A DNA stretch of 53,622 nt from Nitrosopumilus sp. GTDB lineage: Archaea; Thermoproteota; Nitrososphaeria; Nitrososphaerales; Nitrosopumilaceae. This document shows, one piece after another, positions 1-53,622 of the stretch (position 1 is the first letter of the stretch; each line of letters opens with the position of its first letter). The translations under genes were made by a program, and so were the position numbers. The stretch lies in contig CBDBCE010000006.1 of NCBI GenBank assembly GCA_965203315.1, forward strand, positions 1 through 53,622, written 5' to 3'. Under the pieces are notes generated by a model. The model had not been told where the DNA came from. It did not search any database and was given only the letters and a program-made list of their open reading frames with translations.

Positions 1-182
1 TTTGAACGTGGCGACCAAGTATGATTACACTCGGCACACACCATCGCTTTGATCTTTGTCGGCTTTAGGTTGCCACGCTTCCAGCATTTGGGACACAGTT
101 TAGTTCTTGATGATTCACGTCTAGTCTTTCTCTCTAGCCATTTATTGCCACAACTACAACCTATTCCCATGACTTCTTGCAT
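1..182 (-). CDS. Zn-ribbon protein, N-terminal part (runs off the left edge, continues at the right end); candidate regulator
   Basis: Manual translation MQEVMGIGCSCGNKW...CPKCW...CAECNHTWSPRS; ATG at 182 preceded by an AT-rich promoter with operator repeats; not in the ORF track. Confidence 0.75.
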   Translation of the reverse strand, partial: MQEVMGIGCSCGNKWLERKTRRESSRTKLCPKCWKRGNLKPTKIKAMVCAECNHTWSPRS

Positions 183-185
183 ACT

Positions 186-239
186 ATACTATCGTAATAT
201 GGATAATATATATCATAAATACTATCGTAATATGGATAA
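186..239. repeat. 21-bp direct repeat ATACTATCGTAATATGGATAA x2 (186-206, 219-239) containing the TATCGTAAT operator core
   Basis: Exact repeat read from the sequence, in the divergent intergenic region between the Zn-ribbon gene and 279..911. Confidence 0.85.
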
Positions 240-278
240 ACCTTAACGTTAAATAGTTGCTATTTAAACTAAAAACAC

Positions 279-911
279 ATGGAAGACATGGGAAGGTTAT
301 TGGAACTCCGTGAAATATGTTATAACAATATCAACAACATCAATCGTATTATATCTCAATGCACCTTTAGTGAAAAGAGACTGCGATATATCAAGCGTAA
401 TTATACCTCAGATGAACAAGAGAAATTCATTGAGGATAAACGCAAACTCGTAGAATACAGAATAGAGAAACTCAAAACCATGACTTGGGATATTAACATA
501 CCACAGATAAAACAAAAACAAAAACAAACCGAAGTGTATCTAGATGAACGATCCATAACGACCCAATGGGAAAAGGCACTGGCGCTACTAGCTGTATCTT
601 TGGGGTATGCCCAGACAGAGATAGCACGACTCTTGGGCATCTCGGCTCAACACATGGCACTCAATATAGTCCCTGAATGGAAACAAAAGCACATATTACA
701 AATACTGGATTGGTTCAAGCGTTGCCCTGCTTGTGGAGTATATCTACATGATCTATTTGAGGGGGCAATTAAATCCAGAACCAAAGGCTGTCCACCAAAT
801 CTAACTGACATAGACATGGAGCATATACAATTATCATCGTACCAAAAAGAAAATATATCTTTGAAAAAGGAAATAAGAGAATTAAAGAGGAAATTAAATG
901 ACCGAAAATAA
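279..911 (+). CDS. HTH-containing protein with CxxC motif and C-terminal coiled coil (putative regulator)
   Basis: GYAQTEIARLLGISAQHM resembles an HTH; RCPACG. Confidence 0.55.
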   Translation: MEDMGRLLELREICYNNINNINRIISQCTFSEKRLRYIKRNYTSDEQEKFIEDKRKLVEYRIEKLKTMTWDINIPQIKQKQKQTEVYLDERSITTQWEKALALLAVSLGYAQTEIARLLGISAQHMALNIVPEWKQKHILQILDWFKRCPACGVYLHDLFEGAIKSRTKGCPPNLTDIDMEHIQLSSYQKENISLKKEIRELKRKLNDRK

Positions 912-1338
912 AGAACTAAACGTAGTGGACACGGACAAACTCAACGATATCATAATGACCACAATGGCTATCAGTTTGTCAGCTCACGAGGCAGTCCAAG
1001 TCCTCACGTCTCAGGGTTTTCCGATGACAGTCTCAGAGTATCGTGGTCGAGTTGCCAACATGAAAAAAAAGAGCAAGGAAGAACTAACTAAATTCATAGC
1101 CGACTCCGTAGGCAATCACCTAGAGCGTATGCATATTTTAAAATACATGCAAAGAGATCTTATGAGATTATACATCAATACTCCAGATGAAAACATCAAT
1201 GTGAAACTGCGAATAGGAGATCGTATAGTCAATCTGCAACCGTTGATATCCACCTATCAAGAGATGTCGCCATTTATCTTGCCAGGCAAGTCAGATAGAC
1301 CACCAATTCAAATTAACAAAGACGCTCTGAAAATCTAG
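898..1338 (+). CDS. Helical hypothetical protein, possible terminase small subunit
   Basis: 146 aa, HTH-like N-terminus and helical C-terminus; same strand as and upstream of terL; positional inference only. Confidence 0.35.
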   Translation: MTENKELNVVDTDKLNDIIMTTMAISLSAHEAVQVLTSQGFPMTVSEYRGRVANMKKKSKEELTKFIADSVGNHLERMHILKYMQRDLMRLYINTPDENINVKLRIGDRIVNLQPLISTYQEMSPFILPGKSDRPPIQINKDALKI

Positions 1339-1364
1339 CCTATTTGTATAATAAAAAAAGGGGG

Positions 1365-1661
1365 CTATTGCCCAATTCTTGACAGAGCTACATCATCTGG
1401 GTGATGTCCATAGTACGAATCATAATGATCAATACCTGACATATCACAACCTGCAAACCCTGAACCATGAATACAATGATCTTCCAATCCTTGTGATTCA
1501 TAGTGCATGTATCTTGCCACATCTTCGTTGTATGTGTCGATTCCAATTATGCCGTCATACTCTGGAGTGGAATAGGTTGCGAACATTATTCCTACCATCA
1601 CAATGAAACCAAGCACAATGAACAAGATGAATCCTATTAGGACTTTGGCTATTATGTGCAT
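1365..1661 (-). CDS. Small membrane-anchored protein
   Basis: Hydrophobic N-terminus VLIGFILFIVLGFIVMVGIMFA; own promoter/operator and oligo-T terminator. Confidence 0.7.
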   Translation of the reverse strand: MHIIAKVLIGFILFIVLGFIVMVGIMFATYSTPEYDGIIGIDTYNEDVARYMHYESQGLEDHCIHGSGFAGCDMSGIDHYDSYYGHHPDDVALSRIGQ

Positions 1662-1673
1662 GTATAGAACAAT

Positions 1674-1692
1674 ATATTACGATAATATATAC
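1674..1692 (-). promoter_or_regulatory. TATA box plus palindromic operator (ATATTACGATAATATATAC on +)
   Basis: Identical 19-mer at 2172-2190 and near-identical at ~3805-3822, each ending 30-31 nt from an ATG. Confidence 0.75.
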
Positions 1693-1835
1693 TATGCCTT
1701 TTTTCTTTGCCTGTATTGTTTTTGGAGTCCATCTAGGACTTGCCTCTTTTCTTGCCTGTATAACCTGCGATACTCTTGTTCGTCCTCTAGACTAGTACGT
1801 TTTGGTTTTGCCATGTATAAAAAAAGAAAAGGGGG

Positions 1836-2159
1836 TTAATTACCTTTTTGTTCTGCCTCATGTGTATCATAGTACTGTCTCATCGCTTCGTTCTCGCGCT
1901 CTAGATGTTTTACATAACAATCTCTAGAGTTGCAGACTTCAGAATTGGGTTCGGCTTGTGCGCCGCAAATCCAACAATGGTTGCGTTCTGGCTTGGGCTT
2001 TTGGACATAGTAATTACATAGCCTAGTAATCATCTGTCCTATTTGGTAGATCTCCTCGTTGATGTAGTCTCGATCGTGGTTTGCCAGGTTGTCAATATCG
2101 GTTATACCTTCGATGGTACAACCAATGTCAAAACGTAGTTGATCTAACGATCTCTTCAT
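1836..2159 (-). CDS. Hypothetical protein with Zn-finger (CWICG...CNSRDC)
   Basis: ORF track; own promoter at 2172-2190. Confidence 0.7.
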   Translation of the reverse strand: MKRSLDQLRFDIGCTIEGITDIDNLANHDRDYINEEIYQIGQMITRLCNYYVQKPKPERNHCWICGAQAEPNSEVCNSRDCYVKHLERENEAMRQYYDTHEAEQKGN

Positions 2160-2231
2160 ACTATATTACACATATTACGATAATATATACCTTGCCTACT
2201 TGCCTTGCCAAAATTTACGATAAGAAAAAAA

Positions 2232-2360
2232 TTAATAGCTCTGCAAGAGAGCTTTAACTTCTTTGACTGCGTATTCAAGTTCAAAATCGTCTTCATCACA
2301 AGCTTTGATCAATAGGTCTAGTACTTGTATGACTTTGTCTAAACTTTTGAGTTGTTGCAT
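2232..2360 (-). CDS. 42-aa helical micro-protein
   Basis: Manual translation MQQLKSLDKVIQVLDLLIKACDEDDFELEYAVKEVKALLQSY; operator variant at ~2371-2387 and T-run after the stop. Confidence 0.6.
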   Translation of the reverse strand: MQQLKSLDKVIQVLDLLIKACDEDDFELEYAVKEVKALLQSY

Positions 2361-2404
2361 ACATACAGTATATTATACGATAATATAAATGAATAAAAAA
2401 GGAG

Positions 2405-2671
2405 TTATTGGAAGTGATCGAAATTTCTAATATGCGTATAGTTATTAGAAAATAGTTGTTTGATCTCATTCCAGTTCCATTTTTTGTTTGCACTTTTTTC
2501 ATGGGCTTTGATAAATATACCCATGTCAAGATCTTCTTCCAAATAGGAATATTCTTTACCAATAAAAGAATATTGGGATATTTGGCGCCTTATACCTAGT
2601 ATGTCTAGTTCCTTTGTTGGGACTTTAAGCCATCCATGACTAGGATCACTATACATTACGTACTTTGACAT
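2405..2671 (-). CDS. Conserved viral hypothetical protein (DPxHGWL...YLEED family)
   Basis: YSDPSHGWLKVP...LGI...ISQYS...YLEEDLD matches a recurrent phage early-region family, recalled from memory. Confidence 0.65.
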   Translation of the reverse strand: MSKYVMYSDPSHGWLKVPTKELDILGIRRQISQYSFIGKEYSYLEEDLDMGIFIKAHEKSANKKWNWNEIKQLFSNNYTHIRNFDHFQ

Positions 2672-2970
2672 TACTATATTGGAAATATAACGTATTATTA
2701 AATCTTGCCAATTAAGACTTGCCTTGCCTGTGGGTTTTTACGTTATTTGGAAATTACGCTTTCTGTGGTGGGATTCTGGATTTTACGTTTTTCCGATTTT
2801 GGATTTCAGATGGTATGGACTGTAAAGATACTATCAATAGTATGGTAATATTGGCAATTACTAGCGGGTTCATCTTGGGGTGTGTGTGGCTGTGCTGTCT
2901 GACCAATATGATATTTCATCTGGGCTGGATCAAAAAGAGTGCAAATAAAAAATAAAAAAAGGAGTGGTGG

Positions 2971-3441
2971 TTATAGACTTAATCGTATTTGGGTGTCTAT
3001 GTGTGTTATACTGTTGGCATCTGTGGTGGCTATGTATCTACGTTGGATTTGGCTTTGTGGTTCATCTTTGATCATTGATCGTACTTCATCATCGTCGGTG
3101 TCAATATCGTGTTGGCAAATTACAATATCTAGTATTGTCTTATTACCTGGTTGTGGATCGTTGTTGTAATTGTTGTTGTGGATCATTTCTACTTCATCAC
3201 TAATAGCTTGTTCATTATCTAGCAGTGATTCTGTGGTCGTGATCGGCTCGTGTACTCTATGATCCAATATGTCATAAGAGGTGTACCTTTGTGGTTTGAT
3301 CTCCATATTGGCTATTCCTTGTCTATAACATTCTTTACAGATATCTAGCGGTCCGCTGGATGTCAATAGAGGTCGTACTGTCTTGTGGCATTCTGTACAT
3401 TGGATCCGATCGGTACCTTTGTACGTGATTGTTTGGTTCAT
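2971..3441 (-). CDS. Hypothetical Zn-finger protein with acidic C-terminus
   Basis: CTECH...CKEC; leaderless promoter at 3438-3469. Confidence 0.7.
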   Translation of the reverse strand: MNQTITYKGTDRIQCTECHKTVRPLLTSSGPLDICKECYRQGIANMEIKPQRYTSYDILDHRVHEPITTTESLLDNEQAISDEVEMIHNNNYNNDPQPGNKTILDIVICQHDIDTDDDEVRSMIKDEPQSQIQRRYIATTDANSITHIDTQIRLSL

Positions 3442-3469
3442 TACTTATTCTGGGATATAATACGTATAT
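3438..3469. repeat. 32-bp direct repeat (copy 1; copy 2 at 5139-5170) covering start codon and promoter
   Basis: TCATTACTTATTCTGGGATATAATACGTATAT identical at both sites. Confidence 0.9.
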
Positions 3470-3528
3470 TAAGCTTCACTTTGTTCAAAAATTACGATGT
3501 TTAGAGTAAAAAAATAGAGAATAAGAGA

Positions 3529-3792
3529 TCATAAAATACATGGGCGGATCTCTTGTTTCTTTTTGATTATTGTTCCTTCGTCGTTGGTGTGTGTGATCAC
3601 TTGGATGATTTCTAGATCTGTCTGGGTGTCTATGATATAATATACCATTGGGATCGGATTTACAAGTTTGGCTTTTGTCAATTTCATCATTCGATCGTAC
3701 CATTGATTGGCATGTGTACATATATCGGGCATTGTTTCGGCGATGCTATGGACTGGGCGGCTTTCGTATGTATCGTGTCGTACTTTGTACAT
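3529..3792 (-). CDS. Hypothetical protein (start revised to MYKVRH)
   Basis: Promoter/operator spacing of 30 nt matches the other cassettes, so the ATG at 3792 is preferred over 3858. Confidence 0.6.
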   Translation of the reverse strand: MYKVRHDTYESRPVHSIAETMPDICTHANQWYDRMMKLTKAKLVNPIPMVYYIIDTQTDLEIIQVITHTNDEGTIIKKKQEIRPCIL

Positions 3793-3900
3793 AATGTTCA
3801 TCACTATTACGATAATATATACTGACCAAATTAACGATTTTACGATAATTTTTTTCAATGCAGTATTTTAGCATGAATAAAAAAGATAGAGGTATAATGA

Positions 3901-4218
3901 TTAAGCAGGGATCATTATACTATATCTGATTTCGGTTGTAAATTGATCAATAGAGGCTGTGTATTGTCTGGTTTCTATTGGATCATTTTCTACTACTTGT
4001 GTGTCTATGTCTGTGTTGGAATTTACTAGATAGATTTCTAGCGTGTATTCTCTAAACCCATATATCAGATCTTCATCAATAGTGATTAGATCTTCATGGA
4101 TGTCTTCATGGATGTTGGCTTCGATTTGGCTATTGAGATCTTCAATAGTCTTGTGTGTGTCTGTGTAATTGATTAAGCCTTGTGTGTTTACGGCTATGTA
4201 TCGTGTGTTTGTATTCAT
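3901..4218 (-). CDS. Acidic hypothetical protein
   Basis: ORF track; cassette context. Confidence 0.65.
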   Translation of the reverse strand: MNTNTRYIAVNTQGLINYTDTHKTIEDLNSQIEANIHEDIHEDLITIDEDLIYGFREYTLEIYLVNSNTDIDTQVVENDPIETRQYTASIDQFTTEIRYSIMIPA

Positions 4219-4251
4219 TACCTTGTATGGATATAGTATGTTATTATATGT

Positions 4252-4288
4252 TTCATCTGGGGTCGAAAATTACGATAATTAGGATATA
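4252..4288. repeat. 37-bp direct repeat (copy 1; copy 2 at 4854-4890) containing the operator
   Basis: TTCATCTGGGGTCGAAAATTACGATAATTAGGATATA identical at both sites. Confidence 0.9.
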
Positions 4289-4312
4289 GTCTGACCAAAT
4301 AGAAAAAAGGGA

Positions 4313-4582
4313 TCAAATATGATAATAACAGTTGTCTGTTATTTCATATAGATCTATGTGTGTGTGTTGTGGGGTGGATGTACCGTGGGCCAATATACGT
4401 ATGGTTTCATCAGATGCGATCCGTGTACACTTCCATATAGCATGGATCGTACCGTACATGTCTGTGGATCTCATGATATCTACGGCCTGACTAAATGTCT
4501 GTACGTATTCCTTGTATTCTGTGTCTGGGCATTCTATCTTATACATTCTATCTAGTAGTGGATATTGTGTATATATTAACAT
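4313..4582 (-). CDS. Hypothetical protein
   Basis: ORF track; oligo-T terminator after the stop; (GCAAG)4 upstream. Confidence 0.6.
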   Translation of the reverse strand: MLIYTQYPLLDRMYKIECPDTEYKEYVQTFSQAVDIMRSTDMYGTIHAIWKCTRIASDETIRILAHGTSTPQHTHIDLYEITDNCYYHI

Positions 4583-4716
4583 AATGTATACCTAAAACGT
4601 TGCATAATTAGTCTTGCCTTGCCTTGCCTTGCGTGGCGGTGTGGATTTAACGATTTTTCGATTTACCGATTTTGATTTTTGAACCTTGATTCTGGGTACG
4701 TCATATTACTTACAAG

Positions 4717-4744
4717 TACGGTACTGGGACGGTACAGTACCGTA
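4717..4744. repeat. 10-bp perfect inverted repeat TACGGTACTG-N8-CAGTACCGTA
   Basis: Read directly, within a ~400-bp non-coding stretch. Confidence 0.8.
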
Positions 4745-4986
4745 ATTCAGTATGAATAGTATGGATATAATACATACTATATACACTATGGATATTAGAC
4801 GTATTATGAATAGTATGTATAATATAGATACTATCTAGTCTGGGTGGTGATGCTTCATCTGGGGTCGAAAATTACGATAATTAGGATATATAGTCATGAA
4901 CATAATAATTTTCCGAGTGCATAGTATCACAATTTGGTGTCATCTGTTCTGCCAGAGGCAAATTCCGTCTCTGACCACGATGTTGG

Positions 4987-5142
4987 CTATTGGTTGATGC
5001 CGATTATGCTGTCAACATCTGAGATGCATGCTGGACATATGGGATGAGTCTTTCCTTGGATATGTCTGGCTGTCATCTTTCGCGCTTCATGGGTGTCACC
5101 ACATGAGGCACATTTCACATATGCTGGGAATGTGTATGTCAT
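4987..5142 (-). CDS. 51-aa Zn-finger micro-protein
   Basis: Manual translation MTYTFPAYVKCASCGDTHEARKMTARHIQGKTHPICPACISDVDSIIGINQ; TTTATATA box ~24 nt upstream. Confidence 0.7.
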   Translation of the reverse strand: MTYTFPAYVKCASCGDTHEARKMTARHIQGKTHPICPACISDVDSIIGINQ

Positions 5143-5326
5143 TACTTATTCTGGGATATAATACGTATATAAACCTTTGTTGGTTGCGATCTTGAGTGGA
5201 TGAGTTGCCGAAATTCCGAAGTCCGTAAGATCCAAACATATATAAGGGGGTAGCCGAGAGCAATGTCCCTCACAAAAAATTTAAAAAAAATGGCAACTTT
5301 TATTACCTAGTATATATCTATTACGG

Positions 5327-6262
5327 TTGTTGAAATCTTATTCCGTCTATCCTAGACTACAACATGAAATTGGACGGTTTGCTATTACTCCTAATGATTC
5401 TAATGATGAACATATTGCTGGATTGCCTTTTTGGTGTAATAATCAGGATGTTAATGTAGATGGTCAGGCTTGTTGTCTTACCCACAGGGTTGGACTCCCC
5501 CAAATTAGAGATACCAAAATGCCCCTAGCGGACTTTCAGTTGGAGTTTTGTTCTTCGATATTTGACCTGGCACGGAAAAAGAGTTCTGATCTGCCCCTTT
5601 TGATACATTTGTTAAAGGGACGCCAAATGGGGTTCACAGAGATAGTTATACGATTAATACAGTATTTCTCATTTAATCGCTATGCAGGAAAGAAAATAGG
5701 AATCATGACTGGTACCAATGGGGATTTGGCTAAAAAAGACCTTCGCAGATTATATGACTTGTACAAGCCGATTAAGGAAACTTTGATGGGTCCATTGTCC
5801 AAGAATATGATTCACCTCAAAAATGGGACTTCTGTCGAAGCATTCGCCTCAGATGAAGAGGCAATGACAGGGGACACAAAGTATGCTTGTATATTTCTAG
5901 ACGAGGCGGCTAAATGGGACATGAAGGACGATACAGCCATATTCAACAGTATTATGCCCATTGTCCGAACCAATGCCTCTGATTTGTTTCTGGTTTCTAC
6001 GCCAAAGGGTCCAGAAAAGATGTTTTGGAAGATTTGGAAGTACGACAAGCAATTCCACAAGTTCAAGTACCCGATTACCCGTGCTTTGGGGTCCATACAT
6101 ACGAATGAGACTCTGCAAGAGATCCTGGATAATTCAGTTGAAGACATACAGCAAGAGTACTTTTGTGAGTTTGCAGGGGCTAAAGACAGGGTATTTCACT
6201 TTGACGAAAACGATATTGTCAAGCGTAAAGCCATTTCATTGGTGAAATCATGCGATTTGTAG
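5327..6262 (+). CDS. terL: Terminase large subunit, ATPase domain (stand-alone)
   Basis: Walker A-like KGRQMGFTE, Walker B CIFLDEAA, coupling motif VSTP, C-terminal QEYFCEF. Confidence 0.9.
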   Translation: MLKSYSVYPRLQHEIGRFAITPNDSNDEHIAGLPFWCNNQDVNVDGQACCLTHRVGLPQIRDTKMPLADFQLEFCSSIFDLARKKSSDLPLLIHLLKGRQMGFTEIVIRLIQYFSFNRYAGKKIGIMTGTNGDLAKKDLRRLYDLYKPIKETLMGPLSKNMIHLKNGTSVEAFASDEEAMTGDTKYACIFLDEAAKWDMKDDTAIFNSIMPIVRTNASDLFLVSTPKGPEKMFWKIWKYDKQFHKFKYPITRALGSIHTNETLQEILDNSVEDIQQEYFCEFAGAKDRVFHFDENDIVKRKAISLVKSCDL

Positions 6263-6738
6263 GCGTGGATCCAGGTATTGGTGGCGACCCGACAGGAATT
6301 GTAGCCGTTGAATATGATGGGACGATATCAGTACTATATGCTCAGAGATTGTTTCGTCCTTCTGATATGGACCTGAAAGAGACGATAATTGGACTGGATT
6401 ATCGGTTAAAACCCAAGATAATATACTGTGAGACGAATAATCGAGGGGACGCATTCTTGGAAAGAATACGAGGATTAGGGGTTTGTGCCACAGGAATATT
6501 CTGCTCTAGGGAGCTGAAAAAGCCTAAACCCAACGTAATGTCGAAACGACATATGATGAGGTTGATTAAATCGAGTCGTATAACATTTGCAGACGACACC
6601 CCTGAAATAAGAGAATTAATAAACCAGTTGAACAGTATAGGAAGTGATGGGAAAGCCATTAAATCGAGACACGATGACTTGTACTCGGCGTTGTTATTGT
6701 GCTTACATGGAGTGGATAGATATTGTTTGAACCATTAA
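6250..6738 (+). CDS. Terminase large subunit, RNase H-like nuclease domain (stand-alone)
   Basis: VGVDPGIGGDPTGIV, YCETNNRG, HDDLYSAL; own GGTGA RBS at 6241-6245. Confidence 0.85.
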   Translation: MRFVGVDPGIGGDPTGIVAVEYDGTISVLYAQRLFRPSDMDLKETIIGLDYRLKPKIIYCETNNRGDAFLERIRGLGVCATGIFCSRELKKPKPNVMSKRHMMRLIKSSRITFADDTPEIRELINQLNSIGSDGKAIKSRHDDLYSALLLCLHGVDRYCLNH

Positions 6739-7160
6739 TCAAGCCCATGACCAAGATTGTTCCACAGGACGCTCATAAACCAAAAACCATCAAGAAATTC
6801 GAGCATTACATGAAGAATAGAGAAGAGGAACTAGCCCGACAGAACGCAAAGTACCCTCAAGTCAAGCAAAAAAAGGCTAAAAAACGGGCAAAGGCAATCA
6901 AATTCATCGCAGAGGCTCACGAAAGAGAGGAATTATGCTTTGAATGTGGCAAAGACGAGTGTTATATTGATCACATCAAGGAAGATGGACGTCAAGAACG
7001 TGAAATAATCCCTGCAAGTCAGCTGTTCGACTATGTAATTTATCTTCACGAGCAGGGCGCGACCACAATGATTCGAGAAACCTATCAATTACTCTGTAAC
7101 AGGTGTAATGGAATCAAAGGACACGACCACAAGAGAAAGTTAAAGGGGGTGAGTTCTTGA
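6723..7160 (+). CDS. HNH-like endonuclease (DHIxxDG family)
   Basis: CFECG...IDHIKEDG...YQLLCNRCN. Confidence 0.75.
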   Translation: MFEPLIKPMTKIVPQDAHKPKTIKKFEHYMKNREEELARQNAKYPQVKQKKAKKRAKAIKFIAEAHEREELCFECGKDECYIDHIKEDGRQEREIIPASQLFDYVIYLHEQGATTMIRETYQLLCNRCNGIKGHDHKRKLKGVSS

Positions 7161-7802
7161 TCGTGAAGCGGGCTGCCCTGTCTCACTCGAAAATACAGAA
7201 ATAGTTTTGGCTTTGTGTATATCGAAGTTGATACCGATGCAAAGGACTTGACCGTTTTGGCTACAACCCAATGGTCTAGAACCCATATCAATACAATAGC
7301 CAACGACATATCGAGGTTTTACAAGCAACTGGCATGGGAAGTACTGTACATAGACCAGATAACAGGGGAGCATCTCATTCAAGATATTAGACTCTTGGAA
7401 GTACCACTCAAAGTCATAACCCTACAAAAAGAGCTCAAAGACCCCCGTGAGTTGAACAGAATAAACGTGATGGACATCAAGGAACACATACAGTTTATGA
7501 TTCAACTAAACACCCAACACAAGATCAAATTCCCCGAAGACATGAGTGAAGACCTACGAGAACTCTGGGAGCAGTCGAAAACCTTTAGAGAGTTCAAGAC
7601 GGAACAAGGGTCGATGGATTACAGAGCAGAGGGCGAAGCCCTAGACGACATGGTACGAGCTCTGTTGATTGTTTGTTTTAGTTGTCGAAAACTAATCATG
7701 GGGGCAGACGGTACCCATGTGTGTGGTAGCATTCAAAGACTTCCCCCTATGGAAGACGATTTAATTGTTATTAGGGAGCAAGAGCTAGAGGGTCTTATAT
7801 GA
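7157..7802 (+). pseudogene. Second, degenerate terminase-nuclease-like gene with a +1 frameshift near its 5' end (main ORF 7215..7802)
   Basis: LYIDQITG and ALDDMVRALL parallel the first nuclease; a TTG at 7157 overlapping the upstream stop gives MIVKRAALSHSK, continuing as YRNSFGFVYIEV in the +1 frame. Confidence 0.55.
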
Positions 7803-10462
7803 ACTTTGCCTTTTGGCGTAAACCCCCACCCGTTATTCAGCAGATACATGGACCCCCGCCGCCACCAAAACCCAACCCGTTCCATGCAGGTGGACGTATA
7901 ACCAATATTGCTTCGCCTAAATTTGATCTACCTTTCTCTTGGAATGGCTCCATTGACTATTCTCTGTATGATACAGAAGAGTACGAGCCGTTTATGAAGA
8001 TGGTACCATACGATGAGAGACCCATTGTCGATCCTCACGAAATTGGTACACTTCAAGCGGCGAGGAATCAAGGCGACTATCAGGGAAGACATCTGTACAT
8101 GAATCCCATGCAAGACCTCGATTACATGAAGATCAAGGGGGTAACCAAGAATAGTTTTGCAGGTCCACTCATGGACTCGTTTACTAAATTTGTAGTCGGC
8201 ACTGGCTTTTATCCTGAATTGGAATTGGTCGAGCCAACCAATGATCCTGACAAAAATAAACGAATCTTGGAAGAACACGATCACGTTATACAGGCACTAC
8301 GAAGCATTGATCGACAGTTCGACTTTAATTCATCAGGGTATCTGGACGTGTCGCTCACAGCTCTTATCTCTCAACTAATATCAGGGGCAAACATCTTTAA
8401 TCGAGCCGCACTTGTATTCCGACATGGTGATAAACCCATCGAGATTCTTGGCAAAAAGTATCCCAAGATTCCAACCGTAATGAATTATGTCCACCCACAG
8501 GAATTGGGATTAATTGAAACCGACAACATTGGAAGACTCGTGGGAGTGTCAATGTACTCTGACTTTAACATGACTCCTGCCAACGAGATGATATATCTCT
8601 GGAATCCCCTAATTTCAGCCAAATACGAATATTCTAAATGGTACGGGGGTTCGATGGTACTGCCAATGTTGGACGCACTCCAAACCATGAGAAAGATACA
8701 TGGTGTTGATCTGCCCACAATGGCTCGAGTTGCATGGGCAGGACTATACCTGCTCACAGTAAAACCGCAGGGTCAAACTCAAGAGACAAAGATGAAAGAG
8801 TACGCCCAAATTGCTTCTGCACTCCAAAAGCCAGGCTCTACTCCAATTCTGATGGAAGATCCAGAAGACACCAAACTCGATAAAATCGATTACGAGCCAA
8901 AGGTCAAAGAGTTCTCTGACGTAGCAGAACACTTGATCCGATACTGTGTGGCATGTCTGCAACTCCCCGTGTCCATGTTCTTTGACGAATCTTCTTCAAA
9001 TCGTTCTTGTTATTCTGCCGATACTCTAACCCTGACAGAAGAGGGTTGGAAAGGCTATCAAGAGATAGATTACACCAAAGACAAGATAGCAACCCTAAAC
9101 CCCGATACGAACAAGATCGAGTTCCACGTCCCTGACGGCGTGTACATTGGACACTACAAGGGCAAGATGATTCACATCAAGACAAAGAATCAAGATATCA
9201 TGGTAACTCCAGACCATGACATGTGGGTTACTCGTAGCCATGATCCACAATTCATTCGATGGGAAAAGGTCAAGGCAGGTAAATTAACTGAAAAGTCCGA
9301 ATGGAATATGCTTGGTTTCGGTGAATGGGAAGGAAACCCCGTGCCAGAGATGTATCCTCTAGAGACAGTAGAACACAAACTCAAATACGCAGTCAAACAA
9401 GTTCATGCCATTCCAACGGATCTTTGGATTGAATTCATTGGATATTATCTGTCAGAGGGAACAAAATCCAGACCAGAAAAGCATGGCAATTCCTATTTCG
9501 TTAGTATTGCACAAAACATAGACTCACCTTATAGTCCAAGAATGCAAGAGGTCATGGACGCAATGCCGTTTCACTATTCCAATACCAATTCAGATGGCAC
9601 AAATAGATGGCGAATCTCTTCCAAACAACTCGTCCACAATCTAAGAGACACGGGTGATCTCCACGATACCAAACAAATCCCCAAATGGATGAAAGACATG
9701 CAACCCGACAAACTACAAATTCTATTGGACTCGTTGATTGCAGGGGATGGTAGCATATCTAAACATGGCACACGAGTCTATTATACAACATCCTATCAAC
9801 TAGCTCAAGATGTTCAGGAAATAGCTATGAAAATAGGTTATGGAGCAACAATCAAACTACAATACAAAGGAATAACTCGATATAACGGCAAGGGTGAATG
9901 TGCTGATGGATACCGAGTTTTCATCAACAAAAACAAAACCCACATGCGTAGAATCAGACGCACCGATATAACCGAAGAAGATTATGACGGTATGATATAC
10001 TGCTATAATGTAAAGAATCATGTGTTTGTTACATCTAGGAACGGGTGTGTTACTGTACAAGGCAATACAATGTTGGGCAAGATACAACTAGCCGTAAGTA
10101 CTGCGATTGACCCCGTGAGACAGGTTCTGGCAGAGCAGTTAAACGCACAATGGTACATGAGACACTTTGAGATGATATTCAAAGATCAACCAGAATGGAA
10201 TGTTGTCCGTCCAAAGTTCATCTTTAAAGATTTGCATATTGATCAATGGTATGACAAGGTTGCAGCCGCCAATGAGATAGATGCACGACACCCACTGCTA
10301 GACAAAGCCTATGGCGACACCGTTGGCATAGCCGATTATGTGCTAAAGATTGATCCCAGTAAACCCACGACTCCTGGTGGATCGGTTGGAATGGGCGGTG
10401 GCAAGATCAAAGGCTCTAGTGAACTGAACAAGAACAAGAGCAAAGGCGAAGGTGATCGTTGA
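7799..10462 (+). CDS. Portal protein (intein-containing)
   Basis: Position between terminase and protease; WYGGSMVLP, LQLPVSMF, SSSNRS/T motifs; ~534 aa after intein removal. Confidence 0.85.
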   Translation: MNFAFWRKPPPVIQQIHGPPPPPKPNPFHAGGRITNIASPKFDLPFSWNGSIDYSLYDTEEYEPFMKMVPYDERPIVDPHEIGTLQAARNQGDYQGRHLYMNPMQDLDYMKIKGVTKNSFAGPLMDSFTKFVVGTGFYPELELVEPTNDPDKNKRILEEHDHVIQALRSIDRQFDFNSSGYLDVSLTALISQLISGANIFNRAALVFRHGDKPIEILGKKYPKIPTVMNYVHPQELGLIETDNIGRLVGVSMYSDFNMTPANEMIYLWNPLISAKYEYSKWYGGSMVLPMLDALQTMRKIHGVDLPTMARVAWAGLYLLTVKPQGQTQETKMKEYAQIASALQKPGSTPILMEDPEDTKLDKIDYEPKVKEFSDVAEHLIRYCVACLQLPVSMFFDESSSNRSCYSADTLTLTEEGWKGYQEIDYTKDKIATLNPDTNKIEFHVPDGVYIGHYKGKMIHIKTKNQDIMVTPDHDMWVTRSHDPQFIRWEKVKAGKLTEKSEWNMLGFGEWEGNPVPEMYPLETVEHKLKYAVKQVHAIPTDLWIEFIGYYLSEGTKSRPEKHGNSYFVSIAQNIDSPYSPRMQEVMDAMPFHYSNTNSDGTNRWRISSKQLVHNLRDTGDLHDTKQIPKWMKDMQPDKLQILLDSLIAGDGSISKHGTRVYYTTSYQLAQDVQEIAMKIGYGATIKLQYKGITRYNGKGECADGYRVFINKNKTHMRRIRRTDITEEDYDGMIYCYNVKNHVFVTSRNGCVTVQGNTMLGKIQLAVSTAIDPVRQVLAEQLNAQWYMRHFEMIFKDQPEWNVVRPKFIFKDLHIDQWYDKVAAANEIDARHPLLDKAYGDTVGIADYVLKIDPSKPTTPGGSVGMGGGKIKGSSELNKNKSKGEGDR
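9008..10066 (+). mobile_element. 353-aa intein with LAGLIDADG homing endonuclease in the portal
   Basis: N-terminal CYSADTLTLTEEGWK, block B VTPDHDM, LAGLIDADG-like FIGYYLSEG and LLDSLIAGDG, C-terminal YCYNV..NHVFV...VQGN followed by Thr+1. Confidence 0.93.
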
Positions 10463-11094
10463 TGTGGGACGCTGACGTTGAAATCCTAGAGGCAAGTGGT
10501 GGTAAACACTATGTCAAATCTTTTCTAATCAATACCTCCAGGAATGGAAATGGCTGGAGGGTAACATGGGATTCGATAAAAGAGAATGCCAAATCGTTCA
10601 TTGGGAAACCAGGGACCGCTTATGTTGGCTGTGATGACAAGGGATGCGATCTAGATCATCCCCCCGTACAAAAGGATTATCAGTCTCAGATGGCAAGTCA
10701 AGAGCCACACCGTGTTAGCACTATTGTGGATATTAAACTAGACGAATCAACTCAAACCGCCTATGCAATCCATGAAGTTCATAATGATCAGTTTAGTGAT
10801 GCAGTCAAACAAGGCAAAATAAAGTATGTATCCCCCTCTATATCGGGCAAGATGCACTTTGATGGTATGGGGGATAAACCCTACATAATGAGCGATCAAT
10901 GGACAGGACTCCATCTAGCATGGGTCGGCACCCCCGCTTATGCCAAGCAAGATGCCAAAGTAGAGAAGCAATGCGAGGGGGACGAATGTCTGCCGACTCT
11001 ACAAGCAAGTGGGTGCGAGATCTCTCAACTCTGCAAAAAAGTAGATGATCGAATCCTGAGAAATCTAGCCAAAAAATTACCTACATTATCGTAA
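10459..11094 (+). CDS. Prohead maturation protease
   Basis: RNGNGW..TW, DHP, YVSPSI, HLAWVGTPAY; position after portal. Confidence 0.75.
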   Translation: MMWDADVEILEASGGKHYVKSFLINTSRNGNGWRVTWDSIKENAKSFIGKPGTAYVGCDDKGCDLDHPPVQKDYQSQMASQEPHRVSTIVDIKLDESTQTAYAIHEVHNDQFSDAVKQGKIKYVSPSISGKMHFDGMGDKPYIMSDQWTGLHLAWVGTPAYAKQDAKVEKQCEGDECLPTLQASGCEISQLCKKVDDRILRNLAKKLPTLS

Positions 11095-11148
11095 TATCAT
11101 ACAAATCATGGATACTTGTTATATAGTACTCTACCTCTAAAGAAACTA

Positions 11149-11682
11149 ATGTCAGACGAGGCAATCGTAGAACTCACAAACAAAGTCGATGGGATCATGA
11201 AAGTCCTAGAGGCTAAAGACAAAGAGATTGATACACTAAAGAATCAAGTTCCTTCTCATGGTGTTCTAAAGGCTTCCTTTGAAACTGCACTATCTAATAT
11301 GGACGAGATGGGTCAGGCACGATTTCGTTCCAAAATCAATGCTTCTGATGATGTAGCCGCTAAACAAGCTCTATCAGAGATTCCAACTGTTCAACAGGCA
11401 AGTGAACAACCAAAAGATGAGATAATGGAGTATCTGACACAAAAGCATTCTGCTCCTGTTATTGAGAAAATGGTCAATGCACGAAGACTGGCTGGAGCAA
11501 CTGAAGAACAATTAACAACTTTTCAGGCTTCTCTCAAGGACAAGAATATCCTAGAGATTGAGAAATTATATCAGAATGAACAAGTTATGATTGCTAAACT
11601 GGAAGAGTTCCAAACCTACGAACCACCTGTTGAGACGGGTGCAGATGTGGTTGAAGCAATAGACCAGGAGGTTTCCAACTAA
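11149..11682 (+). CDS. Putative scaffolding protein
   Basis: Acidic coiled coil between protease and capsid genes; start revised to MSDEA (TATA at ~11119). Confidence 0.55.
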   Translation: MSDEAIVELTNKVDGIMKVLEAKDKEIDTLKNQVPSHGVLKASFETALSNMDEMGQARFRSKINASDDVAAKQALSEIPTVQQASEQPKDEIMEYLTQKHSAPVIEKMVNARRLAGATEEQLTTFQASLKDKNILEIEKLYQNEQVMIAKLEEFQTYEPPVETGADVVEAIDQEVSN

Positions 11683-12296
11683 TGCCGACTGAAGCCGCAC
11701 TAAACGGACTAACCAAAATTGGAGATCTAACCTATCAGCAATACTCTAGAACATTTACTAGAGAACTCTCTGACGGACTTTCGGTTACAAAAGGCGTTCT
11801 ATACACAACCAATACAAGTGGACAGATTGTAGAGGTAACACAGCAAATCACAGGAGTTACTGCTCGTTCCTCTCCTACTCGAACAGCAAATCAAGTGGCA
11901 GAGAATACATGGGCAAACTTTAGACATGGTATTTATCAAGCACAAGACACTCATACTAAAACCACTGGTGAGCCAACTGCACAGTTCTTTGGTAGAGGTT
12001 CAAGAATCCTACATGCAGTTTCACAAAATGTATCTGTTGGTGATCTTGTTGGTCAAAACTATGGCAATGCAACTGCAACCTCTGGTACTTATGATATCAA
12101 TCCAAACCTAGTAACACTAACAGCTGGATCAGGTGCAAGTGATACATATCTGCCTGGTGGAACAAGTATTCAGTTTACCATTGGTACAGTTATTGAGATA
12201 AGAAACTTTGTTAGAAGTGGAAGCACAGATCTAAGTGAGCAATATAGTGCTACTGAAGACGGACAACTCGCAGTTATAGAGGTAGGTGGATACTAG
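11682..12296 (+). CDS. Putative capsid decoration/cement protein
   Basis: Thr/Gly-rich beta protein immediately upstream of the MCP. Confidence 0.5.
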   Translation: MPTEAALNGLTKIGDLTYQQYSRTFTRELSDGLSVTKGVLYTTNTSGQIVEVTQQITGVTARSSPTRTANQVAENTWANFRHGIYQAQDTHTKTTGEPTAQFFGRGSRILHAVSQNVSVGDLVGQNYGNATATSGTYDINPNLVTLTAGSGASDTYLPGGTSIQFTIGTVIEIRNFVRSGSTDLSEQYSATEDGQLAVIEVGGY

Positions 12297-13576
12297 TGGC
12301 AGAGCAACATGAAAGATATTTGGGTGGAGTTACATTCAACACTACAACTCAACAGTATTATGCGGGTGATCATACTGCAACAGGTATTCCACAAAAGCAG
12401 GGTTCATTCTTGGGAACACAAACAAAAGTAGATGAGAAACTAAAACTAGATTATACTCTGAATGCAAGTCTATCTTCTCAATATGCAAGTCTCTTGGAAC
12501 GACCTGCATTTACTCCATTGCAAGCCGCACCAGCTGGTCAAGGTAATAGTCAGAATTTAACTCACCTTCAGCTCATTCGTCTCTTTCCACAGATGCAAGG
12601 CAAACCCACTAAATACTGGATGTTGGAACGTGCCTTCGTCAAGAGAAACATTGAGAAACTTGAATTTAGAGAGTCCTTCCAATCTGTCGATTCTCTAGTA
12701 ATGACTGAGCAAGAGAGATTGGCAGAAGCATACAAGATATCCAACTACTATTCCGAGTTAAAGTATAACCTAAAGAAACTGCTGGGTAAAGTAGTTACAC
12801 CTCGTGAAGACTTGTACAGAACAATCATCAATCCAATGACCATTGACTTTGAGAATCTTCAATGGGCTTTCGAGTACCGCAGAAATAGACTAGCTCTAGA
12901 GGCAATCAAGAAAATCACTTGGGGAGTAAATGGTCGAGTTGAGGATCAAGGTGGTAATACACAAACAAATGGTCTCTACACAGGTCAATCAGCACCAGTA
13001 GATCTAGGACAACTGGGTGCAATCAGTACTGGATTCCACTCTACTGAACATGTTGCGACCAAACTCAACGATGCTATGATTGACTTTATGCTAAAGAATG
13101 ATGTGTCCATTGATACCATTGTCATGTCCAACAAGGCTTATTCCAGATGGAATGAGAACACTTGGACTAGAATGGGTGGTCCAACAGGATTACAACCAAT
13201 GAGATTCGCCAAAGGAGCTGTTACTACATTGCCAGGCTTTGAGGGAATCACATGTATCATAGACCCAATGCTAGACATTGGAGCAAGTGTAACTGATACT
13301 GACGGCGCTGGTGATAATACTGGTAGTGGCAGAATGTACTGTCTAGATTCTAGAAATGCTCTAAGACTTGGTGAGGGTCCAAAACTAACACGCAAGTATA
13401 GAGATGAAGAGAGAGACGCTGACATTATACGAATGACTGACTTCTTCCAACACATGTGTGTTGATTACGAATTATCTACCTATGCTTCAGAGGGTGAGGT
13501 AGAAGATCCATATCACGACAGAATCGGCAATCGTTGGTTCAGCTTTATGTGTACATTCGGATACGGATACTCTTAG
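12296..13576 (+). CDS. Major capsid protein (HK97-like)
   Basis: Size and position; DTIVMSNKAY, TLPGFEGITCIIDP pattern typical of HK97-fold MCP C-terminal halves. Confidence 0.75.
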   Translation: MAEQHERYLGGVTFNTTTQQYYAGDHTATGIPQKQGSFLGTQTKVDEKLKLDYTLNASLSSQYASLLERPAFTPLQAAPAGQGNSQNLTHLQLIRLFPQMQGKPTKYWMLERAFVKRNIEKLEFRESFQSVDSLVMTEQERLAEAYKISNYYSELKYNLKKLLGKVVTPREDLYRTIINPMTIDFENLQWAFEYRRNRLALEAIKKITWGVNGRVEDQGGNTQTNGLYTGQSAPVDLGQLGAISTGFHSTEHVATKLNDAMIDFMLKNDVSIDTIVMSNKAYSRWNENTWTRMGGPTGLQPMRFAKGAVTTLPGFEGITCIIDPMLDIGASVTDTDGAGDNTGSGRMYCLDSRNALRLGEGPKLTRKYRDEERDADIIRMTDFFQHMCVDYELSTYASEGEVEDPYHDRIGNRWFSFMCTFGYGYS

Positions 13577-13590
13577 AGGTGAAAACATAG

Positions 13591-13782
13591 TTGGGTATCA
13601 ACTATGGTCATAAAAGAGGTCGAATGGAAGACCTCAAAACCAATCTCTTTACTGGCTATGCAATAGGAATGGACCCAATGAGCAACTCTGACCTGCGGGA
13701 AAAGGTAGATGTTGATGTAATACTATACTGGGAAAATCGATTACTGGATGAAGTAGAGAGGCGATTTCGGGAGTCAGTCTAG
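13591..13782 (+). CDS. Small hypothetical protein
   Basis: GAGGTGA RBS; fills the gap after the MCP. Confidence 0.55.
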   Translation: MGINYGHKRGRMEDLKTNLFTGYAIGMDPMSNSDLREKVDVDVILYWENRLLDEVERRFRESV

Positions 13783-14208
13783 ATGTCTTCTGATTACATA
13801 ACCTCTAGTTATCTCAAGATTTCACTTCAAATCCCTTTGGCAGATGAACAGAATGACGCCGTTCTAGACATGATGGTAAACTATGCCAATGTTGAAGTCG
13901 ATAAGATTTTGATACCTTTTGCCGATACGACTCCTATTGAAGCGGGGACTGATCTATTCAATCACGCTAAACAACTCGCTTTGCTATATGCTCACATGCG
14001 TTGGTATCGATATTTAGGACAGATAGACCGTGCAGGTGAGATGCAGGACGAAATAATGTCCGTCCAAAAAACTCTCACAGATACATTGGTGGCTAATCGT
14101 ACCACTCGTACAGCAAGGGTTGTTATTGCCAGAGACCCGACATTAGATAGAATCCCTACCCCCGCCGCCAGAGACACGTTCATAGAGGATTACTTTGAAG
14201 TATCTTAA
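13783..14208 (+). CDS. Head-tail adaptor (gp6/gp15-like)
   Basis: Y.T...LK..L....DAVL....A...VD pattern; position. Confidence 0.6.
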   Translation: MSSDYITSSYLKISLQIPLADEQNDAVLDMMVNYANVEVDKILIPFADTTPIEAGTDLFNHAKQLALLYAHMRWYRYLGQIDRAGEMQDEIMSVQKTLTDTLVANRTTRTARVVIARDPTLDRIPTPAARDTFIEDYFEVS

Positions 14209-14701
14209 TCACCCCCCTAATTCTGTCGAGTTTCAAGAGAGAATCCTAGATATTTTGAGGAATGAACAAGACTTTGCTAAACACATCAGACAGTTCAGAT
14301 TCGGGGCATTGGGCAATAATGACACCTATGGGAACGCTTATCCCCTTGTGTACAGCTCTGCTCCATCTGATCCTGTCATGTACAAGACCGACTATTTCCC
14401 TGCGACTTCAGTTCATACAGTTCCAGGTCAAAAATGGGAGATGGAGTTCTGGGCTATCATTGTTGTATATCAAGCAACCCCCGAAGCAACTCAAAAACTA
14501 CTGTTCGAGTTGGGACATCAGGCACAGATAATACTCTCTCAGAACGTTCAACTACGGGATAAAGACAGAGAAGACCCATTATGCCACACGTCCAGTACTA
14601 TACTACAAAGACGTCTAGAGACTCAACGTGGTAAACTAACAGAGGCAATGAATGTGAGGGTTAGAACCATCAACTATACTATGCCTTTTGATTTGAAATA
14701 G
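14195..14701 (+). CDS. Putative tail terminator/completion protein
   Basis: YPLVY...MEFWAIIVVY pattern; directly upstream of the tail tube gene. Confidence 0.5.
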   Translation: MKYLNHPPNSVEFQERILDILRNEQDFAKHIRQFRFGALGNNDTYGNAYPLVYSSAPSDPVMYKTDYFPATSVHTVPGQKWEMEFWAIIVVYQATPEATQKLLFELGHQAQIILSQNVQLRDKDREDPLCHTSSTILQRRLETQRGKLTEAMNVRVRTINYTMPFDLK

Positions 14702-14884
14702 CTACTTGCTGTATCCAGATTCCTTTAACACTTTAAACACATCAGACAGATGTTGTTGTATCATTGTTACATAACCCTGAACATCATCAAATTTGTCATA
14801 ACTGAGAGCTGTATCGGCTGATTCAGTCAGAGTTTCTATCTGTATTAACATGTACTCCAATTCGATCTTTAGTTTGTTGTCCAA
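14702..14884 (-). CDS. Small antisense-oriented helical protein inserted in the structural operon
   Basis: Fits exactly between structural genes; divergent promoter at 14885-14928. Confidence 0.55.
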   Translation of the reverse strand: MDNKLKIELEYMLIQIETLTESADTALSYDKFDDVQGYVTMIQQHLSDVFKVLKESGYSK

Positions 14885-14928
14885 GCAATTACTTGTTATA
14901 AGGAAGGTAATATATAGATAGAGTTGGA

Positions 14929-15438
14929 ATGTCTTATGAAGAGGAATATAATTTATCTAGTTTAATGATAGCTCAGAGAGTACAGTTGTATGTTAATCCT
15001 AAAACAAATATAACAACTCTAACTACGGCTAATCTAAACAAAGGCAACGCTCAACCACCCAAGTCATTACCTGGTTCAGGCAACTCTCAACTAGCGACAA
15101 TGCGTGGTCTAAACATTAATGCTTCTCACCCCCGAAGGCGTATTAATCATGGTATGCAACGTTTCTATACCCACGCCGCACCTGATATTACCATGAGCTT
15201 CGTGGTCTCTGGCGATGATGAATTATTAAGTTTCCTAGAGGCTAGAGTAAAGCGAATCAATGGCAGTTTGCCCATCTATGATTGGTGGGTAAGAGCAACT
15301 TCCAATGATGGTACTAATGTGGATCGTGGCTTTAGTGGACAATTAGAATCAATCAACTTTGAGAAACCACTGGAATCTCAAGACGATCCCTACGACATCA
15401 CCTGTGATATTATAGTCCAACAGCAGACATTGACGTGA
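14929..15438 (+). CDS. Putative tail tube (major tail) protein
   Basis: Size, position and beta-strand pattern (DITMSFVV, FSGQLESI, YDITCDIIV). Confidence 0.55.
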   Translation: MSYEEEYNLSSLMIAQRVQLYVNPKTNITTLTTANLNKGNAQPPKSLPGSGNSQLATMRGLNINASHPRRRINHGMQRFYTHAAPDITMSFVVSGDDELLSFLEARVKRINGSLPIYDWWVRATSNDGTNVDRGFSGQLESINFEKPLESQDDPYDITCDIIVQQQTLT

Positions 15439-16082
15439 TAGCCATGAAAAGGGCTAGAACTCCTCGACTCATTACAAAAGAAGAGGTGGCAGAGATATAC
15501 AAAAAAGAAGTACGGTCAGCCATTGAGGCAGGGGGTTTTGGCGAATACGACACTCCTACCTATCATGCACAGGCTTCAGTCAAAGACCGATTCCTAGAAG
15601 GCTTGTACACATATGTACGAGGCAAGAATCCCATTGTTGCTATTAAATGGACCAGTCATAGAAAGATCAATCCCAATCAATTCTTTAGAAAAGGCACTAA
15701 AGACCATTGGATTCGTCCCGTTAAGGCAAAGGCACTAAGATGGTTTTCAGAGCCAAAATGGCCTGGTGATGACTTTGGGGCAGGGGGTCCACAGTTTTCA
15801 GGTGGACATGTGGTAAAAGGCGTCAAAGCACCACCTGAAGACCCAATCCTAGTTGGCAAGAAACAAGCTGAAAAACGAGTAACTAGGCTGGTAAAAACAA
15901 GAAAGACCAGACGAGCAAACAAACTTCGTAAAGCAATACCAAAGCCGACTACTGGTAATGAACCACCTGACTTTTGGTCATCTGACTATTTCCTGTCTAG
16001 GTTTGATGTTGATCCAAAGATAGAAGCAGAACTAAAAGGACTGGACAAAATGAACGATGACTTTAGAAAGGTGATGAAATAA
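15435..16082 (+). CDS. Basic neck/tail-completion protein (HK97 gp10-like)
   Basis: KGTKDHWIRPVKAKALRW...HVVKGVK motif. Confidence 0.55.
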   Translation: MIAMKRARTPRLITKEEVAEIYKKEVRSAIEAGGFGEYDTPTYHAQASVKDRFLEGLYTYVRGKNPIVAIKWTSHRKINPNQFFRKGTKDHWIRPVKAKALRWFSEPKWPGDDFGAGGPQFSGGHVVKGVKAPPEDPILVGKKQAEKRVTRLVKTRKTRRANKLRKAIPKPTTGNEPPDFWSSDYFLSRFDVDPKIEAELKGLDKMNDDFRKVMK

Positions 16083-17191
16083 TGGCAGAGTTTGAAGATG
16101 TAATCAAAATTAGTGTAGATGAAGATGTAGATGATGATAAACTATCCAAAAAGGTCAGGGAAGAAGTTACTCGACAGATGCCTCGAAATAAAGGCAATAC
16201 TAGACTTTTGAGAGAATGGGTAAAAGGCAGAAAATCCTTCACAAGTCAAGAAATCAACGAAGCACATCCATTTATGAGACCAGGCTCCATACGTTCCTTT
16301 CTCAGTAGAGAAGATTATCTCAAAAGCGTTGTTAGAGGCGAATATATCAATATCGCTGCCAGAGAAAAACCACAGAAAAGACCAACAGGCGAAATACCTG
16401 GATCTGCCTATACTCACCAAGATGCAGCTAAAAGTCAGAGTGATGTAGCAAGAGATGAGTTTCTTCAGAAATTCTACGAAAACAACAAGGGTAGTGCTTA
16501 TACACAACAGGCAAAGAAGCCAATCTTTGATCCTACTAGACGCAAAACAGGAGCAATAGCAGATAAAGATGTAGATGAATACACGATTGATCGACTAGAA
16601 CATTCTAGAGCAGTTCATGTACAACCAGCAAATCCAGAATTTCATATAGAAGGTACAGGAGCTCCAATAGATCTAGTCAATAACTTTCAGTTAAATCGAG
16701 AACGAAACAAGGCACGTGTCAATGAACGTGGTAGGTTTAAGCTCAATCGTCAAAGTATTACAAATCTGCTCAAGTTTGGATCAAAAGGTGGTCAAATCGC
16801 TACAAACCCGTATGGTGTCTTTGGTAACGTTTTGGGCAACGTAGCAAGAATGGGTCCAATCGGATATGCAGTTGCAGGGATTGTTGCAGGAATTGTATCT
16901 GGTAATGTAACAGCAAAAGTATTCATTCAAAAACTAGGCACAAAGGGGTATCCTCTCAACAGAGATTTCTTTAGAACAGTCGATGATCATACATATGGAC
17001 TCTGGAGTGTGGAAGAAGAAAAGAGACGTTTACTCGGGTATGATGCGTATATCGTAACTCAAACTGATAGATACGAGCCACAAAGCGGTAGTACTACATA
17101 TAACAGTCTAGAAAACAGAGATGATGTGATATTGAGTAAGATCGGTCTAGCTGAAAAAGCAGTAGGTATAGACTATCAGGGGTGGAAGTAA
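16082..17191 (+). CDS. Putative short tape-measure/ejection protein
   Basis: Position; hydrophobic Gly-rich segment GPIGYAVAGIVAGIVSG. Confidence 0.35.
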   Translation: MAEFEDVIKISVDEDVDDDKLSKKVREEVTRQMPRNKGNTRLLREWVKGRKSFTSQEINEAHPFMRPGSIRSFLSREDYLKSVVRGEYINIAAREKPQKRPTGEIPGSAYTHQDAAKSQSDVARDEFLQKFYENNKGSAYTQQAKKPIFDPTRRKTGAIADKDVDEYTIDRLEHSRAVHVQPANPEFHIEGTGAPIDLVNNFQLNRERNKARVNERGRFKLNRQSITNLLKFGSKGGQIATNPYGVFGNVLGNVARMGPIGYAVAGIVAGIVSGNVTAKVFIQKLGTKGYPLNRDFFRTVDDHTYGLWSVEEEKRRLLGYDAYIVTQTDRYEPQSGSTTYNSLENRDDVILSKIGLAEKAVGIDYQGWK

Positions 17192-17799
17192 TGGCTGCAG
17201 ATTCTACCTTGCGAGGCATTCTTTGTTTGTATCGTTGCGGTGAGACAGTAGGTTCTTTACAAGGCTCAACTGCCATATCGGAAGCCACAGTAGATGAGAC
17301 AGAAAAGATTGAATTTGATAATCCAAGAATCTTGGGAACGACTAAATTTAGAAATCACTCAGGCGATCTTAGACCAGCTGCTCAACACCCCGATGCTAGA
17401 TCAGGAGTAGTCTCGACTACTATATCCATGATGAGAACTCAAACAGATAACGCTGCACCATTCCAAGAAGAATCCAGACACCCCGACACAGGCTTTTCAG
17501 GGGTAAGATATACCATTCATGTTGTGTTTGATGAAAGAGACAACAACTATGCAAAATCGATAGAGAGATTGGTAAAATGGCAGGGTGAAGATCAGTTCAT
17601 CAAAGGACGATATGCCAATGGACGAATTGGGATTCGTAATGACTTTCAGCCAGAATTTAATCTAGTTCCAGATAATACCAGTGGGTACAAGATTGCAAGT
17701 GTTACTTCTACCCACGATGGCGAATACCACCAAATCAGAACGGCAGAAATCATACTGATACAATCAGGTGAATCAGAACAACTAGCAGGTGTGAGCTAG
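17182..17799 (+). CDS. Putative distal tail/baseplate protein
   Basis: Position only. Confidence 0.35.
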   Translation: MEVMAADSTLRGILCLYRCGETVGSLQGSTAISEATVDETEKIEFDNPRILGTTKFRNHSGDLRPAAQHPDARSGVVSTTISMMRTQTDNAAPFQEESRHPDTGFSGVRYTIHVVFDERDNNYAKSIERLVKWQGEDQFIKGRYANGRIGIRNDFQPEFNLVPDNTSGYKIASVTSTHDGEYHQIRTAEIILIQSGESEQLAGVS

Positions 17800-20700
17800 T
17801 GGTTCTACCCTATAAACTAGAACATTTTGGGTCAACCACATCAAGCTCGATTGATATATCCAAGTATGTGGTAAGCATAGACAAGTTCACAGATGTTGGA
17901 TCAGGGGAAGTAGTCTCTGCCAAGTTGATGTTAGACGCTAGACTAGGTGATTTCATCACAGAAGAGAATCAAGAATCAGGTGGTCCAAAAAGAACTCCAA
18001 TCATCAAACACTATGATTTGATGCAACTAACCATAACGGAATTAAAGACTCCCACAGATACGGCAGATAATACCTATCAACGACTATTATTCGTAGATGA
18101 TATTGAGCCAATAGTAAACAGTCAAGGACAGTTTCTTATTTTAGAGCTATTTGGTCGAGAGAGATATCTACAAAAGATGTTATTTCCAGGACACTTTTAC
18201 TTTATCTCTTTCAAGGAAATGGCAGAGAGAATAATCAAGTTCTACAATGACAATAAAGGATCAAATCAACCAACAATTACTTTAACCATGCCTGTAAACT
18301 TTGACTATACTTGGGGTATCTTTGACTTTTCTAAAGAGACATCTTGCTATGACGCCTTGATGGAAGTAGTAAATCGACTTACACTACCTGTTGCGGCTGG
18401 GGGTGGTGGTGAATACTATGGCATGACGTTTAGTGAAACCAACACATCTACTGCTCTTGTTTGTCGTATTGCACCACAAGGACATCCTACGGGTAGTCCC
18501 ATTACTTTGCAGAAACCAATGCAACTATCAGAGGTAAAAGAACCAAACAAGGCTAGTATTGTGGTGGTTGAAGGAAAGCCTGGCTCTGCTTCTATTCCCC
18601 CTGAACCTGCCAAATATCGTTCATACATTGAGGAATATGCCAACATCCCTGCATGGAAGAGTGGAATAACCTACAAGCAAGGTGCTTTAGTCAGACGAGC
18701 TCATACCGATAATGAAGTCTATGTGTGGAGATCTCTATTAGATAATAATATCAATCACCCACCGATTCTAGGTACTAGCCCACCGTATTGGTTTCGTATC
18801 TCTTTGGAACAATACATCGCTCTATACGAAACAAACTTTGTCTATTCCCCATGGACCAAAGATAAACACGCTTTGTATCGTAATTATTGTGGTAATCCTG
18901 ATGCGGTATTCTATAATACAAGTCCATCAACTAGACAAAATGACACAGCTGTAATGCCTGACTCCAACATGGTAATACGGGAATCAATACCAGGCACAAC
19001 AGGACAACTTGGATTATGGCGTGATTCTGTTGATTTCAGGTTATCTCAACTAACGAATACTATACTAGATAGATACCTGTATGGTCGTCCCACGATCAAA
19101 GTCAATAATAGAAAGAATCGTCAATACGAAGGTATGAGAATACTTTGTGATGATGAGCCTCCTTCAGGGTTAGATAGTATAATTGCTAGACAATTCCACA
19201 ATGGCACAACTTGGGAAAGAGATGAATTTGGAGTGTCTTTTGGGAATAACTTTGCCACACTAGGCGAATCTGGGAATTGGATAGTATTTCGTAGAACACA
19301 GAGATTCGATGAATGTATAGTACTCCATGAGGGTAAAACGTTCCAATACAACAAGGATTATAAAGATAGCACCAATGAAGACCTTGAAACTCAAAGTGGA
19401 AATCACTTCCAAGTCCCAGATATGTCAGCTGGGGGTACGTTGGCTTGGCGTGATGATGTAGATTTGTTCTTGGGCAATGATGCATTTCACCATCCTGTAA
19501 AGATAGAACAGCAGGATGGGTTATACAAACTACATGAGAATATCAGTACAGGCTCTTTGCCTACCGATTCTGGCATAGAAATAGAGTATGCTGTTAATCC
19601 CAAGCGTCTAGATGAGACTCAAACTTCAGCTGAGGATAAGGCGGGTATCGTAGAACAGTTAGAGCAGTTTTGGGGATGGCTTACAACTGATCAAGCCACA
19701 ACAGATGGCAAGTTTGATCTAGGTAAAACTCTGGTAAACAAATTATCACAGGCTATTGGTTGGGCAGGGGATACAGTCTATGATGCATTATTTAATTGGT
19801 CTAGAGGAGCTCACATGAACAATGCAGGGTGGTGGGCTATACTGTTTGCTCCACCATTCCCTCGTAATACCTATAATAGTATCACAGAAGGTGTTGGTGC
19901 GTTATTTGGTGGTAATGCCGACAACCCCGTGCCTGTTCTAGATCTGAGAAACCTCAATTATACTCCAAAGGGCAATACAGGATATGCAGCTGAAGATGCT
20001 ATGAATTTAGGTCAGATTAGTGGAATCAAATTGCTAATGAACTTTAACATATACGGACTAAACATTGAAACTTTTAGAGGAAATATACCATTCAGGTGCT
20101 GGATAGAGACCACAAGAGGCGATCTGTTGGTGTGTGATAAATCTATTCGATTTCAAGGAATTACACAGTTATTGGACTTTCCAATCACACAGTTTAAACA
20201 GTATAGAGCCAGAATACCAATATCTCTCACGGGAGCAAATATAGTATCACGAGTCTTAAACCCCGAACTGTCCATAACTGAAATCTTTGAACGCAGAAAA
20301 GTAAAGCGAATTGGACTACAATGCATGTTGGCTTATGATGATCAAGGCAGATATGATCCTGTGAACTTTTGGGGATTTATCAGGACGTTTTTGGCGGCAT
20401 TTCCAGATAATGAGTTAAAGTTTAATGGACGTATTGACTATCTTCATTTTACCAAAGACGCCATAGTTGTGGCACAAAACAAAACCGATGACACCTATAC
20501 CGAATCTGCTCAAGCCACAGATATTAAAAAGTACCATCTAGCCGACTCTCACAAGCGATACCCCAATATCTCAAACATCAATCAACTACAAAAGATAGCC
20601 AATACCGAACTAGACATTGAAAACTTTTCACACGACAAGTGGACTGCCACATATATGGACGAAGCCAGAATCAAGGCAGAAAGAACAGTCAAACTAAAAG

Positions 20701-20846
20701 ATGAAAGTCTAATACCTGATTCAGAAGATACCAACAAGAGAGAGTTAATCGTCAAAAAGGTAACTTATTCAGTAGGGGATCGTGCTACAAATAGTGGTAT
20801 GAAGACAACAATCGACTTGTACAAGAAGGTGATTCCTAGAAAATGA
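17799..20846 (+). CDS. Putative baseplate hub/tail tip protein with carbohydrate-binding-like insert
   Basis: DISKYVVSI N-terminus, ELFGRERYL, hub-like C-terminus; AWKSGITYKQGALV...W resembles CBM5/12. Confidence 0.55.
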   Translation: MVLPYKLEHFGSTTSSSIDISKYVVSIDKFTDVGSGEVVSAKLMLDARLGDFITEENQESGGPKRTPIIKHYDLMQLTITELKTPTDTADNTYQRLLFVDDIEPIVNSQGQFLILELFGRERYLQKMLFPGHFYFISFKEMAERIIKFYNDNKGSNQPTITLTMPVNFDYTWGIFDFSKETSCYDALMEVVNRLTLPVAAGGGGEYYGMTFSETNTSTALVCRIAPQGHPTGSPITLQKPMQLSEVKEPNKASIVVVEGKPGSASIPPEPAKYRSYIEEYANIPAWKSGITYKQGALVRRAHTDNEVYVWRSLLDNNINHPPILGTSPPYWFRISLEQYIALYETNFVYSPWTKDKHALYRNYCGNPDAVFYNTSPSTRQNDTAVMPDSNMVIRESIPGTTGQLGLWRDSVDFRLSQLTNTILDRYLYGRPTIKVNNRKNRQYEGMRILCDDEPPSGLDSIIARQFHNGTTWERDEFGVSFGNNFATLGESGNWIVFRRTQRFDECIVLHEGKTFQYNKDYKDSTNEDLETQSGNHFQVPDMSAGGTLAWRDDVDLFLGNDAFHHPVKIEQQDGLYKLHENISTGSLPTDSGIEIEYAVNPKRLDETQTSAEDKAGIVEQLEQFWGWLTTDQATTDGKFDLGKTLVNKLSQAIGWAGDTVYDALFNWSRGAHMNNAGWWAILFAPPFPRNTYNSITEGVGALFGGNADNPVPVLDLRNLNYTPKGNTGYAAEDAMNLGQISGIKLLMNFNIYGLNIETFRGNIPFRCWIETTRGDLLVCDKSIRFQGITQLLDFPITQFKQYRARIPISLTGANIVSRVLNPELSITEIFERRKVKRIGLQCMLAYDDQGRYDPVNFWGFIRTFLAAFPDNELKFNGRIDYLHFTKDAIVVAQNKTDDTYTESAQATDIKKYHLADSHKRYPNISNINQLQKIANTELDIENFSHDKWTATYMDEARIKAERTVKLKDESLIPDSEDTNKRELIVKKVTYSVGDRATNSGMKTTIDLYKKVIPRK

Positions 20847-23800
20847 CCTTTGCAAAAAAAGTAACCAATGCCATAAAGCAGACTGAATCTGATCTAGATG
20901 AGACTAGAACCATTGAACCTGATATTGGTAGTCCGCCAATAGAATGGGATAGAAATGCTTGGTTTGGTTCACGGCTTGGAATTACAGGCGGGGGTGGAAG
21001 TCTATCAGAGGTTGAATTTCCTTATGACGCTATTACTAGAAGTTTGATTCCAGCTGATGATGGTGCAGATTCAAGTACTGGTATCAGTCTTGGTCAAGAA
21101 TATACTGCCAATCCTGATGGTACAGAACCTAAACGTTGGTATCAAATAATAGGCAATATTCTTAAAGTAAACTCAATTCAAGTAGCACAAACATCAAACA
21201 CGGCAGATACACATATTTCATTAAGTGCAAGTATTAGTCCAACATCTACTCTCTATTCTCTGGCAAGTGGACTCGCTAGTTTCAGAACAGTTGGCACGGA
21301 AACTCTAAGATTGTCATACATATCTCAACCTGTTAGAGATGACTTTAGACATATTATACCTAATACTGCGTTGCTATTTCTAGATAGTGGCGATAACAAT
21401 AAACTCAAACTATTACGATATGGTACTCAAACCGCTGAAGAAATAGGTGGTGCATCTAGTGATTTTGATCCATCTGACATTACCCAGAATCTAATTCCAG
21501 GACTTACAGATTCTGATCAATCTAGAAATCTTGACATTGGTAGCACAACTCAACAATGGAATCGTATGTTTTCTAATCAGTTTGTGTTTAGACAGCAATC
21601 AGCAAATCCTTCTGATCCTGGTAGTACCAATGTAGTACTATATTATAGAACAGGTACAGGTTGGCAATATAAAAGAGGCGATAATAATCCGCAGTCATTT
21701 AGTAGTTTTGATCCGACTAGATCGCCAACAATACTGCCAGAAGATAGTACAACCAATCTTGGAAGTGCTAACAAAGATTGGGAACACATATACTTTTCAG
21801 GAAATATAGAACTTGAACCGACACGGGGTGTAGGGGATCAAAGAATCGGTACTAGCAGATCAGCTGTCGTAACCAGCAGTACTATGTGGAGTGCATTAAA
21901 CCACATATACACAATCCACACACATGCCAATAATCTATTACCTTATGATACTCGCAAAAATTGGTCGAAATCGATAACAGATAGTACTAGATGGTCTCAT
22001 ACTCACATTGAAGTCTTTGCTAATCTAGTGCCTGATACAGATAGTACGACAGATGCTACACCAAGTACTATAACAGGATCAGATAAAGTGGCAGGATTCA
22101 ATCTAGGGTGGACTGACGCTCATTGGAAAGGAGTTTATGCTGAAAGTCTATACCTTGCAAAATCTCACGATTCTGGCAACGTACCGACAGATCGTATTAT
22201 GCTCTTTTATGATGATGATGGTGATGTTCTAAAGTATAAAGTTGGAAGTGATGATCCTGTTGCGTTCGGAGGCGTTGATTTATCTGCTGTATCTCAAGAT
22301 ATAGTCCCTGACAATTCGGCTATTGTTCCTAGTCAAACACCAAATAGACATCTAGGCAAAGCCAGTAAATATTGGGGGAATTTGTATATCGAGCATGTTT
22401 ATGTTAGAGAGAATATTGAACCAGAAGCCACTGCAGCTGATTCAGGTGTAGATAGTCGTATAGGGGATCATAGAAATAGAGCAACTGGTTCAGGCATTCA
22501 ACATAAACACTTTAACCACGTTTATCAGTATTGGGCAAACACAAACAAACTACGACCCTATGATCAGTTCAAGAATTGGCGTATAGGCACATCAAATTCT
22601 AGCACACATAAGCACACCCACATTGAAGTCTTTGCCAATCTAGTACCAAACACAGATGCTACACTATCCAATATAGATGAAAGAACTGTGGTGGATTCGG
22701 CGGGTAGTACTTTGGTTTCAGGTTCGTTTACATATAGTGGAGAATCATTTACAGGCACAAAAATTGGAAACCACGATATTGGGTGGCATGATGCCTTTTG
22801 GGGAAATGTTTTTGCACAGAACCATTGGTTTTCAGATATATCAGATAGTAGTGTGGCAAGTCCACCATCTAATAGTAAACGAGTTGTATTATACTGGACA
22901 GGTACAGAGTTTAGGTACCGTACACCTGGAGCTAGCAGTTCTACTAGATTTGCGGCGTCTTGGACAGGCGGTTCAGTAACAAATCATGTCTATCCAAATA
23001 CAAATCATACACTAAACTTGGGAAGAAATGGAAATTGGTGGGCTGGTATCTATGGCGGAGTACTGATCTTAGATTATGCTAGTGGTCGCACCACAAGACC
23101 CCCAGACGCAAATAGTGTGGCTATCTATTGTGATATGGAAGGAAATCTAAAATATCAAAAACGTTCAGGTGGTGAGCAGAATTTGATAGGGGGTTCTTGG
23201 AATGGCGGAACTGTATCTCAAGACATTGATCCTAGTAACAGCAATATCAATATTGGTGATCGTAGTAACGAGTTCAAAGCAGTTTATACTAGATTGATAG
23301 CAGGTGAGAAGACAACCACTAATACGGCAGGGGATATACAGATTGGTGCATCTTCTACTGACCAGATAGGATTTAGTGGAGTAATAGAAGATAATCTAAT
23401 TCCTGATAGTAGTTCACAATTAGGTACTTCTAGTGCTAGATGGAAGTGGATTTATGGCGACACAGGTAATTTTAATACTCTATGGGTTGGCACAACTCAG
23501 ATTACAGGTAGTGGTGGTGGACAGTTTACAGGATCAAATCTTCCTTCATTGTATCCCGCTTCTAATCGTAATGACATTGGTAGTACTGGAGCATTAAGAT
23601 GGGACGATCTGTATATTGAGAATATCTACGCCTCAGATAGTATCACATGTCAAGATATTTCATGTGATGATATTAATGGTGATGACATGACTTTTGATAC
23701 TGTACGTTGTAGAAATCTGACAGTTACTGGGACTGCTACTGGTAATTTTGGCGGTGGTGGATCTACTACTTGGTCTGGCGGAACTGTAAGAGGTACGGCC

Positions 23801-24169
23801 ACGTTTAGTGCTGATGTTACATTCAATGAAGATGTTAGATTTGGAAGTAGTCCAGGCGATAGAGTTTACTTTACTTCAAGAATAGATAGTAGTATTATCC
23901 CATATAATTTAGCGAGTTCGTTAGCATCTAGAAGAAATAGAGATTTAGGAAGCACTACCAGAAATTGGGAAAACATTTACGCTGAAACGATTGATATTGA
24001 CGACACCATGAAAACTGAAAACATACTAATAAGACAAACAACTTCTGATTGGACACCAGATTGGAATGATGTGCCTAATGGTGGAATTATATTATATAGT
24101 GTAGATGGTGTTCTAACATATAGAGCTAAAAATTTTAGAGGGACAAGATCATCAGGTACATTAAGTTAA
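20843..24169 (+). CDS. Tail fibre/receptor-binding protein with repeated P-x(4-6)-(L/I)G-x(4)-W-x-x-(I/L/V)Y units
   Basis: About 10 repeats such as LGSANKDWEHIY, LGTSSARWKWIY, LGSTTRNWENIY; internal duplication HTHIEVFANLVP x2. Confidence 0.75.
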   Translation: MTFAKKVTNAIKQTESDLDETRTIEPDIGSPPIEWDRNAWFGSRLGITGGGGSLSEVEFPYDAITRSLIPADDGADSSTGISLGQEYTANPDGTEPKRWYQIIGNILKVNSIQVAQTSNTADTHISLSASISPTSTLYSLASGLASFRTVGTETLRLSYISQPVRDDFRHIIPNTALLFLDSGDNNKLKLLRYGTQTAEEIGGASSDFDPSDITQNLIPGLTDSDQSRNLDIGSTTQQWNRMFSNQFVFRQQSANPSDPGSTNVVLYYRTGTGWQYKRGDNNPQSFSSFDPTRSPTILPEDSTTNLGSANKDWEHIYFSGNIELEPTRGVGDQRIGTSRSAVVTSSTMWSALNHIYTIHTHANNLLPYDTRKNWSKSITDSTRWSHTHIEVFANLVPDTDSTTDATPSTITGSDKVAGFNLGWTDAHWKGVYAESLYLAKSHDSGNVPTDRIMLFYDDDGDVLKYKVGSDDPVAFGGVDLSAVSQDIVPDNSAIVPSQTPNRHLGKASKYWGNLYIEHVYVRENIEPEATAADSGVDSRIGDHRNRATGSGIQHKHFNHVYQYWANTNKLRPYDQFKNWRIGTSNSSTHKHTHIEVFANLVPNTDATLSNIDERTVVDSAGSTLVSGSFTYSGESFTGTKIGNHDIGWHDAFWGNVFAQNHWFSDISDSSVASPPSNSKRVVLYWTGTEFRYRTPGASSSTRFAASWTGGSVTNHVYPNTNHTLNLGRNGNWWAGIYGGVLILDYASGRTTRPPDANSVAIYCDMEGNLKYQKRSGGEQNLIGGSWNGGTVSQDIDPSNSNINIGDRSNEFKAVYTRLIAGEKTTTNTAGDIQIGASSTDQIGFSGVIEDNLIPDSSSQLGTSSARWKWIYGDTGNFNTLWVGTTQITGSGGGQFTGSNLPSLYPASNRNDIGSTGALRWDDLYIENIYASDSITCQDISCDDINGDDMTFDTVRCRNLTVTGTATGNFGGGGSTTWSGGTVRGTATFSADVTFNEDVRFGSSPGDRVYFTSRIDSSIIPYNLASSLASRRNRDLGSTTRNWENIYAETIDIDDTMKTENILIRQTTSDWTPDWNDVPNGGIILYSVDGVLTYRAKNFRGTRSSGTLS

Positions 24170-24193
24170 ATATTGGTTTGTTTCATACTCTTT

Positions 24194-24811
24194 ATGCATC
24201 TACTATTGTTAGCTCCAATATTATTGCTAGTAGGAATCGCTTATGCACATAACGAAGTTGATTTTGAACTAGACAACAACTGCATTCCCAAAGTCAATGG
24301 TACGTATAACGCAACATGTACAGATGATCATCTATGGTATCTTGGCGAGTTAGAAAAACAGGCACATAGACTACATCATGCAGGTGAGACAGTAATTCAT
24401 AGTTGGGGCGTAGCTCTAAATGAAAAGAGACATGTAGAACAACAACTAAAAATATGTCAAGATAACTATATTGCACTACAAAACTCTACCTGCACAATAC
24501 CAGAAACCGAAGCGGTATCTAGAATACAAGCAAACTATCAAGCCTGTGTAGATGCACTAACTCCAAACCAAAGAACCGAAAAAGGACTACGACTAGAGAT
24601 ATGGATAGAGAAGCAATGGTCTCAGAAACTAGAGGCACAACTCAACGACACCAAAGAACAACTAGCCAACATGACTGCTCTCTACAAGAAATCTACGATA
24701 CTCAACGCAGAGGTAGGACAACTCCAACTGAAAATACAGAATCTAACCAGCGAAAACAAGGAACTCATCAAAGAGATTCGACAACTACGAGTACAGATAC
24801 ATCAAGATTAA
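24194..24811 (+). CDS. Secreted/membrane protein with signal peptide and coiled coil
   Basis: MHLLLLAPILLLVGIAYA signal peptide; heptad-rich C-terminus. Confidence 0.7.
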   Translation: MHLLLLAPILLLVGIAYAHNEVDFELDNNCIPKVNGTYNATCTDDHLWYLGELEKQAHRLHHAGETVIHSWGVALNEKRHVEQQLKICQDNYIALQNSTCTIPETEAVSRIQANYQACVDALTPNQRTEKGLRLEIWIEKQWSQKLEAQLNDTKEQLANMTALYKKSTILNAEVGQLQLKIQNLTSENKELIKEIRQLRVQIHQD

Positions 24812-24837
24812 TATACCCCTTTTTTCTTCATAGAGTC

Positions 24838-25068
24838 ATGGCATGGGCGACAACCGATACTGAAGCATTACAAACCGAACTAGATCTACTAGAGGCTTTT
24901 GTCAATGAATGTGATGATAAAATCCGTACAGCTCGACCAGCAGTCAAGGGTCTTCGCGCCGTAATAGCCAACGTTGGCTTGGACGGGGCTGAAATCCCTG
25001 ATGATGATAGGCAAACTCTAAAGACGAATCTCATCGCTCTCAGCAAAAAGTGTAGAGGCGTAACATGA
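24838..25068 (+). CDS. Small helical hypothetical protein (MAWATTD...)
   Basis: Start revised to the ATG at 24838; the longer ORF overlaps the upstream gene. Confidence 0.6.
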   Translation: MAWATTDTEALQTELDLLEAFVNECDDKIRTARPAVKGLRAVIANVGLDGAEIPDDDRQTLKTNLIALSKKCRGVT

Positions 25069-25286
25069 TGGTACATACAGAATCCCCTAGAGACGACATG
25101 CCTAAAACAACTAAACCCATCACAGAAAAGAAGAGTGATTGGTCTTATTGTAAATTTGATGTAATAAAGGCTAAAAAGATTGAGCTAAATGGTCATACAA
25201 TATCCATCATAAATGGCAAACTAGAGATAATCGACAAAGTAGCCGAAGCAGAAAAGTTAGAGACGAGGGGAAAAGTTGGATCATAG
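25065..25286 (+). CDS. Hypothetical protein
   Basis: ORF track; ATGA coupling. Confidence 0.5.
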   Translation: MMVHTESPRDDMPKTTKPITEKKSDWSYCKFDVIKAKKIELNGHTISIINGKLEIIDKVAEAEKLETRGKVGS

Positions 25287-25485
25287 CACCTATCTGCAAG
25301 AGACTCTGACCGAGTTAATTCAATTGAGAAATTATAAGAATCAGACAGATCTCATGTTAAAGAGACTTTTCGAGGCATTTCCAGAAACGCAGAGTGCCTT
25401 ACAAGACTGGTTATCTAGCATGGATGGAGCAAAGGATATTAAAATGAATCGAGTAAAGCCCGATAATAATGACGACACAAAGTAA
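25276..25485 (+). CDS. Hypothetical protein
   Basis: ORF track; operon context. Confidence 0.5.
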   Translation: MDHSTYLQETLTELIQLRNYKNQTDLMLKRLFEAFPETQSALQDWLSSMDGAKDIKMNRVKPDNNDDTK

Positions 25486-26182
25486 ACGAGAATATAAGAG
25501 ACTTTGGCAAAGGGAATGGGTTAAAAATCCAAAGAATAAAAGAACCATGAAACTTGCATGTAAACGTTGGCGTAAAAATAATACTGAACAACAAATAGCC
25601 TATCGACAACAATACCATTTAGAACATGGTGCAGAGAGGCGTAAACACTTAAGTGAAAGCAATGCTTTATTACGTTCAAAAACCCTTGATCTCTATGGTG
25701 GCAAGTGTGTTAGATGTGGCTTCAAAGACCATCGATTTCTAGATTTCGATCATATAGACAATGATGGCAAAGAGCAGAGAAAGGTCTTAGGTTGGAAGTA
25801 CAAGTTTTACAATTATCTTATAGAGAACAAGCCTGATGATATTCAGATATTGTGTAGTTGGTGTAATCGTAGAAAGATGCGACATGGTACATATGATTGG
25901 GGTGTTCGGAAACAACGTGGTATCGCAATCATAAGGAGTAGAACTCAGCAAAGACGTCTCAAGTGTCTAAAACATTATGGAACTTCTATCCCTCATTGTA
26001 AGTTATGTGGATTAGTAAATACTAGATTCCTTCACCTTGACCACATCGATGACAACGGCAAGGAAGAGCGTGAGAAATATGGGCAAGGCGACACATTCTA
26101 CAAGTATCTAATCGAGAATGACTTTCCCTCTAACTTACAGGTATTGTGTCGAAAATGTAATCTTGATAAACAAAAGACATAA
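25469..26182 (+). CDS. Tandem double-HNH endonuclease-like protein
   Basis: Two CxxCG...DHIDxxG...Q(I/V)LCxxCN domains after a basic helical N-terminus. Confidence 0.85.
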   Translation: MTTQSKREYKRLWQREWVKNPKNKRTMKLACKRWRKNNTEQQIAYRQQYHLEHGAERRKHLSESNALLRSKTLDLYGGKCVRCGFKDHRFLDFDHIDNDGKEQRKVLGWKYKFYNYLIENKPDDIQILCSWCNRRKMRHGTYDWGVRKQRGIAIIRSRTQQRRLKCLKHYGTSIPHCKLCGLVNTRFLHLDHIDDNGKEEREKYGQGDTFYKYLIENDFPSNLQVLCRKCNLDKQKT

Positions 26183-26321
26183 AAATGGAAACCCCTTCAA
26201 AACAAGAGACAACTCAAGACGATCCAATCGGCAGTAGAAGAGAGGTGTCTAGTACAACAAATGATGAGATATCTGTAAGGTCTAGAAGAGATTAAATAAT
26301 GTATCATTTTATGACCTGTGA

Positions 26322-26420
26322 GGGGGCTAGACTCAGCTCGAAAGACTGACGGGTTTCACGCAAGTTTGTCCCAATTTGAATACCCTCGAGGGTGAGGCTT
26401 AATAGCCGAGCCGTTTAGTT
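26322..26420 (+). ncRNA. Candidate structured small RNA (multi-branch)
   Basis: Closing stem GGCTAGAC/GTTTAGTT, GAAA-tetraloop hairpin, CAAGTT/AATTTG, ACCC/GGGT and GGCT/AGCC hairpins; TTAAATA box ~25 nt upstream. Confidence 0.55.
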
Positions 26421-26449
26421 GTTATAAACAAGTATATTCTCTCTAAAAT

Positions 26450-27034
26450 ATGGCAGTTACTGATAATGACATTCGATACCACTATGTAGGGGGTAGCGGA
26501 GCTGGTAGTACCACTAGAGGCGATTCAAGTCTAGGTGGAGCTGTCGATACTGCAAACACAATCTCAGATACTAAACATTATCTATTCAAAGAAGTTACAT
26601 CTCATCAGGCTGAACAGGGTATAAATGATTATCGTTGTATAGCAGTTCATAACGCCAACGCAGATGGAGACGCTCTAACCAATCCTGTGGTGTATTTCTC
26701 TAATGATCAATCTGGCAATCCATCTGAAGCACGAATGGAATTTGCCATTGATCCACAACCTACAGCGGCAAGTCTCACCACTACAAGAGTCGTAACCAGT
26801 CCAACTCAATCAGGCAATACACAAGGAATCTTTGGTAGTGTAGCACCTGCTTCAGTTACAGGATTAACCTGGAACGGATCAGCACCAATCTCTTATGCAA
26901 CAGGCATATCTCTGGCAACCTCATTACCTGCAACACATTACAAAGCAATTTGGCTTAGACGAGTTATTGGTACAGAAGCACCACAAACTGATACCGTATC
27001 TGTTACACTTAATGTCGAGGGCGCAGCGAATTGA
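26450..27034 (+). CDS. Virion structural protein (SLGG...LF..V...DYRC family)
   Basis: SSLGGAV, LFKEVT, INDYRCIAVHN, YKAIWLRR motifs recalled from a recurrent viral structural family; own promoter. Confidence 0.6.
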   Translation: MAVTDNDIRYHYVGGSGAGSTTRGDSSLGGAVDTANTISDTKHYLFKEVTSHQAEQGINDYRCIAVHNANADGDALTNPVVYFSNDQSGNPSEARMEFAIDPQPTAASLTTTRVVTSPTQSGNTQGIFGSVAPASVTGLTWNGSAPISYATGISLATSLPATHYKAIWLRRVIGTEAPQTDTVSVTLNVEGAAN

Positions 27035-27327
27035 GCCTAAATATTGGGCGAACTCCACGTCCTTCATATTCTGCTAAAAAGTGTAGTGTTCACAATGTAT
27101 TCATGCAAACCGAAGACGATCTAATCAATGTATGTCCAGTTCCAGAATGCGATAGATGGATTCTGCGTGATGATCTAAGACGCAAGAAAGCACCTGGTTT
27201 CTATGCCGTAAGGTGTACCACATGTAATTGGGTTTATCCAAGTCTTGACCCTGAAGTATGTGCTATCTGTGATGATCCCATGAAGGCTCGAATCTATGAA
27301 GTTTTAAAGCAGTATAGAGGGTCATAA
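27031..27327 (+). CDS. Double Zn-ribbon protein
   Basis: CSVH..CPVPEC, CTTC..CAIC. Confidence 0.6.
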   Translation: MSLNIGRTPRPSYSAKKCSVHNVFMQTEDDLINVCPVPECDRWILRDDLRRKKAPGFYAVRCTTCNWVYPSLDPEVCAICDDPMKARIYEVLKQYRGS

Positions 27328-27332
27328 GTTGA

Positions 27333-30300
27333 ATGCCTCAAAGAGATACTAGTTCTGACATAACCTATCCGACAGCTATACAAAGACCCAGAGGATTAAC
27401 ACGTGCTTGGAAAAAGTGGTTTATAGCAGAGAATGTTCGTGGTGGCACAAACAAGATTCATTGTTTATCAGATACTAAAACCAACGGAGTAAACGATAGA
27501 TTCGATCAACTAGATGTCAATCTAGGTGATAATCCTCTTGGACTGGCGTACTATCATGGCGAGTTTCTTGTGTCAGATGTGAGTAATGCCATCACTAGAT
27601 ACAGGCTAAAGCACGATAGCACGAGTTGGAGCAACTTTGATGCACGTGCAAGGTTTGGCTTTGACGTACAGGGTGGCAAGGCATTTATGATGAAAAATAG
27701 AATCAACCGATTCTTTACAGCAGATAATGTCGATATATCTATTGGTGGCACGTTCCAGGACTTTGTATTCAATGGCGAAGACATTGTAGTAGGTACGTCA
27801 GGAACAAATGAAAAGTTTTACAGAGCTACAAGTGCAGGTCTTGAGCCACCACAAACAGGAGTCAATCTCTTTTCTGATACTGAAAACAATAACGAGACCA
27901 TTGTTGCAATGTACTTTGATGGTGTTGTACTATGGACAATCATTCGTACAGGTGATGAAGATCAGCAAATTAATTGGCGATACGACAGATACGGATACAA
28001 GTTTCCCAATGAGCGTACCACTATAACCAAGACTCAATCTGAACAACGACTATCAGTAATGAATGGCATGACTGTAAAAGGCATGACCAAACTACATGGC
28101 AAGTTCTATCTTTTAGTGAATAATCTTACAAAGTGGTCGCTCATGGCATATAATGAAAATTGGACTAGAGACACTTCTGCCGACTTTGACATTGCCAATT
28201 TATCAGCCACAGGATTAACTACTGATGGCACATACCTATACACGATACAATCCAATATAGTACGAGCCTATCACCCTATCACAAAACAAGCCGTGCCAGA
28301 AAGAGACATACCAGTACGAACCCACGACATGCCAAATCCAACTGCTCTAGACTTTAAGAATGGCACACTCTGGTTAGGATTTCCTAATGGCACTAACAAG
28401 GTGTCTCTAAGAGACGCCACCCTAATAGAATATGATTATGTAGATGACGCTGACGCCAATACCAGTTTTACTCTGACCCGACCCTCTGCTACTGTACATT
28501 TTGAAGGCATGACTCACGATAGAACAAAGTTTGTAAACTATTTACCAGGAACGGTTGATGAGTTTGTAGCCTATCAACGCTATGGCGGAAGCCCACTTGG
28601 ACAGATTCGACTACAAGACCCACCCAGCGAAATATCAGGATATACCACACGGGGGGTTTACTTTGATGGCTCTGATTATTGGATTGCTAAAACCAACACA
28701 ACTGATGACAAACTATTACGCTTTACCCCTGATGTAACGGACAATCCCTATGCGGTTAAAGATCTCAAAACCCGTGATACATTATACCAACGAGTCTATG
28801 AGACGAGTGCGATACGACCAAAGATTGAACAAATCGATCTAGGTGGGGAATCCTCTATTAATTCGATAGCGATAGACGGTGATTACATCTATGTGAATAA
28901 CGATGAATCGCACCACATCAATCGAGTACACACAGGTACACATAGCAAAGATCTTCCATTCTTTACCTATGCTCAAACCTACGAGTTTACGGGACTGACT
29001 TTCCACGATGGCGAATTATACTGTACAGATAGACTGAATAACAGAGTAGTCGTCTATACTCCAAGAGAGACAGGAAACGATGGAGCAGATATACTAGCAC
29101 CGAATAGAGTTCACAATCTAACCAACATTTCAGGGGAAGCCCGTGCCATAACCTACAAAGACGGGGTATTCGCTGTAATAGACAGCAGATCAGGAGCTCG
29201 TTCCAACATTGTATTCTATGACAAGAATTTCAATTATCTTGGCAGTCGTCTAACCCCCATAAGAAGTACAGATCGTTCATGGACGTCTCAAGTACAAGCC
29301 ATAGCGTCAGATGGACGATATTGGTATTGTGGGGATTATCAAACAAACCGCATTCTAGTAGAGACAGGCACGTTTACAGATGGCATAGACAATCAAGAGG
29401 CATTACAGTTTAGTATAGATCCACCCGTAGCAGGTTATCGTATCGAAGGACTAGACATACAAGGCGGGACACTCTGGGTGGCATGGAACTCGACAACAAG
29501 TTCAACTACTCACTATGCTACTTCTCATAAATTGTATGGTTTTGGGAGTACAATAACAGGTACAGATGAGAAAAAACTAGAGACCAGAACGGCATTCGCA
29601 AAAAGAGATAACTCTGATAGTGCGACAGGTTTGGCTAATGATGGCACACATCTTTTCACAGTCAGTTCACATGATAGAGCTTTAATCGAGTATGATACTG
29701 ATGGTACTAATCGTAGGCAGGTTGGTAGTTTTACTGAATCATTTGGAATCGTAACAGGTGTGGCTAGAACAACCAACAAGTTTTATATCTTTTTGTATAA
29801 AGACCTAGCTCCTGCAACTAGCAGTATAGTACAAATGACTCATGCAGGGTCAGTCCTATCCACAAGACTCACAATAGGAACTAATACTCCCAATCCAGTA
29901 GGCGGTACATTTCACAATGGTAAATTGTATGTACTGGATAATTCTAACAATCAGATTGATGTGTATAATGTAACTGCTGGAAGTACAGCTGGAACTAATG
30001 ACTCTCTTGCATACAGTACATCATACAGTTTACCCAATAAATCATGGGGTTCTGTATGTAATGATGGAATACATCTTTGGTGTTTAAACACAACCGATAA
30101 TGAGATGTATGCTCTAGATTTATCAGGCAATCATATATCTGCCTTAGACTTTGACATTGATGACCCACAAACAGGGTATGGTTGGACGGGTTCAACAATA
30201 ATTGGTAATAAAATGTACATAATGCAACAAAAGAATGATGTACAAAACGCTTTAGTAGATACATGGCAACAACCTACAATTCGTGAACCTAAGGGAACTA

Positions 30301-33300
30301 AAATCATTGATACTACGGGGGAGTATAACAGTCTAGCTCATCATAATGGCAAGTTGTACTCCATTGATGGTCGTGCAGGGCATGTAAGTATTGATGAGTT
30401 TGAACTTGATGGTAGTAATCAAAGTAATCCAACAAGTGTTAGTTTACCTGCGGGTGTTACAGGTGCATACGCAGGTATGTGTGTTAATAGTTCAGGTAAT
30501 TTTGTAATTGTTACTGCAACTAATCGTGCATTTGAAATTAATGCGAGTGGCGATCTAGTAAGTCAACACACGCTAATCGGTACAAGTACTACAGCTGAAG
30601 GCATTACTTTACTTGGCGATAAGTATTATGTAGTACAATTTGATAATCGTGGAAATAAACGCATTCGTGTTTATAATTCGAGTTTTCAACATCAATCAAG
30701 TGAAGATACATTAATCACAGCCGCTGCCAAAGCAATTACTAATGATGGCACATATCTTTATCTTCGTGATGGTGGTAAACTCATTGCGATTGATCCAACC
30801 ACCAAAGCAAGAGTTCCAACACAGGACGTAGCTGTTACCAAACACGCACCTGCTCTAGATGGATTTGAACTAGAAGGCATGGATTATGCCAACAATACTT
30901 TCTATCTGTTATGGGCTGAAAGTGCTACGGGCAGGCGCATAGATCAATACCCAATGTCCACACAAACCCCACTCCTTGTAGATCAAGACAAAATACAAGG
31001 CGTAGCCAAACATGACGGCAAGGTATGGGTGCTAGACAATACCGACAACGTACTCCAACCCTACGATGATGACACCGATGACGAAACCAATCCCAGCGGG
31101 ACTCCAATTCAACTATTCGAGCATACTTGGATTTCAGTTACCAATGATGAAAACTATTTCTATATTCTAGCCAACGACAATATCATTTATTGTTATAATG
31201 AATCGGGGCGGGTTAGTGCCAGAGATATTAGTATCAAGGATGTGTCCTTGCCTAGCGGATATTCGTGGCAACAAATAATGATTTGGGACGATGTAATGTA
31301 CCTACACGCCACCACGACAGCAAGTAATACAGCCGATTACGTTTATCCTCTACAATACAAAGAGCATGATTATCTGGCAATACCTAGATATCCAGGCGAG
31401 TTTAGTTATGTCGCTTCTAGTCCTGTGTCGGTAAACATGGGTGCGACTTCTATTCCCCAACCTGACGCCTTTGCATGGGACGGCACACATTGGTATGTAA
31501 TGGAAGATTCCAACAGAGAGCTATTCAAGTTTAATGATTCCTTTGCTCTACAAACCCCTCGCAATCAACGGGTAGGCGGTACATCAAGTCAAGACATCTA
31601 TGGTATTGTATGGACAGGTACTCGATTGGTTTACTTTTCGACACGGGGTTGGGGTACAATCAATACAAGCACATTGGTGTCTTCTAATCCCATTGGGGAC
31701 AATGCTCCCATATTGATTAATCCCAGCAATGCCATAACTTTCTATGAAGACGTGTTTTACGTTCCACAAAGACGTGGCGTGTACATGTTTTCCTTTGATG
31801 GCACGACTGCGAGTTATCTTGGTCGATTCGATACTGTCGCTTCTGATCCACTTGGTATTGCCGCCTATGAAGGTGTACTGTACATTGTTGGTGAGAATAA
31901 ACACGTCTATGTCTATGACATTGGCACAAAGAGACGAAAGCCTGAAAGAGAGTTTGACGCAACAGGTCCAGATGAAATCCATGAAGCATTAATCAGAGAC
32001 CATCGACTATACTTACTAGGACGAGATACCTCTGACAACAAGGCACTACGATACTATGATCTACGACAACGAGACTTTTCTCGCATAGACGTTGGGCAAG
32101 ATATACGGGACGGAGCAATCACCACAAACAACAACTATTTCTTTGTTGTGTCAGATCATACCAATAACATCTACAAGGTATCGATTCATTCAGGTGCAGT
32201 TGAACTAACCATCGGTCTTTGGAATACAGGTAGCACGGTAAACCAAGACCCCGTTGGGGCTACACTTCATGGCAACGAGATAGCCGTATTGGACAAAGAC
32301 AGTAAGCACATATTCCTGTATAACGACCATCAGGCGACACAATCACTACAAGTCCAACACATAAAACGACTACCACCTACAATAACGGACTTGCGAGGGA
32401 TAACTTGGTTCAATGGATTATATTGGGTCGTGGCAGGACGCAACATCTATCTGTTTGGCGATACTCCACATACTGTATTACCTGCGGCACACATCACATT
32501 AACTGCTGACGCCAACGACTTTGACTGTATAACCCATGATGATAACTATGTGTATGTGTTGATGTCATCTGAAGATGTCCATGTGTTTGACCGCAACGGC
32601 ACTCGAATACATCACAGAGACGTCCAACTAGACGAGTATTCTGGCGATAATGATCTTCGCAATCTATCGGGTATAACTCACACCAATGGGCTTTTGTATA
32701 TTCTGGACGGGGGCACAAACAACAACGCTAGAGTATTTCCCATTAAACTACGCAAAGACAATGAATGGCTTGTAGAACAAAGAGAGATACTTGGTAATAG
32801 TTTTGGCAATGCTAGAACAGTTGGATCACATAGTACCATACCCCTAGCTCTAGCAAATACTAGTCCTCTTGATGTGGCTGCACAGTTTACCAATGTTGCA
32901 GAAAATTATGGTAGTTTGTATGTTCTGGATAGAGTAAAGCGACACATCTATGTTTATGATTTAGACGCAGGGTGGTGGGACGAAGTCAAAAGTTTCGCTC
33001 TAAACTCTGATACCAGAGAGCCTGAATCCATAACAATCAACGATGGTAAACTGTATGTTCTGAACAATACTGCCACAAGTCCGTCAGTTCACGTCTATAA
33101 CATATCTCTGACAGGATTACACTCTGGCTTTGCTCGTAGGTTATCTCTGGACGACATTGCATTAACTCAAGATTCCACAGGCTATGATCATATTGCGTGG
33201 TTTAACGATATACTCCTAGTGCGTGGTAAGGGTGGAATGACATACGGCTTTGTTAATGGACAACACGGCACTACAATATCCAACATAGCAGGACGATTCG

Positions 33301-36300
33301 GATTTGATGATTACGACATGTATCATTACGATTCGGGCAATGTAGTCAAGAGACAACTAGCTTTAGAATCGCATACGGGACCCACAGTATTCTCTGGACT
33401 GGATAATCCACGAGGTTTATCTGTGTTTAATGACGAGTTAATTGCAATATCTGATAAAACTCCAGGCAAGGAGGTTATCTCTAGAACTCCTGTATTTACC
33501 GCAACTCAGGCTAGAACATATCCACCAAATCCAACACCAGAGACAGTAATCGATAATATCGTTCTTCCTCCAGGTGCGAGTATTCAGGGGGCAACTTCTG
33601 ATGACACTACCATGTGGCTACTCGATAATAACTCCAAGCGAGTATATCAATATACAATAGACAATTCAGGATCAACTCCTGCTATATCGACTGTCAATTC
33701 AGGCTCATTCCTAGTAAATACAACTGAAAACGTACGGGGTATAACCAAAGGACCTGATAGATTTTACATTCTGGCAGATACTCGAATCCTAGAATATACG
33801 CTATCGGGACTAGAGATACCTTTCTCAACATCTCTGACAATCCCAACAACTCGCAGACTAGGAATCACTTATTATAATAACAAACTATGGGTTGCAGTCA
33901 TAGACACAGGTACAAACTCTCACTATGTTCATGCCTATGATACAAGCACCAGAGAATCTACAACAGGTGGTTTTAGAGTATCGGATGCCAATATTGGTGG
34001 TATTGCTACTGATGATAATCGCTTTTGGATGTTCTATGGCGATGGTTGGAGTAGGTATGATATATCAGATACATCTGTCGGGAATCAAACTAATTGGAGT
34101 ACGTCAGGTATTGATAATGTCTATCGTGAGGCGGGTTGTATGTATTCCAATGATCGTATATATGGTGTACTCCAACACAATACAAACAATACACTCAGGA
34201 TGTTACCCCTCAAAGTATCTGACTCTGCCAAAGCAGTCGATTCAATCACTCTAGATACTGCCAATTCAGACCCAGAAGGCTTGGCGTCAGATGATACCTA
34301 TCTGTATGTGGCAGATGGTAATGGAAGGCAACTATACGTTTATCCTGGCGTGGGAGCTCAAGATCATGCCAAGATAGATGCTAGAGGCATAGACTTTACA
34401 GAAGAGACTTCTCTTGGTTCGCCACACGGATTACATGTGTATAACGATAAACTCTACGTGCTGAATGATTACGATCCAAACAATCCAACCACCAACGCCA
34501 ACAAGATATTTGCGTGGCTTACGGGGATATTTCCAAGTAAAGAGTTGGTTATATCTTATGCCATGCCATATCTACGAAAAGCACTAAACGTATCATATCT
34601 GATTAAGAGACCACAGTATTGGCACTATCAACGTCCACCTCATACAGATATTACTCATCGACTTGGTGCGATGACAATCGTTGGTAATTCATTATATATC
34701 ATTACAAGTGGTGGCACAGGAACAGGTCTTACTCTGAAAAAATACAACAAGGACACTTTCGCAGCTGAACGATTTACGGCAGGAGGAGTTTCAACTGAAA
34801 ATGCTTTCATTCCAAAGCCCTCTGGTGCAAGTGGAGTAAACGTGCAAGACATGACATGGGACGGCTCTAATCTATTTCTTGCAAGTAATAATGATGATCG
34901 TCTATGGAAAATATCCAATGAGCCAACGTATGATTCTGCTAATAGTCGTGAAGTGTTAGGTAGAGTCGATATGTCAGTTACAGGTAGTCGTACATCGTGG
35001 GAAGGAATGGCATGGAATGGCGAACATATTATAGTCGTTGATACCGAAGCGGGTGAAAAGTTTGAAAGACGTAATACCTCTCTGGGTGCTATTGATTCGC
35101 AAACAATCAATTTCGGTTCAGGTGCGTTTAGTAGTCTAGCCAGTGCAGATCACGTCAATGGCATGGACTTTGACGAACAAAACTATTACTGTGTAGTATC
35201 CAACAACATCACAAACAGAAGCAAACTCGTGGTAATAAACAGAGAGCTAAACAAACTAGAGTTTGAAACCGACTTGCCCACAGCAATAACTCACCCTGTT
35301 GGAATAGTCAAGGACGGAGACCGTGTTATCATAGCTAATTGGGTAACTGCGGGTTCAAACAACGGACTCTATGTTTTCAGATACGTAACTCCTGTGATTC
35401 GAGGTTTACCAATATCCTTTGAAATTCTTAGCTCTTTGATCTCGCCAAAGATGTTAAACATTCTATACAGTATATCTCGAATCCCTGCAAAGAAGCCTCT
35501 ATCCATGATATACGATATACCATTCTATCGTATCTCACCAAAGGCGTTAAACATCGTATATGACATCAACGAGTATCTTGTGCCAAAAATACTAAACATC
35601 TCTTATAAAATTTCAAGACGTGCCACAAAGCCATTAAACATCATATACGAGATATTTAGAATCCCTGCTAGTAAACGATTACGAATACGATACAGAATAT
35701 TACGAATCCCTGCAAAGAAGCCATTACAAATACTATACAGTATAGCAGAAAATCTAATACCAAAGCCAATAAACATATCCTACAAAATTAACGAGTTCAG
35801 AAAGAGCAAGAGTCTAGATGTAATATATCACATGCTTAATTTCGATCTCCGATTGGGTAATAGATTCGATGTTACATATACCGATGATATTACACAGGTT
35901 CGCTCACTCTCTAGGTTTAGAGATCAATGGGCGATACTTGGTAATAGTGAGCAACAGAGACCATCAGATAGAAACCCTGTTGATTATGACGCTGTCCACT
36001 TTGTAAACGAAGACGGCACAACAGGGGAAACAGAAAATGTGGATTGGGTGGAAGTTGATTCCAACAAGGCAGGACTTCACATAGAAGGCAATGAAATGTA
36101 TGTGCTAAATGATGATGGTGAGGTAAACCTGTTCAGGTATAACGGCACTAGATGGATATTTGATGGCGAGTTGTCATATCGTGAACCTGAACAAAGACGT
36201 ACCGACTGTGTGGATATTCTAATTGTACCACCTGGCGGGGAAGACGGCACAGACGGACTTGTAGCAATAGTAAACGAACAAGACACTCCAGAAACCAAGT

Positions 36301-37319
36301 TCTTTACTCGTGTTGGTTCAGAATTACAATGGTTCGGCGATGCCTATATCTATATGGCAGGTACTGATCCTCGTGGACTTACTGCCGATGAATCCTATTT
36401 CTATATGGTAGATAATACAGGTAAACAAGTTATCGCATATAACAGACGTAATGGTGAAGGTGATGATGGTGATGAGTATCGCAATCCACAAGGCTATAAC
36501 ATAGAGGACGACTTTACCAGAGAGAATTTTCCACTGGACACAAACAATCAGAGACCTCGAGGAATCTATGTCTTTGGCAAGGTTGTATGGGTGCTAGAGA
36601 ATAATCGCAGAACAGGGGGTGCTGTTGCAGAACGAATGTTATACGCATACAATACTGAACTATCTTGGTATCGACAAGTATTGGATATTGTATATTCGAT
36701 ACCCACCTATACTATCAAAAAGCCACTAAACATTCTATATCGTGTAATCGGTATTCCTAAAAAGAAACTAGACATATCGTATCGTATCACAGGGTTCAAC
36801 ATAGATCCAAAGGCTCTTGTTATATCCTATGCGATTCCATTCTTTAGACGAGTTTGGGACTTGGGCATATCATACGACATTGCACATTATACCAATACTC
36901 ACCCACTACAGATTCTCTATCGCATAGCATATACTTTCATAGATCCAAAGCCGTTAAACATATCCTACAATATTGCCGAGTATAGAGCTCAAGGTGATCT
37001 GCTCATAGAGTACATGATTGACTATTTCAGACGGGATTGGCAGTTGCCTATATCGTTTGGTATTCTGGGACTTAGACCCAGAAAACAACTAGGCATTATG
37101 TACGAGATATTTAGAATCCCTGCAAAGAAATCACTCGATATACGTTATCGCATTGGCGCCATAGTACGGGGCAAATCACTATCCATACAATACAAGATAG
37201 ACAACATTGAGATCTTTAACTCTCTCAAGATAATATACAGTATTCAAAAGATACTGCCCAAACAGATTATCGACTTTAAATATATTAGAGACAAGGTGGT
37301 GAAATTCTTTAATGAATGA
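27333..37319 (+). CDS. Giant (3328 aa) multi-beta-propeller adhesin-like protein with C-terminal KPLNIxYxI repeats
   Basis: Dozens of G(L/I)x.DG..L(Y/W)V blades (e.g. NSDPEGLASDDTYLYVAD); ~25 short K(P/A/S)LxIxYxI repeats. Confidence 0.8.
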   Translation: MPQRDTSSDITYPTAIQRPRGLTRAWKKWFIAENVRGGTNKIHCLSDTKTNGVNDRFDQLDVNLGDNPLGLAYYHGEFLVSDVSNAITRYRLKHDSTSWSNFDARARFGFDVQGGKAFMMKNRINRFFTADNVDISIGGTFQDFVFNGEDIVVGTSGTNEKFYRATSAGLEPPQTGVNLFSDTENNNETIVAMYFDGVVLWTIIRTGDEDQQINWRYDRYGYKFPNERTTITKTQSEQRLSVMNGMTVKGMTKLHGKFYLLVNNLTKWSLMAYNENWTRDTSADFDIANLSATGLTTDGTYLYTIQSNIVRAYHPITKQAVPERDIPVRTHDMPNPTALDFKNGTLWLGFPNGTNKVSLRDATLIEYDYVDDADANTSFTLTRPSATVHFEGMTHDRTKFVNYLPGTVDEFVAYQRYGGSPLGQIRLQDPPSEISGYTTRGVYFDGSDYWIAKTNTTDDKLLRFTPDVTDNPYAVKDLKTRDTLYQRVYETSAIRPKIEQIDLGGESSINSIAIDGDYIYVNNDESHHINRVHTGTHSKDLPFFTYAQTYEFTGLTFHDGELYCTDRLNNRVVVYTPRETGNDGADILAPNRVHNLTNISGEARAITYKDGVFAVIDSRSGARSNIVFYDKNFNYLGSRLTPIRSTDRSWTSQVQAIASDGRYWYCGDYQTNRILVETGTFTDGIDNQEALQFSIDPPVAGYRIEGLDIQGGTLWVAWNSTTSSTTHYATSHKLYGFGSTITGTDEKKLETRTAFAKRDNSDSATGLANDGTHLFTVSSHDRALIEYDTDGTNRRQVGSFTESFGIVTGVARTTNKFYIFLYKDLAPATSSIVQMTHAGSVLSTRLTIGTNTPNPVGGTFHNGKLYVLDNSNNQIDVYNVTAGSTAGTNDSLAYSTSYSLPNKSWGSVCNDGIHLWCLNTTDNEMYALDLSGNHISALDFDIDDPQTGYGWTGSTIIGNKMYIMQQKNDVQNALVDTWQQPTIREPKGTKIIDTTGEYNSLAHHNGKLYSIDGRAGHVSIDEFELDGSNQSNPTSVSLPAGVTGAYAGMCVNSSGNFVIVTATNRAFEINASGDLVSQHTLIGTSTTAEGITLLGDKYYVVQFDNRGNKRIRVYNSSFQHQSSEDTLITAAAKAITNDGTYLYLRDGGKLIAIDPTTKARVPTQDVAVTKHAPALDGFELEGMDYANNTFYLLWAESATGRRIDQYPMSTQTPLLVDQDKIQGVAKHDGKVWVLDNTDNVLQPYDDDTDDETNPSGTPIQLFEHTWISVTNDENYFYILANDNIIYCYNESGRVSARDISIKDVSLPSGYSWQQIMIWDDVMYLHATTTASNTADYVYPLQYKEHDYLAIPRYPGEFSYVASSPVSVNMGATSIPQPDAFAWDGTHWYVMEDSNRELFKFNDSFALQTPRNQRVGGTSSQDIYGIVWTGTRLVYFSTRGWGTINTSTLVSSNPIGDNAPILINPSNAITFYEDVFYVPQRRGVYMFSFDGTTASYLGRFDTVASDPLGIAAYEGVLYIVGENKHVYVYDIGTKRRKPEREFDATGPDEIHEALIRDHRLYLLGRDTSDNKALRYYDLRQRDFSRIDVGQDIRDGAITTNNNYFFVVSDHTNNIYKVSIHSGAVELTIGLWNTGSTVNQDPVGATLHGNEIAVLDKDSKHIFLYNDHQATQSLQVQHIKRLPPTITDLRGITWFNGLYWVVAGRNIYLFGDTPHTVLPAAHITLTADANDFDCITHDDNYVYVLMSSEDVHVFDRNGTRIHHRDVQLDEYSGDNDLRNLSGITHTNGLLYILDGGTNNNARVFPIKLRKDNEWLVEQREILGNSFGNARTVGSHSTIPLALANTSPLDVAAQFTNVAENYGSLYVLDRVKRHIYVYDLDAGWWDEVKSFALNSDTREPESITINDGKLYVLNNTATSPSVHVYNISLTGLHSGFARRLSLDDIALTQDSTGYDHIAWFNDILLVRGKGGMTYGFVNGQHGTTISNIAGRFGFDDYDMYHYDSGNVVKRQLALESHTGPTVFSGLDNPRGLSVFNDELIAISDKTPGKEVISRTPVFTATQARTYPPNPTPETVIDNIVLPPGASIQGATSDDTTMWLLDNNSKRVYQYTIDNSGSTPAISTVNSGSFLVNTTENVRGITKGPDRFYILADTRILEYTLSGLEIPFSTSLTIPTTRRLGITYYNNKLWVAVIDTGTNSHYVHAYDTSTRESTTGGFRVSDANIGGIATDDNRFWMFYGDGWSRYDISDTSVGNQTNWSTSGIDNVYREAGCMYSNDRIYGVLQHNTNNTLRMLPLKVSDSAKAVDSITLDTANSDPEGLASDDTYLYVADGNGRQLYVYPGVGAQDHAKIDARGIDFTEETSLGSPHGLHVYNDKLYVLNDYDPNNPTTNANKIFAWLTGIFPSKELVISYAMPYLRKALNVSYLIKRPQYWHYQRPPHTDITHRLGAMTIVGNSLYIITSGGTGTGLTLKKYNKDTFAAERFTAGGVSTENAFIPKPSGASGVNVQDMTWDGSNLFLASNNDDRLWKISNEPTYDSANSREVLGRVDMSVTGSRTSWEGMAWNGEHIIVVDTEAGEKFERRNTSLGAIDSQTINFGSGAFSSLASADHVNGMDFDEQNYYCVVSNNITNRSKLVVINRELNKLEFETDLPTAITHPVGIVKDGDRVIIANWVTAGSNNGLYVFRYVTPVIRGLPISFEILSSLISPKMLNILYSISRIPAKKPLSMIYDIPFYRISPKALNIVYDINEYLVPKILNISYKISRRATKPLNIIYEIFRIPASKRLRIRYRILRIPAKKPLQILYSIAENLIPKPINISYKINEFRKSKSLDVIYHMLNFDLRLGNRFDVTYTDDITQVRSLSRFRDQWAILGNSEQQRPSDRNPVDYDAVHFVNEDGTTGETENVDWVEVDSNKAGLHIEGNEMYVLNDDGEVNLFRYNGTRWIFDGELSYREPEQRRTDCVDILIVPPGGEDGTDGLVAIVNEQDTPETKFFTRVGSELQWFGDAYIYMAGTDPRGLTADESYFYMVDNTGKQVIAYNRRNGEGDDGDEYRNPQGYNIEDDFTRENFPLDTNNQRPRGIYVFGKVVWVLENNRRTGGAVAERMLYAYNTELSWYRQVLDIVYSIPTYTIKKPLNILYRVIGIPKKKLDISYRITGFNIDPKALVISYAIPFFRRVWDLGISYDIAHYTNTHPLQILYRIAYTFIDPKPLNISYNIAEYRAQGDLLIEYMIDYFRRDWQLPISFGILGLRPRKQLGIMYEIFRIPAKKSLDIRYRIGAIVRGKSLSIQYKIDNIEIFNSLKIIYSIQKILPKQIIDFKYIRDKVVKFFNE

Positions 37320-37641
37320 CTATACCACGTTTCATCAGGGGAGTGCCTTTACCAAAGTGTTTCGAGTCAAGGACTATGATTTACACAACTATGCTACTCC
37401 CAAAGCCACCTGGACGTTCACCACAGTCAAAACAGATGGCATAACAAGAAAGTCTCTAGACACAGATCGTGTATCTCAAAAAGGCAAAGATGTCGATATC
37501 ACCTTTGAAATACCATCTGACTTTTTCACGGCTGACATGGTAGGATCTTGCAAATATCAGGTGTCTCTGTATGACGAAAGTGATAGAACTCCTAGACTAC
37601 ACACAACTGAATATATCGGTGAGATTAAAGCTCCACTCTAG
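37312..37641 (+). CDS. Small Ig-like/BppU-like beta-sandwich protein
   Basis: HQGS.F.K.F.V...DL, CKYQVSL pattern; follows the giant protein. Confidence 0.45.
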   Translation: MNDYTTFHQGSAFTKVFRVKDYDLHNYATPKATWTFTTVKTDGITRKSLDTDRVSQKGKDVDITFEIPSDFFTADMVGSCKYQVSLYDESDRTPRLHTTEYIGEIKAPL

Positions 37642-38273
37642 TATCGACAACTAACGGACAAGTGTATAGCCGCATTACGATTTGCTGTTGATATACGAAA
37701 TCTAAATCTTAACCAAAAGAATGGTGGCATCCAATGAAATATCCTTGTCTCACTTGGTGATAATTCTGCACCTGTTGGATAATTTACCAGAGGCGGTTGA
37801 GTTGCAGTATCTGTTTGACCTGCTGCAAATGTACCTCTACCGCCTTCAATGGTGTTTGTGCCACTGAGCCTCCACGATCTTGTTTCAATGGGTAAATCCA
37901 AAGACATGTCTCTGATATAGATATATCGATTAGAAGTTGTACCAACATCATCTCTAGACCCAACTACATCCCAATTATATTCACCTGTTCTTCCATACCT
38001 AACGGCTGTATCATAATTTACATCTTCTAAAATTCCCCACAGATTATAACCAACCGCAGACTCACTACTACTATCTACTTGGAAGTGAATGAATGTTGCC
38101 TTTGGGGCTCCGACAGGTAGATAAAAATCTCTTTCTCTTTGTCCGCCTTGTGCTGTCCGTCCTAGTATAGTGCCATGTGCATGAAAAGTACCTACGTCTC
38201 CTCTACGCTTTAAAGAGTACTCGCCTTCACCATCCATGAATTGTCTTCCAATTAGATCCTTTTGATACGACAT
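37638..38273 (-). CDS. Hypothetical beta-rich protein
   Basis: ORF track; C-terminal WLRFRF strand. Confidence 0.55.
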   Translation of the reverse strand: MSYQKDLIGRQFMDGEGEYSLKRRGDVGTFHAHGTILGRTAQGGQRERDFYLPVGAPKATFIHFQVDSSSESAVGYNLWGILEDVNYDTAVRYGRTGEYNWDVVGSRDDVGTTSNRYIYIRDMSLDLPIETRSWRLSGTNTIEGGRGTFAAGQTDTATQPPLVNYPTGAELSPSETRIFHWMPPFFWLRFRFRISTANRNAAIHLSVSCRY

Positions 38274-38403
38274 TACTTGATCACAACCTCACAATCATCA
38301 CAAAACCATTCCCATTCCATTGGACGTCCATCTGTAAAAACAACAGGACATGGTGCTACCATCTGTTCACATTTATGACATTTTTTTGTTTGTGTGGGTA
38401 CGT

Positions 38404-38730
38404 TCATTTAATCACCTTGCGGATATGTGGATAGTCTTTCTTGTCAAAGTGATCTAGATACTTGGCTTTCTTTATGCCAACGAATACTTGACCATACATA
38501 GCGTCAAAATGATTCTGCTCCAATAACCCATCTGTCAGAAATAGAGCGACGATTTCCATGTGGTCTAGAACAGTTATGAGATCCCCCTCTGCACCTCTGT
38601 CTATACTGCCATCGTTTTTAGTAATAGAAGTACTATTCTCGACAGCACGAACATCTTGTGCGAAATCTGGAATACTCTTCTCAGCACTCCATAAATTTAA
38701 TAATAGTCCAGCAGATTCTACCTTGCCCAT
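38404..38730 (-). CDS. DUF4760-like protein
   Basis: VLDHMEIVALFLTDGLLE...MYG...YPHI pattern. Confidence 0.45.
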   Translation of the reverse strand: MGKVESAGLLLNLWSAEKSIPDFAQDVRAVENSTSITKNDGSIDRGAEGDLITVLDHMEIVALFLTDGLLEQNHFDAMYGQVFVGIKKAKYLDHFDKKDYPHIRKVIK

Positions 38731-38770
38731 TTACTTGTTATAAGGGGGGCTACTTTATAAGTCTTAGTGA

Positions 38771-38992
38771 ATGGTCAAAAAAAATGTCTTCAATGTCAAA
38801 CTTTCTCTAGTGAGTATGCTCAAAGTCTTCATATCTACCACATTGGGACCCTTTGTGGGTGCGAAAATAATGTTGGATTCTTCTTTTGCAGATGCATTCA
38901 TAGTAGCAATATTCTCGGGATTAATCATGTCTGGACTTCAGTTCGCCAATGCCTTGAATCGATATGAGAGGGATTTAGCCAATGGACGTTAA
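38771..38992 (+). CDS. Small two-TM membrane protein (holin-like)
   Basis: Two hydrophobic segments and a charged C-terminus. Confidence 0.5.
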   Translation: MVKKNVFNVKLSLVSMLKVFISTTLGPFVGAKIMLDSSFADAFIVAIFSGLIMSGLQFANALNRYERDLANGR

Positions 38993-39111
38993 AAAGATTT
39001 TAAGAGTTTTGGGCGACTTTGCCCCCTTTAGTTGTGATCTAGATGAAAAGTGTCGTTATATCAAAGAAGTAGATGAAGATTAGTTGTTATTAAGAACCAT
39101 GTTCTAGAGTA

Positions 39112-39177
39112 GTTGGTTTTACCAGACCGAAGTATTTTCCCATGCTTCGGTGTGAGGCGTTATGACCCTCACACCAT
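39112..39177 (+). ncRNA. Candidate structured small RNA 1
   Basis: ACCGAAGTA/TGCTTCGGT and GTGAGG/CCTCAC hairpins, TGGT/ACCA closing, ends in ACCA; TTATTAA box upstream. Confidence 0.5.
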
Positions 39178-39209
39178 TTATATTATAATATGAATCAGCA
39201 ATAACATAA

Positions 39210-39291
39210 GCGGAGTTTGTCGGTAGCTCGTCAAAAAACCGTCTCTAGCAAACTGCGAAGTGGACACAGCCCCTCGCTCTGTCCACTCCGT
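39210..39291 (+). ncRNA. Candidate structured small RNA 2
   Basis: GCGGAGT/ACTCCGT closing stem, AGTTTG/CAAACT, CGGT/ACCG and GTGGACA..AGC/GCT..TGTCCAC stems; TATA element upstream. Confidence 0.5.
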
Positions 39292-39319
39292 TTATATAAA
39301 ACGAATTGTGTAGACCAGT

Positions 39320-39433
39320 ATGGAACTCGATACTGTAAAAACAAAATGGACTGACAGAGATGCTGACATAGTGGTTCAATATCTGATGGACAAGAAATTA
39401 GGATTGGAATCAGAAGACGAACTCTCTCAATAA
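39320..39433 (+). CDS. 37-aa micro-protein
   Basis: MELDTVKTKWTDRDADIVVQYLMDKKLGLESEDELSQ; TTTATATA box at 39291. Confidence 0.55.
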   Translation: MELDTVKTKWTDRDADIVVQYLMDKKLGLESEDELSQ

Positions 39434-39466
39434 CCTTCATTTATATTATGATTCTCTCTAGGTATA

Positions 39467-39553
39467 ATGGGCGTTGAAAACTACGGTTTTCTCCATACGG
39501 TGCTAGAGGGGACACTTGAAACCATATCCACTCCCTTTAGTATCCTTTATTAA
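39467..39553 (+). ncRNA. Candidate structured small RNA 3 (also an open 28-codon frame)
   Basis: GAAAAC-TACG-GTTTTC (cUACGg tetraloop) and a 13-bp G-U-rich stem 39499-39511/39532-39544; TATA at ~39440. Confidence 0.45.
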
Positions 39554-39574
39554 TGACTAAAATGTAAAACATAC

Positions 39575-40354
39575 ATGCTTAGTAAGTCGATGATGATCAC
39601 ATTGACACCAATGGTTACGGCTATAGCAGGAATGATTGCTCAATCTAGTCCACAATTTGCCTGGATCACTCCAGAGATGATTTTCTCACTTCTAGCCATG
39701 TTTGGGATTAGTGCTGGTGTCGGGGCAAAAGTAAAGAATGATAAAAGAAAACAAGAGATCGAATTAAAGAAAGTCGAGGTCGAAAAAGAAAAGGTAGCGA
39801 TTGAACGAGTTGAAAAGATAGGGGGAGTTACTGTTCACGACACCAAAGTATATTCAAAACCACCAAAACCAGAACACTACACTATGGATATGACACACAT
39901 GAGACCAGAGGAATTTGCCAAACTAACAGAATTACAAAAGGACGACTTTGTAAATCGAGGTGGCGTTGTAAATCCATTTTTGAAAGAAACCGAAGGCATA
40001 CAATGGAATAATGCAGGTTGGTTCGATACTAACTTAAACCAGTATGAAGGGAAGGGAGCATTCCACCCGTATGGCAGAAAATACCTATGGATTAGGTGTA
40101 AAGGTGCAAAGGACGGCATTACAGTCAGAATGAGTAAACTACATGATGATACAGGTGAGTTCAAGAAACTATTACAAATAGATCAATCTGGAATACATGA
40201 TGAAGACAACGACATAGAAACCACTCGACTAGAGATGTTTGGACTAGACAGAAAGACCCCCATGAAGAGAGGCAAGTATAGAATGATAATAACCGCCATG
40301 ACACGTGGCACATCATATACGCAGAGTGCGACTACGAGTTTTGAGATAATTTGA
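39575..40354 (+). CDS. Membrane protein: two N-terminal TM helices, coiled coil, C-terminal beta-sandwich
   Basis: Hydrophobic N-terminus; GKYRMIITA...SFEII Ig-like end; possible lysis/egress role (inference). Confidence 0.6.
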   Translation: MLSKSMMITLTPMVTAIAGMIAQSSPQFAWITPEMIFSLLAMFGISAGVGAKVKNDKRKQEIELKKVEVEKEKVAIERVEKIGGVTVHDTKVYSKPPKPEHYTMDMTHMRPEEFAKLTELQKDDFVNRGGVVNPFLKETEGIQWNNAGWFDTNLNQYEGKGAFHPYGRKYLWIRCKGAKDGITVRMSKLHDDTGEFKKLLQIDQSGIHDEDNDIETTRLEMFGLDRKTPMKRGKYRMIITAMTRGTSYTQSATTSFEII

Positions 40355-40674
40355 AGAAACTGGTTAAAGTGCCATACTATGATAAAGATGGCGATGTGCA
40401 GTTTGAGGAGCGTCTAGTACGAGAGATTGCTTGTATCAGAGACAGTTGTCCATGTCATCAATGTAAAGAGCATAGAGATAGGGTGTTGTTATGAATGAAA
40501 TAGAAACTCTAAATATAAGAGAATTAATCAAATATTATGACAAGAGGACAAAATGGCGGAAATTAAAATAAAGTGTCCAGACCCAGAAATCACTTCCAAA
40601 ATCATCGGACTGGTAAGTAAAATTATTATAGAGACACATAGTACGTCACAGATAGATATGAGCGTGGTAAAGTA

Positions 40675-41346
40675 ATGGTCTATCAGAAAGGAGTTATACA
40701 AGAATTTAAAGATAAGCCATGTCTCAACTGCGGTAATAACATGCAAGTGAAAAGTGGGCGTCAGAAATATTGTACAGATTGTCGAAGCATTATGATAAAA
40801 CAGCATAAGCAAACTCCAGAGTTCAGAGCCAGAGACAAAATATACAAACAAAAACACTATGCAAATCCCATCAATAGACAAAAAAAGAGAGATCACGATA
40901 GAGAATATCAACAAATCCCAGAGATCAAAGAACGAATCAAACTATACAAAAAAGCATGGGGTTCAGACCCTGCAAATATACCAAAAATCAGAGAATCCCA
41001 AAAACGATTCAGAGATCGTCCCGAAAACAAAGAGAAGGCTAGTAAATATCAAAGAGGTCGTAGAGAAGAGTTGTTATCTAACGCACATAAGGTAATCGCC
41101 AAAGCACACAACTATCCCATTCAATGTATGCACTGTGATAGTACAAAAAACATATACATAGATCACATCAATGAAGATGGTGAGGAAGAACGAGAAATGA
41201 TGAATCAGAATCTATATAAAATATATCGAAAAATACCAGAGTTGAGTGAATCAGAAATACGCAACAACTATCAACTACTTTGTTGTGCATGTAATCTTAG
41301 AAAAGCACGAGAACATAAAGAGTGTTTGAAGGCGGTGTGTAGATAA
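40675..41346 (+). CDS. HNH-like endonuclease with N-terminal Zn-ribbon
   Basis: CLNCG..KYCTDC; CMHC...IDHINEDG...YQLLCCACN. Confidence 0.8.
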   Translation: MVYQKGVIQEFKDKPCLNCGNNMQVKSGRQKYCTDCRSIMIKQHKQTPEFRARDKIYKQKHYANPINRQKKRDHDREYQQIPEIKERIKLYKKAWGSDPANIPKIRESQKRFRDRPENKEKASKYQRGRREELLSNAHKVIAKAHNYPIQCMHCDSTKNIYIDHINEDGEEEREMMNQNLYKIYRKIPELSESEIRNNYQLLCCACNLRKAREHKECLKAVCR

Positions 41347-41658
41347 TGTGTGTGAATCGTGATGATCGTGAAGAGATATATGTTCTAGGTCTTCGTGCCA
41401 TTCGAGACATCACTCAAGCACTCAACTATGTCAATCTGTACAAGGACTATGATGCCAATACCAACTTTGACGAGGCGAAACTCAACCTTTTTAAATGCAT
41501 AGACGAGTTCAAAAAGTATGAGTGATAAGATCTCTAAAGAGCTCCGACAGGCGTGTATCGACCTGCTACAAGCTGATAATGCTCGAACCAATCGATCTTA
41601 TAGTCGAGTGATACCCAACCTCAAATCTGCTGTCAAGCACATCAATGAAGCAACCAAA

Positions 41659-42420
41659 CTATACCGACAGCGATAAATCTTTTTCTATCTTGCGAGTGGA
41701 TTTGGTTCGATTACAATGCCCACACAATACTTGAAGTTCACGAGGATAATCATGTCTAACTAACCAGCGATAAAACTTTTCTCCACCACCAATATGTTCA
41801 CGATCTATGTATCCACCACCATGTATGTGATCCAGCTCTAGAAACCTAATATCCACGAGTCCACAGAAATTACATTTGCCGCCATAATGTTGTATTGCCT
41901 TAACTTTATACAAACTATCCCTAGCATGTCTTCGCAAGAGTTGTCGTTGTGGTACATCGTTCCATGAAGAATTGTGTCTACGCTTACGTTTGTTACAATT
42001 ACTGCATAGTATCTGAATGTCGTCAGGTTTGTTGTTGATTAGATATCGGTAGAGTTGAGATTGCCTTCCATGTACCTTTCTCTGATTCTGTCCGTCATTA
42101 TCTATGTGATCAAACTCCAGGAAGCGTTTATCGGTCAATCCACAATGAACGCATTCATTACCATAATGGTCTAATGCTTGGAGTCTTAGTCGCTCATTTC
42201 GTTCAACTCTAAGTTTGTTGATGTGTGCCTTCTTTACAGGATCGGCTAACCATCTTCTTGCTCTTTCTCTAGCTTTTGTTCTTGATTCCTCTATATTTTT
42301 ATGATAATCAACTCTTGCTCTAATTCTAGCCTTCTCTTTGTTTTCAGGACGTTGATTATACTTTTTTTGGTATGCCTTAAACCACGACTTGCCTTCAGGA
42401 CTACTATTCCATTTACTCAT
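41659..42420 (-). CDS. Tandem double-HNH endonuclease-like protein (paralog of 25469..26182)
   Basis: RFLEFDHIDNDG...NKPDDIQILCSNCN and RFLELDHIHGGG...LQVLCGHCN. Confidence 0.85.
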   Translation of the reverse strand: MSKWNSSPEGKSWFKAYQKKYNQRPENKEKARIRARVDYHKNIEESRTKARERARRWLADPVKKAHINKLRVERNERLRLQALDHYGNECVHCGLTDKRFLEFDHIDNDGQNQRKVHGRQSQLYRYLINNKPDDIQILCSNCNKRKRRHNSSWNDVPQRQLLRRHARDSLYKVKAIQHYGGKCNFCGLVDIRFLELDHIHGGGYIDREHIGGGEKFYRWLVRHDYPRELQVLCGHCNRTKSTRKIEKDLSLSV

Positions 42421-42445
42421 AACATTGCGTAGAAAAGCTTCAATA

Positions 42446-42898
42446 TTACCTTTCCGCTAGTTCTCTCTCGATTTTACGGGTTGCTTGGGTAATATACAAG
42501 TCCCAGTCCCACTTCATTAGTTTCAGATCTGCTTCGTTTAGTATGATATATTGGAGTCCTGCGATGGCATAGGTTTCGTTACGCTTGGCATCTCTACGTT
42601 GAACGCTTGGTTTGGAATGTATAGATCCATCTATTTCCACAATAAATCGAATCTTGTTCTGCTTTAGAACGATAATATCTGGGTGTTGGATTCTGTATGT
42701 TTTGGCTTGAGATTCCGTAATATGTGAGTATATGCCTTCTAGTTCGCCTGTGTTTTTGTCAAAGGTCAAATACATCTGGTGTTTAATGTTGGCAGGATCA
42801 TAGCCCAGAGACTTTAGAATCTGACGGACTTTAACAACCTTGTTTTCGTCTTGTATGGGGGGCAGATACTTATTTGAAATCATTATTTCTTTCCTCAT
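42446..42898 (-). CDS. DUF559/Vsr-like PD-(D/E)xK endonuclease
   Basis: HPDIIV...VEIDGSIH...RDAKRNETY. Confidence 0.75.
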   Translation of the reverse strand: MRKEIMISNKYLPPIQDENKVVKVRQILKSLGYDPANIKHQMYLTFDKNTGELEGIYSHITESQAKTYRIQHPDIIVLKQNKIRFIVEIDGSIHSKPSVQRRDAKRNETYAIAGLQYIILNEADLKLMKWDWDLYITQATRKIERELAER

Positions 42899-43115
42899 AC
42901 GCCTTTCTATATTCCTTTCTTCGAGCTTTTGTTCGTAATTTCATATTACAACATGGACAATGGATTCCTTCCCAATAAATGAACTTTGTACACACACGAC
43001 AGTATTTGCGGTATTCTAGATACTTGAATTGTCCTTTATCTGTTACGGTTTTTTTGTAATCCACGCACTTGCCTTTACATAGAATCATTTTACTCTCGGC
43101 ACATCCTTTCGCCAC
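42870..43115 (-). CDS. Cys-rich Zn-binding protein, Nitrosopumilus-type family
   Basis: CKGKC...RKYCRVC..FI.WEG..CPCC..KLRTK; true start probably MILCKG. Confidence 0.7.
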   Translation of the reverse strand: MAKGCAESKMILCKGKCVDYKKTVTDKGQFKYLEYRKYCRVCTKFIYWEGIHCPCCNMKLRTKARRKEYRKAYEERNNDFK

Positions 43116-43285
43116 TTGCCTCTTTTATTTCTTAATTTGGTACCACAACACGGACACCACATTCCCTCATAGACGATAAAGACCTCGCAAAAAGTACACC
43201 GCTTTCTATTGCCGACGTACTTGTCCTGTACCCAACCTGGTATATGCTTGACATAGTCTTTGCACTTGTTTTTACACGATAACAT
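43085..43285 (-). CDS. Cys-rich Zn-binding protein, paralog of the preceding gene
   Basis: CKNKC...RKRCTFCEVFI.YEG.WCPCCGTKLR. Confidence 0.75.
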   Translation of the reverse strand: MLSCKNKCKDYVKHIPGWVQDKYVGNRKRCTFCEVFIVYEGMWCPCCGTKLRNKRGKWRKDVPRVK

Positions 43286-43365
43286 CTTTCTCAGCTAAAC
43301 ATCTTGGGCAAACCCATACTTTCTTTTGTGAGGTCTCTGCATATACCATATTTCTACCACAACAC

Positions 43366-44284
43366 TTAGGTTTCATAACTATCAATACCTGTGCCTAAAT
43401 TTATCCTTTCCTTGATGAGTTTACAGTATTCAGGGTTTAACTCACAACCGATCCAGTCTCTCTCTAATTTTTGAGCCACCCACGCTGTTGTCCCTGCTCC
43501 CATGAATGGATCCAATACAATATCCCCCTTTTTCGTAGAACATCTGATTATACGTTCAATCATCTTGGGGGGATAGGTGGCATAGTGTCCGCCTTCATAG
43601 GTGCTACTAGCATACTCCCACACATCGCCTGGATTCTTGCCGTTTGCATGATAATAGTTTTTAGATAAATCCTTACATCTTGAGGCATTGACTTTGGCAT
43701 AGTTCCCTTCCTGACGGTATTTCGTGCCTCGTGCCATGTGTTTGTCAGGGGTGCTAAATGGTTCTAGTTGTTTACGGGCTTTGGCTTTGACACTCCTTCG
43801 ATCATTGGAACGATGCTCTACTCTAACATCGTCCAAGTCAAAGTAATACTTTTCAGATTTGGTCATGAAAAATATATGCTCATAGTTGCGGGTGAAACGG
43901 TCTTTGACAGGATCAGGTAAGGCACACAGTTTGCTCCAAATAATATCATTCCGCATGTGCCAACCATCATCAATACAATTAATCATAAATCGTTCTGGCA
44001 CACCGTAGAGGGATTTGCGGAATGATGGACTTTTGGAATAGGTGTCGCCCAGATTAACCCATACAGTTCCGTCTGGTTTCAACACTCGTCTAATCTGTGT
44101 CATTAAATCTCTTAATTTTGATAGATATTCCTGGAATGTTTGTTCCAAGCCAATTTCGGCTGAACCTGCGTCATAGTCTCGTAAGCCAAATTAGATAAGG
44201 TGGACTTGTTACCACGCATTGTATAGTCTCTGATTCGATCTCTTGAATCTTTTCTAAACAATCGCCTTGCAACAATTCCACCAT
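43366..44284 (-). pseudogene. Beta-class N4-C/N6-A DNA methyltransferase interrupted by a net +1 (4-nt) insertion after SPPY
   Basis: ATG at 44284 gives MVELLQGDCLEKIQEIESETIQCVVTSPPY; removing CTAA (44191-44194) restores FGLRDYD..EIGLEQTFQEY and joins the 260-aa ORF with HYATYP and DPFMGAGTT. Confidence 0.85.
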
Positions 44285-44853
44285 TAATCACCACCCCCTT
44301 CAAAATAACTTTCACGGATCTCATTGCCAAAAGAGTCCCAGCCTTGTGCGTGGATTCTGGCAAAGAGCTCTATTCTAGGTTGATCCCCCACCATCTTTAC
44401 TATCTTTTGTCGTATGGCATCGGGTTTTACGCTATGCTCTCTTACTATACTAGAATGTATCTGACTGATGGAATGATTTATCACCTTGAGTCCTTTGCCC
44501 CGCTTACCAATAAGACACACCTCTGCATTGGAACGAGTGTAATGTCCTAGACCGATAAAGTATCCATGCGACTTGTTCTTTTTGATCCATGTAAAACCAT
44601 TGGTTACATACTGAAATCCCCAAGCATTTATCACGTCTAGTCCTTCTTCTAACATGGGAAAGGTACACCACATAAACAACAAAGCATCGTCTTTGGCTAT
44701 TGATTGAACGGGCAAGGCTCGTATATCATGGATCGTCATAACATCATAGTGATTGGCTGCACCTTTGAGTGTGTCTTCATATTCCCAGGGGCAATCAGCG
44801 TATATGATATTATACTTGTTTTTGGGAATTTCTGCAAAGTTAGTATAGATCAT
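44284..44853 (-). CDS. MT-A70 family adenine methyltransferase
   Basis: YNIIYADCPW (DPPW variant), LFMW.T.P.L, WGF.Y, GLGHYTRSNAE, REHSVKPD, RIELFAR. Confidence 0.9.
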   Translation of the reverse strand: MIYTNFAEIPKNKYNIIYADCPWEYEDTLKGAANHYDVMTIHDIRALPVQSIAKDDALLFMWCTFPMLEEGLDVINAWGFQYVTNGFTWIKKNKSHGYFIGLGHYTRSNAEVCLIGKRGKGLKVINHSISQIHSSIVREHSVKPDAIRQKIVKMVGDQPRIELFARIHAQGWDSFGNEIRESYFEGGGD

Positions 44854-45578
44854 GTCATACAATGCCCCTCATCACATGTAGTTTCTTCATCATCATTCCA
44901 TTGATCTAGGTTTTGACTTAATTTGATCGTAACTAATGGAGTTTTAAACATGGGATTTTTAGGATAGTCGTAAGCGTTCATTTCCATCTCTACGGCTTTG
45001 TCAAAGAGGTCTGGATGTGTATATCGTAGTTTCTTCATCTCTTTCTTGCTCTTGAAAGGACAATAGTAGCACCCTGATTTGATTGGTAATTCCCAACCCT
45101 GATCTCTTATGATTTTCTCACAGCCTTCTCTGGTGATTTTATCGTCTAGTAGTGGATAGTTCTTTTTGGCGTATAATACCTCGTGTTTGGGATTAAGGTT
45201 TAGCCTATGACTTTCGTCAATAGCAAACCCAATATCCATAATGGCTGGGTTTTTCTTGGTAGCACCTAGCTGTCGTAGTGCTTTGCGTATTGGATAGACT
45301 TTGAATAGTCTAGTACAGGTTCGAGTCATGCGTAGTGGCACAGTATGGTTCTTTATGGAATACTCTCTTAGCGTATCACCTGACTTGTGCTTTACTGTGA
45401 TCCACTTGAGTTCTTTCTCTTTACAAAACGGCTTGAGATACTTTTCAATATACTCATAGGTTTCAGGAAATTCATCACCTGTATCTGAAAATATCACACA
45501 GTCGTATTCCTTCCAATATTTGATTAGCATTGCAGCTGTATTTACTCCAGCTCCCATTGATAGTACTCTTATACCCAT
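44850..45578 (-). CDS. PAPS-reductase-like (adenine nucleotide alpha hydrolase) protein
   Basis: LSMGAGVNT, FSDTGDE.PETY, CT..FK..PI, KSGCYYCP, C-terminal CDEGHC. Confidence 0.85.
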   Translation of the reverse strand: MGIRVLSMGAGVNTAAMLIKYWKEYDCVIFSDTGDEFPETYEYIEKYLKPFCKEKELKWITVKHKSGDTLREYSIKNHTVPLRMTRTCTRLFKVYPIRKALRQLGATKKNPAIMDIGFAIDESHRLNLNPKHEVLYAKKNYPLLDDKITREGCEKIIRDQGWELPIKSGCYYCPFKSKKEMKKLRYTHPDLFDKAVEMEMNAYDYPKNPMFKTPLVTIKLSQNLDQWNDDEETTCDEGHCMT

Positions 45579-45831
45579 TTATCTAATCCCCTCTTTGCAT
45601 GTTCTATCTGTTCTTGTTCTTGACATTCACAAGTATAACAAACAGATCCTTTTGGAGTTGAATAAAGATGGCAACTACAAGGACATCTCATTCAATATTC
45701 ACCTATCCCATGATTTTTCAGATAAGATGGAACACAATTCTTATGGTAGGGGTGATTTAGTAACCCATCTGTACCTGGATATGAAATTGTCTCATCTTCA
45801 TCTTTGAACCATTTTCTACAACCTAAACATC

Positions 45832-46563
45832 TCATTTAATCACCCCCCCAAATCCCCCTCTCTCATTCCATACTAAACAATAAGATTTGTGTGGACAAAA
45901 ATTACATGCGTAACTCTTATTGGCTGGAAATAATCCCCCTTCTATCTTGAGATCAGTATCAAACATTCTTCTAAAGGCATTCTCTATCATAATTGGATTT
46001 ACGTTTACAGTTACGGCTCTGCCTGTTTGTAGATAAAACAATGTAACTTGGATAGGATATTGTCCATATAATTCGTACACCGCTTTGCAATAGACGGATG
46101 CTTGTAGGTCTCGTGTGAGAGCGTCTTTGGACATGGGAGTTTTACCTGTCTTGTAATCCACTATAATGTATTCGCCTTGATTATTCTGCTCTATTCTGTC
46201 GATTCGTCCCACGATGGGAAGTGTGTTATCCAAACTAAACTCTTTCTCGACTGCTATTATCTTGTTCTTGTTTTTATCGTTCCAAGTGTTGTACTTTTCC
46301 AACATTGCCATTGCTTTTTTGAATAGTGGATAGTCTTGAGATTCATCATCAGTATCTACATGCCAGATTTCTTTTAGTCGTTCTTCTTGTTTGGTGGGAT
46401 CATTGGGATATTCCTCTAATACCTGATGGATCATTATACCTAGTTGCATGGGAATGGTCTCTTTCTCTTCATGTCCATCTACATACTTGTACTTGTACCG
46501 CAAGGGGCATCTGTCGTATATCTGATACTGCGAGGCAGAGCGATGATCAACGTCCACTTTCAA
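45832..46563 (-). CDS. Cas4/RecB-like PD-(D/E)xK exonuclease
   Basis: SASQ..YDRCP, G..IH..LE, GRIDRI, IVDYKTG, Q...Y, C..CP....C. Confidence 0.9.
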   Translation of the reverse strand: MKVDVDHRSASQYQIYDRCPLRYKYKYVDGHEEKETIPMQLGIMIHQVLEEYPNDPTKQEERLKEIWHVDTDDESQDYPLFKKAMAMLEKYNTWNDKNKNKIIAVEKEFSLDNTLPIVGRIDRIEQNNQGEYIIVDYKTGKTPMSKDALTRDLQASVYCKAVYELYGQYPIQVTLFYLQTGRAVTVNVNPIMIENAFRRMFDTDLKIEGGLFPANKSYACNFCPHKSYCLVWNERGGFGGVIK

Positions 46564-46819
46564 GCACCTCGAATGATTTTTGATAGGTATCTAAGAGCAT
46601 TTTGTATCCCTCTGGACTCCAGGTTTTGAGCATGAACACCATACGAACCAGATAAGACATCGTAACTGCCGTCTCAGCTGGATTGCTTTCCATCATTAGT
46701 TTGATTTCGTTAAACTCTGGCGTTTCAGTATCCCCTGATCGTTCCACCATGCCAACTAGGTGTTCGATATTTTCTATAACATAGTTAAACATTGGCATAC
46801 CACCCTGATTTCGGTTCAT
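46547..46819 (-). CDS. Hypothetical protein
   Basis: ORF track; true start probably MFNYV, overlapping the MCM stop. Confidence 0.5.
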   Translation of the reverse strand: MNRNQGGMPMFNYVIENIEHLVGMVERSGDTETPEFNEIKLMMESNPAETAVTMSYLVRMVFMLKTWSPEGYKMLLDTYQKSFEVLESGR

Positions 46820-48860
46820 AGATTATACTGGCTTGTCTCATTTTATCTATCATACCATGAGCATCTGTACTGTTAAACTGTTCGCTATTGACCAAGTTCT
46901 CAATCAACTCTCTTTCATTGACCATGCCTTTGTCGTTCTTGAGTTTCTTGAAAATATCTTGGAATAGTTGCATTTTGGATACCTGACTCTTGGGCATTCC
47001 GTGTAGTACTCCTACATCGACTTGTCCTGTCGTAACGTCCACTCCTGAAGTCTTGAGCATCTCGTCCATGATGTAGATGGCTCGTTCAGCGTCCGACTCG
47101 TCAGCTGTATCTTTGAGAAGCATTTTGGCACGAGCAACTGTGAGACGGGTTATGCCTTCGAGTTGTCGGACAGTAACAGTCATGCCTTCCTCTGTTTTTC
47201 TCATCTTTTGATAATACTCTTTTATTTTGGCTCTGGCTTGTTCAGATAGAACGGGATGCATACTCTTGGCTACTCGAATATACTTGGCAAAGTCTTCATT
47301 GGTGAGTAGGTCGGGTTTTGAATCCTGTTGTGTGTACATGGATAATACATGATCTGCTATAACATCGTCCATGTCATTGTCAGCTACATCTTTGAGAACA
47401 AAGATCAAGTCGAATCGAGTAAGTAATGGTATGGGTATAGACGGCACATTCTCGGTTAGATTCTTGAATGGATCATACTTTCCAAAAGCAGGGTTAGCTA
47501 TTGCTATTACAGAGCAACGAGTGTTCAAAGTACTATTGATTCCTGCTTTAGATATTGAGACGCTTTGTTGCTCCATGACTTCGTGGAGTGCAGAACGGTC
47601 TCTGGTGTCCATTTTATCGAACTCGTCTATTACGACCAACCCTTGATCTGCAAGAGCTGTAACGCCTGGTGATAGCATGTATCGTCCTGTTATATCGTCC
47701 TTTACGACAGCTGCTGTTAGACCTGCAGCTGATGAACCCTTACCGCTTGTGTAAAAGGCTCTGGGGGCGATTCTCTGAATGGCTTTACCCATCTCGGACT
47801 TTGCTACGCCTGGATCTCCAACCATTAGAATGTTAATGTCGCCACGCACCTTACTTCCGTTGGGCAGAGTCTTGGAATCGCCACCAATCATTGTAAGGAT
47901 TAGTGCCTCTTTGACTAGATCATGTCCATACACATGGGAAGCGAAACTGTTTACTATCTTACGAGTGGCGTTTTCTTTGGCTACCATTTGAGCAAAGCGT
48001 TTACGTTCTGCTATGGTTATTTCTTTCTCAACTTTGTCTTGGGTTAGACGTGTGATATTATTGGCATAGATTCGCTGTCGGTAGGTTTGTATCTCTTTGG
48101 CTAGTTTGAGTTCTTTGGATTTTTCTACTCGCACCATACCTGCAACTTCTACAATATCGCCCAGCCGTGCCTCATCTACCAAGTCATCTGCCACGAACAC
48201 GCTAATGCTCTTGGGGGTTTGACCTTCAGGCAAGTCAGAGGTTAGTTCTTGTAGTTCTATAATCTGGTAATTGATAAAGTCGCATTTTTTAGGCACAAGC
48301 TCTAGTTCCTTAGAGTTACACTTTTCAGCCTCACATAATACAGGCATCTCTATGGAGTAGTCTCTTTTGGCACGGAACTCACGTTCATGTCCTTTTTCAC
48401 AACGATAAACTGCCTTCATCGGAATACTATCAATGGCACTGGAACGAATCATCATAGCCTTGACAGATACAAATTTACCGCTTGTCTCTGCTCCAATGTC
48501 TCTGATACCCCACATACTAGGATAGTTTGATATTCTGGCACGAATTTTGTCTCTAAAGTCTTTGGCATAATCAACGAATCTGGTGTGTAGTGTCTGCCAT
48601 ACTGCCTCGTTTAGAGCGTCCATGAAAAAGTCAGGATCTGCTAGGAAATAGTCCTCTAGGTTTGATTCACCCACAAAGTCATTAAAATCAATCTCTACCC
48701 ATGTGGATTGTCTGGGATACATGTTGTCTATTATGTCGGGATATTTGATTTGACCGCTGGGATTCTTTTTAGACTTTATTGGTCTAAATTGATTCAAGAA
48801 CTGATACAATGTATCTGTCATAGCAGACGGTGTCTTATCGGCTATAATGTCTGGTTTCAT
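46785..48860 (-). CDS. mcm: MCM replicative helicase
   Basis: Zn finger, RGDINILMVGDPGVAKS (Walker A), IDEFDKM (Walker B), LHEVMEQQ, LLTRFDL, TVRQLEG, winged-helix C-terminus. Confidence 0.97.
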   Translation of the reverse strand: MKPDIIADKTPSAMTDTLYQFLNQFRPIKSKKNPSGQIKYPDIIDNMYPRQSTWVEIDFNDFVGESNLEDYFLADPDFFMDALNEAVWQTLHTRFVDYAKDFRDKIRARISNYPSMWGIRDIGAETSGKFVSVKAMMIRSSAIDSIPMKAVYRCEKGHEREFRAKRDYSIEMPVLCEAEKCNSKELELVPKKCDFINYQIIELQELTSDLPEGQTPKSISVFVADDLVDEARLGDIVEVAGMVRVEKSKELKLAKEIQTYRQRIYANNITRLTQDKVEKEITIAERKRFAQMVAKENATRKIVNSFASHVYGHDLVKEALILTMIGGDSKTLPNGSKVRGDINILMVGDPGVAKSEMGKAIQRIAPRAFYTSGKGSSAAGLTAAVVKDDITGRYMLSPGVTALADQGLVVIDEFDKMDTRDRSALHEVMEQQSVSISKAGINSTLNTRCSVIAIANPAFGKYDPFKNLTENVPSIPIPLLTRFDLIFVLKDVADNDMDDVIADHVLSMYTQQDSKPDLLTNEDFAKYIRVAKSMHPVLSEQARAKIKEYYQKMRKTEEGMTVTVRQLEGITRLTVARAKMLLKDTADESDAERAIYIMDEMLKTSGVDVTTGQVDVGVLHGMPKSQVSKMQLFQDIFKKLKNDKGMVNERELIENLVNSEQFNSTDAHGMIDKMRQASIIYEPKSGWYANV

Positions 48861-49210
48861 GCTCTACACCACCCCTCACTAAAACACTTTGTCGTAATGT
48901 ACATGTATCTTTGAACTATATTTCTATCCCATTCCTTGTATTCTGCTTCGGTGCAGGTCTTTAACCACTCTTCCAAGTCCTTCTCGCTATCCATCGAACC
49001 GTCTAGAGTTGGGGCTTTGCGCTCCTCTTTGGTCGGGGGTCTCTCGTATATTTGCTCATAGGCATTTTCCATCAGATTACAGATAAAAGTGGACATTGTG
49101 ATTCCCTTTCCATAAGCCTTTTCAGCCAGTGCATTATAGACTTCCATGTCCCGTATTGATAGGGTTCTATGCACAGGATTACTTACTTTATGATGTTGAA
49201 AAAAATTCAT
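48857..49210 (-). CDS. RHH-domain protein
   Basis: RTLSIRDMEVYNALAEKAYGKGITMSTFICNLM; start revised to the ATGA overlap at 49210. Confidence 0.6.
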   Translation of the reverse strand: MNFFQHHKVSNPVHRTLSIRDMEVYNALAEKAYGKGITMSTFICNLMENAYEQIYERPPTKEERKAPTLDGSMDSEKDLEEWLKTCTEAEYKEWDRNIVQRYMYITTKCFSEGWCRA

Positions 49211-49380
49211 TGTCCACACTCCTTTAGGAATTTATCTACAAGATTGTGGACTATACTTGACGGATTGCTGTTGTTTCTAAAGGCTAGAACCTTTAACTCG
49301 TTCCACAGTTCAGGATCATACTTGCTCAGAGTGATCGTTCCGAACTGACCTTGTTGCTTCTCAAAGACCTCTTGTGTCAT
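49207..49380 (-). CDS. 57-aa ribbon-helix-helix protein
   Basis: Manual translation ...GTITLSKYDPELWNELKVLAFRNNSNPSSIVHNLVDKFLKE; TTTATATT box upstream; not in the ORF track. Confidence 0.7.
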   Translation of the reverse strand: MTQEVFEKQQGQFGTITLSKYDPELWNELKVLAFRNNSNPSSIVHNLVDKFLKECGQ

Positions 49381-49413
49381 ACTATACTGATATAACGAGC
49401 CTAATATAAACCC

Positions 49414-49550
49414 TAAGTAATTACTTACAAGTCTCTATCTATCTATCTATCTATCTAAAAGCTATGAATACATATTATATTATATTATATATATAATAAT
49501 ATAAAGGTACAAGTATAGTAGTAGTATAAGGTAGTGAATACATATTCACT
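49414..49550. other. Candidate replication origin/regulatory region
   Basis: 14-bp palindrome TAAGTAATTACTTA, (CTAT)5, 34-nt A/T-only run, inverted repeat AGTGAATA-CA-TATTCACT; upstream of the RHH-RHH-MCM operon. Confidence 0.5.
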
Positions 49551-49780
49551 CATTTTGTAGAGAGTGTTTGTTCAATGATAATAGGTATAGTCAGAGTCTA
49601 AGGCACAGATAAAGCACAGATCGTTCCCATCGCACTCGTATGCAGGTCCCTTTATGATCTGTTTACACCTTTTACATATCATTTTGAGACTCCCAGAATT
49701 TATGAAAACAACCATCACATATCAAATACATACGCTTCTTACCTGGCAAGAACGACACAACTCCTGACTGACCACACATC

Positions 49781-50098
49781 TCACATTTCTTCAAGATTCG
49801 CCACCTCGAGCAGTCTAGCTCTTCTATCTGAACGCCACCTTTGTATTCTTGTTATACTCTGATGGCACGAATTACAAACACAACAAAATCTCTTTTTCTC
49901 TAGTCTCATCAGGTATATTAGATCAGTCAGATACTCGTGGGGGTTCTCATAGTTCGAGTGTATTACATCGTTTGAGATATACCAAACATGGTGGAAGACA
50001 CAAGCTCTACGCTTTGTGAATTTACGTTCACAAACATAGCACCTATCTGCACCAAACAGCTCTAGAGCTATCCTATTCTTTCTTTCTTCGTAGTCCAT
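49781..50098 (-). CDS. HNH-like protein
   Basis: CYVC...FHHVWY...VCNSCH. Confidence 0.6.
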   Translation of the reverse strand: MDYEERKNRIALELFGADRCYVCERKFTKRRACVFHHVWYISNDVIHSNYENPHEYLTDLIYLMRLEKKRFCCVCNSCHQSITRIQRWRSDRRARLLEVANLEEM

Positions 50099-50249
50099 CT
50101 AGACACTCCACTAACAGTTTCGCTATAAACCCAGAGAAAGAGTTGATTCCCTGCTTTTCCAGCTCAAATTTATTGTCCTCAAAGTATGAATACAACACAT
50201 CATATATGCTATCTCGTATGGTAAGTGATTTGTAACCTGGCATTGGCAT

Positions 50250-50462
50250 TTAGACGCACTTTTTCCCCTCTATTCTGAACTCTCTTTCTGTGTCTTGGAT
50301 TATCTTGAGTAGTTGTTTGCCTATTGATACTTGCTCTACATCTCCCAAATCGTCGGGGTTGTTGGTTATCTTGATGGTATCGCTGTCTTTTTCGAGCGTC
50401 GCCTCAAAGTACCATAGTCCTTTCGATGTTTGTCTGGCACTAATTCTAACTCTATCTTTCAT
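50250..50462 (-). CDS. Hypothetical protein
   Basis: ORF track; operon context. Confidence 0.55.
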   Translation of the reverse strand: MKDRVRISARQTSKGLWYFEATLEKDSDTIKITNNPDDLGDVEQVSIGKQLLKIIQDTEREFRIEGKKCV

Positions 50463-50748
50463 TATTCTACCCTCTTCCCTATCCTTAATCTATTGGCACA
50501 CTCCATGCAAATGGGAATACGCATGTCATACATCAGTTGAGGACCCAGATCTGTTTTACGTGCACAAAACGAACAATTCATTTTAGATACACCACCAGAT
50601 ATATGATCCAACACGCAAATATTCCCAAAGTCGCAAAGTCAGCCGCCTTTCTCAAGTTCATTCTTTCAACTCCTCTCTCAAATCCCCATGCATACCGCAG
50701 TATTTACAGATATCCTCTGAATTTCTTTCGTATAAATGAAACCAGCTA

Positions 50749-50955
50749 TTACAAGTCATTCAAGTCCACCTCTCTCATACTAAATGATCTATCCAATCTA
50801 TCTTTGCATTTCTTACAAACTATTAAATTTTCATAAGGACCAGGTGGCTCAATTACCCAATTTGGATCTTCTAATTTACCACATAAATGACATGAATCTA
50901 GCTCATGGTCTCCCATTCCACAATCACATGTATGGTAATATCTTATTTCACTCAT
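50749..50955 (-). CDS. Small Zn-finger protein
   Basis: CDC, CHLC, CKKC. Confidence 0.55.
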   Translation of the reverse strand: MSEIRYYHTCDCGMGDHELDSCHLCGKLEDPNWVIEPPGPYENLIVCKKCKDRLDRSFSMREVDLNDL

Positions 50956-51249
50956 TTTAATCCCCTCACCATAAACTCTAGTTCTTGTATGCGTCTCTCT
51001 AGTTCGTCATTCTTGTTTTTTAATTCCATGTTTATTTCCATCTGCTTATAATATCTATTTTCTATGTGTTGGTATAGTTTAGGAATTTCACCCGACACCC
51101 AGTTTAAGACCTTTTTACCACCGAACATTATCTTACCTGCCTCGCTAAATCCATGATTATTGTCATTAATTGCTTTATTTGTGTATCACAGAATCCTAAA
51201 TCTTTTAGATTATTGTATATCTGGGCAATTAAGTCATAACGTTCAACAC

Positions 51250-51483
51250 TCATGATCCTAACCTCGGGTGATATTCTGCACGAACTAGCTCAAAACATCG
51301 TTCACAAAAAGGTCTATACATACAGTCTTCTTTGGCGACAAATACACAAATCTCTATCTTTTTACATCTATAACAGATAGTATATTTATCAAGACAATCA
51401 CCACACCATCTCTCTGCGGGGGTTGTGTCAGTCAAGAATGTCCGTCCACTAGTTCCACACTTTGCACACTTCATCCTTTCCAC
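51250..51483 (-). CDS. Small Zn-finger protein
   Basis: Four CxxC pairs. Confidence 0.55.
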   Translation of the reverse strand: MERMKCAKCGTSGRTFLTDTTPAERWCGDCLDKYTICYRCKKIEICVFVAKEDCMYRPFCERCFELVRAEYHPRLGS

Positions 51484-51631
51484 TCTAGCCTTAGTTGAAG
51501 GTCTATGAATTGTTTGTCATCTGTGTCTGCTTCATCTTCAAAATTAACATCAACTTTGACGCCACCTTTACTATGTTCTTCCACTATTAACGCCAATACC
51601 TTTTCTATTTCGGACATTATGTCGGCTTTAC

Positions 51632-51907
51632 TCATTTTACCCACTCCTGAATACCTACTCTTTTAGCAGTCTTGTGTTGTTTGTATGATTCGTCAGTTGG
51701 TTTTATGCTGGGATTCTTTTCCCACGCTTTCCTACGAGCTCTAGATATGCTATCACTTGCTTTAGTACAACCAAGTCTTCTCATCTGGGCTATGAATTGA
51801 TCGTGAGTTAAATTTCTGGACTCTGGAATAAAATACATTATTCTAGACACAATGGTAGTGAGGTTTTGCATCTCGTCATAATATACCTGCCAATCACTAA
51901 ATCTCAT
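51632..51907 (-). CDS. Small HTH-like protein
   Basis: PESRN....SDSISRARRK pattern. Confidence 0.5.
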   Translation of the reverse strand: MRFSDWQVYYDEMQNLTTIVSRIMYFIPESRNLTHDQFIAQMRRLGCTKASDSISRARRKAWEKNPSIKPTDESYKQHKTAKRVGIQEWVK

Positions 51908-52125
51908 TTCAACTCTTCCCTCACATCGTCATCTAGTCTATTACCGCCAAGTGGATAGGGCTTTTTCAAATTCTTGATCATGCCCTGCTGTATTCTTTCT
52001 ATCCATTCATCTAGACTGCCAAAAAATACTTCGCTGGGCTTTCCCTCACCTGAAGCGATACAATCACAATAATGTCCGCCACGTTCTGTCTCTTTCATCT
52101 TTTCGTGGCACTCTGGACAGATCAC
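51904..52125 (-). CDS. Small Zn-ribbon protein
   Basis: MICPEC...YCDC; coupled to its neighbours. Confidence 0.55.
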   Translation of the reverse strand: MICPECHEKMKETERGGHYCDCIASGEGKPSEVFFGSLDEWIERIQQGMIKNLKKPYPLGGNRLDDDVREELK

Positions 52126-52310
52126 TCGCCATTACCTCCTGTTGCATATTCTACCACCTTGTACACTTTACCATCACATTTATCATCTGATACATCACAA
52201 GGCATCTTTGATGGACTGGTTTCCATTCCAACTGCACCTCTGGTCATAATATGATTCTGCTTTGACATGTGTAGTAAATGCACTTTGCATACATAGTAAG
52301 GATCACTCAC
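52122..52310 (-). CDS. Small Cys/His protein
   Basis: ORF track; coupled. Confidence 0.5.
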   Translation of the reverse strand: MSDPYYVCKVHLLHMSKQNHIMTRGAVGMETSPSKMPCDVSDDKCDGKVYKVVEYATGGNGE

Positions 52311-52393
52311 CTACGACACCCCAAAACGACTTTTGATATTTCTTAAAACAACCATCACATATAGTACCAAGTCCGTCAAACTCTTTGTTACAT

Positions 52394-52648
52394 CTAGGAC
52401 ACTTCATCATAAACGCCCCCTAACATTTTATTCAATTCTCTAGTATGAGCTTCCATCTTTTCTTTTACTTTTCTTCTAAAGGCTACAATCATGCCGATTG
52501 CACAGTTCATACAGAGTATTTGATGTTGATCATCTTCATTCCTCGTTTCCCAGACAAATTCTATACAGGTATCATACTCGCATTCTTTATGACAATCTGC
52601 ACACACCAGAGTACCAGTGTGATATACTCCTGCTGATGTCGTAATCAT
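52394..52648 (-). CDS. Small Zn-finger protein
   Basis: CADC...CMNC. Confidence 0.55.
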   Translation of the reverse strand: MITTSAGVYHTGTLVCADCHKECEYDTCIEFVWETRNEDDQHQILCMNCAIGMIVAFRRKVKEKMEAHTRELNKMLGGVYDEVS

Positions 52649-52947
52649 TCTAGTTCATACTCCTTGACTGATTTCAGAATGCTATATTTGATACCCTCCC
52701 ACCTATACTCATCAACTTTACGATCACATATCAAACGTAATAGTTCTGTTTCGATTTTTCTCACCTCGTCATTGGATAATTGTGATATATGCAGTTCATA
52801 ATTGTTCTTTATTTTTCGCATTATTCTTTCAACCTCTTTAGATAATCTGTTGATACAAACGACATTCCACAATATAGACATGATCTGACATTTCTTTCGT
52901 TTATGTTTACTATTTCCATTGGATTCTCGCATATAGGACACTTCCAT
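52645..52947 (-). CDS. Hypothetical protein
   Basis: ORF track; operon context. Confidence 0.45.
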   Translation of the reverse strand: MEVSYMRESNGNSKHKRKKCQIMSILWNVVCINRLSKEVERIMRKIKNNYELHISQLSNDEVRKIETELLRLICDRKVDEYRWEGIKYSILKSVKEYELE

Positions 52948-52951
52948 TCAC

Positions 52952-53533
52952 TCATTTCTTTTCCCCCTTTAGTTTCTCAATCAATAGATTTGCACCTTGT
53001 TTACTGGCTGGTATTATACCTGTATGACCAAGTGCTTTGATGTAATCTATCTGTTTTTGAGTTGGTGGTTCATCGCCTGTTGGTTTTTTCGACTGTGTAG
53101 AGTTTATCAATGCTTCAATCTCTGCTTCTGGCAGTTGCTTTCGTATTGCGTTTCGCTCAGCTTTACTAAATGCCTTGTTGCGACCAAAATTATCATAAGA
53201 ACCATTACTAGCCAAAAACGGCTGTTCACTTGCACCGATGGTCTCGTACCCTGAATTATTATTCTTCATCTTTACATAGGATTGCCAATGCCATTGAGTT
53301 TTATCTTCTTCATCATATTTGGTCAATTCGACTTTGTCTTCTAGTATAATCAAAGGCTGTCCTGCTTGACTCATCTTTAGTGCAAGTGTCTTGATACCTC
53401 GATAAGATAGTTGCTTTTGTCCTTGTATTGTGTGAACACATGAAGCGTCTAGTCCACCCTCGAACTCCAACTGGATCTGGGCTTCGTCCAATTTCTCTGC
53501 CTGTTCAAAAGCCTTCAAATCAGTATTTCCCAT
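52952..53533 (-). CDS. Putative single-strand annealing protein (Rad52/RedBeta-like)
   Basis: LSYRGI, KAFSKAERNAIRK core, C-terminal PTQKQIDYIKAL; TTTATATA box ~24 nt upstream. Confidence 0.65.
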   Translation of the reverse strand: MGNTDLKAFEQAEKLDEAQIQLEFEGGLDASCVHTIQGQKQLSYRGIKTLALKMSQAGQPLIILEDKVELTKYDEEDKTQWHWQSYVKMKNNNSGYETIGASEQPFLASNGSYDNFGRNKAFSKAERNAIRKQLPEAEIEALINSTQSKKPTGDEPPTQKQIDYIKALGHTGIIPASKQGANLLIEKLKGEKK

Positions 53534-53567
53534 ATTATACAGTATATATGGTTATATATAAACCTTA

Positions 53568-53578
53568 AAGAAAAAAAA
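53568..53578 (-). terminator. Oligo-T terminator after the wrap-around Zn-ribbon gene
   Basis: T8 on the minus strand just after the TAG at 53581. Confidence 0.55.
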
Positions 53579-53580
53579 GC

Positions 53581-53622
53581 CTAGAGTGGAATCTGACATC
53601 TAGGACATTTTTTAGGGGTTTT
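53581..53622 (-). CDS. C-terminal end of the Zn-ribbon gene starting at 182
   Basis: Reads KTPKKCPRCQIPL*, completing CAECNHTWSPRS...PKKCPRC. Confidence 0.75.
   Translation of the reverse strand, partial: KTPKKCPRCQIPL

Follow-up and report, generated by a model that had tools for sequence, protein, structure and literature searches.

The region between positions 39082 and 39553 raises the question of what is produced by a series of closely packed, promoter-fronted units on the plus strand, namely structured RNAs, very small proteins or only signals belonging to the neighbouring genes. An earlier note had described the region as a tandem array of small RNA candidates, three units of which were said to fold compactly while the fourth was a 37-aa open reading frame (ORF). 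The reading favoured here, to which we would assign a probability of roughly 45%, is that of a plus-strand cluster of five promoters driving tiny transcription units, with two of these units (U1 and U2) giving rise to small, stable non-coding RNAs. Overall, the interpretation given in the note is upheld in part. The analysis establishes the promoter geometry, the exceptional folding, the lack of coding signal in U1 and U2 and the coding nature of the 37-aa unit, whereas transcription, the RNA ends and any function are deduced from these; the array thus offers well-founded candidates and not yet a proven system. Its features are given in Table 1.

Table 1. Positions, in the analysed window, of the promoters, units and genes discussed in the text.
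Feature	Position	Strand	Remark
P0	39084..39094	+	Weak TATA-like element; nearly the same as the one ahead of the gene at 26450
P1	39177..39189	+	TATA box straight after the last U1 hairpin
P2	39291..39300	+	Palindromic TATA box of the 37-aa gene
P3	39440..39452	+	TATA box of U4
P4	39546..39553	+	TATA box of the 259-aa gene; overlaps the stop codon of the 28-codon ORF
73-aa protein gene	38771..38992	+	Left context; hydrophobic segment
33-aa ORF	38982..39083	+	Overlaps the end of the 73-aa gene
U1	39113..39176	+	Candidate non-coding RNA; three directly abutting hairpins
U1 hairpins	39115-39128, 39129-39148, 39149-39175	+	
U2	39206..39295	+	Candidate non-coding RNA; three-way junction
37-aa protein gene	39320..39433	+	Leaderless gene; acidic protein
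U4	39467..39553	+	28-codon leaderless ORF or two-hairpin RNA
259-aa protein gene	39575..40354	+	Right context; hydrophobic N-terminal segment, conserved C-terminal domain
T4-type large terminase, N-domain (Terminase_6N)	5327-6262		E 4.2e-8
MCM helicase	46785-48860		E 7.9e-86

The window, that is the whole stretch of DNA which was analysed, is an entire contig (C7) of 53,622 bp with a GC content of 40%, and is one of seven contigs in a genome of 2.47 Mb. An archaeal AmoA gene and an archaeal 16S rRNA are present in this genome, identifying the host as an ammonia-oxidising archaeon. Besides the terminase and the helicase, the contig encodes two DNA methylases, a PD-(D/E)XK nuclease and HNH nucleases, and it also carries a LAGLIDADG/intein-bearing protein of 887 aa and a repeat protein of 3328 aa. 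The units of the array are placed after a tail-fibre-like giant gene. PHROGs gave no useful name for any of the 10 proteins of the structural region, and the contig is therefore that of a very divergent tailed virus. The host possesses a type I-B-like CRISPR array of 70 repeats, adjoining genes for Cas7, Cas5, Cas3, Cas6b, Cas1 and Cas4. Four of the 69 host spacers match the contig perfectly and at full length, and for one more the match covers 30 of 35 nt, with none of these matches falling inside the studied region (39082-39553). The earlier view that the locus is viral is thus borne out by the terminase domain, the MCM helicase, the methylases and the PD-(D/E)XK nuclease on the contig and by its being targeted by host spacers. 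The 53.6-kb window is accordingly the contig, complete in itself, of an archaeal virus of the tailed type.

Five TATA boxes are packed into approximately 470 nt of the plus strand (39084-39553), at spacings of 90, 114, 149 and 106 nt. The motif TTTATAT occurs on this strand at 39177, 39291 and 39440 and a weaker element occurs at 39084-39094, in agreement with the TATA-like elements which had been noticed ahead of the units, and a fifth box at 39546 can be added to the series. These three TTTATAT sites are among 12 in the window as a whole, across which the motif is not enriched (12 matches vs. 17.0 ± 4.5 expected). In the host genome, TTTATA peaks 27–31 nt before the first ATG of long ORFs (1545 ORFs), with 45 matches over these five positions against 0–4 matches at each of the other positions. 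Leaderless mRNAs with a TATA box 27–31 nt upstream are the rule in this host. The same spacing is found in the array, where the ATG codons at 39320, 39467 and 39575 lie 29, 27 and 29 nt downstream of their own TATA boxes and open the 37-aa, 28-codon and 259-aa ORFs, respectively. The elements behave like real archaeal promoters, as had been supposed. No ATG is present at the expected position in U1 or U2, and a start codon is absent from the positions 27–31 nt downstream of P1.

Over 15 bases, P1 and P3 agree at 14, and they have in common a 10-mer with 12 occurrences in the genome. Eight of these sites are found outside the viral contig, four of them 26–33 nt before the ATG of an ORF of 99–403 codons. 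On the basis of the position of this 10-mer ahead of other ORFs, and of the near-identity to P3, P1 is very likely a working promoter. For P0, transcription would be expected to start at approximately 39113–39115; the 45 nt preceding P0 fold ordinarily (-1.6 kcal/mol).

The array had also been described as lying between two membrane-protein genes. The right-hand neighbour is the 259-aa gene; on the left, however, the immediate neighbour is the 33-aa ORF which overlaps the end of the 73-aa membrane-protein gene. The 33-aa ORF is probably coding, having a codon log-odds score of 0.41, whereas coding sequence averages 0.29 (35 long ORFs of the contig served as the training set). The 73-aa protein reaches a Kyte-Doolittle hydropathy of at least 1.6 in the 19-aa windows starting at residues 33–44 and has no match in Pfam. 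Four distant homologs of the 259-aa protein were found (alignment A3), and this alignment led to a further seven metagenome loci.

The unit which the earlier note took for a 37-aa ORF proved to be just that. The protein has two paralogs on another contig of the host, C5 (tblastn E 1.9e-10 and 4.3e-9), which share 70 and 63% identity with the viral copy (alignment A1); one of them also has the C-terminal residues and stop position of the viral copy. Each paralog possesses its own TATA box 29–30 nt upstream. The codon score of the ORF, at 0.42, is above the coding mean, and the unit (39316-39440) has no RNA structure (z -0.06). With two chromosomal paralogs and coding-like codon usage as the grounds for the assignment, the 37-aa ORF is a real gene.

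The unit downstream of P3, U4, is ambiguous, the two candidates being a leaderless gene for 28 aa and an RNA of two hairpins which folds on one strand only. The former is suggested by the ATG exactly 27 nt after the TATA box, and the codon score of the 28-codon ORF (0.076, 8th percentile of coding windows) is like those of the 73-aa gene and of a 47-aa gene. The latter is suggested by the fold of the plus strand (-24.9 kcal/mol, z -2.92, 2 of 200 shuffles as good), compared with a z of -0.26 for the minus strand. The fold consists of a hairpin with a UACG tetraloop and a 13-bp stem, with the AUG being paired, and has 24 pairs of which five are G-U. Only four of these G-U pairs were counted within the 13-bp stem itself, which had been credited with five, the latter being the total for U4. 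The proposal that 39467-39553 is a structured RNA is not supported as it stands, since the unit may be a leaderless 28-aa gene instead.

U1 and U2 were found to fold far better than dinucleotide-shuffled sequence (200 shuffles for each z-score). With the ends predicted from the promoters, U1 (39113-39181) reaches -27.1 kcal/mol with a z of -6.09 and U2 (39206-39295) reaches -30.2 kcal/mol with a z of -4.27; for the plus strand of 39105-39180 and 39205-39295, the values are -27.1 kcal/mol (z -5.24) and -30.5 kcal/mol (z -4.53). In all four cases, 0 of 200 shuffles were as good. Together with the result for U4, this upholds the claim that three of the units fold compactly; likewise, each of the stems which had been pointed out is present, as are the cUACGg tetraloop and the ACCA. 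The fold of U1 has 23 pairs, two of them G-U, and that of U2 has 30 pairs, again with two G-U. In U2, the closing stem is formed between the predicted 5′ end and the bases with which the TATA box P2 begins. The GC content of the hairpin parts is 51–60%, compared with 31–36% in ordinary promoter-upstream sequence here. Among the 80-nt windows of the entire contig, the U1 and U2 units rank 3rd and 7th, with some coding windows scoring similarly.

No coding signal was detected in either unit. The sole ORF of U1 has a TTG start at 39113 and 26 codons, and that of U2 has a TTG start at 39217 and runs for 45 codons through P2. It could be proposed that these encode micro-proteins, in that both frames are open and the TTG at 39113 is 26 nt after P0, which is near the leaderless position. 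Leaderless initiation, however, generally prefers AUG. The codon scores are, moreover, -0.035 and -0.037, corresponding to the 2nd and 1st percentile of coding windows, the 45-aa frame crosses P2 and overlaps the 37-aa gene, and no Pfam matches or paralogs were found for the products. Translation of the TTG frames is regarded as very improbable. Considering the lack of an ATG at the leaderless position, the codon scores and the exceptional folding, U1 and U2 are best read as candidate structured non-coding RNAs, as the earlier note had proposed.

The strong hairpins before P1, P2 and P4 each end directly at the TATA box. The 45 nt upstream of these boxes have folding energies of -18.0, -16.8 and -12.4 kcal/mol, and among 145 host leaderless promoters an equally stable upstream sequence was found in 0, 0 and 1 cases, respectively. 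When the 1859 TTTATA sites of the 2.47-Mb genome are ordered by upstream stability, P1 (39177) is 1st and P2 (39291) is 5th. Control spacers were unstructured, with z-scores of 0.44, -0.88 and 0.20 for the flanks of the chromosomal 37-aa paralogs, -1.18 for the viral spacer 26325-26418 and 0.21 for the spacer of a relative. These values bear on the suggestion that the structures are chance features, or the decayed remnants of foreign, GC-richer DNA, without present function. It would be compatible with this suggestion that the units are single-copy, have no homolog and are equalled in score by some coding windows. Against it, two of the five most stable hairpin-TATA junctions among 1859 lie only 114 nt apart, the observed energies were reached by 0 of 200 shuffles, and the layout is in phase with working promoter motifs, which is hard to obtain by chance. 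An accidental or relic origin is accordingly regarded as very improbable.

Less readily dismissed is the idea that the folded segments act only on their own transcript, either as 3′-end or insulator hairpins or as the 5′ leader of a 37-aa mRNA starting from P1. The junctions just described, with hairpins ending at the next TATA box (P1, P2 and P4), would fit such a role, as would the position of U1 directly after the 33-aa ORF. It would also be in keeping with the lack of a canonical oligo-T terminator inside the array, which makes read-through plausible. On the plus strand of 38615-39977 there is no run of at least five T and each unit is followed by only three, and a scan for hairpins with T-runs returned no terminator-like site at 39176, 39290 or 39545. 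In Methanococcus, according to the available part of the study, termination needs tracts of at least four U together with aCPSF1, and three-U tracts are not bound (PMC8716108). The units could therefore belong to longer read-through transcripts.

The same termination data also tell against hairpins as 3′-end signals, known archaeal termination using U-tracts and not hairpins as far as the available part of that study goes (PMC8716108), so that the hairpins of the array are unlike standard terminators. They resemble bacterial intrinsic and archaeal U-tract terminators in having a GC-rich hairpin followed by T-rich sequence, but differ in that only three T follow. A run of at least four T within 30 nt downstream was found for 5 of 40 host tRNA genes, and the absence of oligo-T is for this reason not decisive against discrete small RNAs. 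Further points weigh against elements confined to their own transcript. U2 is located between two promoters, where there is no gene to terminate; P2 already provides the 37-aa gene with a leaderless start, which would make a 114-nt leader redundant; host promoters are without such a design (0/145); and the three helices in each of U1 and U2 are more than a terminator needs. On balance, a function restricted to the transcript in which each segment lies is considered unlikely, although it deserves to be taken seriously.

The strandedness of the folds requires a further qualification. The earlier note held that G-U pairs make the structures work on the plus strand, which is clear for U4; the minus strands of U1 and U2, however, fold well too (z -3.58 each), and that of U2, at -33.4 kcal/mol, is more stable than the plus strand. 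The inverted repeats forming the U1 and U2 hairpins next to the TATA boxes contain Watson-Crick pairs only. Together, the minus-strand folding and these arms allow for a role at the level of the DNA or of the opposite strand. The inverted repeats could be regulator sites or cruciforms just upstream of the TATA box which control P1, P2 and P4. The transcription factor B recognition element is normally found immediately upstream of the TATA box, and this is the position which the repeats occupy; those at P1 and P2 are perfect, without G-U, and fold on both strands. Their half-sites differ, however, and no other copies without mismatch exist in the contig except for one half-site at 925. The arms of 8–9 bp, with spacers of 9–11 nt, are flanked by further helices with G-U pairs, and the stem before P4 has four G-U pairs and folds on one strand. 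DNA-level control by these repeats is thus judged improbable.

Under the favoured reading of a five-promoter cluster, each promoter would drive a very short transcription unit. Leaderless mRNAs would start from P2, P3 and P4 and encode proteins of 37 aa, 28 aa (this one being uncertain) and 259 aa, respectively. P0 would give U1, a GC-rich non-coding RNA of approximately 65 nt with three abutting hairpins, and P1 would give U2, a GC-rich non-coding RNA of approximately 85–90 nt with a three-way junction. The last hairpin of U1 and U2 may fix or protect the 3′ end of the RNA and may also shield the next promoter from read-through, allowing small stable RNAs to accumulate. No extended complementarity of the units to viral or host sequence was found. 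Among the 5′ regions of 74 virus genes no antisense target stood out (p 0.07, 0.38 and 0.05, not significant), a result which would equally suit elements acting only on their own transcript. Because significant complementarity to viral or host sequence is lacking, we infer that U1 and U2 would act by shape, as protein-binding RNAs, and not as antisense guides.

Comparison with known RNA families gave no assignment, as the earlier note had anticipated. A search of the whole window with 4227 Rfam models gave 0 matches at the gathering threshold, and at E values of up to 10 the region 38900-39700 gave three noise-level matches, none of them to tRNA, the best having 21.6 bits against a threshold of 35.1. 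ARAGORN predicted 0 tRNAs in the whole window. There is no cloverleaf, which agrees with the reported absence of canonical tRNA D and T loops, and the label tRNA-like, which the note had nevertheless considered, is not supported by the ARAGORN and Rfam results. The units do share with tRNAs and viral tRNA-like structures a length of 65–90 nt, a closing stem of approximately 7–9 bp in U2 and, in U1, a terminal ACCA (39173-39176); they differ in lacking a cloverleaf and D or T loops, and the minimum-energy fold has the CC of this ACCA base-paired. An attachment site or a tRNA fragment as the origin of the units was rejected, the host tRNA loci giving no match.

Archaeal C/D-box sRNAs have a C box (RUGAUGA) and a D box (CUGA) near their two ends. 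No C box, even one base short, was found on either strand of 39082-39553, and this family was rejected. RNA anti-CRISPRs are solitary CRISPR-repeat units carried by phages. The array resembles them in its predicted small, promoter-driven viral RNAs and in the presence of a host array with perfect spacers against the virus, but its units are unlike the host repeat of 37 nt. The best local alignment to this repeat scored 16 in the region, compared with 22–26 at the top places elsewhere in the contig, and a CRISPR-repeat mimic was therefore discounted. No template/variable or other repeats were found which link the region to the rest of the contig. Paralogy among the units was also rejected; U2 and U4 (p 0.003) and U1 and U4 (p 0.023) appeared similar against mononucleotide shuffles, but their MAFFT alignment was weak and neither of two covariance models (R1 and R2) matched the other units.

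Two other kinds of system can be likened to the array. The phi29-like packaging RNA and phage regulatory sRNAs are small non-coding RNAs which are encoded by viruses or phages and have their own promoters. U1 and U2 are similar in that each is a short unit of a tailed-virus genome which lacks an ORF, follows a promoter of its own and folds compactly into several helices; the array differs in its archaeal host with TATA-box promoters, its several tandem units and the lack of any Rfam match. Phage morons are self-contained units of promoter, gene and terminator inserted between late genes. The array is comparable in its independent promoters, its raised GC and its tiny units following the tail-fibre-like gene, but two of its units are without an ORF and canonical terminators are missing. 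As far as can be judged from sequence and predicted folds, the best reading of U1 and U2 is that of new virus-encoded small structured RNAs, candidates outside the known families.

To our knowledge, almost all that is known of the viruses infecting ammonia-oxidising archaea comes from their genome sequences. The literature searched contained no mention of non-coding RNAs in this group, and in the available part of the text of a survey preprint (10.1101/2025.08.23.671958) the terms "non-coding" and "small RNA" have 0 occurrences each. Should U1 and U2 indeed be transcribed, a virus of ammonia-oxidising archaea would for the first time have candidate small RNAs, and the layout of a hairpin ending at a TATA box would represent a means by which the tiny transcription units of an archaeal virus stay apart. 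A more far-reaching proposal, which we consider a long shot, is that U1, U2 and perhaps U4 constitute a new class of structured RNAs of archaeal viruses, serving as protein decoys against host defence or RNA machinery. Decoy RNAs, if real, could help to explain how the virus persists despite four perfect host spacers.

The distribution of the units appears to be narrow. No relatives were found by blastn of a phage collection, among IMG/VR viral contigs using the neighbouring and structural proteins and the alignments of the 37-aa and 259-aa proteins (the single match, at L015, being an unrelated one of 40 residues), or among GTDB genome contigs using the 37-aa alignment, which revealed no relative of either the units or the virus. 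The host genome contains no copies of the units. A DNA search of 200 genomes of the family gave only matches of 25–49 nt (E 6.6e-5 to 0.0097), most of which fell within the 37-aa ORF or AT-rich stretches of the promoters; one of them, in the unpublished genome G093, was given no weight. When the C-terminal 999 aa of the giant protein were searched against 400 genomes of the family, no relative emerged. The two covariance models had no matches in the genome itself, in 11 other sources or in 150 family genomes each.

The seven metagenome loci recovered with the 259-aa alignment are marine. At two of them (L019 and L022), the 259-aa homolog follows a repeat protein of 1024 aa after an unstructured, AT-rich spacer, and at two others (L021 and L024) it is preceded by a very short spacer or none. 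The array is absent upstream of the homolog at the loci inspected, these being the four just named together with L025, which was inspected for ORFs only (L020 and L023 were left out). Of the sequencing runs containing the stretch none is on record as RNA, and one run guessed to be RNA (X8) gave no match. DNA identical to the stretch occurs in sequencing runs of two studies, the three runs which were compared (X1, X4 and X5) showing no variants, and on account of this identity the host appears to exist as a sequenced culture or enrichment.

The host carries a CRISPR array of 70 repeats adjoining type I-B-like cas genes, and four of its spacers were found to match the viral contig over their full length with 100% identity, with a fifth matching over 30 of 35 nt. 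The majority of these matches cluster between 1.8 and 5.2 kb in the window. Host and virus are present in one assembly despite the existence of spacers matching the virus.

Coordinates of the main features in the viral window and on the host contigs (C1, C5)
Feature	Position	Remarks
Host CRISPR array	C1:1011294-1016340	70 repeats; adjoins type I-B-like cas genes
CRISPR spacer matches	window 1881-1914, 3078-3112, 3449-3478, 47025-47059, 53262-53297
Host genes paralogous to the viral 37-aa acidic protein gene	C5:174071-174171, C5:162679-162765	host loci L002, L003
1.1-kb non-coding region	window 4200-5330	upstream of terminase gene
~90-bp element	window 4886-4978	within long non-coding region of virus
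TATCGTAAT-core motif sites	window	upstream of genes at 279, 1661(-), 2159(-), 3441(-), 4218(-), 11116
3328-aa ORF (single)	window 27333-37319	many repeats

Virus and host also share sequence. The ~90-bp element has approximately 45 copies (81-94% identity) dispersed on the host contigs C1, C5, and C6, which suggests a repetitive or miniature mobile element common to both. A viral spacer region (26222-26300) shares 84% identity across 81 nt with C1:1319521-1319601 of the host chromosome, and no Rfam family matched here. Both chromosomal paralogs of the 37-aa protein are leaderless, each having a separate TATA box. A tRNA-Val gene is located ~600 bp from one of them and a transposase-like ORF close to the other, and because of this ORF the latter locus may be an integrated element.

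The non-coding region before the terminase gene contains a 41-bp direct repeat, with one copy at 4248-4288 and the other at 4850-4890. Short tandem motifs occur there as well, and several windows fold strongly (4411-4490, 4701-4780, and 5001-5160). The region may serve as an origin of replication, in packaging or in regulation.

A motif of ~9-13 nt with the core TATCGTAAT recurs near the left end of the contig, where several genes carry it downstream of their TATA box and ahead of the start codon; it may be a common operator of one temporal gene class. A 15-nt element, TTACTTGTTATAAGG, is common to two divergent promoter regions (14885-14928 and 38731-38770), with related TTGTTAT-type elements found upstream of the gene at 26450 and of U1, a candidate structured RNA; together these may mark a late-gene promoter class.

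The C-terminal region of the 3328-aa protein has short periodic motifs, and a search with its last 999 aa identified no relative among 400 family genomes. Marine metagenome loci encode a 1024-aa repeat protein in the equivalent position, ahead of a homolog of the 259-aa gene.
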